64,000 bases of DNA from an uncultured Acidobacteriota bacterium (lineage in GTDB: Bacteria; Acidobacteriota; Vicinamibacteria; Vicinamibacterales; CAVVIG01). Below are positions 1 through 64,000 of the stretch, one piece after another. Numbering within the stretch: position 1 is the first letter of the stretch; the number at the start of each line of letters is the position of its first letter. Below the pieces are notes generated by a model, which worked only from the letters and a program-made list of their open reading frames with translations, did no database searches and had not been told where the DNA came from. A program made the position numbers and the translations under genes. The stretch lies in assembly GCA_963780685.1 (NCBI GenBank), contig CAWACZ010000012.1, forward strand, positions 195,238 to 259,237, given 5' to 3'.

Positions 1-1573
1 AATCCCAGGGGCGCGCGATCCAGCGCGATGAGCGTGCGAACGAGGACACCGGCGCCGCAGAGCAGGACGACGGTCATGGCGACTTGAACGACGACGAGCG
101 CCTGTCGCACACGGGGCGCGTGACCGGCCTTCGAGCCGCGCGTCCGCAACGCGTCGGCCATCGATCGCCGCGCGAACAGGATCGTCGGTGCGAGGCCGGC
201 GATCGCGCCTGTCGCGAGCGACAGGCCGAACGCGTACATCAGCACGCGTCGATCGATGAACAGCTCGGAGACGCCGAGCAGGTTCGTGGGGGCCACGGCG
301 AGCAGCGCGTCGAGACTCCCGCGCGCGAGCGCGAGGCCGAGCGCGCCGCCGGCGCCGGCGAGCAGCAGGCTTTCGACCAGCAGCGATCGCGCAATCGCCC
401 AGCGTCCCGCCCCGAGTGACGCGCGAATCGCGATCTCGCGCTGGCGCGACGCCGATCGCGCCAGGAGCATGTTGGCGACGTTGAAGCAGGCAATGGCGAG
501 CAGCACGCCCACGCCGGCGAAGAGCACGAGCACCGACGTCCGCACCTGGCCCGTGAGCACCTCGCGGAGAGGCGTCACGGTCACGCTCGTGTTCTTGTTG
601 AACGTGTACGTCGCGGCGAGACGCCGCGCGATGCCCTCCATCTCCGATCGGGCCGTGCCGATCGTCGCGCCGTCGGCGAGGCGTCCGACGACGTGGATGA
701 AACGTCCGTCGGTCGTCTCCCGCCACGGGCGGTTTCGATCGAGCTGCGATGCGGTCCACACGTCGACATCCTGCTGCACGAAGCGAAAGCCGGCGGGCAT
801 CACGCCGACGATCTCGTACGGGCGATCGTCGAGCTGGACCGTGCGGCCGATGGCGCGCCGATCGCCACCCAGCTGGTCCTGCCAGGCGCGGTAGCTGAGC
901 ACGGCGACGCGTGGGCCGTTCGGACGGTCGTCCTCATCGGAGATCGTGCGGCCAAGGAGCGGTGCGACGCCGAGCAGAGGAAAGAATTCCGATGACACCA
1001 GTTGCGCGTTCACGCGTCGCGGCTCGCCGGCGCCGGTCAGCGTGAACGACGCACGCCTCGCCAGGCGGCGAATCGTCGAAACGTGCGGCTCTCGCGCTGC
1101 CAGTCGAGCCAGTTGGCGGGCGAGACGTCGGCGCGCGAGTTGCGACCAGACAACTCGTCGACCATCACGAGCTGGTCGCCGTCTGGGTACGGCAGCGGCC
1201 GCAGCAGGAGCTGATCGACGACGGAGAAGACAGCGGTGTTGCCGCCGATGCCGAGGGCCAGCGTCAGGATCACGGCGAGCGAAAAGCCTGGGCTGCGCCA
1301 GAGACCACGAGCCGCGTGTCTGACGTCTCGCGCGACATCTTCTGCAACGCGCATCGTCCGCTCGTCGTGGCCGCGCTCCTTGAGCCGCGTCAGATTGCCG
1401 AACTGCCGCCGGGCGGCGCGTTGCGCGTCGACGTCGCTCAGCCCGTCACGAGCGTAGTCGCGTGCGAGCGAATCGACATGGAACGCCATCTCGCGCTCCA
1501 TGTCGCGATCCCTCGAGCGCCATTGGAACAATGCGAGTACGCGGCGAATGAAGCGCGGCGGTCGCAGGGCCAT
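1..1573 (-). CDS. ADOP/MacB-like FtsX-family ABC permease (3' end runs off the left edge); apparent frameshift near 1040-1060
   Basis: ORF 1037..1573 starts MALRPPRFIRRVLALFQWRSRDRDMEREMAFHVD...GFSLAVILTLALGIGGNTAVFSVVDQLLLRPLPYPD, a typical acidobacterial orphan-permease N-terminus. In another phase the minus strand continues ASFTLTGAGEP... and reads CGAGVLVRTLIALDRAPLG at positions 59..1. Confidence 0.8.
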
Positions 1574-1574
1574 G

Positions 1575-1919
1575 TCACGCCTCCTGCTCGAGCGCGCGCA
1601 GCACGCGCGCGACGGCGCCGGACAGCCGCAGCCAGCCGTCGAGCTCGGCCTGCGCCGCGCGGCGTCCCTTCCGCGTCAGCGCGTAGAACTTGGCGTTGCG
1701 GTTGTTGCTGGTGGGGCGCCATTCGGCCTCGATCAGGCCCTGTTCTTCCATGCGATAGAGCGCCGGATAGAGCGATCCCTCTTCCACGCGCAGCACATCA
1801 TCGGAGAGCTGATGCAGCCGCGTCGCGATGCCGTAGCCGTGATTTGGTCCCGCCCCCAGCACTTTCAGCACGAGGAGATCCAGCGTGCCCTGCAGCAGAT
1901 CGCCTTTCCGCACCGCCAT
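1575..1919 (-). CDS. PadR-family transcriptional regulator
   Basis: 114-aa ORF with winged-helix PadR signature LLVLKVLGAGPNHGYGIATRL...EGSLYPALYRMEEQGLIEAEW. Its stop abuts the permease start (1575/1573), the usual PadR-permease pair. Confidence 0.9.
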   Translation of the reverse strand: MAVRKGDLLQGTLDLLVLKVLGAGPNHGYGIATRLHQLSDDVLRVEEGSLYPALYRMEEQGLIEAEWRPTSNNRNAKFYALTRKGRRAAQAELDGWLRLSGAVARVLRALEQEA

Positions 1920-2268
1920 CGATCCGACTCCTCCCCGACGCGGCTCACTTAGAGCGTCTTGGTGAGTGTCAGTAGAGCACAGTCTTACTTAGACGGTCAA
2001 GGGAAGACGAGGTGCGCGTCGCCAAAACCGACAGCGTCTTCACAACCGACACGAGCCCTCTCGCGCGATCCGAGGTCTTTTGAACCTGCTGGATGTGCTA
2101 CGAAAACCGAAGATGGTCGAGAGCCGGAAGTCCCTTGGCAAAACCGCCAGGGCCGCTCCTCAGATTTCTTTGAGCCGCCCGGTCGCGTACTTGTGTAGCA
2201 GGCTCGCGATCCATCCATCTGTCTACTGCGATAGACACATCGGACAACCCTCGGCTATCCTGGGTCTC

Positions 2269-2474
2269 GTGACCGGGAAGGACCTTCGGCGCATCCTCAG
2301 GTCCCTCGGTTGCGTCGAGAGCCGGCAACGGGGCTCGCATCGACGCGTCGAATGCGGCCACTGTGTGACGACCGTACGGTTCATGCGGGTGAGGACATCG
2401 GGCCCGGTCTGCTGCGCCGTATCGAGCGCGACTTGGAGCCGTGCCTCGGAAAGGGATGGTTGAAGAAGCCGTGA
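2269..2474 (+). CDS. hicA: HicA-like mRNA interferase toxin, apparent 1-nt deletion near 2377
   Basis: GTG 2269 then TGKDLRRILRSLGCVESRQRGSHRRVECGHCVTTV. After a phase change at gtacggtt it continues VHAGEDIGPGLLRRIERDLEPCLGKGWLKKP* (TGA 2472-2474). Length 206 nt is one short of a multiple of 3. Confidence 0.7.
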
Positions 2475-2866
2475 AGTCTTATCGCGTGGCGTACGAGCGA
2501 GACGAGTCGGGGTGGTGGGTCGCCACCGTGCGCGGTGTGCGAGGTTGCCACACGCAGGGTCGCACCGTCGACGAGGCTCGGCGCCGCATCCGAGAGGCGC
2601 TGGAACTGTTCGTCGACAATGCGCGCAGGGCTCCGATCGTGGACGACGTGAAGCTGCCGCGTGCTGCGACGAGGGCGATTCGGGCCTACGCGACTCTTCG
2701 CAAAAAGGCCGACGAAGAAGACCGGCGGGCGGCCCGCGCGGCTCGACGCGCCGTCCGCGTATTGCGGACCGGAAGACTGAAGATGAGCGCGCGCGATGCG
2801 GCTCGTCTCCTGGGGCTGTCGCATCAGCGCGTGCACCAGCTCACGCAAGAAGAAGGAAGCGAGTAG
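2456..2866 (+). CDS. hicB: HicB-like antitoxin (N-terminal HicB fold plus C-terminal HTH)
   Basis: MVEEAVKSYRVAYERDESGWWVATVRGVRGCHTQGRTVDEARRRIREALELFV... with C-terminal MSARDAARLLGLSHQRVHQL helix-turn-helix. ATG 2456 overlaps the hicA 3' end. Confidence 0.8.
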   Translation: MVEEAVKSYRVAYERDESGWWVATVRGVRGCHTQGRTVDEARRRIREALELFVDNARRAPIVDDVKLPRAATRAIRAYATLRKKADEEDRRAARAARRAVRVLRTGRLKMSARDAARLLGLSHQRVHQLTQEEGSE

Positions 2867-3050
2867 CCTTTCGGCTGCGCTGGCTGCAAGCTGGCACATA
2901 CGACAGATGGCGGTTCTTTCGCGGGTCTCTGAGCGTCAACTTTCATTCGGTCCTGGCGAACGGCGTATACGCTCGCCGTCCACGACTTCTGGAAGTTCAC
3001 ATGGAGTCACAGCACGCTGAAGGCCCAGCTCGCCATTACGGCTGCAGCCG

Positions 3051-3257
3051 GTGTCGCGTATGACCTGTGACACCACTGGGGTGATCAGTCCGCCGACAGT
3101 GACGCGCCGGCCGGCGAGTGGTCGCTGGTTCTACGTCGGTACGGCCGTGTTCATGGTCAGCGTGGCCATGGCGGGCTTTGGCCCTTCGATCATCGACCAG
3201 TCGCGACGGATCGCTCCAGCCACGCCCATGTCGATTGCGCACGGTGTTCTTTGGTAG
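3051..3257 (+). pseudogene. N-terminal relic of a membrane protein (about 65 codons, ends at TAG)
   Basis: RWFYVGTAVFMVSVAMAGFGPSIIDQSRRIAPATPMSIAHGVLW* looks like the first TM helix and loop of a multi-pass protein. It stops abruptly 40 bp before the convergent MarR gene. Confidence 0.3.
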
Positions 3258-3295
3258 TCACAACGCAATCTCGTCTTCGCTGAGCGTGGTCCGCC

Positions 3296-3823
3296 TCATG
3301 GACGAGACCTTCTTCGTGATCTGCGATGAATGGAATCGTCGTGCACCAGCCGCTCGAGTTCCGTTCGAATCAGCTGCATGACTTCAACCGTGTCCTTCAG
3401 CCGCATCGTGGACACTTGTAAGTTCAGGCGCGGGCGCCATTCGACCTCAATCTGTTGAATCCGTTGAACCGCCCTTTCGCCCTTGGCCGTCAGCGCGATG
3501 AGCGGCGATTGCCTGTGCGCGGGGTTCGGCACCGCCTCCAGAAGACCGTCCGCGATCAGGGCGTTGACCAGTGGCTGAAAGCGCTGCCGTGACTGCTCGC
3601 GCTCCCGCGCCATCTGCGCGACCGTGCGCGGCCCCGACCGCGCGAGGCCAAGCAGCACGGTGCGGCGCGGTCCCGACAATGGGCCCTTGCCGTGCATTTT
3701 GGCGGCGAGCGCGCTGAGGCGCAGGTACACCCGCACGTTTTCGTCGAAGAACTCGTAGAGCTGGCGCCACCACTTGTCCCCGTGTCCGTCCCTGCGATTG
3801 GCTCGCTTCCACTGTTGTGTCAT
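3296..3823 (-). CDS. MarR-family transcriptional regulator
   Basis: From ATG 3823: MTQQWKRANRRDGHGDKWWRQLYEFF...LSGPRRTVLLGLARSGPRTVAQMAREREQSRQRFQPLVNALIADGLLE (wHTH). The longer ORF start at 3934 has no RBS logic. Confidence 0.85.
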   Translation of the reverse strand: MTQQWKRANRRDGHGDKWWRQLYEFFDENVRVYLRLSALAAKMHGKGPLSGPRRTVLLGLARSGPRTVAQMAREREQSRQRFQPLVNALIADGLLEAVPNPAHRQSPLIALTAKGERAVQRIQQIEVEWRPRLNLQVSTMRLKDTVEVMQLIRTELERLVHDDSIHRRSRRRSRP

Positions 3824-3852
3824 GACGATCTCGCTGCCGCTGTCACCTAATA

Positions 3853-3870
3853 CTGACAATCTATTGTCAG
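3853..3870. promoter_or_regulatory. Perfect 8-2-8 palindrome CTGACAAT-CT-ATTGTCAG, candidate MarR operator in the divergent MarR/TonB-receptor intergenic region
   Basis: Read directly at 3853-3870. An extra half-site ATTGTC lies at about 3882-3887, 30 bp upstream of the MarR start. Confidence 0.5.
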
Positions 3871-4007
3871 AATGACCATGTATTGTCCATTGGTGGCGAC
3901 ACTGGCGGCCGCCGCCTCGTGCAATTGCCGCCACATTCGGCCCCCTCGTGATGGCACAGGGCGTGCTCGCGGTCGACGCGCACGGTCTGCGAAGGAGGTA
4001 TCACAAG

Positions 4008-6299
4008 ATGAGGTCGATGAACAGTATCTGCTGGGCGGCCGCGTGGCTGGTCTACGCGTCGGCCAACGCCGCCGACGCACAAACCGCGACGATCGAGGGC
4101 CGCGTCGTCGATGCGCGCTCCAACCAGCCGCTGGCCCGGGTCGTGGTCCACGTCGAGCATCAATCGGTGTTTGCGGACACCGACGCAACGGGCGCGTTCA
4201 CGCTGTCGCTGCCACCAGGCCGGCACACGATCTCGGCGTTCTTAATCGGCTACGCCATCGTCCGTCACGTCGTTGACGTCGGCGTCGGTGCGACAGAGGA
4301 GTTGGTGATCGAGCTCTCGGAAGGCGCGGGCCGCTATGAAGAAGTCGTGACCGTCGAGGGCTCGGTCCGCGACGACACGGACGGCGCGCCTGGCGGTTCC
4401 GTCCTGCACGGACGCGATCTGCAGGCGTTGCGCGGGGTGATGCTGGACGATCCGCTGCGCGCGCTGCAGGCGCTCCCCTCCGCAACCTCGACCAACGACT
4501 TCTATAGCGAGTTCGCCGTGCGCGGCAGCAGCTTCCGTCATCTCGGCCTGGCGATCGACGGCATCCCGGCTCCGTACTTGATCCATACGATTCACGCCGT
4601 GCCTGACGGCGGTTCGATTGCGATGGTCAACAGCGAGGCACTCGGTGCAGCGTCGCTGCGGCCGGGCAGTTACCCGCAACGCCTGGGCCGCCGGCTCAGC
4701 GCGCAAATCGATCTGAGTACGCGCGACGGCGACCGCGAGGGCGTCCACGGCCGTGTGGGGCTGAGCGGAACCAGCGCGAATGCGATTGGCGAGGGCCCAT
4801 TCGCAAGCGGCCGCGGGGCGTGGGTCGCCTCCGTGCGGCGCAGCTATCTCGACTTCCTGCTCGATCGCATCGATCCCGAGGGGAGCGTCGGATTCGGATT
4901 CAGTGACGCGCTCGGCAAAGTCACCTTCGACGTGAACCCACGTCACCAGCTGCAGTTGCTGACGGTGATCGGCCGCTCGCTCTTCGACGAAGCGCCGGAG
5001 GATCTCGGCGTGAATGACGAGGTGCAGGCGAGAAGCCGCGCCTGGCTCACGGCCGCCACGTGGCGGTATACGCCGGCCGCGCGGCTTGCGGTATCGCAGC
5101 GTGTGTATGTGACGGGGATGGACTTCAGGAACGTCAACAAGAACGACGTGCTGCTCGATGGCGGCGAGGCGAACGACGTCGGCTGGCGCGCCGACGCGAC
5201 CTACGCGCTCCGCGATGGATGGATCGCCGAGTTCGGCGGCGACGTGCTGCGATCGACTGCGGCCCGCGCGCGGCAACGCACCTTCGACGGCGCGACCGAG
5301 CCGGTGACGCTCAGCAACTACTCGGCGACCGGCGGCGCGGCCTCCGCGTACGCACAACTATCGGCGCGCATGGGCCCGGTCATCATCACTCCGGGAGCTC
5401 GCGTGGATCGCTGGCAGGCCACCGACACGACCACGTCGTCGCCATGGATCACCGGCGAATGGGCGATGACAAGCACGATGCAACTTAGCGGTGGTGCGGG
5501 TATCTACCGACAGTTCCCCGATCTCACGATGCTGAACGGTCTCAACGGCGACCCGCATCTCCGTCCCGAGCGCGCGGCGCACGCGGACCTCGCCATCGTC
5601 CGGACGTTCGCTGATTCAGTGAGTCTGCAGGTAACGGGCTATCGACGCGACGAGCGCGACGTCTTGCGGATCGCGGACTCGGAGCCGCGGCGATTGACCG
5701 ACGGAACGATTGTGCTGGGGCGCGGCGATGCGCGATGGTCGAATCGCCTGAGCGGCCGCGCGGATGGTGTCGAGGTCCTTCTCCGCCGCGACGCACCGGA
5801 TGCCCTGTCAGGCTGGATCGCGTACGCATACTCTCGACATCGTTACGACGATGTGGTGACAGGCGAGCGGTTTTGGAATGACTACGATCAGCGTCACAGC
5901 CTGTCGACCTACGCGCTCTATCGCCTGTCGAACCGCTCGAGCCTTGGCGCGAAGTTTCGTTACGGCAGCAACTATCCGATCACAGGCTATGTTGGACAGC
6001 AAACATTCTCGCCGAATGCTCCCCCGCTGTTCGGCGGCGAGCGACCGCTGTTCTTTGGCCTCACCGATCTGCGCAACACGCTGCGGCTGCCCGTCTATGC
6101 CCGCCTTGACGTCCGCGCCGACCGCGCCGTGTCGTGGTCGGGACGCCGCGTCACGCTGTTCGTGGAAGTCGCCAACGTGCTGAACCGCCGCAACGAGCGG
6201 AACGTGCCGTATTCGGTCGGCCGCAATGGACAACTGAATGGCGTCACCGATTCGCTGTTGCCCATCGTGCCGTCTGCCGGGTTTGTGATTGAGTTCTAG
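4008..6299 (+). CDS. TonB-dependent receptor-like outer-membrane protein with N-terminal CarboxypepD_reg domain
   Basis: SD GAAGGAGG at 3991-3998. Signal peptide MRSMNSICWAAAWLVYASANAADA, then TIEGRVVDARSNQPLARVVVHV...TDATGAFTLSLPPGRHTISAFLIGY. Long beta-rich body ends in the terminal ...PSAGFVIEF. Confidence 0.85.
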   Translation: MRSMNSICWAAAWLVYASANAADAQTATIEGRVVDARSNQPLARVVVHVEHQSVFADTDATGAFTLSLPPGRHTISAFLIGYAIVRHVVDVGVGATEELVIELSEGAGRYEEVVTVEGSVRDDTDGAPGGSVLHGRDLQALRGVMLDDPLRALQALPSATSTNDFYSEFAVRGSSFRHLGLAIDGIPAPYLIHTIHAVPDGGSIAMVNSEALGAASLRPGSYPQRLGRRLSAQIDLSTRDGDREGVHGRVGLSGTSANAIGEGPFASGRGAWVASVRRSYLDFLLDRIDPEGSVGFGFSDALGKVTFDVNPRHQLQLLTVIGRSLFDEAPEDLGVNDEVQARSRAWLTAATWRYTPAARLAVSQRVYVTGMDFRNVNKNDVLLDGGEANDVGWRADATYALRDGWIAEFGGDVLRSTAARARQRTFDGATEPVTLSNYSATGGAASAYAQLSARMGPVIITPGARVDRWQATDTTTSSPWITGEWAMTSTMQLSGGAGIYRQFPDLTMLNGLNGDPHLRPERAAHADLAIVRTFADSVSLQVTGYRRDERDVLRIADSEPRRLTDGTIVLGRGDARWSNRLSGRADGVEVLLRRDAPDALSGWIAYAYSRHRYDDVVTGERFWNDYDQRHSLSTYALYRLSNRSSLGAKFRYGSNYPITGYVGQQTFSPNAPPLFGGERPLFFGLTDLRNTLRLPVYARLDVRADRAVSWSGRRVTLFVEVANVLNRRNERNVPYSVGRNGQLNGVTDSLLPIVPSAGFVIEF

Positions 6300-6338
6300 C
6301 TGCGAATGCCGACAGGAGGTGTGATGTTATTTCTTCTC

Positions 6339-6674
6339 TTACGCTGTTGGTTCACGCAGCATGACCAGGAGCATGCGTGACGCTTCCGCGGCCCGAACAG
6401 CGTGAGGCACGTTCGCGGGCATCAGCACCAGGGATTGCGGGATGGTCCGCACTTCGCGACCGCCGATAGTCAGAACGAGCGCTCCGGACAGGGTGAGCAC
6501 GAGCGCATCAAAAGGTGCGGTGTGCTCTGATAGTTCTTCACCCGCGTCGAAGGCGAAGAGCGTGATATTGCCCGCTGCTGTCCGCGCCAGTACACGGCTT
6601 GCGATGCCTTGTGCGGTCGGCGTGACGAGATCTTCCAACGCCCACAGTTCACCGGGCGGAAGCGTGCTCGCCAT
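6339..6674 (-). CDS. Cupin-domain protein (last gene of the molybdoenzyme operon)
   Basis: 111 aa; GNITLFAFDAGEELSEHTAPFDALVLTLSGALVLTIGGREV...MPANVPHAVRA is a cupin_2-like two-motif pattern. It lies 7 bp after the preceding gene. Confidence 0.8.
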   Translation of the reverse strand: MASTLPPGELWALEDLVTPTAQGIASRVLARTAAGNITLFAFDAGEELSEHTAPFDALVLTLSGALVLTIGGREVRTIPQSLVLMPANVPHAVRAAEASRMLLVMLREPTA

Positions 6675-6681
6675 GACCTTC

Positions 6682-6933
6682 TTAAGCTCCAGCCCTTCTA
6701 GTGCGCTCGATGCGCCGCAGATAGATGAGCAGCCCGACGTTCAGGCCCAACCCACCCGCACTCACTGCAGCTGCCGGCCAGACCACAGAAGCATCTCCAC
6801 CGAGCCAGGCGTTCATGGTCGCGGTGAGCAGCCAGAGTTGAAGAATCACGACGATCAGGACGAAGACCAGCATCCCGTAGACGATGATCGTCCGCTGGTC
6901 GCGGCTGAACGGCCGCTGCGCCGAAGCGCTCAT
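6682..6933 (-). CDS. Small two-TM membrane protein of unknown function
   Basis: MSASAQRPFSRDQRTIIVYGMLVFVLIVVILQLWLLTATMNAWLGGDASVVWPAAAVSAGGLGLNVGLLIYLRRIE. ATGA overlap with the Rieske gene stop (6930-6933). Confidence 0.6.
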   Translation of the reverse strand: MSASAQRPFSRDQRTIIVYGMLVFVLIVVILQLWLLTATMNAWLGGDASVVWPAAAVSAGGLGLNVGLLIYLRRIERTRRAGA

Positions 6934-7577
6934 GTTGTCCTCTCCTCGATCGCGACGGCGTAGATCTCCCGCCCTCTGATGGCGAGCACGATCCGTGTCA
7001 ACGGCCGGCGCGGCGGCCCGGCGGTGGGCGCGCCCGTCCTGAGGTCGAACCGCCCTTCGTGGCAGGGACAGTAGAAGCTGTTCTCGGCCGGCCGGGGAAT
7101 CACGGCACAAGACAAGTGCGTGCACTTCTGGCCGAAGGCGACGAACTCGTTCGTGGTCAGCCGCACCAACAAACAGGGTTCGTGTTCGTCAGGGTAAGTG
7201 AAGACAACCACCCCGCCGACGGCCATATCGTCGATCGAAGCAATCCGCTGCATTGCCGGCTGGCCAGAGCGCTTCCGGTACCAGTTCTGGACGCCAATCC
7301 ACACCTGTCCCAGCGTGAACGCCGCGCTGGTCAGCACGAGGAACTTCATGAAGTCCCGGCGCTCGACATAGAGATCCTGCGGCCAGTCGATCGGGAAGTC
7401 CTGCCGCCAGGCGGGCTGGGCGTCGGCCGGTGCGAAGTTCGGTGCGATGGTGATCTGCTCACGCTCGAGCGGGGGCGCGTAGAGGCTCGCGGGAGCCGTT
7501 CCGGTGAGACCTTCACGTCCCGGCGAGTTGATTGCGGGATCGACCGGGCGACGTGGATCGGGACCGACGTCGGTCAT
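6930..7577 (-). CDS. Membrane-anchored Rieske [2Fe-2S] protein
   Basis: 215 aa; TM/Tat-like ERRDFMKFLVLTSAAFTLGQVWIGV; Rieske ligand boxes CTHLSC and CPCHEGRF. Confidence 0.85.
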   Translation of the reverse strand: MTDVGPDPRRPVDPAINSPGREGLTGTAPASLYAPPLEREQITIAPNFAPADAQPAWRQDFPIDWPQDLYVERRDFMKFLVLTSAAFTLGQVWIGVQNWYRKRSGQPAMQRIASIDDMAVGGVVVFTYPDEHEPCLLVRLTTNEFVAFGQKCTHLSCAVIPRPAENSFYCPCHEGRFDLRTGAPTAGPPRRPLTRIVLAIRGREIYAVAIEERTT

Positions 7578-7579
7578 CG

Positions 7580-8257
7580 CTACACCTCGACCTCGGTGAA
7601 CGGGTCGTACTCAGCGGGCGCCGCGGCGGGTGGGGTCACGACCTTCAGCGCCACTGCCCGGCTCCGGGGCTGCTCTTCCATCGCCGCGGTGACATCGACG
7701 TGCGGCGCCACAGTCGCCAGCTTTCGGGGCACCATCACGTACACCTGCGTGGTGATCGTCTGATGGCCGAACTGGAAGGTGTTGACGGGCGTCGAGAGAG
7801 GCCGCAGCTGTTCGATCTGCTCTCGCGTGCCGAAGAAGAGCGCCTGGCTCGGGCACACGGTCGCGCACATCGGCTTCTTGCCGACGCTCGACCGGTCGTA
7901 ACACATGTCGCACTTCATCATGATCTTGCGGTCTTCGTAGAGCTCGGGCACGCCGAACGGGCAGGCCACCACGCAGTTCCCGCAGGCGATGCAGCGTGGC
8001 TTCCGTGCCGATTGCACCACCCCGTCGCCGGTGCGCTTGATGGCGTCCGCCGGACACACCTCGGCGCAGGTGGGCTGGTCGCAGTGCATGCAGACGACGG
8101 GCACGGTCTGCACGCTCTCCGACCGGTTCACATATTCGAGGTGAATCATCGATTCGCCGCGGTGCGTGTCGCACTCGGAGCATGCCTGCACGCAGGCCTG
8201 GCAGCCGATGCAGCGGTTTGGATCGATGAAGAAGTGCAGGTAGTCCGGTTTGCCCAT
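7580..8257 (-). CDS. 4Fe-4S dicluster (DmsB/PsrB/NrfC-like) electron-transfer subunit
   Basis: 225 aa with four Cys groups: [44 protein letters not shown]...CATVCP. Confidence 0.9.
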
Positions 8258-8275
8258 GGTGATGGTCGTGCCCGT

Positions 8276-10550
8276 CTATTGCTGCGGCTCGAGCACCGCC
8301 GCGTAGTCCGGCGGTCCATCCGCCCTGCGCACGAGGCACCCGCATACCTTGTACTGCGGGATCTTGCTGATCGGGTCCTGGGCGGCTACCGTCAGTTGGT
8401 TCGCGCTCTTCCGGCCGGCCCAGTGATAGGGGATGAAGATCGTGTCCGGACGGATCGTGGTCACTACCTGCGCTTTGAGCGTGATGGTCCCGCGCCGGGT
8501 CTCGGCCGTCGTCCAATCGCCGTCCGCGATCCCGAGCTTCGCTGCCAGCCGCGGATGCATCTCGATTCGCGGCTCGGCGTACTGTTGCACCAACGGTCCG
8601 ATCCGGCGCGTCTGCGTGCCGGAGAGGAACTGGCTGACGACCCGGCCAGTGGTCAGGTAGATCGGATACTCCTCGCTGGCATCGTCAACCGGCGGGCGAT
8701 ACTCCGCGACGTTGAAGCGCGCGCGGCCGTCGGGAAAGTAGAACGGTCCGCTGCCTTTGGCGACTGGGTTGTAGCTGCCGCGCTCGAAGAGGCGCGGCGT
8801 GCCGGGATGGTCATCGATGGCGGCACCGGTGCGCGGGTCCTCGCTGTAGCACGGCCAGAAGACGCCGAGCTGCTCTGTGATCTTCTCGTAGGTCACGCCC
8901 GAGTAGTCCGCAACACCGCCCTTGCTGGCGACGCGAAGTTCCTCGAAGATCTCGCGCGGCTGGCGGAAGGTGAAGCCGCGCGGCCTGCCCAGGGCCTGCG
9001 CGATGTCCTGGATGATGCGCCAGTCCTCGCGCGCGTCGCCCGGGCATTCCACCGCCTTGTTGATCTTGATGATGCGCCCCTCGACCTGCGTGACCGTGCC
9101 CTCATCTTCCTCGTGCAGACTGCCGGGCAGCACGATGTCGGCGTGCCACGCCGTGTCGTTGAGGAAGAAGTCGATGGCGGTGTAGAACTCGAGCTTCTCG
9201 AGACAGCGCGTGATGAACGCGTTGTCCGGAAGCGATACCTTCGGGTTGAAGCAAATCGACAGCAGCCCCTTGATCTCACCGCGATCGATCTTGCGGAACA
9301 GCTCGTAGGCGTCAACACCTGGCCCTGGAAGCTCCTGCTCGTCAATCCCCCAGACGCCAGCGATGTATCGCCGGTGTTCAGGGTTGCTGATGTCCCGCCA
9401 ACCTGGGAGCTGATCGCACTTCTGCCCGTGCTCGCGACCGCCCTGTCCGTTGGCCTGGCCGACGATGGTGCCGTAGCCGCTCTTCGGCTTGCCGATCCGT
9501 CCCGACGCGAGCACGAGGTTGATCGTGCCGAGCGCGTTCTGGACCCCGTTCGAGTGGTGCTCGATGCCGCGGGCGTGGAAGAGGAAGCTCGTCTTCGCCG
9601 TCCCCCACCATTCGGCAGCCTGCATCAGCGCCCGCTTCGGCACGCCGGTCACTTCAGCGGTCCGAGGCAGCGTCCACTCCCGGCAGTACGCCGCCAGCCT
9701 GCTCGAAGCCGACCGTGTGGGCGTCGATGAACGCGTGATCGAGCCAGTCGCGCTCGATCATGATCTGCAGCACGCCGGCAAAGAGCGCCGCGTCACGCCC
9801 TGGCTTCACAGGCAGGTACAAGTCGCAAGTCCGGGCAGCGGGCGTGATGCGCGGATCCTGGACGATGATCTTCGCGCCCTGCTCGCGCGCCTGCCAGATG
9901 TAGTTCGTGGTGATCGGCGAGCACTCGGCCACGTTCGAGCCGGCGACCCAAATCACCTCGGTCCCGACCATGTCGGACCACGGATTCGTGGTGCGGTCGA
10001 TGCCGAACGCCTTCTTGTTCGCGGCGCCGGCGCTGACCATGCACAGCCGTCCGTTGTAGTCGATGAACGGCGTCTTCAGGCAGACGCGCGCGAACTTGCC
10101 GAGCAGATAGGTCTTCTCTGTCGTCAGGCTCGCGCCGCCGAGGAGGCCGATGGCGCCGGCGCCGTGCGTGTGCTGAATGCGGCCGATCTCGGCGGCGACA
10201 CGGCTGATGGCGTCCGCGTACGGCAGCGGACTGAATCCCGACGCCGAGGACGTATCCCGCCGCAACGCCGTCGTCAACCGATCGGGATGCGAGCCCTGGA
10301 GGTAGCGCTTCACGCCCTTCGGGCAGAGCATGCCGCGATTGAACGGGAAGTCTTCCCATGGCTCGAAGCCAATCACCTGATTGTCGCGGACCTTGAGCTG
10401 AATGCCGCATTGCTGCCCGCAGAAACAGCAATGCGTCTTCACGAGCCGATCCGGCTCGACGCTGGTCGACAGCCGAACGCCCGTCATCGCGGACAGGTGC
10501 GGCCCGAACCGTTCGATGATGCGAAGGGGATCGACCGGAACTTCGGCCAC
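8276..10550 (-). CDS. Molybdopterin oxidoreductase, Nas/NarB-type nitrate-reductase-like catalytic subunit; apparent 1-nt insertion at a CCC/GGG run near 9679-9681
   Basis: N-terminal FeS box [10 protein letters not shown]. Cys Mo-ligand context [20 protein letters not shown]-terminal half ...[59 protein letters not shown]. No twin-arginine signal. ORFs 9654..10550 and 8276..9652 are in different phases. Confidence 0.9.
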
Positions 10551-10555
10551 GCCGG

Positions 10556-12885
10556 CTACCCTGCCTCTCGTTCGTCACTTGGCCCGCCGAAGCTATCAGG
10601 CGAAGGCGGCCGAGCGTTCAAGTAGTGCTGCCACAACGCTCCCTGCGCCAGACCGAAGAGTGCGCGGCGGCACTTGGGGCAAACGTCTTGGTAGTGCCCG
10701 CCGCCGGACAACTGGTACTGAAAGCCGAGTTCCTGCTCGACGACGGTGAGATCGCGAACCATCGGCAGCGAGGCATACGGTTGCCCGCAGCGGCGGCAAG
10801 CGGCCTGCTGGCCGCGAGCGCCTGCGTCCTTGTAGAAGCCGACGCCGAGCTGGGCCGGCCGTTGAAAGACGTGGAACAGCTTGCCGAACGGCAGCCAGAG
10901 CAGCGTCACGATCACCGTGGCGGCATGGAGAATCGCGAGGAACTCGTACGCGTAGCCCCGCATCCACGTGTAGCTGGCCGTGAGCATCAGCCCCGTCATG
11001 CTGATCGCGAAGAGCAGCAGCAGCGGCAGGATGTCCTGCCCGAACTGCTGCACGGCGACAGCGCCGTGGTCGATCATGCGGCGCCGGAAGGCGAGCATCA
11101 CGCCAGCGATGACCAGGAACGACGACCAGACCAGCCCATGGAAGATGACGAAGGCGAACGCGGACTCCACGGGAAAGTCCTGCATCGGGATGCCGAACAC
11201 GAAGGTGCGGTACCTGTGCAGGTCACCGGGAACCGTTTCGAAGTGAATCCAGCCCCAGACCAGCGGGAACGTGATCGCAGCAGCAAGCACGCAGCCCCAC
11301 ATGATCAGCCAGTGCGCGAGCCCACGGAGCCGGCCGCGCCGGAAGATGTACGCATTGGCCGCGAACTCCAGCAGCGCGCGGCGACCCGAGGCTGACCGTG
11401 TTGCCGGCCAGCGCGCGCCGTGAGAAGGAAGGCCTGCCATCCGCGACGCCAGTACATGCGCGTCGGCGGACGCTGCAGCCACATCGCGTACCGATAGCTG
11501 ATCCCGAACGCCGCAAAGAGCGTCGCGAACGTGTAGCCGACGAGCGCCGCGTCGAAGTGCTGCAGGTTTCGCGACCCGACGACGATCGCCGCGGCCAACG
11601 TGGCCGTGACGAGCGCTGCCCACGCGCCGGCTCTGACACGCTCGAGCGCCTGACGCGCGGCCACCGGGAGAGACCGCGTCCATTCGACGTCGCCTGGACG
11701 GAAGACACGCTGATTCGCCGCGCGCAGCAACAGTGCGGTCGCGGACAGGAGGAGGAACCCGGGCCAGATGGCGCCGAGTCGATCGCGGAAGACGCCGAGC
11801 AGGAGCGGCGGGAAGAACCCGCCGAGACCGCCGAGGGCGCCGACGAGGCCGGTCACCGTGCCGGTGTCTTTCGGGAAGCGTTCCGGGACCAGCTTGAAGA
11901 CGGCGCCGTTTCCCAGTCCCATCAGCATCGCGCACCCGAGCGCGCCGACCGTGAACGGCACCATCGACGGCCAGGTCAGAAGCAGCGAGAACAGGGCGAC
12001 GCCGCCGAAGACCCACGACAGGACCTGGGCGCCGCCGATCCGGTCCGCCAGCCACCCGCCGACGGGCCGCATGAGCGTGGCGAGCACGACGAATCCAGCC
12101 GCTCGGAATCCGGCGTCCGCAGGGGCCAGGCCGAACTGCGCACGCAGCAGCGTCGGCAGGTAGATCGAGAACGCGACGAATCCCCCGAATGTCAGGAAGT
12201 AGAATGCGCCGAGCAGCCAGGCGGTAGGCGCGCGCCGCAGGACCGCGGTCATCGCGGCGACCGTGGCGGGACGCCCGGCCTGCGGGGGATTCCGCGCGAA
12301 CACGAAGTAGGCGACGGCCCAACCCAGGAGAAGCGCGCTGGTGCCCCGGAACACCACTTCCCAGCCCAGGCGAGCGGCCACCACCGGGCCGGCGAAGACG
12401 GCAAGCGATTGCCCCATCGTCCCCAGACCGTAGACGCCGAGGGCGGTGCCCTGTCGAGCCGCCGGGGTCCAGCGGGACACGAAGGCCGCCCCTACCGCGA
12501 AGGACGACCCAGCCATGCCGATGAGGAAAGCCGCTACGAGCAGCGAGCCGAAGCTGCTCGTCAGCGGAACGAGGAACGCCGCCAGTGAGGAGAAAGCCAG
12601 GAGCGCGGTGAAGACCAGGCGGCCGCCGAATCGATCCGTCAGCATGCCCATCGGCAGCCGCGCCAACGAGCCGAGCAACACCGGCACGGCAACCAACAGC
12701 GCCGTCTGCGACGCCGTCAGCCCATAGAGACTGCTGAAGACAGACGCCAGTCCGCCAATGAGGCCCCACGCAGCGAACGACAGCGTAAAAGAGATCGTCG
12801 CGAGTACCAAGGGACGCGTGGGCGACGTCCCTGCACCGGTCACGTGGGCCACGGATGGCCTGCTCTCGAGAGACGTATCGCGCAT
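10556..12885 (-). CDS. Fusion protein: NarK-type MFS nitrate/nitrite transporter plus NarI-like di-heme cytochrome b domain plus C-terminal Cys4 ribbon; apparent frameshift near 11400
   Basis: ORF 11305..12885 is a 12-TM MFS ([16 protein letters not shown]...[34 protein letters not shown]). The C-terminal 280 aa of ORF 10556..12946 read [24 protein letters not shown]...FHGLVWSS...[20 protein letters not shown] and CRRCGQPY...CPKCRR. Confidence 0.8.
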
Positions 12886-13195
12886 GTCGTCTGTCTAGTC
12901 TGCCGCCACCGTTCGCGAACCTGTCCGGGATGCCGAGTGTGTCCAAGCCGAACAGTTCAGTTCACATGCGAGCGTCCGATTCCTGAAGCGGCCGTCGCTG
13001 TTCTCGACTCGGCTCCAGAAGCCAGCAGCATACCAGCGGTCGTGGCGCCGCTGCACGACACTCGAAACGGGAGGCTGCTATCGATACGACGGACGAGCAC
13101 AGCGATGATCGCGATCCCATCGGTGACTCGCCTTGGAGCAAGCCGAGTACTTGTGGTGCAGCACATTGCAGCTGGCAACGGCTTCGGAGATCACA

Positions 13196-13716
13196 TCACG
13201 CGGACAGGTATCGCTCGCGTAGGATGGCCGATGTGGTGAGCAACGTGCCCGATGCACATGTAAGCGAGCGCCCGAACCGTGAACGGGTTGCCGCTGGCGA
13301 CACCGCGCCGCGCCCACCCATCCGCCGGCAGCGATCGGAAAGAAGGCGATGGTCGCGCCTCGAACCGCCTCGAACTCCACAACGATGTCCGCCCATGGCC
13401 GATTGTCGGCGTGGGCAGCCGATACGGCAACCTCCTGGTCGAAGCTCGGTAGCGGACTCTCGAAACCACGAGCAAACCAGAAGGCGCGAGCCACGAACAG
13501 CCGCTCGCAGTCCGCCAGGTGATTCATCACGTCGCGGATGCTCCACTTCCCTGGCGCATAGCGGTGAAGCGACTGTGTCTCCGTGATGCCGCGCGCGAGT
13601 TGGAGCACCTCAGGGAGCTGCACCACCAGCTGCGCGCAGATATCCCCATCCGGAACTTGATCGATATACGTGAAGTAATACGGCGCGGCCTCGGTGCGAT
13701 CAGGACGCTGCGGCAT
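13196..13716 (-). CDS. DinB-family protein, two apparent frameshifts (near 13330 and 13225)
   Basis: ATG 13716 MPQRPDRTEAAPYYFTYIDQVPDGD...WSIRDVMNHLADCERLFVARAFWFARG. It continues in other phases as RSLPADGWARRGVASGNPFTVRALAYMCIGHVAHH, then ILRERYLSA*. Confidence 0.7.
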
Positions 13717-13968
13717 GGAAATTCCCTTAGAAGCACTCGAAATCTTCGCCGCCAACAGGTCGGCACAATCCAGCCAGCCGGTGTTCGAATCGATCACGCT
13801 GTTTGACAACAAGGCGGTTGCCGCAACATGGTCGCCCGCTCCCGAAAACAAGTATCGCGTGGAACTCACAGTGAATGCGGACAAACTGAAGGCAGACGGT
13901 TCAGGGCGCGCGAACATGGCTCCGACCGAAGTGGCGGCGGGCCGGTCCCGTATACTCGATGCCAACGC

Positions 13969-16192
13969 ATGTCGATTCCCGCCCAGATTGCGCACTACCG
14001 CGTGGTCTCGAAGCTTGGCGAAGGCGGGATGGGCATCGTCTATGAGGCCGACGATCCAAGGTTGGGGCGGCGGGTCGCCATCAAGCTGCTTCGGGCCGAT
14101 GACGCCATCGCCCGAGCCCGCCTCGTGCGGGAGGCGCGCGCCGCGGCCGCGATCTCGCATCCGCTGATTTGTCAGGTTTTCGATCTGGGCGAATGGGACG
14201 GCCGCCCCTACCTCGTGATGGAGCTCGTGCAGGGAGATCCGCTCAGCGCGAGGCTGGGACGGCCGCTTCCACCCGACCAGGCGCTGCGATGGGCGCTGGC
14301 CATCGGTGAAGGGCTCGCCGTCCTTCACCATCACGCCATCGTCCACCGCGATCTGAAGCCGTCGAATGTCTTCGTCACCCGGTCTGGCCTGAAGCTCCTC
14401 GACTTCGGGCTCGCGCGGCCGATCGACACCCACGACAACGAAACGATGGCGGGCGTGACGCAGGCCGGCGTCATCGTCGGCACACCGCAGTATGCCGCGC
14501 CGGAACAGCTATCGGGCGATTCCGTCGACGCACGGGCGGACCTGTTCTCGCTCGGCGTGATGCTGTTCGAGATGGTCACCGGGCGACCGCCCTTCGTGGG
14601 CACGACGCTCGCGGCCCTCATTCATGCCGTGCTCTACGACACGCCTCCCGTGCTGACGGGCTCGCCGGCCATTTCCGCGCTCGACCGCGTGATTCATCGC
14701 GCGCTGGCGAAGAGGGCCGACAATCGCTACCCGACGATCGACCGAATGGCGTCGGAGCTTCAGGCGGCGCTGGCATCCCTCGGTTCGGACCCGCCGATCG
14801 AAACACGAGCCGTCACGCGCCTGGCAGTGCTCCCGTTTCGCCTGCTCAAGGCGGATCCGGATATCGACTACCTGCGGTCGAGTCTGGCGGACGCGATTAC
14901 GACGTCGCTGTCCGGCCTGGAGTCGCTGGTGCTGCGATCGACCATCAAGTCGGCCGCGTACGCGGACGCCTCACCCGATCTGAACCGCATCGCGTCCGAG
15001 CTGGCGGTGGACGCCGTCCTGACCGGCTCGATTCTGTCGTCGAACGATCGCCTGCGTGTCAGCGCCCAGCTGGTGACGGCGCCGGCCGGCGACGTCTTGT
15101 GGTCGGTACGGCACGGTTGTGGACGCCAGTGCGGTGTTCGAGCTCCACGAGACCCTCGCACGGCGTACGGTCGAGGCGCTACCCCTCACGTCACGCGACC
15201 AGGCGCGACGACCGCAGGCTGGCCCGGCGAATCACAAGGCCTTCGATTTGTACCTCCGAGGGATGCAGCTTCGAATGGAGCCGAGCAGCTGGCGGCAGGC
15301 GCGGGCGCTGTTCGAACAATCGGTCGCGCTGGACCCGGCGTTCGCGCCGGCCTGGGCCGAGCGAGGGCGTCTCGATCGCGTCCTGGGCAAGTTCGAGAAT
15401 CGCGCACGACTCGCGGACGCGGAAGCGGCGTTTCAGCGCGCGCTCGAGCTCGATCGCGACAATGGTGCGGCGCACTACTACTACGCGCAACTCGAGATCG
15501 ACGTGGGACGCGCAGACGCGGCGCTCGAACGCCTCCTCGATCGGGCGCGGCAGCGACGCGCCGAGCCGGAAGTGTACGCAGCGCTCGTTCATGCGTGTCG
15601 CTATTGCGGGCTGCTCGACGAGTCGCTCGCCGCACACGACCATGCCCGCCGGCTCGACCCGACGGTCACGACGAGCGTGCTTCATACCTACTACATGCGA
15701 GGCGATTACGGACGGGCGCTCGAGCAGGGCCACCAGAGCACCGATCCCTTGGAAGCTCGCGTCCTGGGTGCGATGGGTCGCACAGGAGAGGCCATCGCCG
15801 CCGCGCGACGCGAGGAGGAACGCTTCAGCGCCGTTCCGACGCTGAAGAGCTTGTGCACCGCGTTTCGCGCCACGTTGGAGGGCCGTCGTGACGAGGCGCA
15901 AACGGCGCTCGCCGGGCTCGCAGGATTCAACGAATTCAACGACGGGGAGGGACTCTTCTATGTCGCCCAGCTCTACGCCATGCTGGGTCTGGTCGACCAG
16001 GCCGTCGTCACGCTCGAGGGATCCGTCGACCTGGGTTTCGTCGCGGTAACCGCCATCGAGAACGACCCGTACCTGAAGCCGCTGCGCCAGCTCACGAGGT
16101 ACGTGGAAGTGGTGGAGCGCGCGAGGACCCGACAAAGCGCCGCCGCCGGGACCTTCGCCCGCGCCGGCGGCTTTCTGGTGTTGCAGAACTAG
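13969..16192 (+). CDS. Hanks-type Ser/Thr protein kinase with TolB-N-like and TPR C-terminal region; apparent frameshift near 15105
   Basis: ATG 13969 MSIPAQIAHYRVVSKLGEGGMGIVYEA...HRDLKPSNVF...DFGLAR...GTPQYAAPE, then RLAVLPFRLLKADPDIDYLRSSLADAI. The TPR part lies in ORF 15119..16192. Confidence 0.85.
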
Positions 16193-16262
16193 TGGTGTAT
16201 CGCCGCTCCCATCGAACAGGGCGGCCTGGGGACCAAGCGCGATCGCCCGATACTCCGGAAGG

Positions 16263-17688
16263 ATGCTGTCCTTACGTCATGCCGTGCTTGGGTTCGTCCT
16301 GCTAGGGGCGGCTGGGGGCACTTTGCCGGCTGCGGCGGCCGAACGGACGGTCGTGCTTTCGACCGCGGAGCGCTCGGCCATCGCCAGAGCATTTGCACCC
16401 GTGCTCGTCTTTCATCCGTTGGAAGAATACTTTCCGACAAGCCCCGTATTCCCGCTCGACTCGTCTCGTGTGTTGGAGGCTGCGGAAGAACACCTGCTCG
16501 ATCTTCGCACACGCCTGGGCAGTCACTCCGAACGTGCGGCGCACTATCGAGCGTTGTCGATTGACGAAAAGGTCCGGCGCAGCGCCGTGCAGTACCGGGT
16601 GTTCTCGCGGCTGGTAGACGGACGTGCGGAGGTCGTCGCCGAGGTCCTGGTGCTACTACGTATTCAACCAGTTCTCGGTCCGTGTACCTGGCTGCCCTAT
16701 CGCGTGCCGATAACCATCCTCACGACCTGGAGCGCGTGTATTCGTGTTGCGACCGCTCGGTACAGGCGGCGCCCCCGACCACCCGGACGAGGAGTGGGCG
16801 ACAAAAGCATTTCGGATCGAGCGAGTGGTCACAAACGCCCACGATGGCAGCATTCCACCGAATCAGTATCTGGCAGGTGACGGCGAAACACTCGCCCCGC
16901 CAATCGCCGTGCTCATCGAGCACGGATCCCACGCAATGGCGCCAGATATCAATCGTGACGGACAGTTCACCCCAAAATCGACAGCACGGCTACGACAAAG
17001 CTGTTGTGGGGCATCCGCGATCGCGGCGCGACGTGGGGTCGATATCGGTCTTTGTACATGGATCTTCGAGGAGAGACTTCGGTGCGACTCTGCGGTCCGG
17101 CTTCACCTCCGCCGGATCGTGAGACGTGTCAGCCTTACGCGCTGTCTCCGGCCATCGAGCTGCAAGACTGGTTCAGCCGCGCCTCGCTGTCGCGCGCCGA
17201 TCGACGCGACATCGTCGGCCATACGCCTTGGCTGAGACGCGCGTTCAGCGACGTCCGCGTCGAACGATTGATGTTCCCCACCGACCCGCCGGACGGTCGA
17301 ATGCTCGACTCGATGCTGCGTCGCCGCTCGAGGACCCATGCAGGATACGTGCTGGGCTGGACCACCACCGGAACGCATGTGCCAACCTTCCTGGTGGGAC
17401 GGCGCTACTTCTGGGAGGTCCAAACACGATACGCACCGGACATCATTGCGGAAGCGATGGCGCTTTTTCCTGTGGGCGACCGACGACTGGGCGAGGCGAC
17501 TATTTTTGGATCCTACGCGGTCGATGCGGTCTCGAGCGTCTTGGTGGGGGCCGGCTGGTTGTCGAATGGGAGGTCGTCCCCGGACGTTCTCGCGGGAGTC
17601 GATCTGCCGAATCGGCTTACTGCGCATCCGTCCCACGTGGGGGTTTCGCGGGGGCGGATTCGACTCCCGCGTAACGGTCACGTTCTGA
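16263..17688 (+). pseudogene. Secreted hypothetical protein (possibly Vps62/DUF946-like), at least 4 phase changes
   Basis: Signal peptide MLSLRHAVLGFVLLGAAGGTLPAAAA, then FAPVLVFHPLEEYFPTSP. Readable pieces are scattered over three phases (DNHPHDLERVY, VLRPLGTGGAPDHPDEEWATKAFRIERVVTNAHDGS, LWGIRDRGATWGRY...). The 3' end is uncertain. Confidence 0.5.
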
Positions 17689-18063
17689 GTGGGCCGCGTG
17701 ACGCACACGCAGCATGCCGCCCGCCCACACGCACGGCAAGGCGGTCACGATTAGAAGAATCGGATACCATCTCGGTCCGAACGCCGGCCCGGCATTCCAA
17801 GTGGCAACGGCGCCAATCGTCGCCGCGAGCATCCCGACCGCGCCGAGCACCATGACATGCCAGATGGGTCGTCGAGGGGCCAGCGCGGCGGTGAGGTAGC
17901 CTCCGAGCACGGTGGAGACGACCCGGTAGACGGTTGCCCACACGAAGAGCCCATCAGTCATCGATTCGCCCCAAGGAGGAAATACACCGCTCGCGTGCAT
18001 GACGGCGTCGGTGCCGACCGAGAGCAGCGCGGTGGCGACCAATCCCGCGGCCACCGCGGCCAC
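17617..18063 (-). CDS. Four-TM membrane protein of unknown function
   Basis: 148 aa, hydrophobic helices VAAGLVATALLSVGTDAV, LFVWATVYRVVSTVLGGYLTAAL, WHVMVLGAVGMLAATIGAVA, WYPILLIVTALPCVWAGGML. Same strand as the ArsR/SRPBCC genes. Confidence 0.6.
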   Translation of the reverse strand: MAAVAAGLVATALLSVGTDAVMHASGVFPPWGESMTDGLFVWATVYRVVSTVLGGYLTAALAPRRPIWHVMVLGAVGMLAATIGAVATWNAGPAFGPRWYPILLIVTALPCVWAGGMLRVRHAAHSERDRYAGVESAPAKPPRGTDAQ

Positions 18064-18099
18064 ACTTCGTCCGGTGTGACGCGAAACGAGAGTCTGCGG

Positions 18100-18639
18100 T
18101 CATGGCTGGCCACCGGTGCGGCGGCTATCAATTGCCTGGACCACGGCCGCCAGCTTGTCGAGCTCGCTCTCCCAGCCCATCTTGGCTCGCTCGGTCCATT
18201 CGTCGCTGTGCATGGCGTCGAATGTCAGGATCATTCGGACGCCGGCGGCGGTCGGCCGCAGTTCGACCACAGTGGCCACATCGTACGGGTCGACGCCGGG
18301 GATGAAATCGGTGAGGTGGAGGTACGCCAGCCGGCGCGGCGGCTCGACCTCGGTGAACGTGATGCGGCATTCCTGCGTGAGCGGCATGCCCGCCTTTTTC
18401 ATAAACTCGATCTGGGGCGGGTGGACGGCAGTCATCGCGTAGAGGAGCTCGCCTCCGGGACGAAGATTGAGCTTCCGAACCGTGACCGCGAATCCACCGG
18501 GACCCCACCACGATTCGATACCGTCCTTGGTGGTCCACAGGTCCCACACGTCTTGAAGCTCGGCTCGATACACCCGTTCGAGCGTGATGCGGTTCCGAGA
18601 GCCGGGCACACCGGCGCTGGTCTTGAGCGTGTCTGTCAT
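18100..18639 (-). CDS. SRPBCC/AHSA1-domain protein
   Basis: From ATG 18639: MTDTLKTSAGVPGSRNRITLERVYRAELQDVWDLWTTKDGIESWWGPGGF...MHSDEWTERAKMGWESELDKLAAVV. ATGA overlap with the ArsR stop. Confidence 0.85.
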   Translation of the reverse strand: MTDTLKTSAGVPGSRNRITLERVYRAELQDVWDLWTTKDGIESWWGPGGFAVTVRKLNLRPGGELLYAMTAVHPPQIEFMKKAGMPLTQECRITFTEVEPPRRLAYLHLTDFIPGVDPYDVATVVELRPTAAGVRMILTFDAMHSDEWTERAKMGWESELDKLAAVVQAIDSRRTGGQP

Positions 18640-18989
18640 GGCGTCCTCCGTGTACGGCGGGAGCGTCGGCGCGCCTGCTGCCTGCGCGCGAGCGCGTCGC
18701 CAAAGGCGTCGAGGCGTGCGATCCACAAGGCGCGGTATTGTGCGACCCAGGTGTCCAGAGCCCGAAACGGTTCGGGCCGCAACGAGTACAGGCGGTGCGG
18801 GCCGTCAGGCCTCACCTGAACGAACCCGGCCTCTTCGAGAATCCGGAGGTGCCGCGACACTCCCGATTGGTGGATGTCCATCCGCGCGACCAGGTCGTTG
18901 ACCGCTTGTTCGCCGCCAAGCAGCGCCTCGACAATCTGGAAGCGGCTCGGATCCGCGAGGGTCTGAAAGACAGCGGCTTGCATCTCCAT
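18636..18989 (-). CDS. ArsR/SmtB-family transcriptional regulator
   Basis: MEMQAAVFQTLADPSRFQIVEALLGGEQAVNDLVARMDIHQSGVSRHLRILEEAGFV, the canonical ArsR wHTH. Confidence 0.9.
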   Translation of the reverse strand: MEMQAAVFQTLADPSRFQIVEALLGGEQAVNDLVARMDIHQSGVSRHLRILEEAGFVQVRPDGPHRLYSLRPEPFRALDTWVAQYRALWIARLDAFGDALARRQQARRRSRRTRRTP

Positions 18990-18990
18990 A

Positions 18991-19026
18991 CATATGCATG
19001 TTACTGCATATGCATGGCGGTGTCAA
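18991..19026 (-). promoter_or_regulatory. Sigma70-like promoter (TTGACA-N17-TAACAT) with two CATATGCATG operator repeats, placing the TSS next to the arsR ATG (leaderless)
   Basis: Minus strand reads TTGACA (19026-19021), a 17-nt spacer, then TAACAT (19003-18998). CATATGCATG occurs at 18991-19000 and 19007-19016. The arsR ATG ends at 18989. Confidence 0.55.
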
Positions 19027-19077
19027 GCAGCCGTGCTGGCTTTTTCAGCAACCGCTGAAACCGCTGCCCAGCTTGGT

Positions 19078-19876
19078 TCAGTGAGTGAGGCCGTAGATCA
19101 AGTAGTTGACGCCGAGCTTATAGGCCTCGTTCGTATCGTCGATCGGGCGCAGGCCGCTGCCCGACCACTCCCAGGACCTGGGACACGTCAGTGTTGTAGT
19201 TGACGATCGCCTGAAGCCGCTTCTCTGGATCGTTGTCCTCGAAGACGCCGCGGAAGATCGGCTTTCCAGCGTTGTAGGCCTGCGGCACGATGTCGAGGTC
19301 GTCAATCTCGAAGAAGGCATGGAAGATTGGATGCGTCGGCTTCATGTCGAAGAAGCGAACATCGGGGAACACCCGTCGCATGTTGGCTTCGAACACCGCC
19401 CAGCCGGGACTGCCGAAGTCGCCTTCCCGCTTGAAGTCGTCGACGATCAGGAAGCCGCCTTTCTGGAGGTACGTCCGCAGCCCTTCGGCTTCGCGATCGG
19501 TCAAGGTCCACCAGCTGGCCTCGATGATGTAGGCGACGGGGTACTTGAAGATCTCCGGGTCGTCCAGCGTCAGCGTGTTGATGGTGTCGTCGTGGGCATC
19601 GAGCAGGCTCACCTCTTTCATGATCTTCATCAGATTCTGCTCGGCGAGCGGATACCCATGCGCCCACGAGGGAAGACCGCGCCACCAGTAGCCGCCGGGC
19701 GCCGTCTCGTACTTGAGGCGGACAAACGTGAATCGGGCATCGTACGCGACGTTCGGATCGGGATGAAACGGCGTGAATCGCCCGCCGAAGAACCCTCGCT
19801 CGCGCTGGGCGAAGGCGGTCAGGCCGGCCAGAAGACAGATGGCGATGATGGCCGAGGCTCCGCGGCGTCTGCTCAC
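19078..19876 (-). CDS. DUF4159-domain protein; apparent frameshift near 19185
   Basis: Signal/anchor MSRRRGASAIIAICLLAGLTAFA, FTFVRLKYETAPGGYWWRGLPSWAHGYPLAEQNLMKIM...FLIVDDF. The tail WEWSGSGLRPIDDTNEAYKLGVNYLIYGLTH* lies in ORF 19078..19320, a different phase. Confidence 0.8.
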
Positions 19877-19952
19877 GCCGAGAGAATAACACTCACGACT
19901 TCGTCACGTTCACTGACCGTGCCTGGGTGCCTCGTGCCGACTTCAGACGCAC

Positions 19953-20110
19953 CTATCGTCGTTGCGGGTACTTCTCGAACCAGGCGACCATTTCCAGATT
20001 GACCCGCTTCGCGTTCGCGCCGAAGAACCCATGCCCTGCGCCTTCCACCGTCAGGAGCTTGGAGGATGCGACGGCAGTGGGTGGCCACGTCATGTAGATG
20101 GTTCGCCCGT
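19953..20110 (-). pseudogene. C-terminal relic of an alpha/beta hydrolase (dienelactone hydrolase/S9-like)
   Basis: Minus strand reads GRTIYMTWPPTAVASSKLLTVEGAGHGFFGANAKRVNLEMVAWFEKYPQRR* (TAG 19953-19955). No upstream catalytic part is present. Confidence 0.3.
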
Positions 20111-20139
20111 CCAGGCGTGAGATACTAAAGGACTGTTCG

Positions 20140-22600
20140 ATGAAGGTTTCATTTGCGGTTGCCCTCGTTTCGGCCGTGTTTTGCTCGACGACTGCCGGGC
20201 TTGGTGTTCCTCAGGCGGCCAGTCAGAGCTCCCAGGGCTCCCAGGGCTCCGGCTCCAGGGCTCCCGCTTTTCCCAGGGCCCTCAGGCCGAAAACAGCGGT
20301 GCCGCCGACCGGGCGCAGCTCGATAGATACTGTGTCGCCTGTCACAATGCGCGGCTGAAAACGGGCGGGTTATCGCTCGACGTCGCCGACCCCGCCAACG
20401 TTGGCAGCAACATCGAACTGTGGGAAAAGGTCGTTCGGAAGGTGCGCTCCGGCATGATGCCGCCGCCGGGCCGGCCCGCGCCGTCCGACGAGCAGCGGCG
20501 GGCGCTGGTGTCGTCGCTCGAGACGTCGCTCGACCGCGTCGCGGCCGCGAACCCGCAGCCGGGCCGGCCGCTCGTGCACCGTCTGAATCGCGCCGAGTAC
20601 GCCAACGCGATCCGCGACCTGCTCGCGCTTGAGATCGATCCGGCCCCGCTGCTCCCCGCCGACGATTCGAGCGCCGGGTTCGACAACATTGCCGACGTGC
20701 TCGGGTTGTCCCCGGTCCTCCTCGAAAGCTACCTGTCTGCGGCGGGCCGGATCAGCGCGCTCGCCATCGGTGATCCCAAGACGCCGCCGATGGGCGAGGT
20801 GTACCGCGTGCGCCAGGACGCCTCGCAGTCGCGCCATGTCGAAGGATTGCCACTCGGCACGGTCGGCGGCTTCGTCATCCGGCGGAACATCCCGCTCGAT
20901 GGCGAGTACCGTTCAAGGTCAAGCTGTTTCGGACCAATCTGGGCACGATGCGCGGCCTCGAGTTTCCGCACCAGCTCGAGATCAGCGTCGACGGCCAGCG
21001 AGTCCATCTGGCCTCGTTCGGCGGCGACCTGGATGTCACGGCGTCGAGCGACAACCCGACAACGACTGGAGACGAGATCGACGAGCGGTTCACGGTTCGT
21101 GTGCCCATGAAGGCGGGTCCGCGCGACATCGCGGTGACGTTCCTCGCGAAGACGCACGGCTACAATTCGCGCCGCCTCCAGTCGTACATCCGCAGCTCCG
21201 CCGACACGATCGACTTCTCGGGTCATCCCCACATCGACCAGTTCTTCATGACCGGTCCGCTCAATCCGACCGGTGTCGGCGATACGCCGAGCCGCCGCGC
21301 GATTTTCGTCTGCCGGCCCGCCGGAGCGGCCGACGAGGTGCCCTGCGCACGCACAATCCTGGCGCGGCTGGCCCGTCGCGCCTACCGCGGCGATCTGACC
21401 GACGGCGACGTGCAGATCCTCGTCGACTTCTTCGAGCGCGGACGACAGCAGGCCGGCACGTTCGACGGCGGCATCGACATGGCCCTGCGGCGGGTGCTCG
21501 CCAGCCCCAAGTTCCTGCTGCGCGTGGAACCGGATCCGGCCGGCATCGCCCCGGGGACGGTCTACCGGCTGTCGACCTGGCGCTCGCGTCGCGCCTGTCG
21601 TTCTTCCTCTGGAGCAGCATCCCGACGACGAGTTGCTCGGCGTCGCGGGGAAGGGGGCAGCTGAGGGATCGGCACGGTGCTCGATCAACAGGTCCGCCGC
21701 ATGCTCGCCGATCCCAAGGCCGAGGCGCTGGTCAGCAACTTCGCCGGCCAGTGGCTCTATCTGCGGAACCTCCGCGACAAGGTGCCGAACTCGTTCCAGT
21801 TCCCTGACTTCGACGACGACCTGCGCCGCGCGATGGTGCGTGAGGTGGAACTGTTCTTCCAGAGCGTCGTCGACGAGGATCGCGGCGTTCTCGATTTGAT
21901 GACTGCGGACTACAGCTTCGTGAATGAGCGGCTCGCCAGGCACTACGGCATGCCGAGGATTTACGGCACTCAGTTTCGCCGCGTGACCGTCAGCGACGAG
22001 CGTCGGGGACTGCTCGGCAAGGGCGCCATTCTGATGGCGACCTCGCACGCTCACCGGACCTCGCCCGTGCTGCGCGGCAAGTGGGTGCTGGAGAACATCA
22101 TCGGCGTGTCGCCCGCGCCGCCGCCCGACGACGTGCCGGCGCTGGACGACGAGGAGCGGCCCGAGAAGCCGCGCTCGGGCCGCGAGTCGCTGGACAGCAC
22201 CGCGCGAACCCCGCGTGCGCATCGTGCCACCGCGTGCTCGATCCGATCGGGTTCGCGCTCGAGAATTTCGACGCCGTCGGCGCCTGGCGCACTCGAGACG
22301 GGGGAACGCTGGGCGACGGATCGACGCCTCGGGACAACTGGTCGACGGCACGAAGGTCGACGGCGCGATGGCGCTGCGTCAGGTCGTCGCGAGCCGGAGA
22401 CGTTTGTTCGGACGTTTACGGAAAAGCTGCTGACTTACGCCGTGGGACGCGGACTGACCGCCGCCGACATGTCCGTCGTCCGGTCGGTTGTCCGTGACGC
22501 GCGTGACGGGAACTATCGCTTTTCGTCGCTCGTGCTCGGCATCGTCCACAGTGCACCTTTCCTGATGCGTACGGCGGGGGACCAGGATCGGTCACGGTAG
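20140..22600 (+). pseudogene. DUF1587/DUF1592/DUF1595/DUF1588/DUF1585-type multi-domain protein with CxxCH motif, at least 9 phase changes
   Basis: ATG 20140 MKVSFAVALVSAVFCSTTAG. Pieces are spread over all three phases: LDRYCVACHNARLKTGGLSL...[121 protein letters not shown]. Confidence 0.8.
20226..20290 (+). repeat. Degenerate 9-bp tandem repeat (GCTCCCAGG-like) inside the 5' end of the DUF1592 gene
   Basis: agctcccagggctcccagggctccggctccagggctcccgcttttcccagggccctcagg encodes SSQGSQGSGSRAPAFPRAL. The first phase change of the gene lies in or just after it. Confidence 0.4.
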
Positions 22601-22657
22601 CCGGCGGGACTTCAGGCTCACAGGAGCGAACGACGATCTTCATCACTAAGACGGTCG

Positions 22658-23937
22658 GTGTCGCGGCGGGCGGTCCTCAAGGCGTGGGCGCGACGCTGGC
22701 GTTCCGTTCCTCGACGCGATGGTGCCCGCGGCGACGGCGCTGGCGAAGACGGCGGCGCAGCCGGCGCTCCGGTTCGGCGCCGTGTTCGTGCCGATGGGCG
22801 AGCTGCCCGAGCACTGGACGCCGTCGACGACGGGCCCGGATTCGAGTTCTCGCCGATCCTGAGCCGCTCGAGACGGTTCCCGATCGCTTGGTCGTTTCGA
22901 ACCTCGATCGTCCGCCCGGCGGCACGCACGCGGTCAGCACTCGACATGGCTCACCGGATCGTCGCCGAAGCGGACCGAAGCCGAAGACTTCTACCGCCGG
23001 CATCTCTCTCGATCAGGTCGCGGCGGGGTCGATCGGCAAGGACACGGTGTTCCCGTCGTCGAGATTGCGACCGAGGATCAGGCCGGCTACATCGGCGCGT
23101 GCGACGTGGGCTACAGCTGCGCCTACATGAGCACCATCGCGTGGAAGGGGCCGACGACGCCGCTGCCGATGGAGATCAATCCGCGTGTCGATCTTCGAGC
23201 GGATGTCGGCCGGCCGGGGACGGCCGGCGGATCGGCTCGCGCGCATGAAGGCCGATCAGAGCATTCTCGATTCGGTGCGCCAGGACGTCGCGTCGCTCGA
23301 GCGCGGCCTCGGCGTCGCGACGCGGCGGTCTGAACGAGTATCTCGAGCACGTCCGGAGATCGAGCAGCGTATTCAGCGGGCCGAGCGTCAGGCGAGCGAA
23401 ACGATCGCGATGCCCAGGCGCCGGTCGGCATGCCGGCGTCGTTCGAGGAGCACGTGAGCGGTGATGTTCGAGCTGATGGCGGTCGCCTACGAAGCCGATC
23501 TGACCCGCGTGTTCACCTTCATGATGAACCGCGAAGCCAGCCAGCTCGTGTTCCCGAACCTCGGGATCAACGAGCCGTGGCATCACATCTCGCATCACGG
23601 GAACGAGCCGGAAAAGCTCGAGCCCTCGTGAAGATCAACACCTCGCAGATCGAGCTGTTCGGCCGGTTCCTCGAGCGGCTGCGGACCACGCCCGATGGCG
23701 ACGGCTCGCTGCTCGATCACTCGGTGATCCTCTGGGGCAGCGGCATGAGCGACAGCAACAGCCACTCGGCGCTCGACGTGCCGCTGCTGCTGGCGGGGAA
23801 GGGCGGCGGCCTCATCAAGGGCAACCGTCACTCGCGGCCCCGAAGGGGACGCAGCTCGCCAACGCCATGCTCGACTGGCGCAGAGTTCGGTGCTGAGATC
23901 GACGCTCGGGGTCAGCACGGGACGGTTGGAGCTGTGA
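22658..23937 (+). pseudogene. DUF1552-domain protein (Tat-signal partner of DUF1592), many phase changes
   Basis: GTG 22658 MSRRAVLK, then GATLAF / LDAMVPAATALAKTAAQPALRFGAVFVPMGELPEHW / GPGFEFSPIL / DRLVVSNLDRPPGGTHAVST / IATEDQAGYIGACDVGYSCAYMSTIAWKGPTTPLPMEINPRV / LMAVAYEADLTRVFTFMMNREASQLVFPNLGINEPWHHISHHGNEPEKL / VILWGSGMSDSNSHSALDVPLLLAG. About 7 phase changes fall in the first 520 nt. Confidence 0.8.
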
Positions 23938-24031
23938 CTGCCGAGGACCCAGGACTCGGACCAGGGCTGTCATCAGGCCTCAAGGCGCAGGATCAGGATC
24001 GTAAGTCGGTCTTTCGGTCGCTCGTGTCTCC

Positions 24032-25569
24032 GTGCCTGCGTGGCGGCGTGGCTGTTTCATGGCGCTCGCCGTCACGCTCGAGCCGCCGGTCGATCGATGC
24101 CGTCATCGCCGCGGTCAAGCACGGCGACCGGCCGCGTCCACGCGCTGCTCGCGCAGCGCGTCGACGTCAACGCCGCCGGAGGCCGACGGCACCACGGCGC
24201 TGCACTGGGCGGTGCGTGCCGACGACCGCGAGATGGTGGCTGCTGCCTCAAGCGCCGGCGCGAGGGCCGGAACGCGGCGAACCGCTACGGCGTCACGCCG
24301 CTCCGGCTGGCCGCCACCAACGGCAGCGCGGCTTCATCGGGACGCTGCTCGAGGCGGGCGCGAGCCCTCAACACCGCCAACGCCGAAGGCGAGACAGCTG
24401 CTGATGACCGCGGCGCGCGCCGGCAGCGTCGACGCCGTGAAGGCTGCTCGCGCGCGCGGCGCCGACGTCAACGCGCGGGAGAACTGGTTCGGCGAGACCG
24501 GCGCTGATGTGGGCGGCCGCCGAGAACCACGCCGAGCGTCGTCCGCGCGCTGGTGTCGCTCGGCGCTGACATCAACGCCGCTCGGCGGACGTCGCGGCGC
24601 CGGAGCTCGAGTTCCCGAAGAGCGGCGGGCCGAATATGCCGTTCCGCGCGGCGGCCGGACGCCGCTGATGTACGCGGCGCGCGAAGGCGCGCTCGACGCG
24701 GCGCGCGCGCTCGTGGACCCGGCGCCGAGATCCAAGCCGTGGCGCTGCCGCAGACGACGTGACGCTCACCGACGACATGCGAAGCGAGCCGAGAACGCGT
24801 CGGCACCACCGCGCTGGTCTACGCGATCATCAACGCGCACTTCGATCTCGCCGCGATGCTGCTCGAGCACGGCGCCGATCCGAATATCGCGGACTACACC
24901 GGCATGGCGGCGCTGTACGCCGCCGTCGAGTGGAACACGCTGCAGTGGGTCAGAGCCGGCCGGCGCCGATCCGCGCGACACGCTCGACGGCGCCGGGCTC
25001 GTCGAACGGCTGCTCGCCCATGGCGCCGACCCGAACGCCAGCTTAAGGCGGCACGCCGCTCAAGATCTCTCGATCCGGCGCGACACTGAATTTCGGCAAA
25101 GGCGCGACGCCGCTGATGCGCGCCGCACGGACGAACGATGTCGGGTCGATGCGCCTGCTGCTCGAGTGGGGCGCCGATCCGTGGGCGGCGTTGCCCGACG
25201 GCACGACGCTGCTGATGATTGCCGCCGGCCAGGGGCTCGGGTCATTGCGCGGCGAAGGGCCGCGAATCCGCGTGCCCACCGAGGAAGGTGCGCTGTCAGG
25301 CGGTCCGCTGCTGCTCGACCGCGGCCTGCCCGTCAACGCGGCAACAAGGCCGGCAACACCGCTCTGCACGCCGCAGTCAGGCGTGGCGATCGCGTGGTGA
25401 AGCTGCTGGCGGAACGCGGCGCCGATCTGCACGCGAAGAACAAGGCGGGTTTCACCCCTCTCGATCTTGCGCTCGGATGGGCGAAGACGCCGTGGCGGTG
25501 ATGCCACGCCGTCGTACGGGAGAGCACCGCGGCGTTGCTTCGCCAGTTGATGGGCGCGCCAGCGCAGTG
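24032..25569 (+). pseudogene. Secreted ankyrin-repeat protein, many phase changes
   Basis: Ankyrin-like pieces in all phases: IDAVIAAVKHGD, VDVNAA..DGTTALHWAVRADDREMV, NRYGVTPLRLAATNGSA, GADVNARENWFGET, GRTPLMYAAREGALDAARALV, MLLEHGADPNIADYTGMAALYAAVEW, ATPLMRAARTNDVGSMRLLLEWGADP, AGNTALHAAVRRGDRVVKLLAERGADLHAKNKAGFTPLDLA. Tail AVVRESTAALLRQLMGAPAQ* ends at TGA 25567-25569. Confidence 0.7.
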
Positions 25570-25780
25570 ACGGCCACCGGCCATGGCCGGCGCTACCTTC
25601 GATCGACGCGCTACGCGCCGAACTCCCCACGGAGCCAGGCTTCCGAAATCGACGAAATCTCCCTCGAAAACGAGAAGGGCTCGGCGTTTCACCGGTCGCA
25701 TCCGTGCGCTGAAGTTCGTTTCACGGCCGACGGACAATTGGCCCTCCAAGTCGCCGGGAGTTCGATGGTGGTCCTCGCGA

Positions 25781-26532
25781 TCACCGCGCCGCACACGGTG
25801 TAGGATTCCAACCTGTCGAATCGGGTTGCTTCTTGAAGTGCGTACTCGTGATGAAGGGACCGTTCAGGTACGTCGGATCGTCGACGATCGCTTTTACGAT
25901 CACCCAGGAATCGCCATTCGCCTCGTTGACGCGATCGTAGTATCGGTCACCTGCGCGTTCGCACTGTACGGCACACCGTTCTTTCGCAGATATCCGGGCT
26001 TCAACCGCGTGGTCGTCACCTTCAGGCCGCCGCCAGGAACTGGCCCTCGCGCGCCGGCCGCCACGTCCCAGGACGCGGTGGAAACGCCCTGCCAGTCGCC
26101 ACCCTTGCCGGCCGGCGTCGTGCCAAACTGCAGCAGACGCGTCTGCGTCCCGCTATCCATCTCCACCTTGAGCGTGTTGGCGTCCTGCCACGTGATGTGC
26201 AAGCGTCCCGGCACGCGCATGATCGCCGCGGCTCCGTAGGCCTTGCATTGATTGCCTGCCGCTTCGTCCTTGCCGGGATCCCACGCGTCGGCGACTTTCC
26301 GCCCCTCGGCGTTGAGCGGCAGGCTCGCGTAGTCGCCCTTGGCCGGCGTCACCATCCGATAGAGCCAGTCTTCGGTCACGACCGACACCCAGTACCCAGT
26401 CAGATCGACCGGCGCCGCGTCCCTCGGAGCTGCGCCCCGCTGTGGCGCGTTGGGCGCCTGGGCGCTCGCTGACCCGGCAACGACGGCCGGGAGAAGGGCG
26501 ACGGCAAGAATGCAAAAACGAACGGTCTTCAT
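25781..26532 (-). CDS. Secreted hypothetical protein; apparent frameshift near 25950
   Basis: Signal peptide MKTVRFCILAVALLPAVVAGSASA; DLTGYWVSVVTEDWLYRMVTPAKGDYASLPLNAEGRKVADAWDP. The tail in another phase reads RYYDRVNEANGDSWVIVKAIVDDPTYLNGPFITSTHFKKQPDSTGWNPTPCAAR*. Confidence 0.65.
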
Positions 26533-27489
26533 TTACCTGTTCGCGGTCAGGCTCTTGTAGACAGCCTCGACAAATCTCTCCGGCGTACCGGAACCAGACT
26601 TCGCGCCATATCGGCCGTCGTAGTCCTTCGTCAGACCGGCCGCTTTCACCTGATCGAGCGTCATGCCCTTGCCGATCGCCGCCTGAATCCGGTCGCGAAT
26701 GATGGTCACCATGTCCCGGTACTCGAGCAGGTCGGGTTGATCGCAGATGCGACCGTGCCCGGGAACGATGTAGGTGCCTCCCTCGTCTTGGAAACCGACC
26801 ACGGTGAGCTCGAGGATCCTGTTCAACGCGTCGATCTCACCTTGGATGCTGCCGCCCCGTTCCAGGTCGATGAAGGGATAGCTCGTCGTCACGAAGATGT
26901 CGCCGGTGGCGACGACGTCGGAGCGGCGAAAAAAGACCAGGCTGTCACCATCAGTGTGCGCCGCAGGCTGGTGGATGATTTCGACAGCCTCACCGTTGAA
27001 GAAGAGCTGCTTGCGTCCCGACCGATAGGTTTCGGTCGGCCACGATCCGAAGGGAATCTCGGCGCGCGCACCGGTCGGCGCGCTCATCCGCTGCAGCACG
27101 TTGTCGTGGGCGTAGATCTGTGCCCCGACGCCCGCGTCCCTGAGATTGCCGGTGATGTTCGCCCCCACATACGTCAAGCCGGCTTTCCGGACGGTATCGT
27201 TGCCGCCCGTGTGATCCGGGTGCATATGCGTGTTGACGATGTACTGAATCGGCTTGTCCGACAGCGTCCGGATCGCGGCGACCACCTGCTCGGCCTTCTC
27301 GGCCACGCCGGTGTCCACCACCAGAACTCCGGTGTCGCCAACCTGCACGGTGACATTCGAGCCGGCGCCCGTCAGAAGGAACACATTCCCCTGGACCCTC
27401 AGGATTTCAATGCCACCCGCGCTCGATTGAGCGAGCGTCGTGACGACCAGGAAGCTGACGAACGCCAACGAGGCAACCAGTGCTTTCAT
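26533..27489 (-). CDS. Secreted MBL-fold metallo-hydrolase
   Basis: From ATG 27489: MKALVASLAFVSFLVVTTLAQS...; metal box NTHMHPDHTGGN, later HQPAAHTDGDSLVFF and VPGHG. ATGA overlap with the upstream gene. Confidence 0.85.
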   Translation of the reverse strand: MKALVASLAFVSFLVVTTLAQSSAGGIEILRVQGNVFLLTGAGSNVTVQVGDTGVLVVDTGVAEKAEQVVAAIRTLSDKPIQYIVNTHMHPDHTGGNDTVRKAGLTYVGANITGNLRDAGVGAQIYAHDNVLQRMSAPTGARAEIPFGSWPTETYRSGRKQLFFNGEAVEIIHQPAAHTDGDSLVFFRRSDVVATGDIFVTTSYPFIDLERGGSIQGEIDALNRILELTVVGFQDEGGTYIVPGHGRICDQPDLLEYRDMVTIIRDRIQAAIGKGMTLDQVKAAGLTKDYDGRYGAKSGSGTPERFVEAVYKSLTANR

Positions 27490-28382
27490 TTGCCACCCGT
27501 CTTCTTCAACGTCGCCTGGTATTCGGGGTAGATGGTCTCCGCCCCGCCCAGGGCCGCTTCCAGCGGAATCTTGTGGAGGTCGGCAAATTCGCGCAGAAAC
27601 GGATTCGCTCCAGGTTGATAGTGGGGCACGGTGCCCGCAGGCCGATCGATCTCGACGACAGACGCGCACGGATACAACCACGTCTGGCCGTTCTGAACTC
27701 GGAGCAGCAAATCCGTCGTTCTGATGAGCGGTTCACTCAGCGTAATCGGATCGCTCAGTACGGAGGTGTGCGTGAGATGGTCGCCGTGGCGGATGAAGTG
27801 TTCGGTCAGCGTCGCCTGGTCGGTGTGTCGCAACCCGTTGCGTCGCAGCCATCCCCATTTGAGGTGCGTGGTGTAGACCGTCAAGATATTGCCTTCCCAC
27901 TTGCCGGTCGAAAAGCCCATCCACGTATGCGGTGCGGCCTCAGAAGGGTGCGGCCGATCGTCCATCCAGATCGTCCGTGTCTGCTGATAGTTGTCGAGGT
28001 ACTGCTTGATGGCGATCAGCTTCTGCGACACTGGATCGCGTTCTTCCCAGATTCGAAGATTGAACGGTCCGCGGTAGATGTACGACACGATGTGAACTTC
28101 GCATTGATGCTCGGGGATGGTGAAACGCGAAGCATCCCACGCCAGCCCATACATCCGCGCCCCGTCAGTGAGCGGAATCCCGAGGTAATTCGCCAGTTCG
28201 GGACCGGGTCCGCGCTCGCGTTGATCTTCGTGGAAGACCGGACCCCAATTGCCGGCGAGAGAAACGCCCGGCCCGATCGGATTGTATCCACCGGGCCCCT
28301 GTGCGACCGAGGCGACACCCGACAGCACAACCGCCGACGCGCTCGTGAGCACTGCCGCCTTGAAGCGTTGAACCCATTTCAT
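27486..28382 (-). CDS. Secreted hypothetical protein (298 aa)
   Basis: Signal peptide MKWVQRFKAAVLTSASAVVLSGVASVAQG. Intact ORF, Trp/Tyr-rich, coupled to the MBL gene. No family recognised. Confidence 0.7.
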   Translation of the reverse strand: MKWVQRFKAAVLTSASAVVLSGVASVAQGPGGYNPIGPGVSLAGNWGPVFHEDQRERGPGPELANYLGIPLTDGARMYGLAWDASRFTIPEHQCEVHIVSYIYRGPFNLRIWEERDPVSQKLIAIKQYLDNYQQTRTIWMDDRPHPSEAAPHTWMGFSTGKWEGNILTVYTTHLKWGWLRRNGLRHTDQATLTEHFIRHGDHLTHTSVLSDPITLSEPLIRTTDLLLRVQNGQTWLYPCASVVEIDRPAGTVPHYQPGANPFLREFADLHKIPLEAALGGAETIYPEYQATLKKTGGK

Positions 28383-28388
28383 AAAGCA

Positions 28389-29506
28389 CTACACCTTGAA
28401 GCGCGGAAACAACCGCTCGGCATTGCCTCGAGCCATCATCTGCATGAACTCCTTCGAGAGTCCCAGATTGGGAAGCTCGTCGACCGTCGTTTCGATGGGC
28501 TCCGGCGAGTAGTCCGTTCCAAAGAGGATGCGGTCGGGAGGCATGAACTTCATCATCGCCGACATCGGGAACGAAAAGCTGGCGTGCGCGATGTCGTAAT
28601 ACCACTTCCTCAATTCGGCCCACAGGCCATTGGGAATGTACTTCAACCGCTCGCCATCGTCCGGATAGCGATCCTTCATGCGTCCAGCCAGCATCGGCAC
28701 CGTTCCACCGGAATGTACGGTGATGAAGCGGATGTTGGGATAGCGGAACATCACGCCGTTGACGACGATGCTCGTGACGGCCCGGGTGACGTCGAAATCG
28801 TACTCGAGCATGTTCGCGGCTGCTCCGTACCGAGGTTGTTGCAGCAGGTAGGAGCCAGCGGATGCACGAACACGACGGCGTTGCGTCGATTGAGCTCCTG
28901 CCACATCGGCTCGAAGTAGTTGTCGCCGGGCCAGCGGCCCTTGTTGTCGTTGGTGTAGATGCCGACGCCGTCGACTCTCAACGTGTCGTAGCAATACTCG
29001 ATTTCCTTCAACGTCCCGTCGAGGTCCGGAAGCGGGACACCACCGAACAGGCCGTATCGCTTCGGGTATTGCTGCACGAGCCTGGCGCCGTATTCGTTGC
29101 CCGTTCTGACGGCGGTCCGCCCGCCTTCGGTGCCGCTGTACAGCAGATCGCCCATCTGCGTCATGGAGAGAATGGCGACGCTGATGCCAAACTTGTCCAT
29201 GGCTTCGAGAGATTGATCGGGCGTCCAGTCGCTCCCCCTCGCCCGGCCTCGGGCGGCTCCCGGAGGTGCTGCACCCCTCGAGCCTACCGCCGCCCCCCGC
29301 CCGCCGTTCAATGCGGGTGGCGCGTGATGATGATGCACGTCGATGGCGCCGCCGCGGACGTTCATCTTTGTCACACGACTCTGTGCAGCACCGGCGGCGC
29401 GGCTCATCACCGCTAAAGCGCCGGCGGCGCCAAGCCGCGCGAGAAACTCTCGACGGGTCGCCGTGGAATCGGCCGCGAACGGAAACCACTGCCGGCGGTC
29501 GGTCAT
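28389..29506 (-). CDS. Tat-exported amidohydrolase-2 (ACMSD-like) family protein; apparent frameshift near 28840
   Basis: Tat motif TRREFLARLGAAGALAV; AIDVHHHH metal site; C-terminal part NMLEYDFDVTRAVTSIVVNGVMFRYPNIRFITVHSGGTVPMLAGR...ILFGTDYSPEP lies in ORF 28389..29489, a different phase. Confidence 0.8.
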
Positions 29507-29704
29507 GGCGTCACCTCGAACGAATGTCCCTGGGGAGCCACCGTCGCTTGGTTGCGGCTGTACAGTCGCCCGCCCGCGACGACGGGATGTGCCCGATCAA
29601 CGTGACCATCTTAATGCGGGCTATCCCCCTCGAGGCGGGCTATCCTCTTCACCGTGCAGGGCGCGCGCCACGTTCGTGATGGCCTGCGCACGAAGGCACG
29701 TCAA

Positions 29705-30300
29705 ATGAGGACGAGATCGGCTCTGAAACGCGCGGCTCCATTGCTGGGAATGCCTCTCCTGTTTCCCCTCTTGTTCGTCGCCGCTCGTGCGGCCTTTCCG
29801 GTTGGAACGTTGGCGATCAGGAGTCAAGGGTACTTCTACGTGGGCGGTCAGTACGACAACCCGGCCAATCCGACGTACATGTCGGGCCAGATGTACGTGC
29901 GGTATCAGATCCCCGTCCGGACCAGCGGTGCGCCGACGACGAGGTACCCGGTGGTGATGATCCACGGGGCCGGTCAGCAGGCGACCACCTACACGGGCAC
30001 GCCCGACGATCGATCGGGCTGGGCGGACTACTTTCTCAACAGCGGCTGGCCGGTCTATACAGTGGATCAGCCCGGGCGCGGCAAGTCGATTTACCTGGAG
30101 CGCGCGTACGGGCCGAGGGGCACCAGCGACATTGCGAATCTGGAGAACCTGTTTACTGCGCCGGCGCGCATGCGCCCGTACCCGCAGGCCAGGCTGCACA
30201 CAGTGGCCGGGACCGGGGATGCATGGCGACCCGGTCTTCGACCAGTTCTTCGCCTCGCAGTTCGAAACAGCCTCGCCATTGCCGCCTCTCTCGAAAAGTG
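29705..30300 (+). pseudogene. N-terminal fragment of a secreted alpha/beta hydrolase (frameshifted and truncated before the nucleophile elbow)
   Basis: MRTRSALKRAAPLLGMPLLFPLLFVAARA...YFYVGGQY...YPVVMIHGAGQQATTYTGTPDDRSGWADYFLNSGWPVYTVDQPGRGKS, then HTQWPG.GMHGDPVFDQFFASQ in another phase. No GxSxG follows before the rhodanese ATG at 30316. Confidence 0.5.
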
Positions 30301-30315
30301 GCTGCGCACGACGCT

Positions 30316-30660
30316 ATGAAGGATGTGGCACACGAGCCCCCGCCGGTTCGCCAGCTGGCGGCGCCGGATCTGAAGGCGCTCCTCTCGAGCGGCGCCGCCA
30401 TCGAGCTCGTCGATGTCCGGACCGTGGACGAACGTGCGATCGCCGCCATCGACGGCTCTCGCTTGCTCGACCGGGCGTATCACGACGAGCTGCTTCTCCG
30501 CGATCGGGATACGGCCATCGTCTTCCAGTGCCACCACGGCGTGCGCAGTCAGGGCGCCGCCGAGTACTTCCGCCGTGAGGGATTCCGGAATCTCTACAAT
30601 TTGCAGGGCGGGATCGACGCATGGTCGTTGCTCGTCGATCCGGCCGTCCCGCGCTACTGA
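30316..30660 (+). CDS. Single-domain rhodanese sulfurtransferase
   Basis: MKDVAHEPPPVRQLAAPDLKALLSSGAAIELVDVRTVDE...IVFQCHHGVRSQGAAEYFRREGFRNLYNLQGGIDAWS, with active-site loop CHHGVRS. Confidence 0.85.
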   Translation: MKDVAHEPPPVRQLAAPDLKALLSSGAAIELVDVRTVDERAIAAIDGSRLLDRAYHDELLLRDRDTAIVFQCHHGVRSQGAAEYFRREGFRNLYNLQGGIDAWSLLVDPAVPRY

Positions 30661-30836
30661 GCGTACGCGCCAGGAGCAAACGCGCCCAGAACGCCAGCCA
30701 GTCGCGAGGCACAGAAACCAGGACGGTGTTCCGGGAGTCGCCGCACCGCCGGTGTTTCACTCGGCGCGAACGACTTCGTCGGCCTGGTCGGCCTGCTCGA
30801 GGCTTCCATTTCAGCTCATCAGGCGATAATCCATCC

Positions 30837-31872
30837 TCATGCGAGCAACTCGCGGACTCTGGGCACCACCTTGGTTCCGTACAGCTCGAGGCTCGTCATC
30901 AATTTGTCGTGCGGCAACGTGCCATTCGGCGTACTTGAGGTCGAATCGAGAGAGACCGAGGCCTTTCATCGTCGCGACGATTTTCTGGGCAACCGTTTCG
31001 GGAGAGCCGACGAACAGCGCGCCGTCGGGCCCGGCCTCTCGCTCGAACCCGGCGCGCGTGATGGGCGGCCACCCGCGCTCGGCGCCGATCCGATTCATCA
31101 AACCCGCGTGGTGCGGCCACAACTCCTCTTTGGCTTGCTCGTCGGTCGCCGCGAGGTGACCCGGTGAATGCGCGCCGATTGGCTGTATCGGCTTCTCGAA
31201 TCGCTCGAGCGACTGATGGTAGAGCTGCGCATATGGCAAAAATCGTAGGGGGTTTCCGCCGATGATCGCCAGAATCAGCGGCAGTCCGTAGTAGGCGGCG
31301 CGGACGACCGATTCCGGGCTGCCGCCGACGCCCACCCACGTGCGGAGCGTGCCCGTTTCGATCGGTGGATACACGACCTGGCCGCTGAGCGACGCGCGCA
31401 GTTGTCCTTTCCACGTCACCGGCTGATTCTTGAGCAGCTCGGCGAAGAGATTGAGCTTTTCCTCGAACAGCGGCTCGTAATGGGCGAGGTCGTAGCCGAA
31501 CAGCGGAAACGACTCCGTGAACGAGCCCCGCCCGACCATCACCTCCGCGCGCCCGCTCGAAATCGCATTGAGCGTCGAAAAACGCTCGAAGACGCGAACC
31601 GGGTCGTCCGTGCTCAACACCGTGACCGCGGTCCCCAGCCGAATGCGCCTGGACCTTGCCGCAATCGCGGCGAGGACCACTTCGGAAGCAGAAATGGAAA
31701 AATCCCTGCGGTGATGTTCGCCGACGCCGAAGGCGTCGAGCCCGACTTGATCCGCGAGCTCTCCTTCGTCTATCACGTGTCGAAGCGTTTCGGCCTGCGA
31801 GAGAGATCGCCCCTCGGAGTCGACAGTGACGTCTCCGAAGGTGTTCACACCCAGTTCAATCGCGGCTGCCAT
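30837..31872 (-). CDS. LLM-class (luciferase-like) flavin-dependent oxidoreductase; apparent frameshift near 30925
   Basis: MAAAIELGVNTFGDVT...GLDAFGVGEHHRRDFSISASEVVLAAIAARSRRIRLGTAVTVLSTDDPVRVFE. The true tail NGTLPHDKLMTSLELYGTKVVPRVRELLA* is in another phase (TGA 30837-30839). Confidence 0.85.
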
Positions 31873-32006
31873 ATTCCTCCATGTCGAGTGATGGCCCCTG
31901 TCAGTCTTGAGTTCGACTTTGTCAGATCGCGTCCGCACCGACGTGAGTGCGAAACATGCTGGTCGATTCGTCGGCGGCGAAGGATTCGCCGCGAAAGCGC
32001 CGATCG

Positions 32007-33170
32007 TTACTTTTTCGCCGCTACCATTTTCGTGATCCGGCCGACGCTCGTGTCGCCTGAATAGAGATTGCCTTGCGAATCCATGGCCATGTAGTTGGAT
32101 TCGACGAACTGGCCGTCCCCTCTCCCCGGTCCGTTGCCGACCGCACCAAGCACGTTGCCATCCCAGTCAATCTTGAAGATTTGACCGTCCTGACCGGTCG
32201 CCAGCCAGAGCTGTTTGTGCGGGTCCACATAGAGCGCGCACGTGAGGTTTCTCATTTGAATCGTTTTGATGAACTTGCCGTCTTTGTCGTAAACGACAAG
32301 GCGATATTCCTCGCGATCGGCGATATACACGTCGCCGTTGTTCGGATTGATGGCAATCCCATGGACCATGCTGAAGTGTCCCTGGCCGGCACGGTTTCCG
32401 AACCACTGATTGATGAACTTGCCGTTCTTGTCGAGGTGCAGGACGCGCGCGGCGCCAATCCTGTTGGTCGGAGACTTGTCGGTGTCGTTGGGACTCTCGT
32501 TCGCATGACCCTGGCCGATATAGACGTCGCCATTCGGGGCGAAGGCGACGTGCAGCGGCTGCCAGAGAAGTCTTTGTCCCTTGGCCTCGTCCCAATCACC
32601 CCGTTGTCCCCTCACACCGATGGTCATCAGGAGCTTTCCCTCGGGACTCAGCTTCATCACGGTGTCGCCATGCTCGTCGCAGATCCAGATGTTGTCCTCT
32701 CGGTCGATGGCCATGCCATGTGCCTTGTTCTGGTGGCCGATCACCTCGTCGCCGATTGCGCGGACCAGCTTCTGGTTCTGATCGAACTCGAACAACTGTG
32801 GCTTTCCGGCGGCGTTGCGCTGAAAAGCGAACAGGTGTCCCTTCGAATTGATCGCGACCGCCGCGACACCACCACCGCCCTCGGGCAACGCGAACGGGTA
32901 GGCGTAGGTGAAACCCATATCGGGCGTGCGCAGTTCATGAGAGATGAGGTTGCGCTCCCTTCCCCAGTTGCAGATGGGCGAATGCGTGCACGGCTCGGCG
33001 CCAGCGTTTCCCTGTATGCCGCCCCCTTGCCCACCGCTCCTCCCGCCGGAGGTCACTTGTGATGTCGAAGCCACGGCCGACGCTTGCGGCCCGGCGGCTG
33101 GCGTGTCCGTTTGTGAGAATGCCAGCGTACAGAGTCCGACCACGACTCCACGGAAAGTACGTCCTCTCAT
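32007..33170 (-). CDS. Secreted NHL-repeat / six-bladed beta-propeller protein
   Basis: 387 aa intact; repeated motifs HGMAIDREDNIWICD, PNGDVYIGQG, HGIAINPNNGDVYIADREEYRLVVYDKDG, MDSQGNLYSGD. Confidence 0.8.
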   Translation of the reverse strand: MRGRTFRGVVVGLCTLAFSQTDTPAAGPQASAVASTSQVTSGGRSGGQGGGIQGNAGAEPCTHSPICNWGRERNLISHELRTPDMGFTYAYPFALPEGGGGVAAVAINSKGHLFAFQRNAAGKPQLFEFDQNQKLVRAIGDEVIGHQNKAHGMAIDREDNIWICDEHGDTVMKLSPEGKLLMTIGVRGQRGDWDEAKGQRLLWQPLHVAFAPNGDVYIGQGHANESPNDTDKSPTNRIGAARVLHLDKNGKFINQWFGNRAGQGHFSMVHGIAINPNNGDVYIADREEYRLVVYDKDGKFIKTIQMRNLTCALYVDPHKQLWLATGQDGQIFKIDWDGNVLGAVGNGPGRGDGQFVESNYMAMDSQGNLYSGDTSVGRITKMVAAKK

Positions 33171-33185
33171 TTCAACCTCCCGGCC

Positions 33186-34830
33186 TCAACGCACCGTCTT
33201 CGCCTTCGCCTCGTCGCGCCGCCACGCGTAGTAACCGTCGAGCGCCTTGAGCTGAGGCATGTTCGGCACCGGTCGAGCGCTCGACCGTCCGTCGAAATGC
33301 ATGGCGTTCTGAGCGGTGGGAGTAAACGCGGGCCAGGCGGGCAGACCCGGCCCATTCGGGTCGCCGTTCTTCGCGAAGTTCACCCAGTAACTGCTCACGA
33401 GATCTGACATCGCGTGGTCCTCAGGGCGGGGCGGGCCGGCCGCACCAAGTGGACCACTCGAGGCGCCAAGCGTGCGAAATACGTAGCCGATTTCCGCGCC
33501 GTGATTGGCACCATTCGGCGACTGCGGCGTCCGATGGTCGAAGTAATAGACGTACGCCTTCCCCTTGCCCTTCTCGGCCTGCAGCATCGCCCACGCCCAC
33601 GTGGGCCACGCGAACGCCGTAGTCGCGGAAGATGTCCTTGCCGGCTTTGGCCGCTTCCGCGTCGGTGGCATGCGGATATGCGGCGAGAATCGCGTCGGCG
33701 TGTTTGCCGTAGCCTTCGCGAATCTGCGATTCGAAGAGCGCCTTTGTCATGCCGGGTTGCGCAAACAAGGCGCCTTCGTCCGAGTTCGTGCCGATGAGCA
33801 CGGGCGTGTCGTAGAAACGCCCCGCCTTGTACAGCTCGTACTGATCGCCCGGCAGCACGTCGCCGTCGAAGACCGGCCAGAAGCCGCCCTGCAAGCCCGG
33901 GCCCTGGGCCGTTTGCAGCTGGTCGACGCTCAGCTCGCGCGCGGCAGCGATGTCCTTCGCGCCGAGCTTGGCGAGAAAGCTCTGCCCCGTTGCCTCCGCC
34001 ACCTTGAGCGGCGGGACGTTCTGTCCGCCTTCGTTGGCGAACCGCGGGGGGCCGAAGTTGCCGCCGCTTTCGGAGATCGCGCGTTGAAACAAGCCTTTTG
34101 CGGCTGGCGACGCGGCCAACATGCTCACGGCGATGCCGCCCGCGGATTCGCCGAAGATCGTGACGCGCGCGGGATCCCCGCCAAACTTCGCGATGTTGGC
34201 CTTCACCCAACGAAGCCCCTCGATCTGATCCTGGAGGCCGTAGTTGCCCGAACCCTTGCCGCTCTCGCGACTGAGCTCGGCGTGGGCGAGGAATCCGAAC
34301 GCACCCACCCTGTAGGCGACGCTGACCAGGACGACACCCTTCTCAGCGAGCCGCGTCCCATCGTAGGCCGGAACACTCGTCTGGCCGCCCACGAAACCGC
34401 CGCCGTAGATCCACACCATCACTGGCAGTGCCTCGCCCGCCGTCTTCGCCGGCGTCCAGACGTTGAGATAGAGGCAGTCCTCGTTGATCTCGGGTGGCGC
34501 GCCGAACAACCTTGCAAAGTTCGGATCCTGCACGCAGCTCGGCCCGAATGCGGCGGCCTGCTTCACGCCCGTCCACGGCCTAACGGGCTGCGGCGCCTTC
34601 CACCGCAGCGGTCCCACCGGTGGAGCGGCAAACGGAATGCCCTTGAACGAGACGATGCCGTTTGCCAGCACGCCGGCGACGCGGCCGCCGGTCACGTCGA
34701 CTTCCTGCACCTGGGCGCTCGCCGACGGAACCAATAGCAGCGCCACCGCGAGACACGCCGCGTCGATCGCGAGCTTCTTCACGCTCTTCGAGTCCAGGAC
34801 ATTGCGCACAGGTCCACCTTTCTTTCGCAC
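33186..34830 (-). CDS. Carboxylesterase type B family; apparent frameshift near 33630
   Basis: FKGIPFAAPPVGPLRWKAPQP, EDCLYLNVWTP, VMVWIYGGGF, nucleophile elbow IFGESAGG. The C-terminal part in ORF 33186..33671 reads FAWPTWAWAML...YVYYFDH...HGAEIGYVF. Confidence 0.85.
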
Positions 34831-34973
34831 TCACCGACCCGGCATGACAGGCGCCGGGTGAGCAGGACGGGGAGGGAAATCTTACTCTCAGCCGCGCTTC
34901 GTCCGCGGGGGGAACCCTTGGGGCATGAAAGGTTCCGGCGTCGACGCTATAGAATCGTTCGACTGGCCCATCA

Positions 34974-37900
34974 ATGGCGTTCGGCGCGGCTGAGCCCCGC
35001 TATGAGATCGTCGAAATCATCGGCCGCGGAGGCATGGGAGAGGTCTGTCTCGCCGACGATGTGATGCTCGACCGCAAGGTTGCGCTCAAGTTCGTCAGCG
35101 AGCCCCGCGAAAGAGACGGCCTGGAGCAACTGCTCAGCGAGGCCCGAGCCGCAGCCGCTCTCGACCATCCGTTCATCTGCTCGATTTACGAAGTCACGAC
35201 GCACAACGGCCGCCCCTGCATCGCCATGGAGTACGTCCGCGGCGAGTCGCTCGAACGGCGGCTGCGCGGCGGGCCGCTGCCGCTTGGAGAGGCGCTCCGG
35301 GTGGCGGAAGAGATCGCCGAGGCGCTCGACGCGGCGCACAAGCGGCTCGTCGTTCACCGCGATCTCAAGCCGGCGAACGTCATGCTCACCGAGGACCAGC
35401 ACATCAAAGTCATGGACTTCGGGTTGGCGACCCGCTTGCCGCGGGCCGCCGCCGTCGACCAGGCGGCGACCGTCACGATTGCGGTGACGGATGCCGTCGT
35501 GAAAGGCACGCCGGCCTACATGGCGCCGGAACAGATCCGCGGCGAACCAGCCGATCGCCGATCCGATATTTTCGCGTTCGGCATTCTGCTGTATGAGGTG
35601 GTCTCGGGAACCAATCCGTTCCATCGCGGGGGGATCACCGCCACTTTCGCGGCCATTCTCGGCGAGCCGGCGCCGACGCTCCGCGGCCGCCTGCCGGCGA
35701 TTCCGCCTGCGCTCGATGCCCTTCTGGCACGGCTGCTGGCGAAGGATCAGGCCGCGCGATATCAGTCCTTCGGCGACGTCCGCAGCGCTCTGCGCGGCCT
35801 TTCGGTCGACATGTCTTCGTCGCTCGCGGCGCCGGCCGTTGTCGAGCGGCCGGCAAGCGATGACAGCGCCACGCTGATTGGGCGCGACGCTGAGGGGGCG
35901 CAGCTGCTGCAAAGCCTTCACCAGGCAAGGTCCGGTCGAGGCAGCCTCGTCCTGCTGGTCGGAGACGCGGGTATCGGAAAAACTCGACTGGCGGAAGATG
36001 CCCTGACGGCGGCGCGGCGGCTCGGATGTCAGACGCTCGTTGGCCGATGCTACGAGCAGGAGGACACGCCTGCGCTCATCCCGTACATCGAAGTGCTCGA
36101 GGAGGCCTCCCGGCTGATGCCCGCCGCACTGTTTCGCGAGGCGGTCGGTGCGAGCGCGCCCGAACTGGCGAAACTGATACCGGAGCTGCATCATCTGTTC
36201 CCCGACATGGCGGCGCCGCTGGAGTTGCCGCCGCAGCTGCAGCAACGATACCTGTTCACGAATGTCCGCGAGTTCCTCACTCGAAGCGGTCGCTCCATGC
36301 CGCTCGTGATCTTCATCGACGATCTGCAGTGGGCAGACGAGTCGACCGTTCAGCTGACGCAGCAGCTGGCGCAGCAGCTCGCCAACCTCCCGATCCTCGT
36401 CATCGCGGCGTACCGCGAGGTGGACGTCGCCCCCACTGGCCCTGGCAGGGGCAGGCTTCACAACCTGCTGGACCGGGTCCGTGGTCAGGGGATTCCCGCA
36501 TCACAGTCGATCAAGGCCGCGCTCGATCAGCTGGTCGGCCAGCGCCACGCCCGTACGATCGCGCTGCGCCCGTTGACACAACCCGAAGTGCAGGGCGTGC
36601 TCGCAGCGCTCGGCCAGCCAAACCCGCCGGCCGCGCTCGTCCGGAAATTCGCCGAGCACACCGGCGGAAATCCGCTGTTCATCGCCGAGCTGTTCCGGCA
36701 CCTGAAGGACGAAGGACGGCTGTTCGACGCCCGCAACCACTGGACGCGCAACATCGACCTCGACGATGTCGAGATTCCCGACACGGTGCGCATCGTGCTG
36801 GAGCGCCGGATTCAGCGCGTCTCGCCCGAAACGCAGAACGTGCTGAAAGCCGCGGCGGTGATTGGCCGTCAGTTCGAGCCCGACCTGCTCGAAGAGGTCG
36901 CCGAAATCGACAGCGATACGCTGCTCTCGGCGCTGGACGAGGCCGAGCAAGCCCGGATCCTGAGAGGCCCTTCGGGGCGCCGCGACACCATGTGGCGCTT
37001 TGCCCATCAGTTCATTTGCCAGATGCTGACCGGCGCGATTCCCCAGCTTCGCCGGCAACGGCTGCACTTGCGCGTCGCCGACGCGATGGCGCGGCTCGAC
37101 CGAGAGTCCCGCGTGTACACATCCGGGATCGCGCATCATCTGTACTGTGCCGGCCGCCTGGCCGACCCCGGTCGAGCCGCCCGCGCGCTGATCACGGCTG
37201 GCGACGCCGCGCACGTCGTGTATGCCACCGAAGAAGCGGTCCAGCATTATCGCCGGGCCCTCGAGGTGTTGAAGGATACGAGCGGCCACGAACGAGAGCG
37301 GCTTTCGGTGCAGGAAACGCTCGCGGACCTGCTGGCACTGCAAGGCGATCGCGCCGCAGCGATGGAACACTACGAAACAGTCAGCGCCGCTTACCGCGCC
37401 GCACAGGCGCCGGTCGATCAGGCGCGCGTCGCCCGCAAGACCGGCACGCTCCATTGGCAGGCCGGCGATCGTGCCGAGGCGATGGCGGCGTATCGTCGGG
37501 CACTGGAGGCCCTCGCCGGAGCAACGGCGCACCTCGAATCGGCCCACCTTTATCAGGAGCTGGGGCTCGCCGCGTTTCGCAGCGGAGACAACGACCAGGC
37601 ACGCGAGTGGGCGGAGCGCGCGCTGCAATCGGCGGAGCTCGCGCTCACCGCGCCTGCGTCCGACGGGTCGCAGGTCCGCAAAGCGGCGACAACGGCGATC
37701 GCGCAGGCCACCAATACGATCGGCGTCGCGCTGGCACGGTCCGGGCAGCTCGACGCCGCCCGCGAGCGCATCGAGCGCAGCCTCGCCGCGTCACGGGATC
37801 TGGGACTGCTCGACGTCGCCTGCCGCGCCTACGCCAATCTCGGAGTCCTCTACAGTTCCGTCGAGCCGCAACGTGCGATCGACGTGTCGCTGACGGGGCT

Positions 37901-38330
37901 CGAGCTGGCGTCGAGGATCGGCGCACCGTCGCTCCAGTCGTATATTTACGCGAACCTCGCGGCCGCGTACTGCGCGTTGACCGAAAGGTGCGAAACAGAA
38001 GGCCTTGAGGCGGCGCAGACGGCCGTCGCGCTCGACCGCGAGCTGGGGCAGCTGGACCATCTCGCCGTTCCGCTCGTCGTCATGGCGCAGATCCATCAAT
38101 GCCGCGGCGAGCTCGAGAAGGCGCAAGAGGAGTATCACGAGGCGCTCGCGCTGGCTGAAAAGATCGGCGAGCCGCAGTTGATCTTCCCCTGCTACGACGG
38201 CCTCGCCACGATCCACCTGGATCGAGGCGACCGCGGTCGTGCGGAAGAATTCATGGTGAAAGCTCAGCAGCTGTGCGAACGGACCGGTCTCGATCCCGAT
38301 GCGCTACTCCTGCTCCCGTTCTTGTGTTGA
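34974..38330 (+). CDS. Ser/Thr protein kinase fused to AAA/STAND-type NTPase and TPR array (1118 aa, intact)
   Basis: RYEIVEIIGRGGMGEV...HRDLKPANVM...DFGLA...GTPAYMAPE; Walker A LVGDAGIGKTRLAE; Walker B-like LVIFIDDLQWADES; long TPR-like C-terminus. Confidence 0.9.
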   Translation: MAFGAAEPRYEIVEIIGRGGMGEVCLADDVMLDRKVALKFVSEPRERDGLEQLLSEARAAAALDHPFICSIYEVTTHNGRPCIAMEYVRGESLERRLRGGPLPLGEALRVAEEIAEALDAAHKRLVVHRDLKPANVMLTEDQHIKVMDFGLATRLPRAAAVDQAATVTIAVTDAVVKGTPAYMAPEQIRGEPADRRSDIFAFGILLYEVVSGTNPFHRGGITATFAAILGEPAPTLRGRLPAIPPALDALLARLLAKDQAARYQSFGDVRSALRGLSVDMSSSLAAPAVVERPASDDSATLIGRDAEGAQLLQSLHQARSGRGSLVLLVGDAGIGKTRLAEDALTAARRLGCQTLVGRCYEQEDTPALIPYIEVLEEASRLMPAALFREAVGASAPELAKLIPELHHLFPDMAAPLELPPQLQQRYLFTNVREFLTRSGRSMPLVIFIDDLQWADESTVQLTQQLAQQLANLPILVIAAYREVDVAPTGPGRGRLHNLLDRVRGQGIPASQSIKAALDQLVGQRHARTIALRPLTQPEVQGVLAALGQPNPPAALVRKFAEHTGGNPLFIAELFRHLKDEGRLFDARNHWTRNIDLDDVEIPDTVRIVLERRIQRVSPETQNVLKAAAVIGRQFEPDLLEEVAEIDSDTLLSALDEAEQARILRGPSGRRDTMWRFAHQFICQMLTGAIPQLRRQRLHLRVADAMARLDRESRVYTSGIAHHLYCAGRLADPGRAARALITAGDAAHVVYATEEAVQHYRRALEVLKDTSGHERERLSVQETLADLLALQGDRAAAMEHYETVSAAYRAAQAPVDQARVARKTGTLHWQAGDRAEAMAAYRRALEALAGATAHLESAHLYQELGLAAFRSGDNDQAREWAERALQSAELALTAPASDGSQVRKAATTAIAQATNTIGVALARSGQLDAARERIERSLAASRDLGLLDVACRAYANLGVLYSSVEPQRAIDVSLTGLELASRIGAPSLQSYIYANLAAAYCALTERCETEGLEAAQTAVALDRELGQLDHLAVPLVVMAQIHQCRGELEKAQEEYHEALALAEKIGEPQLIFPCYDGLATIHLDRGDRGRAEEFMVKAQQLCERTGLDPDALLLLPFLC

Positions 38331-38400
38331 CGTAGAATTGTCAGCTCGCAGGTCGAGAGAAACGTTCAGAGGCCGTTGAATCTTGGAAAAGGTTGATCCC

Positions 38401-39069
38401 ATGTCGCTATCAGGCCAGATGCCGGTTCAGCCCGGAGAGCCCGCGCCCGACTTCGCCGTGTCGGCCGTGCACGAGGATCGGATGATTTCGTTGGCAGACT
38501 ACCGCGGAAGGACGCCGCTGCTGCTCGGCCTGTTCAGGGGCCTGTACTGCCCGTTCTGCCGGCGTGCGCTGGCCCAGATGGCCGTCTCGTCCGACCGCCT
38601 GAAATCGCTCGGCGTCGATTCGCTGGCCGTTGTCGGCACCGACGTGGAGAATGCGCGGCTTTATTTCAAGTTCAGACCGACGCGCATGGCGCTCGGCGCC
38701 GACCCGAATCTCGTCACCCACCGCTCGTACCGTGTGCCGCGGCCGGAGCCTACGTCCGAGTTGATGCAAGCGATGGCGAACACACAGATCAACCCGACTG
38801 GAGAGCTCCCGGCACCGCTGCCGGTGCCCGCCGCAGGGGCCGCCCTCAACGCGCTCGACGGCTATCAGAGCACGCCGGCCGATCAGCGGGACTTCGAGTC
38901 GGCGTTTACGCAGTTGAAAGGCCAGTTCCTGATCGACCGCGGCGGCGTCGTGCGGTGGGCCCACATCGAGGGCCAGGAGGGCCCCTCCGGTCTCGGCAAG
39001 TTCCCTTCGCACGACGAATTGATTGACGCGGCGAGTATCGTCATCGGCGGCACACGGGTCGGCACTTAG
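38401..39069 (+). CDS. AhpC/TSA-type peroxiredoxin-like protein (Cys form)
   Basis: MSLSGQMPVQPGEPAPDFAVSAV...RTPLLLGLFRGLYCPFCRRALAQM...FLIDRGGVVRWAHI. Confidence 0.8.
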   Translation: MSLSGQMPVQPGEPAPDFAVSAVHEDRMISLADYRGRTPLLLGLFRGLYCPFCRRALAQMAVSSDRLKSLGVDSLAVVGTDVENARLYFKFRPTRMALGADPNLVTHRSYRVPRPEPTSELMQAMANTQINPTGELPAPLPVPAAGAALNALDGYQSTPADQRDFESAFTQLKGQFLIDRGGVVRWAHIEGQEGPSGLGKFPSHDELIDAASIVIGGTRVGT

Positions 39070-39190
39070 CGATCCCACCGGTCCAGTTTCGGTCACACAG
39101 TGCGGCTTCGATCCGTCACGAAGGTGACGGCCGACACGGTCACGCCCACGACGGTCACGTGCGTGGCATGCACCGGCATTGCTAAACCTC

Positions 39191-39231
39191 TTGACATGCA
39201 CTAGTCAAGTAATCTATTGATTACTTGACTA
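39191..39231 (+). promoter_or_regulatory. TTGACA -35 box plus 30-bp perfect palindrome (13-4-13) overlapping the -10 region and the start codon of the ArsR-rhodanese gene
   Basis: TTGACA at 39191-39196. TAGTCAAGTAATC-TATT-GATTACTTGACTA spans 39202-39231, and its last base is the A of ATG 39231. Confidence 0.6.
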
Positions 39232-39977
39232 TGACCGATCCCCACCGAACCTTCAAGGACCGCCTCTACGGTCAGTTCGCTCGCCTCGGCAAGGCGCTCG
39301 CCAGCCCGCATCGCATCGAGATGCTCGAACTGCTCGCACAGAGCGAACGCACGGTCGATTCCCTGGCGACGGAGATGGGCTTGTCGCTGGCGAATGCTTC
39401 TCAGCATCTGCAAGCGCTGCGACAAGCCGCGCTGGTCGAAAGCCGCAAACAAGGCCTATTCGTCCACTACCGGCTCGTCGACCCGTCGGTCTTCGACCTC
39501 TGTGCCGCCCTGCACACGGTGGCCGAGCGACGTCTCGCCGACTTGGATCGCCTCGTGCGCGAGCACTTCGGGGACCGTTCCGACGCCGAGCCGGTGCGCA
39601 TGCGCGATCTGCTGGATCGGGCGCGGGCGAGCGACGTCATCATTCTCGACGCCCGGCCCGCAGCCGAGTACCAGGCGGGCCATATCGCCGGCGCGATTTC
39701 GGTTCCCATCGACCAGCTCCAGAAACGTCTGCGGTCGCTGCCAGTCGACAAGGAGTACGTGGCGTACTGCCGTGGCCCCTACTGTGTGTACGCCGATCGA
39801 GCGGTCGAACTCCTTCTAAAGAGTCGCCGCCGCGCCCGGCGTCTGCTCGAGGGATTTCCGGAGTGGCGCGCGGCGGGATTTCCCATTGCACGAGGGAGCG
39901 ACGCGCCGGCGGTGCCAGGACGGCCGCGACGGCGCGGTTCACGCCGTCCTCGAAAGCGCCTGCTGACGTCGGTTTGA
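39231..39977 (+). CDS. ArsR-family HTH regulator fused to a rhodanese domain
   Basis: FARLGKALASPHRIEMLELLAQSERTVDSLATEMGLSLANASQHLQALRQAALV (ArsR wHTH), then VIILDARPAAEYQAGHIAGAISVP...YVAYCRGPYCVYADRAV (rhodanese). Confidence 0.85.
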   Translation: MTDPHRTFKDRLYGQFARLGKALASPHRIEMLELLAQSERTVDSLATEMGLSLANASQHLQALRQAALVESRKQGLFVHYRLVDPSVFDLCAALHTVAERRLADLDRLVREHFGDRSDAEPVRMRDLLDRARASDVIILDARPAAEYQAGHIAGAISVPIDQLQKRLRSLPVDKEYVAYCRGPYCVYADRAVELLLKSRRRARRLLEGFPEWRAAGFPIARGSDAPAVPGRPRRRGSRRPRKRLLTSV

Positions 39978-40041
39978 TTCGCTTGTCGTGGCGACGCTGA
40001 CCGACCGCAGACCCCTCGAGCGCGCACGTGATCGGAGGTGA

Positions 40042-40527
40042 ATGATGGAGAAAGCCGTGATGCGACGACGCCTCGAGGTCCAGGGGTTTCTGCTGGACGA
40101 TGTTGCGCTGCGACAGATCGGCAGGTGGCTGCGGTTCACCCCGGCTCTCTGCGCCACGGGCATCGCCATTGGGACTCTCCTCGCCTCTCCGTCGATGTTG
40201 TGGGCGCTTGCGGCAACCGCTGCTGCCGGCGCGCTGTTTCCCAGACATCCGTTTGATTTCCTCTACAACTTCGCTATTCGGTTCCTGACGAGGACGCAAC
40301 CACTTCCGGTCAATCGAGCTCCAAGACGGTTCGCGTGCGGCGTGGCGGCACTCTGGCTCGCTGGTACGGCGATGGCGTTCGAAGGAGGTCAGCCTGCGCT
40401 TGGCTACATCCTCGGAGGAGCGATAGTCGTCCTCGCCACTCTCGTCAGCTTGACGGATATCTGCATCCCTTCGGTTGTTTACCAGTTCCTGTTCGCGCGG
40501 CGCGACCGGAAGGTCGTACGCGTGTAG
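40042..40527 (+). CDS. DUF4395-like membrane protein
   Basis: 161 aa; VQGFLLDDVALRQIGRWLRFTPALCATGIAIGTLL...PFDFLYNFAIRFL...NRAPRRFACGVAALWLAG...LVSLTDICIPSVVY. Confidence 0.75.
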   Translation: MMEKAVMRRRLEVQGFLLDDVALRQIGRWLRFTPALCATGIAIGTLLASPSMLWALAATAAAGALFPRHPFDFLYNFAIRFLTRTQPLPVNRAPRRFACGVAALWLAGTAMAFEGGQPALGYILGGAIVVLATLVSLTDICIPSVVYQFLFARRDRKVVRV

Positions 40528-40560
40528 ATCGAAGCCCTGCACGAGAGGTGGAGGTGACAT

Positions 40561-41343
40561 GTGGCGATGACGTGCCCCGTTGATTTCGACACCGTGACGC
40601 TACGCGCCGAAATTCAGACGATGTATTCGCAGGTCGCCGCCACGCCCGAAGGCTCGTTCCACTTTCATCGTGGACCAGAGTACGCCGTTACCAGGCTCGG
40701 CTACGACGCGGCGGAGCTCGCCACTCTCCCCATCACGGTCACGTCGTCATTCGCGGGTGTTGGCAATCCTCACGCTATCAGGCCCATCGAGAAGGCAGCC
40801 GTCGTGCTCGACGTCGGCTGTGGATCTGGAACCGATCTACTCCTCGCTGCGCGGCATGTCGGACCTGCCGGCCGCGCGATTGGCGTGGACATGACCGAAG
40901 CAATGCGAGCACGAGCATCAGCGGGAGCCGTGCAATGCGGACTCGCTCATGTCGACGTGCGTGATGGCGATGCAACGCGCCTGCCGCTCGAAGATGCCAG
41001 CGTCGACGTGGTCATTTCGAACGGCGTGCTGAACCTCGTACCCGACAAACACAAAGCCATCGGCGAGATCGCCCGCGTCTTGAAGCGCGGCGGCGGTGTA
41101 CAGATTGCCGACATCGTGATCAAGGAGATCCTGCCGGAAAGCACCCTTCGCGACATCGATCTCTGGACCGGTTGAATCGCCGGCGCTCTGCTGGAAGCAG
41201 AGCTTGTCGACGCCTTTGCGGCGGCCGGCTTCGACGATGTGCGCATCGTCGCCCGATTCGATTGCTTCGCAGGAACGACCAAAGAGCGGACGGCGAGACG
41301 GTACGGCGTCGGCGGTGTGAATCTCGTGGCGTCGCGACGATAG
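40561..41343 (+). CDS. ArsM/UbiE-like SAM-dependent methyltransferase with in-frame UGA (candidate selenocysteine) at 41173-41175
   Basis: FHFHRGPEYA, SFAGVGNP, SAM motif VLDVGCGSGTD, VDVVISNGVLNLVPDK, then DLWTG-TGA-IAGALLEAELVDAFAAAGFDDVRIVARF...YGVGGVNLVASRR* in the same phase (783 nt = 261 codons). Homologs as I recall carry GCIAGA at this spot. Confidence 0.75.
41185..41203 (+). promoter_or_regulatory. Candidate bacterial SECIS hairpin for the methyltransferase UGA
   Basis: GCUCUGC-UGGAA-GCAGAGC: a perfect 7-bp stem with a GG-containing pentaloop, starting 9 nt after the UGA. Confidence 0.5.
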
Positions 41344-41377
41344 GCCCACCCGGCTATCTCGAAAGAGGAGGCTCATC

Positions 41378-41872
41378 ATGACAATGAAGGTAGCGATTCG
41401 ACGGTCCATTGCTCCCGCTCTGATCGTTGTCGTCACGACCATGCTTTCCGCGTGGGCCAGCCAGGCTGCGGCGCAAACGGCTCAGAAGACGCTGTACGAC
41501 CGGCTCGGGGGCGCGTACAGCATCGCGACGGTTGTGGACGACTTCATCGAGCGCTTGCTCGTCAACGCAACACTCAACGCCAATCCCGCCATCAACGCCG
41601 CGCGGGCACGAGTCCCGAAAGCAGGCTTGAAATTCCAAGTTACGGCGCTCGTGTGCGAGGTCACCGGTGGTCCATGCAGGTACACGGGCCGAGCGATGAA
41701 GGAGTCACATGACCATCTCAACATCACGCAGGCTGAGTGGGATGCAATGGTCGCAGATTTCAGACGGACATTAGAACAGTTCAAGGTACCGCAGCAGGAA
41801 CAGCAGGAATTGATCGCGATCGTCGGCAGCACGAAGAAGGACATCGTCAAGTCGGCGACCGCCAGCCGATAG
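41378..41872 (+). CDS. Truncated hemoglobin (group I-like) with an N-terminal signal peptide
   Basis: MTMKVAIRRSIAPALIVVVTTMLSAWASQAAA, then KTLYDRLGGAYSIATVVDDFIERLL...MKESHDHLNITQAEWDAMVADFRRTLEQFKVP. Confidence 0.8.
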   Translation: MTMKVAIRRSIAPALIVVVTTMLSAWASQAAAQTAQKTLYDRLGGAYSIATVVDDFIERLLVNATLNANPAINAARARVPKAGLKFQVTALVCEVTGGPCRYTGRAMKESHDHLNITQAEWDAMVADFRRTLEQFKVPQQEQQELIAIVGSTKKDIVKSATASR

Positions 41873-41885
41873 CACAGGTGCGATC

Positions 41886-42635
41886 ATGATTTTTCGACCT
41901 TTCTACTATTTCGACCTCGGCTGCGCCGCCTACCTCTTCGGCTGCGGCACGCTCGGCAAATGCGCAGTAGTAGACGCGCGCACCGACGACGTGGAGGCCT
42001 ATGCCGCTTTCGCGACCGCCAAGAACATGCACATTACGCACGTCATCGACACGCACGTCCATGCCGATCATCGATCGGGCGGGCCGGAGCTGGCCCGACG
42101 AACCGGAGCCAGCTACTGCCTGCACGAATCGGCGGACGTGAGGCTGCCATTCACGCCTCTGCAAGATGGACAACAGATCGAGTTGGGAAATACAAGGGTC
42201 ACCGTACTGCACACGCCGGGACATTCACCGGAAAGCATCTGCTTGGTCGTCACCGACCTCAGGCGAGGGCCAGCTCCCTGGTTTGTCCTGACGGGTGACA
42301 CGCTGTTTGTGGGAGCCGTCGGACGACCCGATCTTCCCGGCCATGCCGAGGAAAATGCCGGACAGCTGCACGCGAGTATTCACCAGAAGCTGCTGACCCT
42401 GCCCGGCGACGTGGAGATCTACCCGGGGCACTTCTCGGGCTCGGTGTGTGGCACCGGATTGAGCGGCAAACCGACGAGCACGATAGCGTTCGAACGACGC
42501 TGGAACCCGATGTTGTCGCTGGAGCAGAGCGCGTTCATTGCGGCACTCAGCGATGTACCGCCCAAACCCGAGGCCATGGAGCGCATCCTCGCGTCCAATC
42601 GTGGTCTTCGTGAGGAGACAGAGATCTCCGTATGA
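41886..42635 (+). CDS. MBL-fold hydrolase (glyoxalase II / persulfide-dioxygenase-like)
   Basis: YLFGCGTLGKCAVVDA...ITHVIDTHVHADHRSGG...VLHTPGHSPESICLVV...FTGDTLFVGAVGRPDLPG...IYPGHFSGSVCG. Confidence 0.85.
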   Translation: MIFRPFYYFDLGCAAYLFGCGTLGKCAVVDARTDDVEAYAAFATAKNMHITHVIDTHVHADHRSGGPELARRTGASYCLHESADVRLPFTPLQDGQQIELGNTRVTVLHTPGHSPESICLVVTDLRRGPAPWFVLTGDTLFVGAVGRPDLPGHAEENAGQLHASIHQKLLTLPGDVEIYPGHFSGSVCGTGLSGKPTSTIAFERRWNPMLSLEQSAFIAALSDVPPKPEAMERILASNRGLREETEISV

Positions 42636-43912
42636 TCGACGCCGTGGCGGCTCCTATTCAGATCCGCCTTGGCCTGCGCGAGAACGCCGCGCAATTCGCG
42701 CTGCTGGTCCTCGTCAACGCATTCGTTGGCGCGATGGTCGGCCTCGAGCGCAGCCTTCTCCCCGCCATCGCCGAGCACGACTTTCAGCTGGCTGCACGTA
42801 CAGCCGCGCTCTCGTTCATCGTAGTCTTCGGTCTGACCAAGGCGGCGACCAACTACGTCGCCGGCCGCCTCGCCGACCGTCTCGGACGCAAACAGATACT
42901 CATTGCCGGCTGGCTGGTCGCAGTGCCCGTCCCGTTCCTGCTGATGTGGGCGCCGAGTTGGGCGTGGATTCTGGTTGCGAACGGGCTGCTGGGCGTCAGT
43001 CAGGGATTCACCTGGTCGACGACCGTCATCATGAAGATCGATCTGGTTGGTCCGGCTCGCCGCGGCCTGGCGATGGGACTGAACGAGTTCGCCGGCTACG
43101 TCGCCGTCGCCGCGGCTGCGTTCGCCACGGGTGTCATTGCGGCGCGCACCGGTCTGCGGCCGCAACCGTTCTATCTGGGCGTCGCGTTTGTCGCGTTGGG
43201 CCTCGTCCTCTCGGCACTCGTTCGAGAGACGGCGCCGCACGCCGCATTGGAGGCACAGCAGCGCGGTTCGGCCCCAAGCCGCCTCGGCGCCCGAGAAGTC
43301 TTCTGGCGCACGACAGTTTCTGATCGCGACTTGTCTGCAGTGAGCCAGGCGGGTCTGGTGAACAACCTCAATGACGGGATGGCCTGGGGGCTCTTCCCAC
43401 TCTTCTTCGCCGCGGCAAGCATGGACTTCGCGCAAATCGGAGTGCTCGCCGCCATCTATCCGCTGACGTGGGGCGTGGGCCAGCTTGTGACGGGGGCCCT
43501 TTCCGACATGATTGGCCGCAAATGGCTCATCACCGGCGGGATGTGGATTCAGGCCGCAGCGATTGGTCTCGTCAGCGTCTCGACGGGGTTCGCGGGTTGC
43601 GCGGTCGGCGCCATCTTGCTTGGCGCCGGTACGGCGATGGTTTATCCAACGCTGCTCGCAGCGATCGGCGATGTGGCGCACCCGTCATGGCGGGCATCGG
43701 CCGTGGGCGTGTACAGATTGTGGCGAGATCTCGGCTATGCGATCGGCGCACTGTTGGCCGGCATCTGCGCCGACTGGTTGGGGCTGGCCGGCGCGATGCG
43801 AGTCGTGGCTGCCGTGACGCTCATCTCCGGCCTGGTGGTCGCGATCCGAATGGAAGAAACGCTGTCGCTCGGGAACCTCGGACACGCAGAACCCCTGAAC
43901 CCTGAACCTTGA
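42632..43912 (+). CDS. MFS transporter
   Basis: 426 aa, 12 predicted TM helices; GRLADRLGRKQILIAG motif. ATGA-type overlap with the MBL gene stop. Confidence 0.85.
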   Translation: MIDAVAAPIQIRLGLRENAAQFALLVLVNAFVGAMVGLERSLLPAIAEHDFQLAARTAALSFIVVFGLTKAATNYVAGRLADRLGRKQILIAGWLVAVPVPFLLMWAPSWAWILVANGLLGVSQGFTWSTTVIMKIDLVGPARRGLAMGLNEFAGYVAVAAAAFATGVIAARTGLRPQPFYLGVAFVALGLVLSALVRETAPHAALEAQQRGSAPSRLGAREVFWRTTVSDRDLSAVSQAGLVNNLNDGMAWGLFPLFFAAASMDFAQIGVLAAIYPLTWGVGQLVTGALSDMIGRKWLITGGMWIQAAAIGLVSVSTGFAGCAVGAILLGAGTAMVYPTLLAAIGDVAHPSWRASAVGVYRLWRDLGYAIGALLAGICADWLGLAGAMRVVAAVTLISGLVVAIRMEETLSLGNLGHAEPLNPEP

Positions 43913-43928
43913 ACCAGGAACCCGAGAG

Positions 43929-44334
43929 ATGCCCTGTTGCTCGACCTTCCAAGATGCAGCGGAACGGCAGTTCACCGAGAAGATTGCTCAACGAGATCTC
44001 ACCACCTATCGGCGGAACGGCGCGGGAGTCACGACTCGGCTGCTACGCGACGCGCTCGTCACGGCTGGGGCAACGAAACGGATCGCTCTTGGATGTCGGT
44101 GCCGGCATCGGCGCCCTGACGTTTGAGCTCCTCGAACTTGGCGTTGCGCGAGCGATCGCAGTCGAGGCTTCCGCGGCGTATGTAAGAGCGGCGTCCGAAG
44201 AGGCTGCGATCCCCGCAGTGGTACCGCCCGCCACCACCGCGGCCGGTCGCCCGGGCGTGCGGCGCGCGTCGGGGCCACCCGTAGCGGATCGGCCGGAAGC
44301 CTGGGGACGCGACCCGTGGAGCGGCGCGACGTGA
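43929..44334 (+). pseudogene. Class I SAM methyltransferase with N-terminal CC motif, frameshifted near 44075 and apparently truncated after about 44205
   Basis: MPCCSTFQDAAERQFTEKIAQRDLTTYRRNGAGVTTRLLRDALV, then in another phase GSLLDVGAGIGALTFELLELGVARAIAVEASAAYVRAASEEAA. No recognisable C-terminal half in any phase. Confidence 0.55.
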
Positions 44335-44338
44335 TCGG

Positions 44339-44887
44339 TCAACGAGGTGGTCGACGTCTGGCGACGCCGAGTTCGGCCAGCTTGGCTGCGACGGTCCGCC
44401 CGTGCGTCGCGGGGCTCACCTGTTTGTCGATATAGAGGATCCGGCCGTCGACGCCGATGTAGAAGGTCCAACGCGAAGCGAACGGTTGATCTTCATCAAC
44501 GACACCGTATGCCTTCGCGACGCTCTTGTCCGGATCGCTGAGCAGCGGATAGTCCACACCCAGGGACCGCGCGAAGGCCTGGTTGGCGTCCAGCTGGTCG
44601 ACGCTGGCGGCGAAATAGGCCACGTCGAACGCCCGAAAGTCGTCGCCACTCTCACGGAGTGACTTGCACTCGGCCGTTCAAGCGGGAGAGAACGCCTTCG
44701 CAAACCACGCGAGGACGACTGCCTGTTTCCCCTTGTAATCCGCAAGGGTGTACTGCTTCCCGTCAGACCCCCGCAGCGAGAACGAAGGGGCGACGTCACC
44801 CACCTTCAGTCCGCCTGCGGCAGTGACCGCTGTCGCCAACGCTACGGCCAAGGAAATCCAACCGGCCATCTTGGGTAAGACGCGCAT
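44339..44887 (-). CDS. Secreted peroxiredoxin/Bcp-like redoxin with in-frame UGA (candidate selenocysteine) at 44678-44680
   Basis: ORFs 44678..44887 and 44339..44623 share one phase. Joined read: signal peptide, GDVAPSFSLRGSDGKQYTLADYKGKQAVVLAWFAKAFSPA-TGA-TAECKSLRESGDDFRAFDVAYFAASVDQLDANQAFARSLGVDYPLLSDPDKSVAKAYGV. The peroxidatic Cys position (T/S-P-x-C) is the TGA. Confidence 0.8.
44645..44663 (-). promoter_or_regulatory. Candidate SECIS hairpin for the redoxin UGA
   Basis: Minus strand GUCACUC-CGUGA-GAGUGGC: a 7-bp stem including one G-U pair, starting 14 nt after the UGA. Confidence 0.45.
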
Positions 44888-44919
44888 GGGGCGTTACGAT
44901 ACCACTATCCGAGCTAGTC

Positions 44920-47588
44920 ATGTTAGTGGGGCCTGGCTCTCAAATTGGCGCCTATGAGGTGGTCGCTGCGATCGGCGCAGGCGGCATGGGCGAGGTGTAT
45001 CGCGCGCGCGATTCCAGGCTGAACCGCGACGTGGCGTTGAAGATCATCCGTCAGCCCCTGACCGACGCGGAGCACCTCGCCCGATTTCGCCGCGAAGCGC
45101 AGGTACTTGCCGCGCTCAATCACCCGCACGTCGCCAGCATTTACGAACTCGACGAAGCCGACGGCATGCTCTTCCTGGTGATGGAGCTCGTTCCCGGGCA
45201 GACGCTCGGCGATCTGCTGGCCAGCCGGCCCGCTCGATCTCTGGAAGTCACCGAAGCCCTCACAATCGCGCGGCAAATCGCCGAAGCCCTCGAAACAGCG
45301 CACGACAAGGGTATCGTCCACCGCGATCTCAAGCCAGCCAATATCAGGGTCACGCCGGACGGCGTCGTGAAGGTCCTGGACTTTGGTCTCGCGAAAGCGC
45401 TGTCGGGCGAGGCCGCCGAAGTGAATCTGACGAACTCGCCGACCCTTACCGTCGCTGCAACCAGTATCGGCATGATTCTCGGCACTGCGGGGTACATGTC
45501 TCCGGAACAGGCAAAGGGCCAGGTCGTCGACCGACGCACGGACGTCTTCGCATTTGGCTGCGTACTGTTACGAGATGCTCGCAGGACGGCCAGCGTTCAA
45601 GGGTGAGACGCTGGCGGAAATTCTGGCCGGCGTTCTGAAAACGGATCCGGATTGGAGTCGCCTGCCAGCCGGCACCTCGACGAACGTGACGCGCCTCCTG
45701 AACCGCTGTCTCCAAAAGGACATCAAGGCACGGCTGCGAGACATGGGCGATGCCCGGCTCGAGATCGAAGAGGCTCTCAATCGGCCTGCCATGACGACCG
45801 AGCTCGAGGCAAGCCCGACTGCCGCACGCAGCCTGCAAACGGAGTGGCCGCGGATGCTCGCGGTGGCGGCGGCGGGAGCGGTGGCGGGTGCGATTGCGAT
45901 GTGGAGCCTGAGGTCCGAGCCGCAGGTGCCAACGCTCCCCAGCGGACGCTTCGTCATTGCGCTGCCTGCGAACGAGAGACTCGCAGGGTTGGATTTTCCG
46001 TCGGTCGCGATCGCACCCGATGGATCGGTCATGGCGTACGTCGGGTCACGGAGCGGTCAATCACAGTTGTTCCTCCGGCCGATGAACGGCCTGGAGACAA
46101 CCGCCATTGACGGAACGACCAATGCGATTGCCCCGTTCTTCTCGCCGGACGGTCGATGGCTCGCGTTCTTTGCGGACGGCCAGCTCAAGAAAGTGCCGAC
46201 CGCGGGTGGGTCTCCGGTGACGCTCACCGAGGCGCGGGTCGGCGTCGGTGGCAGTTGGGGCGCCGGCGACACGATTGTGTTCGCAGCCGGAACGGGATCG
46301 GCACTTTCACGCGTGTCCGCCAATGGCGGCATGCCGGAGCGCGTGACGACCCTGGCGGCGGACAAAGGAGAGTTCAGCCATCGCTGGCCCGAGCTGCTGC
46401 CGGACGGCAAGACAGTCATCTACACCGTCGGTACCGCTCGGTCACTGGGACGACGCGCAGATCGTCGCGCAGAAGCTGGGCTCGCCAGAGCGTTCGGTGC
46501 TCGTGCAGGGCGGGACGAATCCTCGCTACCTCGCGTCAGGCCATCTGCTCTATGCGCGAGGCGGCGCAATCATGGCCGTGCCTTTCGATCCAGCCAGTCT
46601 CAAAACCTCAGGTACGCCCATCCGACTCCTGGAAAACGTCCTCCAATCGTTCGACGGCGCCGCACAACTGAGCGTGTCGCCATTGGGCACAGCGGTCTAC
46701 GTCACGGGTGAATTCGAATCGAACCGGCGGCGCCTCACAACCGTCGATCGCAGCGGCGTGGCCACGCCGTTTGCCGCTCCTCTTCAAGCTTACCGAGAGC
46801 CGCGACTGTCGCCCGACGGTCGAAAACTCCTGGTGACCATCGAAGGCTCGACCGAAGATCTCTGGGTCTACGACATGACCGCCGGGACGCTGAACCAGCT
46901 GACGTTCGGCGTCAACGCGGCCCTGCCAATTTGGACGCCCGATAGCCAACGCGTGACGTTCAGCTCGAACGCGGGCGGAACGCCAAATCTGTTTTGGACG
47001 ACGATCGGTCAGCAGAGGGCGGCGGAACGGTTGGCGACCAGCGACAACATCCAGTTGCCGGGGTCGTGGTCTCCCGACGGACGTACGCTGGCGTTCGTCG
47101 AACGACACCCCAGCACGGGCCGCGACATCTGGCTTCTGCGGCTGGACGAAGACCGCGAGGCCCGGCCGTTCCTCACTTCGCCATTCGACGAAAGCGCGCC
47201 GCGCTTCTCACCGGATGGCCGTTGGATCGCGCACGTCTCCAACGAATCAGGACGTGACGAAGTGTTCGTTCGGTCTGTGGCTGACTCCGGCCGCAAACTG
47301 CAGCTGTCGGACGGCGGTGGGACCGAGCCGGTCTGGGCGCGAGATGGAAGCGAGATCTTCTATCGTGTCGGCACCAGGCTGATGGCCCTGCTGATGGCCG
47401 ACGGCCGTCCGGCTCGCGGCGCGCAGCCCCGTCAGCTCTTCGAAGGCGAGTTCGAAAAAGGCTCGATGGATGCCGCCGACTACGACGTGACGCCGGACAA
47501 CCAACGCTTCGTGATGATCGGCGGCAGTGGCACATCGACCGATCACGCAACCATTCACGTCCTCATCAATTGGCGTCTTATTCCTTGA
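44920..47588 (+). CDS. Ser/Thr protein kinase with TM segment and TolB-like WD40 beta-propeller repeats; apparent 1-nt insertions near 45568 and 46440
   Basis: GAYEVVAAIGAGGMGEVYRA...HRDLKPANI...DFGLAK...GTAGYMSPEQ. After the TT at 45568-45569 it reads YEMLAGRPAFKG. PD40-like repeats follow: FFSPDGRWLAF, RLSPDGRKLL, WSPDGRTLAF, RFSPDGRWIAHVS. Confidence 0.8.
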
Positions 47589-47925
47589 CCTTTGCCTTAT
47601 ACGGAGAAGGCCCCTGGGGCCCCGGCGCGGTGTCGACCGCGCCAATCAGACTCTGCACCGTGGCCTCGCGCGGGTCGTAGGTCACGACCGCCTCGTGATT
47701 CTCGAGCGTCACCCGGGCGCGCGTGACGCCTTTGACCTCTAACAGTGCGGACCGCACTGCGGCAATGCAGCCCTCTCATATCATTCCGTCAACGACGAGC
47801 GTCACCGTCGCGGACGCCGAATCCGCCGTGGGCTCCTGTTGGGCCGGTGATTGACCGGCCCCGCATCCGGCAACCAGCAGCCCGACGAACACCAACAACT
47901 CTCGCCGTGAAGGTGGCAGTCTCAT
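47578..47925 (-). CDS. HMA (heavy-metal-associated) domain lipoprotein with in-frame UGA replacing the first Cys of GMxCxxC (candidate selenocysteine, tca 47776-47778)
   Basis: SD AGGAGG 8 nt before ATG 47925. MRLPPSRRELLVFVGLLVAGC (lipobox) GAGQSPAQQEPTADSASATVTLVVDGMI-TGA-EGCIAAVRSALLEVKGVTRARVTLENHEAVVTYDPREATVQSLIGAVDTAPGPQGPSPYKAKVKE* = 116 codons in one phase. Both halves are too short or M-less to appear in the ORF track. Confidence 0.75.
47743..47759 (-). promoter_or_regulatory. Candidate SECIS hairpin for the HMA UGA
   Basis: Minus strand CAGUGC-GGUCC-GCACUG: a 6-7 bp perfect stem with a GGU-containing loop, starting 16 nt after the UGA. Confidence 0.5.
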
Positions 47926-48051
47926 GGGGAGCCCTCCTGCGAAAACCGCCGACCGGACGATCGCTCCGGCGTGTCGTCCGTGATGGGGCTAATCCTACTC
48001 AATTCTCGCGACCTACAGGCGCATCGGCTTCAAAAGGATCGTCATTCACGC

Positions 48052-51000
48052 TCAGCCGCCGAGGCGGCCATATTTCAGGTAAAGAGTGGGCACGACGAAC
48101 ATGTTCAGTAACGTCGACGTCACTAGGCCGAATAGGATGACGATCGCCATCGGCGTCTGAATCTCACTACCCGCCCTGCCGCCGCCCACTGCCAGCGGAA
48201 TCAGCGCCAGTCCTGCGGCCATGGCGGTCATGACGATCGGAATGAGACGTTCGCACGTGCCCCGCTCGATAGCTTCGCGGAAGTCGGTCACGCCTTCCTG
48301 CTCCATCAGATGACGAACGTGCGAAACGAGCATGATGCCATTGCGCGTCGCAATCCCGAATAACGTGATGAAACCGATCATCGACGCCACGCTCAGGACG
48401 CCGCCCGACAGGTAAACGCCAACGACCCCGCCAATCAGCGCCAGTGGCAGGTTCACCATCACGAGGAGCGCGTCGCGCGCTTGCCCGAACGCGAGCACGA
48501 GCAGCATGAAGACTCCTACGACGACGCCTGCCCCGAGGACCAGCAGCCGACGTGACGCGCTTTGCTCGCTCTCGAACTGCCCGCCATATTCGACCCGATA
48601 GCCGGCCGGCAGCGAGACGGCAGCGGCAATCGTCGCTCGCATGTCCTCGACGACGCTCCCCAGGTCCCGGCCGGCGACGTTGCTCGAGATCACGATACGA
48701 CGCTGCACGTTTTCCCGCTGGATCATGTTCGGTCCGCGTTCCCGCCGGACATCGGCAAGCACTCGAATAGGGACCGGCCCGCTATTCGGTGTGTCGATGG
48801 GCAACCCTGCCAGACGGTCGAAATCGGCCTGCGCCGCTGGATCAAACTTCACCACGATGTCGAACGCCGTGGCTCGATCGAAGACGCGACCAACACGCGC
48901 TCCGGCAAAGCTCGTCTCTACCGCCTCGGCGACGTCATTGGGCCGCAGTCCGTAGCGGCCGATGGCCGTCCGATTCAGTACGAATCGCACGACCGGGACT
49001 TCTGTCTGCTGCTCCAGCGACACGTCGACGGCGCCCGGGATTCGAACCATGACATCCCGGACCTGCTCGCCGAGCCGTCGCAGCGTCAGCAAATCATCGC
49101 CAAAGATCTTCACCGCGATGTTGGCTCGCGTGCCCGACAGCATGTGGTCGATGCGATGCGAGATAGGCTGACCGATTGTCACGTTCGTGCCTGGGAGAGC
49201 CGAGAATCCCCGGCGGAGCTCCGCCAGCAACACCCCACGCGGGCGGCCGCCCTCCCGCAGTCCGACATCGATCTCGGCTGCTTCGACGCCCTGTACGTGT
49301 TCGTCATACTCGGCCCGGCCGGTACGGCGTGCGGTCGCCACGACCTCCGGCTGTGCCAGCAGGATCTGTTCGACACGGCGGCCAATCTCGTCCGATTTTG
49401 GAAGCGATGTACCCGGGAGTGTATTCGCCTGGACGGTCAACGACCCCTCATTGAATTCGGGAAGAAACGCGCTGCCCATGCGTGTCGTCGCCACGAGGGC
49501 GGCTGCCAGCAGGCTGCCCGCCACGACCACGATCAAACGCGGCCGATCGAGAGCCAGGGGCAGCGCTTTCGCAAACCGCGCCTTGAGCCACCGCGTCAGC
49601 CAGCCGTCGTGCCCCTGCAGGATCGACTTCGCGTTCGGCAAGAACGCGTAGGACAGCGCCGGTGTGACGATGATCGCCACACCCAGTGACGCCAGCAGCG
49701 CCACGATGTACGCGAATGCGAGCGGCGTCAGGAGCCGGCCTTCCACCCCGGACAGCCCGAAGACTGGCATGAATACGAGAACGATGATGACGGTCGCGAA
49801 CACAATCGAGGTCCGGATCTCGAGTGTCGCATCACACACGACGGCAGCAGCGGCCTGCTGCTCGCCCGGCGGCCTAACCGCGTTCTCGCGCAACCGTCGG
49901 ACTACGTTTTCCACATCGATGATCGCATCGTCGACCAACGCACCGATTGCGATGGCCATTCCTCCAAGCGTCATCGTGTTGATGGTCGCATCGAACGCCC
50001 GTAATACGAGAACGGCGGCGGCCAGCGACAACGGCATGGCGGTCAGCGTAATCGCCGCTGCCCGGAGGTTGGCGAGAAACAACACCACGATGAGGATGAC
50101 GAGCAGCGCGCCGTCGCGCAGGGCGTTGACGACGTTGTGGATCGCGACCTCGATGAAGTCAGCTTGCCGGAAGATGCGGCGATCGATCGTCATTCCGCGC
50201 GACAGCTCCCGTTGAATCGCATCGAGCTCGCGATCGAGTCGCGCGGTCAATTCAACAGTGTTGGCTCCTGGCTGTTTCTGTACGCCGACGATGACCGCGG
50301 GCTTCCCGTTGCGTGAACCCTCGCCCCGTTTCAGCGCACCACCTACGCGCACCTCGGCGATATCGCGGACCAACACCGAGCGGTCGCCGTGCAGTGTCAC
50401 GACGGTGTCGCCGATGTCGGCCGGCGTGCGCGCGCGCCCGATCGTCTCCAGCACGTACTCCTGCGGACCCTCCACATATATGCCAGCCGACGTGTTCTGG
50501 CTCGCGCCCCGCACGGCGTTCAGCAGCTCGTTGACACTGATGTTGTTGGCGCGGAGCTGATCTGGATGGACCACGACCTGAAACTGGCGTTCGGACCCGC
50601 CAATGGGTGTCACCTGCGACACACCGGCCACTGCGAGCAGCCGCCGTCGGACCAGGGTGTCCGCCATTGTGCGAAGAGTCAGCGGATCGTCAGCGTCCGA
50701 CGAAATCGCAAAAAACAGAATCTCGCCCATGATCGACGAGATTGGCGCCAGGATGGGCCGCTCGGCTTGTGGGGGGAGGCTACCGCCGACCAGCGCCAGC
50801 TTCTCGGCAACCACCTGACGCGCTCGAAAAATGTCGGTGCCCCAGTCGAATTCCACCCAGACGACCGCAATGCCAACGGCAGTTGCAGAGCGGACGCGCC
50901 GTACGTCGGACGCGCCGTTGATAGCGGCTTCGATCGGAAAGGTCACGAGCGTTTCCATCTCCTCGGGCGCCATGCCGCGTCCTTCGATGAGAATCGTGAC

Positions 51001-51135
51001 CGTCGGCGCCGTCAAATCAGGAAAGACGTCGACCGGCATGGCTCGGGCAGTCCACATACCAGCGCCGGCGAGCACGATCGACAGCGCCAGAACCATCCAG
51101 TGATGATCAATCGACCATTGGATCAGCTTTTTCAT
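48052..51135 (-). CDS. CusA/CzcA-family heavy-metal efflux RND transporter
   Basis: 1027 aa intact; MKKLIQWSIDHHWMVLALSIVLAGAGMW...DVFPDLTAPTV; TM4 motif AIAIGALVDDAIIDVENV; typical 12-TM HME-RND architecture. Confidence 0.95.
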   Translation of the reverse strand: MKKLIQWSIDHHWMVLALSIVLAGAGMWTARAMPVDVFPDLTAPTVTILIEGRGMAPEEMETLVTFPIEAAINGASDVRRVRSATAVGIAVVWVEFDWGTDIFRARQVVAEKLALVGGSLPPQAERPILAPISSIMGEILFFAISSDADDPLTLRTMADTLVRRRLLAVAGVSQVTPIGGSERQFQVVVHPDQLRANNISVNELLNAVRGASQNTSAGIYVEGPQEYVLETIGRARTPADIGDTVVTLHGDRSVLVRDIAEVRVGGALKRGEGSRNGKPAVIVGVQKQPGANTVELTARLDRELDAIQRELSRGMTIDRRIFRQADFIEVAIHNVVNALRDGALLVILIVVLFLANLRAAAITLTAMPLSLAAAVLVLRAFDATINTMTLGGMAIAIGALVDDAIIDVENVVRRLRENAVRPPGEQQAAAAVVCDATLEIRTSIVFATVIIVLVFMPVFGLSGVEGRLLTPLAFAYIVALLASLGVAIIVTPALSYAFLPNAKSILQGHDGWLTRWLKARFAKALPLALDRPRLIVVVAGSLLAAALVATTRMGSAFLPEFNEGSLTVQANTLPGTSLPKSDEIGRRVEQILLAQPEVVATARRTGRAEYDEHVQGVEAAEIDVGLREGGRPRGVLLAELRRGFSALPGTNVTIGQPISHRIDHMLSGTRANIAVKIFGDDLLTLRRLGEQVRDVMVRIPGAVDVSLEQQTEVPVVRFVLNRTAIGRYGLRPNDVAEAVETSFAGARVGRVFDRATAFDIVVKFDPAAQADFDRLAGLPIDTPNSGPVPIRVLADVRRERGPNMIQRENVQRRIVISSNVAGRDLGSVVEDMRATIAAAVSLPAGYRVEYGGQFESEQSASRRLLVLGAGVVVGVFMLLVLAFGQARDALLVMVNLPLALIGGVVGVYLSGGVLSVASMIGFITLFGIATRNGIMLVSHVRHLMEQEGVTDFREAIERGTCERLIPIVMTAMAAGLALIPLAVGGGRAGSEIQTPMAIVILFGLVTSTLLNMFVVPTLYLKYGRLGG

Positions 51136-51159
51136 TGATTACTCCGGGGCCCTGCCCAT

Positions 51160-52704
51160 CTAGTGAACATGGCCTTCGGCGGGCAGCCCAGACGCCGCGG
51201 ACGCTAAGTGCACCTCGTATGCGCCCCGGGTGACGACCCGCTCCCCGGACTTCACACCGCTGGTGATTCCCACCAGGTCGCCATCTTTCGCGGCAATCTC
51301 GATGAACCGGCGCACAAACTTCTCACCTCCAACCTGTACGAACACGTATGGACGGCCGGCCTCCATCAGCACCGCCGCACTCGGGACGCCTGGGACTCGC
51401 TGACGCTCGCGCGCGTACAGGACTGCCGTGCCAGCCTGACCGACCAGCAATTGCTCTCCGGGATTTTCGATCTCCATCTGAAGCCCGAGCGCCTGGGTTC
51501 CTGGATGGATGACGCCGGAATCATGCAGGTGGCGCGGCTCGAGCATGAACGGCGAGGCGATTCCCGGAATTTCGAGCGCGAGTCCGCCGGCCTGGCGCGC
51601 CACTACCACCTCGGCCGACGGAACCTGGACTTCCAACTCGACGCGGTCCGTCCGCACGATCTTGAAGAGCGGAGTCCCTTCATCATAAGAAGCGCCCAGC
51701 GTCGCGTTTACCTCCGCCAATCGACCAGCGATTGGCGCACGCAGCACGAACGCGTTGCCGGCGGCCGCACCGCCACCCGCACGGAGCGTTTCGTCACGTT
51801 GCGCGAGCCGCGCCTCGGCCGCTCGCAGCCGGGCCTCTGCCACAGTGATGGTGCGGCGTGCGTCGTCCACTCGGCGAGCCGGCACCGCCCGCTCGGCGAG
51901 GAGCCGCTCCGCCCGCGCCAGCTCGACGCGCGCGGCTTCGAACGCAGCGCGCGCCTCTGCAACGTCCGCCTCGAGCGTGGCGCGGTCGGCACCCGTGGCG
52001 AGCCGCGGCTCCAGACGTCCAAGGACCTGCCCCGCGCGGACGCGCGTGCCAATCGACAGCAACACGTCGGTGGTGAACCGGCCGGCCGCCGGCGCCGCCA
52101 CCATCGCCTCACCGCCCGGCAGCGGATGCACCGTCGCCGGGACCCGGATTGACGCACGTACCTCCACCTCCTGCACAGGCGTCGTCGCGAATGGATTGGT
52201 CCATTGCTGTTCCTTGAGATACGCGATCGCTGTAGCCGCTTCCGGGGCTGCCTGCTCGCCGCTGGCTCTGGCGGCCCGCTCATCGGCAAAGACCGTGACC
52301 GACCCAAGGTCATGTCGATCGACGAGTCCCGGCACCTCGAGAATCAGCGTCCACCGGTACCGGCCGGCTGGAGGCGGAACGGCTTCAATGCGAAACGCTC
52401 CGGGCCGGGACGGTCGCGGACCCGTCAAGACTGTCGGCTGACCGCCAGCCTCCGGTGTGAACTCGACCCTGGCCTGGCCGTCGGCGACGGGCGCAAAGTC
52501 GGCGAGCCTCGTCAAGTGCACCGCGAAAAGCGCGGAGCGGCCCGCGACGAGCGGTGGGTATTCCATGAACAGCTCGGTCTTGTCGGTCCAATGCGTCACG
52601 TCAAGCGTCGTTACAGCTCCAGGACTCTGAACCGGTGCGGCCCGTCCGCAACCGGCGAAACCAAGCGCACCGAGCAACAGGAGAGCCGTCAGTTTTGCGG
52701 TCAT
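51160..52704 (-). CDS. Efflux RND periplasmic adaptor (CusB/CzcB-like) lipoprotein with long N-terminal extension
   Basis: MTAKLTALLLLGALGFAGCG lipobox; coiled-coil LEADVAEARAAFEAARVELARAERLLAERAVPARRVDDARRTITVAEARLRAAEARL; barrel/MP domains. ATGA overlap with the TolC stop. Confidence 0.9.
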   Translation of the reverse strand: MTAKLTALLLLGALGFAGCGRAAPVQSPGAVTTLDVTHWTDKTELFMEYPPLVAGRSALFAVHLTRLADFAPVADGQARVEFTPEAGGQPTVLTGPRPSRPGAFRIEAVPPPAGRYRWTLILEVPGLVDRHDLGSVTVFADERAARASGEQAAPEAATAIAYLKEQQWTNPFATTPVQEVEVRASIRVPATVHPLPGGEAMVAAPAAGRFTTDVLLSIGTRVRAGQVLGRLEPRLATGADRATLEADVAEARAAFEAARVELARAERLLAERAVPARRVDDARRTITVAEARLRAAEARLAQRDETLRAGGGAAAGNAFVLRAPIAGRLAEVNATLGASYDEGTPLFKIVRTDRVELEVQVPSAEVVVARQAGGLALEIPGIASPFMLEPRHLHDSGVIHPGTQALGLQMEIENPGEQLLVGQAGTAVLYARERQRVPGVPSAAVLMEAGRPYVFVQVGGEKFVRRFIEIAAKDGDLVGITSGVKSGERVVTRGAYEVHLASAASGLPAEGHVH

Positions 52705-53927
52705 TGTGGAATCTCCCAACCACTCGCAAATGTCAGCTCGATCTCAGCTCGTCGTACCGCGAGGTCGAGGGTTGCCTGACGCACGCGCGCGGAGGCACCA
52801 ATCCGATAGGCGTCGAGCAACTCCAAGATGCCCCGTTCACCGGCGTCGTAGCTCACCTGCGCAATCCGTTCAATCTGGGCGGCGCTGTTCAAGGCGTCGG
52901 ACCGATACCGCTCGGCCACCATGCGTCGCTGAATGACCGCCTCGCGAAGCGCGGCCACCTCTCCGCGAAGGACGAGACGAAATGACGAAGCACGCGAGTT
53001 CGCCTGAGCCATCCGTGCCTGGGCGAGCGCGCGTTCCGCTGCCGATCGATCGAACAGCGGGATCGTCGCGCGGACGGTGATGACGCTGCCGACATCTCCA
53101 CCGCCGAGGTTCGACGACTTGGTGCCGGCGACGATCTCCGGCTCGGGCACGCGCCGACGGTCGGCGGCCTGAGCCGCGAACTCCGCCGACTCGAGGTCGT
53201 GCCGCAGCGCGACGAGCTCACCGCGCGTCGATTCCGCGTGCCCGAGTAGTGTCTCGAGTGCCGGGATCGCGGCCGCGGACGGCCCGCCGGGCAGCGCCAC
53301 GAGCAGAGAGGCGTCCGTGCCGTCGCCGAAGTAGCTCGCCAGCCTCGCCTGGGCGCTTGCTCGTTCGATGACCACCAGCGCCCGGTCGGCCTCGATGTCG
53401 AGCGCCTCGCGCTCGGCACGAAGACGATCGAATCCCGCGGCATCACCAGCGTTCTCACGTTTCGCCAGGGCGTCCGCCAGTTCGCGAAGACAATCCCATG
53501 CGCTCGTCAGCTCACGCTCCCGCGCCTGGGCCGCCACGAGGTCTGCGAAGGCGAGTCGCAGCTCCGTGCGAAGGCGCCGGACCCCATCATCGGCACGGCT
53601 CGAGCTGGCCGACACCAGCGCCTCCGCTGAATGCACGTCCAGCCCGCGGCGTCCGGTGATGGGCAGCACCTGCGACACCGTCGTGAGGTACTCGGTGACT
53701 CCCGCCACCGACTCGCGTGTCAGGCCCGGTTGCGGATTTGGCCATCGCCCTGCAGTCAGGACATCAACCCGCGCCATGTCAACAGCCGTGCGGATTGCCC
53801 GCACGCGAGGACTGTCTGACGAGAGTCGCGCCAAGGCATCGGACTCGGTCAACGTCAACGTTTGCGCGCCGACACCGAGCGGCATCCACACCACCGCCAG
53901 GGCGGCGCAGAGCACATCTCTGCGCAT
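52701..53927 (-). CDS. TolC-family outer-membrane efflux protein
   Basis: 408 aa; signal peptide MRRDVLCAALAVVWMPLGVGAQ; two repeats of a coiled-coil/beta pattern typical of OEP. Confidence 0.9.
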   Translation of the reverse strand: MRRDVLCAALAVVWMPLGVGAQTLTLTESDALARLSSDSPRVRAIRTAVDMARVDVLTAGRWPNPQPGLTRESVAGVTEYLTTVSQVLPITGRRGLDVHSAEALVSASSSRADDGVRRLRTELRLAFADLVAAQARERELTSAWDCLRELADALAKRENAGDAAGFDRLRAEREALDIEADRALVVIERASAQARLASYFGDGTDASLLVALPGGPSAAAIPALETLLGHAESTRGELVALRHDLESAEFAAQAADRRRVPEPEIVAGTKSSNLGGGDVGSVITVRATIPLFDRSAAERALAQARMAQANSRASSFRLVLRGEVAALREAVIQRRMVAERYRSDALNSAAQIERIAQVSYDAGERGILELLDAYRIGASARVRQATLDLAVRRAEIELTFASGWEIPQ

Positions 53928-53983
53928 AACACCTCGAATGAACGGATCACGAGATAGACGACGGAAAGGTCCGTCAGATCAGA

Positions 53984-54373
53984 TCAGGCGGATAAACGAG
54001 GAGGGCCGCGGAGGGAAAGACAGGCTCTCGGAGGACCGTGTGGGGGCGCCGTATCGTAATCAGGTGGCGATGCCCACTCGGCCAACGCAGGGACCGATTC
54101 AGGCCATGCGGTCGCCGGCAAGGCCGGGACCGTCAACTGGTAACCGGGCTGGAACCTTGCCACCCCATCCAGCCAGACGACGTGGTCATCGTCGTCGGCA
54201 AGCTCGGGGTGGTCGCGGTCGTGCGCCGCGATTGAATGAAGCTGCACATGTCGATGCACAGCCGCCGGTGCATGGTCGTCATGCTCGTGAAGGTGCGCGG
54301 GTGCCATCGCGGAGAGCGCGATGTATGGAGCCAGAAGCACGCTCACGGCGAGCCGGCCGAAGGAAGGTTTCAC
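53984..54373 (-). CDS. His/Asp-rich exported hypothetical protein (possible metal-binding accessory)
   Basis: GTG 54373 VKPSFGRLAVSVLLAPYIALSAMAPAHLHEHDDHAPAAVHRHVQLHSIAAHDRDHPELADDDDHVVW...PPHGPPRACLSLRGPP. Sits directly upstream of the TolC gene. Confidence 0.5.
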   Translation of the reverse strand: MKPSFGRLAVSVLLAPYIALSAMAPAHLHEHDDHAPAAVHRHVQLHSIAAHDRDHPELADDDDHVVWLDGVARFQPGYQLTVPALPATAWPESVPALAEWASPPDYDTAPPHGPPRACLSLRGPPRLSA

Positions 54374-54443
54374 GCTTCCGTGATTATCGCCACCGGGCGA
54401 ACGCCTCGTCAAATGGCGCTGCTTTGTCAGGCGCCGAGCCGAA

Positions 54444-54908
54444 TCACCGAAGTGAACGCTCGACGGTGAAGTTCCGCATCGTCCCTCGGGCGTCCACGTA
54501 CGCAATGTCCGCTGACACCGAGCGCGGATACACACCGCACGGGAACTGCGGCTGAAAACTGAACGGCCTCGACGTCCCGGCTACGACGAGCGTCGAACCG
54601 AACTGGCGCGTCAACCCCGGCTTGGGCACGGACACCATCGGCCCGCCCAAAGACGAGCCGTCGATCAATTGGATGGTGACTCGATCGACGTCCACGGTTT
54701 CGAATGCCGAGATGACGATGGTAAACGGGAACGTCACGTTCGGATTGCCGACACAGTCGTTGGGCGAAAAGAAAGGCGGCTGACTGATGGTGGCCGCGAC
54801 GGCCGGCGATGGCGCAAAGACGACAGGCACGCCCGTGCGCACGGCATCGTCATCGCACGCGGACAGGGCGAACGCGAGCACGGCACACGCGATTGTCGGA
54901 CGGAGCAT
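54444..54908 (-). CDS. Hypothetical lipoprotein, first gene of the RND operon
   Basis: MLRPTIACAVLAFALSACDDD lipobox, followed by a beta-rich 150-aa body. No family recognised. Confidence 0.55.
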   Translation of the reverse strand: MLRPTIACAVLAFALSACDDDAVRTGVPVVFAPSPAVAATISQPPFFSPNDCVGNPNVTFPFTIVISAFETVDVDRVTIQLIDGSSLGGPMVSVPKPGLTRQFGSTLVVAGTSRPFSFQPQFPCGVYPRSVSADIAYVDARGTMRNFTVERSLR

Positions 54909-55280
54909 CGGCTTGGTCTGCAATTGGTCGGCTGGCATGAGTGCTCTTCCTTTCTGCATTTGCGTGCGCGATCAGCGTCGACGTTTGTCGCGGGCGCTGA
55001 TTGTGCAGCAATTTGCACTCATGCGCTAAACAATAAATTCACGGGAAATGAGGAGTGAACTCGTCGCCGAGCTTCCGGCGATTGCAGAAATGTATTTTTG
55101 AGATCGCGACGGACCGGAGCTTTTCCGATGTCGAGTGGAATACTTCGTGGCTGTGGATTATGTGGCGACGAACGCGTCGGGACGGCCATCTGTTTGCCGC
55201 TCGCAGGTAGAACATCTCCGCGGAGTGGCAGCTGACATTTTCGTCAGCGTCTCATCGATGGCGTTTCAAACGGATTGAAT

Positions 55281-55311
55281 CCCGCACGGACCGCGAAGCG
55301 GCCCGTGCGGG
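55281..55311. terminator. Strong GC hairpin (about 13 bp stem, GAA loop), probable intrinsic terminator of the 55360-57524 gene
   Basis: CCCGCACGGaCCGC-GAA-GCGGcCCGTGCGGG, 49 nt downstream of the minus-strand stop at 55360. No clean U-tract. Confidence 0.5.
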
Positions 55312-55359
55312 AGTAGGATGAGTCGTGACCGTGGATTATATGGCGGGAATCGAGCGCGT

Positions 55360-57524
55360 CTACTTCGCCAGTGGATCCGGTCGCAACTGGAAGTGCGCGG
55401 CCAGCGGGCGCGTACCCTTCCCGCCTTCGACGAGCCACGGCGTACGGTCGCCGTTGGCGGCCCACAACCCACGTCCTTTCCAGCCCGCGTTCGGATCGTC
55501 GATGCGTCCGTCGAAGCCCTTCGCATAGAAGCCAAGCGGATACGGCACGCGGAGCACGACCATGCGGCCGCCCGCGTACGCGATGATGCCGTCGTTCAGA
55601 TTTCCTGTAGACATCGGCACATCATTCCCCAGCCCGAACGTGTTGTGCTGGTCGACCCACGAGTAGTAGCTCGACTCGGCGCTGTTCTCGCCGATGCCCC
55701 GGAACCCTGGACCGGGTACTGATGGAACGACCAGCCTTCGGGGCAGTGATCGCCGGTGGCATTGGGTCCGTTGAGCGGCGCCTTGCACTTGCGGCGATCG
55801 AAGCTGCCGATGTGGCCGCTGCCGAGCGACACCCACACCACGCCCTGGCGGTCGATGTCCGCGCCACGCGCGCCGAAGCCCGGCATCGGCACGCGATAAA
55901 TCTCGGCCAGCGCAGTGCTGGGCGGGTTCGAACCGGGCGCGAGCCTCACGACGGCGCCCGGAACGCCAAGAGTCGAGCCCCACACGGAACCGTCAGCCGG
56001 GCTCGGCATCACGGCATAGAACGGGGAAATGAGGCGCGTGTCCTTGGTCGGGTCGGGCGGATCGTTGCCCTCGACATAGGCATCGCGTTTGCCGTTGCCG
56101 TTGGTGTCGAGGACGAGCACCGTCCAGCCCTGTGATTTCGCGGCATCGCCGGTCTCGAGGAACATCTTCGAGTTCAACCACCCGACGACCGGGCCACCGC
56201 CACTCGTCCAGAGCGTGTCGTTGCCGTCGTAACCAAACTGGAGATGATGCGTCGAGAAGCAGGTATCGACGTACGAGTATTTCTGCGTCTTCGGATCGAA
56301 CACTGCCAGATGACGGACCGCGCGGTCCATCGGAAACGCCTTCGCCGATGGATGATCCGAGCCCTGCTTACAGAAGGCCGGGTTGTCCGCGCCACGAACC
56401 GAGGCGGCCAGCCAGAGCTTTCCGTCGCGGCCGAACATCGAGTTGTGGTTGTTGACCCGCGTTTCCCAGATCCGCTCGTTACCCCAGTACGGCGACGGCA
56501 TCGTCGGATCGAGCCCGGCGGCGTGGCCCGGCCCAAGGTTGAGCGGCATCTCCGGGTCGCGCACGGGCGCCTTGAACGTCGTGGCGACATTCTTCACTGG
56601 GTCGAGGATCGGGATGAGATCGGAGCTGTACTCCGGCGATCCGTACACCGGTCCGTAAGCGTTCACATTGGGATGGCGCCGGTCGCTCGCGATCAAGTCG
56701 TGGAGGTACTGCTTGTCGTTCATCCAGTCGCGCAGCGTGACGACGATGTTCCGCTCCACGCCTTGCGGTCGAGGAGGCTTGGCGAACGGCAGCTCACCCT
56801 TGGCGATGCGATCGGTCCAGTCGCCGTAGCTCGCGAACGACACGTCGCCGAGGCCCGTCAGCTGTCCGAGCATCATCTGGCCCGCCTGACCCGACTGCAC
56901 GCGCCGGCGCCAGGCGTCGGCCGGGGACGTGAAGTTGCCGAGGGCAGCCGGAATCGTGCGCGTAGACTCCTGACCGAGCTGATGACACCCGATGCAGCCG
57001 GTGTTCTTCATCGCGCTGATCCAGTTCGTCTGCGTCAGACGAGCCGGAATGCTGCTCGTGCCGCCAAACTGGTCCGCGGCAGGAATCTTGAGCATCGAGT
57101 ACCAATAGATTGCGGGATAGTAGTGGGCCGCGGCCGCCTCGTTGGGCGCCACCGTCGCCGTGATGTTCAGCTGTTGTCCAGGCTTCGCGGTCGCTTTCGC
57201 ACTGTCGACGAGGCCGTACCCTCGCGCCCACACCTGGTAGGCCGCCTGTGGCAGATCCGGCAAGACGTAGCGGCCGCGGTCGTCTGTGACGACGCTCTTG
57301 ATGTAGCGGACCGGCAGATCGCGCGTCTCGGCGATCACCCAGACCCCGGCCTCCGGACCTTTCGGCCCGCTGACCACGCCGCCGATGTCATCGCGATCGA
57401 TCGCGACCTCGCTCGCCGGCTGCTGCGCCTGGGAAGTGGTCAGAAAAAGGAATGAGCTCAGAACGGTGCCGACGCCGAGGCCTCCAAGGCCGATGAGCGA
57501 GCGGATGAGTCGACTGCTTGGCAT
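55360..57524 (-). CDS. Secreted CarboxypepD_reg-like domain protein with a CxxCH heme-binding motif; apparent frameshift near 55720
   Basis: MPSSRLIRSLIGLGGLGVGTVLSSFLFL; GGVVSGPKGPEAGVWVIAETRDLPVRYIKSVVTDDRGRYVLPDLPQAAYQVWARGYG; NTGCIGCHQLG. The C-terminal 120 aa (PGFRGIGENSAESSYYSWVDQHN...HFQLRPDPLAK*) lie in ORF 55360..55983, another phase. Confidence 0.8.
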
Positions 57525-57590
57525 GGCTGACGCTCCTGATGCGATATGACGGGCCGATGGTAGCACGGGCCGGGAAGGCGCACTCGAAGG

Positions 57591-57830
57591 TCAGGACTGG
57601 TTCCGAAGCTCGTTTTCCAGCGCCTGAATGGCCTGATCCAGCATCCGGCGATGATGCAGATTCCTCGCGGCTTCGCGTTCCACCCGCGCCTTCGAAAGCG
57701 CCAGCTCAACGCTGCGACGTTTCGCTTCCGCCTCCCGCTCCGCCGGGGTGAGGGATCGTCCCGTCGCTTTCGAGCGGCTTGCTTCGGCCTGCTGGAATTC
57801 GACGTCTTTGCTCTCGAACCCACGTGCCAT
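57591..57830 (-). CDS. Small charged coiled-coil hypothetical protein (79 aa)
   Basis: MARGFESKDVEFQQAEASRSKATGRSLTPAEREAEAKRRSVELALSKARVEREAARNLHHRRMLDQAIQALENELRNQS. Only ORF logic supports this call. Confidence 0.45.
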   Translation of the reverse strand: MARGFESKDVEFQQAEASRSKATGRSLTPAEREAEAKRRSVELALSKARVEREAARNLHHRRMLDQAIQALENELRNQS

Positions 57831-57903
57831 TCGGACCAGCCTAAAGAGTGCAATGCAGTAAAGCCCTATGCAAGACGACCGATTGTAGTGCGATCATCTG
57901 CCC

Positions 57904-58644
57904 GTGCCCATGACGCTCGACCCACAGGACGTCCGCGTCCACTACAGCCTCACCGGGGAAGTCGATGCGGAAGGCCGTGACGCCGCGATGCAGACGCTCT
58001 CGTCAACCGAGCGCGATCGTGCAAACCGCCTTGTTTTCGAGCGCGATCGGCTGCAGTTCATCGTCGCGCACGGGCTGCTTCGACGAGCGCTGTCGACGTA
58101 CGCAGCCGTGGAGCCGAAGGCCTGGCGGTTCGTCGCAAATCAGTTCGGAAAGCCCGCGCTCGCCGATGACTTCGCGTCAACGAACATCGCGTTCAATCTG
58201 GCTCATACCGACGGGTTGGCGGCGTGTGTCATCACTCGAGGTGACGATGTGGGGATTGACGTCGAAGCGACCGACAGACGCACTCAGCCACTTGAACTAG
58301 CCACTCGGTACTTCTCGCCGCTCGAGGTCGCCGACCTCCACGCGTGTCCCGAGAGCGAGCGCCAGGTTCGCTTCATCGAGATCTGGACGCTCAAAGAAGC
58401 GTACGTGAAGGCCGTCGGCATGGGACTCTCGCACCCCCTGCAAACGTTCAGCTTCCGATTCGACGGGGAATCGTCCATTTGCTTCGAGCCTTCGACACCG
58501 AGCGAATCGCCGTGGGGGTTCAGGCTATTCGCGCCATCCGGCCGACACCGGTTGGCAGTTGCCGTCCGCGGCAGATCCCATCGCATCATCCCCACACCCA
58601 GCTCCGACGGGCCACCCGCCGCGCTTCTTCGTACGTCGGTGTGA
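57904..58644 (+). CDS. Sfp-type 4'-phosphopantetheinyl transferase
   Basis: FIVAHGLLRRALS...GKPAL...FNLAHTDGLAACVI..GIDVE...FIEIWTLKEAYVKAVGMGL, the classic PPTase motifs. Confidence 0.85.
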   Translation: MPMTLDPQDVRVHYSLTGEVDAEGRDAAMQTLSSTERDRANRLVFERDRLQFIVAHGLLRRALSTYAAVEPKAWRFVANQFGKPALADDFASTNIAFNLAHTDGLAACVITRGDDVGIDVEATDRRTQPLELATRYFSPLEVADLHACPESERQVRFIEIWTLKEAYVKAVGMGLSHPLQTFSFRFDGESSICFEPSTPSESPWGFRLFAPSGRHRLAVAVRGRSHRIIPTPSSDGPPAALLRTSV

Positions 58645-58792
58645 CTTCGACGTCGTGCGTTCAACCAATCGCGGTTCGCCGGGTCGTATTTATCGCGAAC
58701 CGCGGCGCGTATAATTTCAACGTCTTCACCATGCCGCTCGCTCCGGGCAGCCGTCTTGCCCCGTACGAGATCGTGGTCCGAAGGAGGGCTCG

Positions 58793-60202
58793 ATGCGACG
58801 GCAGGCGCTGATGATCGGGTATGCGGTGGCCGCTTCGATCATCGTGCAAGGATCGGCACAGCGGACGACGACGCCTGCCGTTGCAACGCTCTATGAGGGC
58901 GCCAGACTCATCACGGGCGACGGGACAGCGCCCACCGAACGCTCGGCTTTCCTCGTCGAAAGCGGGCACTTCACTCGCGTCGGACGTCGCGGCGAACTAC
59001 AAGCCCCAGCGGACGCGGTCCGCATCGACCTGACAGGCAAGACCGTCATTCCAGCGCTTGTCGATGGCCACTCGCACATCGGTTACATGAACAACATGAC
59101 GAGCGGGGCCATGAACTACACCCGCGAGAACATCCTCGACCACATGCACCGCTTCGCGTACTTCGGCGTCGCGGCCAGCCAGGCCATGGGCACGGACTTC
59201 GGCGAGCTGCCGTTCCAACTGCGCGACGAAATCATGGCGGGGAAACATCCCGATGCTGCCCGCTTCCTGACAGCTGGCCGAGGCCTCTCGCCACTCGAGG
59301 AGATCAGCCCTGACAACATGCGACAGGCGGCATTTCCGATCACAACGGTCGCAGGCGCTCGCGCGTCGGTGCAGGAGCTGGTGCCTCGAAGGGTCAGGTT
59401 GATCAAAACGTGGGTCGACGACCGCGGTGGCGCCGTGAAAACGTTGACCCCCGATCTCTACACCGCCATCCTTGACGAAGCACACAAGAATGGCCTGCGC
59501 GTGGCCGTCCACGCAACCGACCCCAGAGTCGCGAAAGATCTGCTGCGCGCCGGCATCGACGTCTTCGCCCACATGATCAGTGAAGTGGACAACGAACTGG
59601 TGGCGCTGTTCAAGCAGCGTCCGAACGTCGCCGTGCTGTCGGCCCTCGGCGGGCCCCACCGCGCCGTCTACGCACCGTGGCTGGACCCGGTGCATCCGCT
59701 CATCCTCGAGACGGTGCGGCCGGAGCAGATCAAGCGGCTGCAGGGGCGGTTTCCGATCAGGAATCCCGAGCAGCTCGCGCGGTCGCAAGCCGCGTGGGAG
59801 CGGCTGGCCAGCGGCATCAAGCGGCTGAGCGACGCCGGAGTCAAGATCGGCGTCGGCACCGACGGCGGCGGTCAACAGGGCGACCAGTTCATCGGCTGGA
59901 CGATGCATGCGGAGCTGGAGAACTTGGTGATGGCGGGCATCAGCCCGGCCAAGGCGATCGTGGCAGCGACCAGCACGGCGGCCGAGATTCTCGGACAAGA
60001 CGATCTCGGCATGATTGCCGCGGGCAAGAGCGCAGACTTCGTGGTCCTCGACGCCAACCCGCTTGACGACATCAGAAGCACTCGCAGGATTTCTCAGGTG
60101 TTTTTGCGAGGGCGACAGGTCGATCGAGAGCGGCTGAAAAGAGGTTGGGCGACACCGGGCAGCCAGGGCCACGGCTTGAACCCCTCTTCAGTGGACCGCT
60201 GA
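58793..60202 (+). CDS. Secreted amidohydrolase-family (imidazolonepropionase/prolidase-like) protein
   Basis: SD GAAGGAGG at 58780-58787; signal peptide; TVIPALVDGHSHIG; VAVHA; GVGTDGGG; ADFVVLDANPLDDI. Confidence 0.85.
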   Translation: MRRQALMIGYAVAASIIVQGSAQRTTTPAVATLYEGARLITGDGTAPTERSAFLVESGHFTRVGRRGELQAPADAVRIDLTGKTVIPALVDGHSHIGYMNNMTSGAMNYTRENILDHMHRFAYFGVAASQAMGTDFGELPFQLRDEIMAGKHPDAARFLTAGRGLSPLEEISPDNMRQAAFPITTVAGARASVQELVPRRVRLIKTWVDDRGGAVKTLTPDLYTAILDEAHKNGLRVAVHATDPRVAKDLLRAGIDVFAHMISEVDNELVALFKQRPNVAVLSALGGPHRAVYAPWLDPVHPLILETVRPEQIKRLQGRFPIRNPEQLARSQAAWERLASGIKRLSDAGVKIGVGTDGGGQQGDQFIGWTMHAELENLVMAGISPAKAIVAATSTAAEILGQDDLGMIAAGKSADFVVLDANPLDDIRSTRRISQVFLRGRQVDRERLKRGWATPGSQGHGLNPSSVDR

Positions 60203-60225
60203 TACCGAGACGCCGAACGCCATCG

Positions 60226-60345
60226 CTATCGTTTGTCGATCGTGCCGTTGTAGACCTTGCGGGCGGAATCGTACGCGGCGTCACCAGGTTGGATGATGGC
60301 GCCGCGCACGCGGGATTGCAGCCGAACAAGTTTCGCTCGAGTTGG
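60226..60345 (-). pseudogene. N-terminal relic of an FAD-binding (FAD_binding_4 / BBE-like) oxidoreductase
   Basis: Minus strand reads RAKLVRLQSRVRGAIIQPGDAAYDSARKVYNGTIDKR* (TAG 60226-60228). It resembles the LxGxVIxPGDxxYDxARxVxNGxIDRRP start of FAD-linked oxidases. No start codon, and nothing follows. Confidence 0.3.
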
Positions 60346-60425
60346 CGCTGGCCCGCTCTGGTAGCGCAGCCCTTCAGGGCTGCTTTCGGCGGGCGCTGGC
60401 CGGCCAACTCAAGTCGGCTCCTGGA

Positions 60426-60914
60426 TTAGCGCTTGGTCAACGGCTGTTGCGGCGCGTCGGCCGGGTTGACATAGAAGATGTCGAACGGGCCTTCCAGATT
60501 GATCTGGACCACCGTCGGCTCTGCGGTCCATGCGAAGTGATGCATCCTTGCCGGGAGCGAGACGAACCCGCCCGGCTCCAGGGTCTGCGAGGCTTGACGG
60601 TCCAGCTTGTCGCCCATTCCGACGTGAAGGGCCCCGGACAGCACTGTCACGCGCTCGGTCATGCTGTGCCAGTGCGGCGGAATGGCGTAATTCGCCGGGA
60701 ACTTCAGGCGCAGCGTCACCGCGCCCTTTTCCGACGGATTTCCCTCCAGGACACTGATCTGCGCCCCGGCGGGCAGATGGGGCGGAGCCGGCCCCCACTG
60801 CACCTTGTCCGCCGGCACCAAGACATGCGTGGACTGGGCGACCCCCGGTGCGATCGTGACGATGAGGCCCAAGGCAACTGACCCGAGACAGACGGCACGG
60901 CGTGTGATGCTCAT
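60426..60914 (-). CDS. Secreted cupin-domain protein
   Basis: Signal peptide MSITRRAVCLGSVALGLIVTIAPGVAQS; KFPANYAIPPHWHSMTERVTVLSGALHVGMGD...GGFVSLPARMHHFAWT. Confidence 0.8.
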   Translation of the reverse strand: MSITRRAVCLGSVALGLIVTIAPGVAQSTHVLVPADKVQWGPAPPHLPAGAQISVLEGNPSEKGAVTLRLKFPANYAIPPHWHSMTERVTVLSGALHVGMGDKLDRQASQTLEPGGFVSLPARMHHFAWTAEPTVVQINLEGPFDIFYVNPADAPQQPLTKR

Positions 60915-61030
60915 AAGCTTCCTCCTGAAGGGGACAGCCTATGAGGCCGAGCGTTCCCAAAGCGTTCGTGAGATCGTTCTGCCGTAACTGCAGTTTTTTA
61001 CTGGGGAGTCCGGGGACGCGTCACGAATGC

Positions 61031-64000
61031 TCAAATCGATCCTGCAAACGACGAAGCGAGAATTCGCCGCTCCAGGCTTCGGCTGTTCTGCGCGCGTGCC
61101 AGCTCGAGCCCCCGTCGCAGCATTCCTTCGCGATCCGGTGTCGACTCGAGCTCGCTCCTCTGGAGATACAGCGCGGGAAGCCACCACACGTCAGCCCGCT
61201 CGAGTGCCATGGTAATGGCGAGATCCAGAACGGAGGCCGTCCGATCCCGATTCCCGCCGAGGCTGTGCGTCTCGGCGAGCAACGACAGGTAGTACGGCCG
61301 GCGCGCCTGCGCGCGCTTTGCATCGAGCCGTTCGAGCGCCGACTCGATCGTCGCGATGCCGTCGGCGGGCCGTTCCTGTCCCTGCGCCCATCCAATAAGT
61401 ACCTGGGCCCAGTCGCCGTAATAGGCGAATCCGCACCGTTCGCACAGCGCCACAACCGATTCGGCGCAATCACGCACCCGGTCCACGTCGCGACGCATCT
61501 GATGAAGGAGACCGGCGTAGGCGAGCGCGAGCGTCTGGCTATATAGATGATCCAGTCGCCGAGCGAGCGCGACGCCCTCCTCGGCGTGCGCGAGGGCGGC
61601 GTCCTCGTCGCCGAGCAGCCACAGAGCGTGCGCGTACCAGGCGTGCGCGAACACACCAAGGTCCGATCCCAGGGCTGAGCGCTGCGGATGCCGCTCGTCA
61701 TACGCCGTCAGAGCCGCCTCGAAATGCTCGCGCGAGGCGTCGAGCTCGCCGACACTCGACAGGGTGCCGCCCATGGCGTGGTGCGCCTCGCAGCGGCACG
61801 ACGGATCCGCGCTGCTGCGCGCGAGCGCCTGCTCCGACACCTCGCGAGTGCCTTTCAAATCGCCGAGCATGTAGCGCATCGTGAACGCGACCCAGAGCCA
61901 ACGCACGGGCACGTCCCCGCGCCCGTCGGCGCGCGACAACGTGAACACGCGATTGAGATTCTCCTCGACCTCCGGCGCCGCATAGCCGCGCGCGGAATTC
62001 AGGGCCACCGAAAGGCTCGATCGCAGAGCCAGCTCCCGCTCGTCGCGATCCCGGCCCGCCGGGAGTCTCTCGAGCAGCGACAGCGCGTGCGTCAGACAAC
62101 GAATGGCTTCCTCGTTGGCCGACACGCGGGTCGCCACCGCGGCGGCACGCTCGAGAAATGGAACCGCGCGCGCCGGCTGACCGCCGCGATCGAGGTGCAC
62201 GGCGATCGAGGCGCTGACCTCGTCCAGACGATTGGCAAACAGCAATTCCATCCCTTGCGCGATTCGCCGGTGAATCAGGCGCCGGCGCGCGGGCCCGATT
62301 GCGCCGTACGCGACCTCGCGGATCCGGTCGTGGCTGAAATCCCACCGCTCTTCAGCCTGAACGCGGACGATATGACGCCGCCAGAGCTCGTCGAGCGCGC
62401 GGACGAGCGCGTCCTCCTCGAGGTCGCTGGCTTGCGCGAGAATGTCGAACCGGAAATCGCGCCCCAGCGCTGCCGCGACCTCGGCGGCCGCGCGCGCCTC
62501 GTCCGAGAGGAGCGCCAGTCGCGCGGCGACAACCGATTGGACTCGTGGCGGCGCGTTGTCAGCCGGGGCGGCCGGCTGCCTCGCCGGCTCCATGCGTCCG
62601 AGCTCCACGATGAACAGCGGATGACCTTCGGTCTCGCGAAAAGTGGTCGCCAGCGCCGCCTCGTCCAGCGGATGCTCGGCGACTGCTCCGGCCAATTCGG
62701 CAGTCGCCGACCGGTCGAGCGGGCCGAGTGTGATCGCGGTCATCAGGTCGTCTCGGTCGAGATGCACGAGCAGCCGTTCGAGTTGGGGATTGTCCTGCTC
62801 CTCTTCGGCGCGCACCGTGCCGACAACGAGGCAGCGGGGGTCGGCCGTCGACCTCAGGAAATACTGCAGCCATTCGATGGTGTCCGCGTCCACCCATTGC
62901 AGGTCGTCGACGACCAGGACGAGCGGCGCCGCCGAGCGGAATGTCTGCGCCAGCGCCTCGAAAAAGCGCACGCGCTGCCAGCTCTCGAGCTGGCGGTCGG
63001 GTTCCGGGACCTCGGGGCGTGCAGCAATCACCTCGGGACAAAGCCTGGCGACGTCCGTCAGCCAGGAGGCGTCGAGCCTCGTCAGCGTCGACTGCAGCGC
63101 CTCGCTCTTCAGCCAGGCAGCAATGGGTGCGTACGCCAGGCGTCCTTCGCCGGCATAACAACGGGCCGTCATCGCGCTGATGCTCTTGAGGCGGCACCAG
63201 TCGACCAGTTCTTCAGCGAGCCTGGTCTTGCCGATGCCTGCTTCACCGCGAATCAAGAAAAGCTGCGGCCTGCCGGTCGCGGCGTCGCGCCATGCGTCGA
63301 GCAGCGCGTGCCATTCGTCGTGGCGGCCGACGAGCGGATACACGGCCGTGCGCGGCAGTGCCGGGACGACAGGCGCCGCATCGTCGAGGTCGAGAATCTC
63401 TCTGTAGGTCATGCGCGTCGCCGCGCTTGGCTGGATTCCGAGTTCCTTCTTCAACAATGCGGCGCACTGCTGATAGAGGTGAAGTGCAGTGGGACGCTCG
63501 CCGCGGCGCGCGTGACACCGCATCAGCGCACACCAGGCCGGTTCGTCGAGCGCGTCGAGGCGCAGCAGCTGCTGCGCATGCTCGATCGCCTCCCCAAAGG
63601 CCCGATCTCGCTCCAGTACCTCGACAAGGCGCGTCAGGACTGCCCTTGCGCGCTGGCGGAGACGTTCCCGGTCGGCCTCAATCCATTCGCCCGTGCAGTC
63701 GGGCAGGAGATCGCCTTTGTACACATCGGCGGCTTGCTCGAGCGACGCACGATCTCCCTGGAGGCCGCGGTCGGCGGCGGCCTCGAAGGTAACCACATCC
63801 ACGGACGCGAGGGCCTCTCCGCACCACCTGAGTGTCCGCGAGCCTGCATCGACGAGGGCGTCGAGCTCGGGCCATCCTTCCCGCAGATGGTGCAGCTCGC
63901 GGCGGAGGTTGGTCAGCGCCTGTGGATTGCTCGATTCCGGCCAGAATGAACCTGCGATCTGCTGGCGTTGGATCGGAGCGCTGCGGGCATGGAGAACCAG
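61031..64000 (-). CDS. SARP/BTAD-type regulator fused to AAA ATPase and TPR array (5' end beyond right edge)
   Basis: The minus-strand phase is open from 64000: ...SFWPESSNPQALTNLRRELHHLRE (wHTH tail). BTAD: DVYKGDLLPDCTGEWIEADRERLRQ...AWCALMRCHARRGERPTALHLYQQCAALLKKELGIQPS. Walker A IRGEAGIGKTRLAEEL; LVVDDLQWVDADT; TPR-rich C-terminus. Confidence 0.85.
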   Translation of the reverse strand: MVLHARSAPIQRQQIAGSFWPESSNPQALTNLRRELHHLREGWPELDALVDAGSRTLRWCGEALASVDVVTFEAAADRGLQGDRASLEQAADVYKGDLLPDCTGEWIEADRERLRQRARAVLTRLVEVLERDRAFGEAIEHAQQLLRLDALDEPAWCALMRCHARRGERPTALHLYQQCAALLKKELGIQPSAATRMTYREILDLDDAAPVVPALPRTAVYPLVGRHDEWHALLDAWRDAATGRPQLFLIRGEAGIGKTRLAEELVDWCRLKSISAMTARCYAGEGRLAYAPIAAWLKSEALQSTLTRLDASWLTDVARLCPEVIAARPEVPEPDRQLESWQRVRFFEALAQTFRSAAPLVLVVDDLQWVDADTIEWLQYFLRSTADPRCLVVGTVRAEEEQDNPQLERLLVHLDRDDLMTAITLGPLDRSATAELAGAVAEHPLDEAALATTFRETEGHPLFIVELGRMEPARQPAAPADNAPPRVQSVVAARLALLSDEARAAAEVAAALGRDFRFDILAQASDLEEDALVRALDELWRRHIVRVQAEERWDFSHDRIREVAYGAIGPARRRLIHRRIAQGMELLFANRLDEVSASIAVHLDRGGQPARAVPFLERAAAVATRVSANEEAIRCLTHALSLLERLPAGRDRDERELALRSSLSVALNSARGYAAPEVEENLNRVFTLSRADGRGDVPVRWLWVAFTMRYMLGDLKGTREVSEQALARSSADPSCRCEAHHAMGGTLSSVGELDASREHFEAALTAYDERHPQRSALGSDLGVFAHAWYAHALWLLGDEDAALAHAEEGVALARRLDHLYSQTLALAYAGLLHQMRRDVDRVRDCAESVVALCERCGFAYYGDWAQVLIGWAQGQERPADGIATIESALERLDAKRAQARRPYYLSLLAETHSLGGNRDRTASVLDLAITMALERADVWWLPALYLQRSELESTPDREGMLRRGLELARAQNSRSLERRILASSFAGSI

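Follow-up and report, generated by a model that had tools for sequence, protein, structure and literature searches.

A small gene on the minus strand of a 64,000-nucleotide stretch of DNA from an uncultured Acidobacteriota bacterium (the window) is probably an intact, translated selenoprotein gene. Its product, which we call HMA-U, would be an exported HMA-domain protein with selenocysteine (Sec) in its metal-binding loop and a soft metal ion as its likely ligand, and its partners would be a kinase and a Sec-containing peroxiredoxin rather than the RND efflux pump encoded upstream.

The only in-frame stop in the gene is a TGA at codon 50. When the gene is translated through this codon, the joined frame reads MRLPPSRRELLVFVGLLVAGCGAGQSPAQQEPTADSASATVTLVVDGMI, the TGA, then EGCIAAVRSALL, and it closes with KVKE and a stop codon. 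In the list of open reading frames the gene appears as a 49-residue frame starting with ATG (47776-47925) and a 59-residue piece starting with GTG (47578-47757), so the split by a TGA described in the first-pass annotation holds. The Shine-Dalgarno sequence it had proposed is likewise present, 7 nt before the ATG, and each of its statements about the sequence of the HMA-U locus was correct when checked. The features of the gene are as follows.

47578-47925, minus strand: HMA-U gene, 115 codons including one Sec codon, then TAA (translation of the window; Pfam HMA match, E = 2.8e-12; 36 homologous loci with the same architecture)
47933-47938, minus strand: Shine-Dalgarno sequence AGGAGG (direct reading of the sequence)
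47863-47925, minus strand: signal peptide, residues 1-21, with a Tat-like SRRELL n-region and the lipobox L-V-A-G-C21 (sequence reading; RR present in most Vicinamibacteria-type homologs)
47776-47778, minus strand: in-frame TGA, Sec50, at the first Cys position of G-M-x-C-x-x-C (TGA in 37/37 instances; Cys in PDB HMA domains and in sister proteins)
47743-47759, minus strand: putative bacterial SECIS hairpin CAGUGCG-GUC-CGCACUG (in register in 25/28; frozen synonymous sites)
47581-47808, minus strand: HMA (ferredoxin-like) metal-binding domain, residues ~40-115 (Pfam match to residues 44-98; NCBIfam and PDB matches)

Related genes were found in 36 loci from Acidobacteriota metagenome-assembled genomes and soil metagenomes, giving 37 instances with the window. 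These come from two classes of Acidobacteriota and from assemblies of different projects, with protein identities of 45-68%; the window gene has its closest relatives in loci L005 and L016, at 67-68% identity. All 37 carry TGA at the codon for the first cysteine of the loop and none carries a Cys codon, while the U-x-x-C motif is present throughout. Protein conservation extends to both sides of the TGA, indicating purifying selection. Before it, T-8, L-7, G-3 and M-2 are invariant and the third codon positions vary freely, which identifies the upstream part as coding. The family-wide TGA, together with the conservation on either side, bears out the proposal in the first-pass annotation that this is a genuine selenoprotein gene for an HMA protein with a G-M-x-U-x-x-C loop, and Sec appears to be obligatory at the first cysteine position in the Acidobacteriota HMA-U family.

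Sequence databases conceal the family. In a collection of 5.8 billion proteins, all 63 homologous clusters are truncated calls of 63-77 residues that begin just past the UxxC motif, with no full-length entry among them; NCBI names one such call 'heavy metal-associated domain-containing protein'. Cysteine-containing sister proteins combine a signal peptide with the loop GMHCEGC or GMQCDGC, and their cysteine aligns to the TGA position (GM(Q/H/T)C at the TGA column in P0169, P0195, P0201 and P0118). They are automatically annotated as 'copper chaperone CopZ'. The neighbourhood of this sister group (metallophosphatase, lipoyl-E2) gave no functional clue, and nor did the gene context of two outlier loci of the HMA-U family (L021 and L034).

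The hairpin that follows the UGA has 7 bp closed by a GUC loop and lies inside the gene, 17-33 nt beyond the UGA (+20 to +36). It is in register in 25 of the 28 distinct sequences, and the three variant sequences have another G+C-rich hairpin a few nucleotides upstream instead; RNAalifold favours a slightly different register. Synonymous choice is suppressed within it: the codons GTG (28/30), CGG (23/23) and GCA (26/30) are frozen, with synonymous entropy of 0-0.7 bits where codons of equal conservation outside the hairpin have 1.3-2.0 bits, and GCA, so nearly fixed at the hairpin alanine, is rare at other alanine codons. Pair 26-30 occurs as G-C (12), A-U (7) and G-U (6), a covariation that is limited to this one pair and confounded by coding constraint and shared ancestry. 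A scan of the window at Rfam gathering thresholds gave no match. By its position and constraint, the hairpin is a putative bacterial SECIS.

Insertion of Sec at the HMA-U UGA would depend on machinery encoded outside the DNA that we analysed. The selA, selB, selD and tRNA-Sec genes were not found in the 64-kb window or in the fetched loci; tRNA-Sec was absent from the window and 14 related loci, and SelA, SelB and SelD from some 30 further window ORFs searched with Pfam, so we infer the machinery. A second split selenoprotein gene, for a peroxiredoxin, lies 2.7 kb away, which makes Sec decoding by the source organism very probable. Within the Acidobacteriota, Occallatibacter riparius is on record as having the Sec trait (PMC12013277). 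Recoding would be site-specific, since TGA is the normal stop of 12 of the 21 confident genes in the window; on the same count, global reassignment of TGA is rejected.

The leader of the window protein consists of a signal peptide with the lipobox LLVAGC, followed by a linker and the HMA domain. The first-pass annotation had called the protein a lipoprotein, and the lipobox is indeed there, but it is not a family-wide feature: it recurs in L004, L005, L009 and L016 and is missing from most other members. The twin-arginine motif is recurrent in most Vicinamibacteria-type homologs and absent from the Acidiferrales members. Against the Tat model TIGR01409, the window leader S-R-R-E-L-L has no match at E<=0.01, and two relatives score exactly at the 16.7-bit cutoff. 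As for the domain itself, the joined protein with U replaced by C matches Pfam PF00403 at 47.3 bits (cutoff 24.8; E = 2.8e-12), as the earlier assignment to this fold had predicted, and its PDB sequence matches are MerP, CopZ and ATP7B domains; the fold is assigned from these profile and PDB sequence matches. When HMA-U is aligned to ATP7B and MerP its loop reads G-M-I-U-E-G-C, and the TGA falls, also as predicted, on the first cysteine of GM(T/H)CxxC in ATP7B, MerP (1AFI), CopZ and the Cys sister proteins.

Several described families resemble HMA-U in part. NCBIfam holds two models of Sec-containing HMA proteins (NF041115 and NF045683), and the HMA-U family falls below the cutoffs of these models. 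NF041115 ('UxxU_metal_bind') resembles HMA-U in being a free-standing HMA-type domain of small size whose metal loop contains Sec, and among curated families it gives the window protein and seven of eight relatives their highest scores (E 1e-15 to 1e-19); these are nonetheless below its 95-bit cutoff (58.5 bits for the window protein, 56-68 bits for the eight relatives). Its motif is UxxU, with two Sec residues, whereas HMA-U has UxxC with one, and HMA-U has in addition an export signal and an insertion of 3-6 residues before the last strand. NF041115 appears in reviews as a 'putative mercuric reductase' with UxxU. The second-best profile match is MerP (TIGR02052), which shares the architecture of HMA-U, a signal peptide and a single periplasmic HMA domain, with the loop GMTCxxC. 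The MerP structures 1AFI and 1OSD match HMA-U at E ~1e-11, but the profile scores (56.4 bits for the window protein, 51-61 bits for relatives) do not reach the 92.55-bit cutoff. MerP sits in mer operons, whereas the neighbours of HMA-U are a kinase and a peroxiredoxin, and no MerT, MerA or MerR domain was detected among the scanned window ORFs or the called genes of L001, L002 and L004. Most HMA-U members also differ from MerP in their Tat-like leader, and some in their lipobox. CopZ/Atx1 proteins share the HMA fold and the GMxCxxC loop, but they are cytosolic, contain only Cys and have no signal peptide where HMA-U has one at its N terminus; HMA-U scores 42-56 bits against the CopZ models NF033795, NF033794 and NF047957 (cutoffs 85-95). 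Cation-transporting P-type ATPase selenoproteins carry UxxC in an N-terminal HMA domain (PMC13188914, PMC9312934). In these P1B-type enzymes (for example ABB15669.1) the domain type and the UxxC in place of the first Cys are those of HMA-U, but the domain is cytoplasmic and fused to a pump, whereas in HMA-U it is free-standing and exported.

Taken as a selenoprotein, HMA-U would be made by a ribosome that reads UGA codon 50 as selenocysteine, directed by a SelB-type SECIS hairpin in the coding sequence 17-33 nt past the UGA. The protein would then be exported through its Tat-like leader. In the lineage of the window a lipobox closes this leader and would place a lipid anchor on Cys21 of the mature protein, and a flexible linker would carry the single HMA domain into the periplasm. 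There the loop G-M-I-Sec-E-G-Cys could hold a soft metal ion, such as Cu(I), Hg(II) or Ag(I), between selenolate and thiolate, in a mode like that of periplasmic MerP or CopZ-type domains. By analogy with these domains, binding of a soft metal is the most likely function of HMA-U; the identity of the metal and the export route are likewise predicted from homologs and from the leader.

The genes around HMA-U in the window are the following.

44342-44887, minus strand: PrxU, an exported BCP/PrxQ-like peroxiredoxin and the second selenoprotein (in-frame TGA at 44678-44680)
44920-47588, plus strand: convergent gene for a Ser/Thr kinase with a Tricorn/PD40 beta-propeller (Pfam; intact orthologs in ~20 loci)
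48052-53927, minus strand: outer-membrane factor OMF (52701-53927), MFP (51160-52719) and CusA/CzcA-family RND pump (48052-51135), upstream of HMA-U (Pfam, NCBIfam)

The arrangement of HMA-U, kinase and PrxU recurs in ~20 loci, and the genes beyond it differ. The Sec site of PrxU reads AKAFSPA-U-TAEC, its TGA is conserved across the PrxU family, and the gene carries a hairpin of its own that shows a compensatory change. The convergent ORF that had been described as overlapping the end of HMA-U does end at 47588, with an overlap of 11 nt, but it is the third of three frame-shifted pieces of the kinase/beta-propeller gene, which in the window is broken by two 1-nt insertions (~45568 and ~46434). 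Intact orthologs encode 879-882 residues at the same position in the ~20 loci; the module in the window may therefore be damaged, unless the assembly has indel errors. The HMA-U family has no conserved mer, cop or other metal genes beside it. Since its conserved partners are the kinase, placed in the membrane with its beta-propeller in the periplasm, and the exported Sec-peroxiredoxin, the context points to a role for HMA-U in envelope metal or oxidant stress, and HMA-U may be functionally linked to these neighbours.

The same neighbours raise the alternative that the U-x-x-C motif is chiefly a redox centre, cycling between selenenylsulfide and selenol-thiol and partnered by PrxU or a TlpA/DipZ-like protein in periplasmic peroxide or disulfide chemistry. 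In Vicinamibacteria-type loci, the conserved association of HMA-U with the exported PrxU would fit such a centre, as would the TlpA/DipZ-like CxxC protein encoded directly downstream of HMA-U on the same strand in Acidiferrales loci, and the bacterial selenoproteins known so far are mostly redox proteins (PMC13188914). We nevertheless regard this reading as quite unlikely. HMA-U has an HMA fold with the canonical G-M-x-C-x-x-C loop, including its Met, and its best profile matches (MerP, CopZ, NF041115) are all metal binders. The linkage to the TlpA-like gene, moreover, is confined to one closely related lineage with copies that are 83-90% identical, and a thioredoxin-fold neighbour could just as well serve to maintain a metal site of the periplasm in its reduced state, the task that TlpA performs for ScoI.

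An equally improbable alternative, the one put forward in the first-pass annotation, is that HMA-U is a dedicated periplasmic metallochaperone, which is co-transcribed with the CusA/CzcA-type pump and passes metal on to it, in effect a CusF analogue that contains Sec. The observations behind it hold in the window. The pump does belong to the CusA/CzcA family (TIGR00914, 762 bits; cutoff 701) and has MFP and OMF genes alongside, although its TM4 motif, AIGALVDDAIIDVEN, lacks the DFG...DGA signature that we take to mark classic CzcA. The RND gene ends at 48052, on the same strand as HMA-U and, as first noted, 126 nt from it; no canonical terminator or sigma-70 promoter was called in this gap, and a soft-metal binder that is exported and tethered to the membrane could plausibly supply the pump. 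The adjacency is nonetheless peculiar to the window. In 17 other loci that extend 3.5 kb or more upstream of HMA-U, this stretch contains no RND, MFP or OMF homolog, so that the proposed attachment to a tripartite exporter is not supported, and the closest relatives, L005 and L016, have no pump nearby. L019 alone has OMF and MFP homologs within 1 kb of the module, but on its opposite side, after PrxU, and the near-identical locus L022 is without them. HMA-U also has its own strong Shine-Dalgarno sequence, with a weak hairpin and U4 just upstream of the gene. CusF itself, a small periplasmic Cu(I)/Ag(I) chaperone found beside Cus-type RND pumps, folds differently, into a small beta-barrel whose site is made up of Met, His and Trp. 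Judged by these neighbourhoods, the HMA-U family is not part of RND efflux operons.

That the TGA is a true stop, left by nonsense mutation, pseudogenisation or sequencing error and precluding a full-length protein, has a negligible probability. In other parts of the window the kinase gene has two apparent frameshifts and a molybdopterin oxidoreductase gene a third, which makes local sequence quality or gene decay a legitimate concern, and gene callers end at the TGA in every database entry. The hypothesis is nonetheless effectively refuted by the recurrence of this TGA at one and the same codon in all 37 independent assemblies, by purifying selection on both sides of it, by the constrained hairpin downstream and by the Cys of the sister proteins.

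With HMA-U read as an exported, Sec-containing metal-binding protein, a more speculative step is to regard HMA-U, the kinase/beta-propeller protein and PrxU as one functional envelope module, in which the selenoproteins would act through the kinase as sensors or effectors for metal and peroxide. We hold this to be possible, if unlikely. If true, two periplasmic selenoproteins would signal through, or be controlled by, a kinase, and the module would constitute a form of selenium-dependent stress sensing specific to soil Acidobacteriota and without a described counterpart.

Sec-containing HMA proteins are themselves a known kind. The first-pass annotation had mentioned UxxC variants in selenoproteome surveys, and correctly so: a 2008 survey of the GOS data lists a cation-transporting ATPase with UxxC and a 'MerP' selenoprotein (PMC2398784), and NF041115 and NF045683 are further examples. 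The novelty that it had implied was thus overstated, and HMA-U establishes no new principle because catalogues dating back to 2005-2008 already list Sec in place of Cys in such loops. At the level of annotation, a curated, Sec-aware model would repair the truncated entries of the HMA-U family, and PrxU needs the same repair. Selenoproteins are rare outside the cytoplasm, where a selenol is exposed to oxidants. HMA-U would offer a clean case of apparently obligate Sec (37/37) in an extracytoplasmic site that is putatively metal-binding and not redox-catalytic, in a protein small and tractable enough to gauge what a selenolate contributes to the binding of Cu(I), Hg(II) and Ag(I). If HMA-U binds metal as predicted, the family would tie the use of selenium to metal handling in the abundant but poorly cultured Acidobacteriota of soil.

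The gene for the exported HMA-domain protein (HMA-U) is present in the mechanical ORF list only as two halves. Translated as one reading frame, the minus strand of positions 47578-47925 gives MRLPPSRRELLVFVGLLVAGCGAGQSPAQQEPTADSASATVTLVVDGMI, an internal stop, EGCIAAVRSALLEVKGVTRARVTLENHEAVVTYDPREATVQSLIGAVDTAPGPQGPSPYKAKVKE and a terminal stop, with the following features:

47776-47778, minus strand: internal stop TGA, from the translation
7 nt 5' of the ATG of HMA-U, minus strand: AGGAGG, from the sequence

Between HMA-U and the end of the upstream gene at 48052 there are 126 nt, and the convergent ORF, which ends at 47588, overlaps HMA-U by 11 nt. The joined protein, with U replaced by C, matches the Pfam HMA profile at E=2.8e-12. 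The three genes upstream encode an outer-membrane factor (OMF), a membrane-fusion protein (MFP) and a CusA/CzcA-family RND pump (762 bits against TIGR00914, cutoff 701). The first-pass annotation had described the split gene, its AGGAGG, the gap, the overlap and the pump correctly, and the HMA profile search that it proposed returned the expected match.

Among 5.8 billion protein clusters, a search found 63 homologs. Each of them (63/63) is 63-77 residues long and starts directly after the metal-binding motif (MSCVAAVRSALL..., MAPVRAALL...). DNA fetched around these homologs, together with a scan of GTDB representative genomes and JGI metagenomes, provided 36 related loci with an HMA-U gene, carried by two Acidobacteriota classes, Vicinamibacteria and Terriglobia (Ca. 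Acidiferrales). In 36/36 of these loci the frame runs upstream through the TGA, and the part beyond it encodes a signal peptide and a conserved ...TVTL.I.GM. strand. The motif codon is TGA in 37 of 37 genes and a Cys codon in none (0/37), at protein identities down to ~45%. Upstream of the TGA, residues are invariant while third codon positions vary freely, as is characteristic of translated sequence. Sister proteins with Cys (P0169, P0195, P0201 and P0118) turned up in an exhaustive HMMER search; they possess a signal peptide, a matching G-(M/P)..Y.A strand at the C terminus, and the motif GMQCDGC, GMHCAGC or GMHCEGC. In alignments, the TGA column coincides with the first Cys of these proteins and with that of solved HMA structures (ATP7B domains, MerP 1AFI and CopZ), the position in GMxCxxC where the first-pass annotation had placed it. 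Reassignment of the TGA codon is rejected because TGA is the ordinary stop of 12 of the 21 confident window genes, which makes the recoding site-specific. Judged by this conservation, HMA-U is a real selenoprotein gene, as is the whole family.

A hairpin follows the TGA within the coding sequence:

47743-47759, minus strand: C20-A-G-U-G-C-G26 / G-U-C / C30-G-C-A-C-U-G36, counting the U of UGA as 1

It is common to 25 of 28 distinct sequences in exact register, with counts of 25-28 of 28 for six pairs and a loop-closing pair that varies between G-C (12), A-U (7) and G-U (6). The three exceptions (L001, L017 and L020, with the protein sequence VAPVRAAL) have another G+C-rich hairpin ~4 nt upstream. 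Because the element sits within coding sequence, we compared synonymous variation in the hairpin with that elsewhere. Codons inside it are nearly fixed (Val GTG 28/30, Arg CGG 23/23, Ala GCA 26/30, Leu CTG 26/30; entropy 0-0.7 bits), compared with 1.3-2.0 bits for Val, Gly, Thr, Arg and Ala codons of equal conservation elsewhere, and outside the hairpin GCA accounts for 1/15, 1/21 and 3/27 of Ala codons. The apical-loop G and U, and a loop ~23 nt past the UGA, resemble the E. coli fdhF element. This pattern argues well for an RNA-level constraint with the position and form expected of a bacterial SECIS, but falls short of formal proof because RNAalifold alone prefers a slightly shifted 5-bp register and covariation is confined to one pair.

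No tRNA-Sec or sel genes were found in the 64-kb window or the fetched loci. The window does contain a second gene with an in-frame TGA, that of a Sec-peroxiredoxin (PrxU):

44342-44887, minus strand: PrxU, exported BCP/PrxQ-like peroxiredoxin, unannotated, ~2.7 kb from HMA-U
44678-44680, minus strand: in-frame TGA of PrxU, conserved in its family, in ...AWFAKAFSPA-U-TAEC...

Gene callers cut PrxU to 69 aa. At least eight other loci keep its TGA and the hairpin that follows, GUCACUC-CGUGA-GAGUGGC, in which L027 shows a compensatory change from A-U to G-C. PrxU provides strong, indirect support that the organism decodes Sec, a trait documented within the phylum Acidobacteriota (PMC12013277).

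The N terminus of HMA-U is a signal peptide that in the window closes with the lipobox L-V-A-G-C21. The first-pass reading of lipobox, HMA domain and selenocysteine is supported. Four other members (L004, L005, L009 and L016) share the lipobox and most lack it. Most Vicinamibacteria-type members, including that of the window, have an S/T-R-R-x-(L/F/V)-(L/I) leader, and two relatives score exactly at the TIGR01409 cutoff while the window protein has no match; Tat export is plausible and unproven. The RR pair is missing from Acidiferrales members, whose leader, ending in AQQAMA, reads as Sec-type. The mature protein comprises a low-complexity linker and a single HMA domain, whose C-terminal G-P-x-x-P-x-Q-Y-x-A-K-V-K aligns to the G-M-x-x-Y-x-A strand of Cys homologs and may be interpreted as the last β strand of the fold with a short loop insertion.

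The frames of two other genes are interrupted, with three apparent frameshifts in the window, two in a kinase gene and one in a molybdopterin oxidoreductase:

44920-47588, plus strand: Ser/Thr kinase and PD40/Tricorn gene, lying in three frames owing to two 1-nt insertions relative to the intact L005 ortholog
9654-10574 and 8276-9757, minus strand: molybdopterin oxidoreductase in two overlapping frames, within 6930-10574
7580-8275, minus strand: 4Fe-4S dicluster protein following the oxidoreductase
6930-7610, minus strand: Rieske protein, likewise following the oxidoreductase

Relative to L005, the kinase insertions are an extra T at ~45568 (T to TT) and an extra C at ~46434 (C to CC). Indel errors are likely, since many relatives stem from long-read MAG projects; the alternative for the kinase is real decay to a pseudogene. 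The TGA call is unaffected, as 36 independent loci support it.

The first-pass annotation had proposed that HMA-U is a metallochaperone for the RND pump, analogous to CusF. We surveyed gene context by searching all loci with tblastn for the OMF, MFP, RND, kinase and peroxiredoxin proteins of the window. None of the 17 other loci with at least 3.5 kb of upstream sequence, the nearest relatives L005 and L016 included, has an RND-system gene upstream of HMA-U. Among these loci and the window, only the window has the upstream pump, and comparative context gives the chaperone proposal no backing. Apart from the window, L019 alone has RND-system genes close to the module, on the side opposite to the window's arrangement: at 5866-7661, downstream of the Sec-peroxiredoxin, it carries homologs of the window's OMF (30% identity) and MFP (39%), which the near-identical L022 lacks. 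No canonical terminator or promoter was called in the pump-to-HMA gap of the window. We read the adjacency as a probable local rearrangement, and consider its functional exploitation in the window organism unlikely. The pump itself (48052-51135, minus strand) has the TM4 signature AIGALVDDAIIDVEN at residues 396-410, which is not identical to that of E. coli CusA and lacks the classic CzcA pattern, DFG...DGA.

The neighbor that loci do share is the gene of a Ser/Thr kinase with a Tricorn/PD40 β-propeller (879-882 aa when intact); it follows HMA-U in convergent orientation, often with a 3' overlap, in essentially every Vicinamibacteria-type locus of sufficient sequence. The Sec-peroxiredoxin lies past the kinase gene and divergent from it, and genes outside this trio vary from locus to locus. 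That the three form one selenium-dependent envelope sensing module is an idea we hold to be unlikely. In L005, the window's closest relative, HMA-U has a kinase/β-propeller paralog 3.5 kb upstream, at 3811-6471 (plus strand), which shares 34-57% identity with the module kinase. Redox and sulfur-related genes adjoin a kinase again at window 34974-39977, all on the plus strand. There, the gene for a second Ser/Thr kinase (34974-38330), a fusion with AAA_16 and TPR repeats, precedes an AhpC/TSA-like ORF (38383-39069) whose insertion is unusually long and then an ORF (39225-39977) that joins an ArsR-HTH to a rhodanese domain.

Acidiferrales loci lack the kinase/PrxU module. The four (L011-L014), counted as one observation because they are 83-90% identical, have HMA-U between a BON-domain gene and a TlpA/DipZ-like gene in a stretch at ~8900-11560 (for example 8998-9699 and 10359-11564 in L013). 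The TlpA/DipZ-like protein, directly after HMA-U, has a thioredoxin fold (AhpC-TSA/Redoxin and Thioredoxin_10) and the CxxC motif WEYTCINC, and may be the reductant for a periplasmic Se/S pair. L011 also has a degenerate second HMA gene copy at 11901-12332 (match 12153-12302; ...GHPAGCLSVQSAPQSVKG...HEAVITYDP...) without GMxU, probably a decaying duplicate.

Sec-containing HMA metal-binding proteins are already known as a kind. HMA-related selenoproteins in reviews and surveys include a cation-transporting P-type ATPase with UxxC, a variant that the first-pass annotation had mentioned, NF041115 (UxxU; 'putative mercuric reductase / metal-binding protein'), MerT-like selenoproteins, and a 'Mercuric transport protein MerP' entry of two sequences from the GOS data set; these sources do not name a stand-alone PF00403 selenoprotein family from Acidobacteriota (PMC13188914, PMC9312934, PMC2398784). 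Another selenoprotein in NCBIfam, NF045683, is a fusion of MerT and CopZ. The top curated matches of HMA-U proteins are the metal-binding selenoprotein NF041115 (56-68 bits, cutoff 95) and MerP (51-61 bits, cutoff 92.55). The family falls below every curated cutoff, and HMA-U is therefore not a member of MerP, CopZ, NF041115 or NF045683. By homology, it would work as MerP or HMA binders of the CopZ type do, but with Sec as a ligand, most likely holding a soft metal ion two-coordinate in the periplasm, with Sec50 on one side and Cys53 on the other. New in the HMA-U family are its apparently obligate Sec, export, home in Acidobacteriota, kinase/peroxiredoxin neighborhood, and truncation in every database entry.
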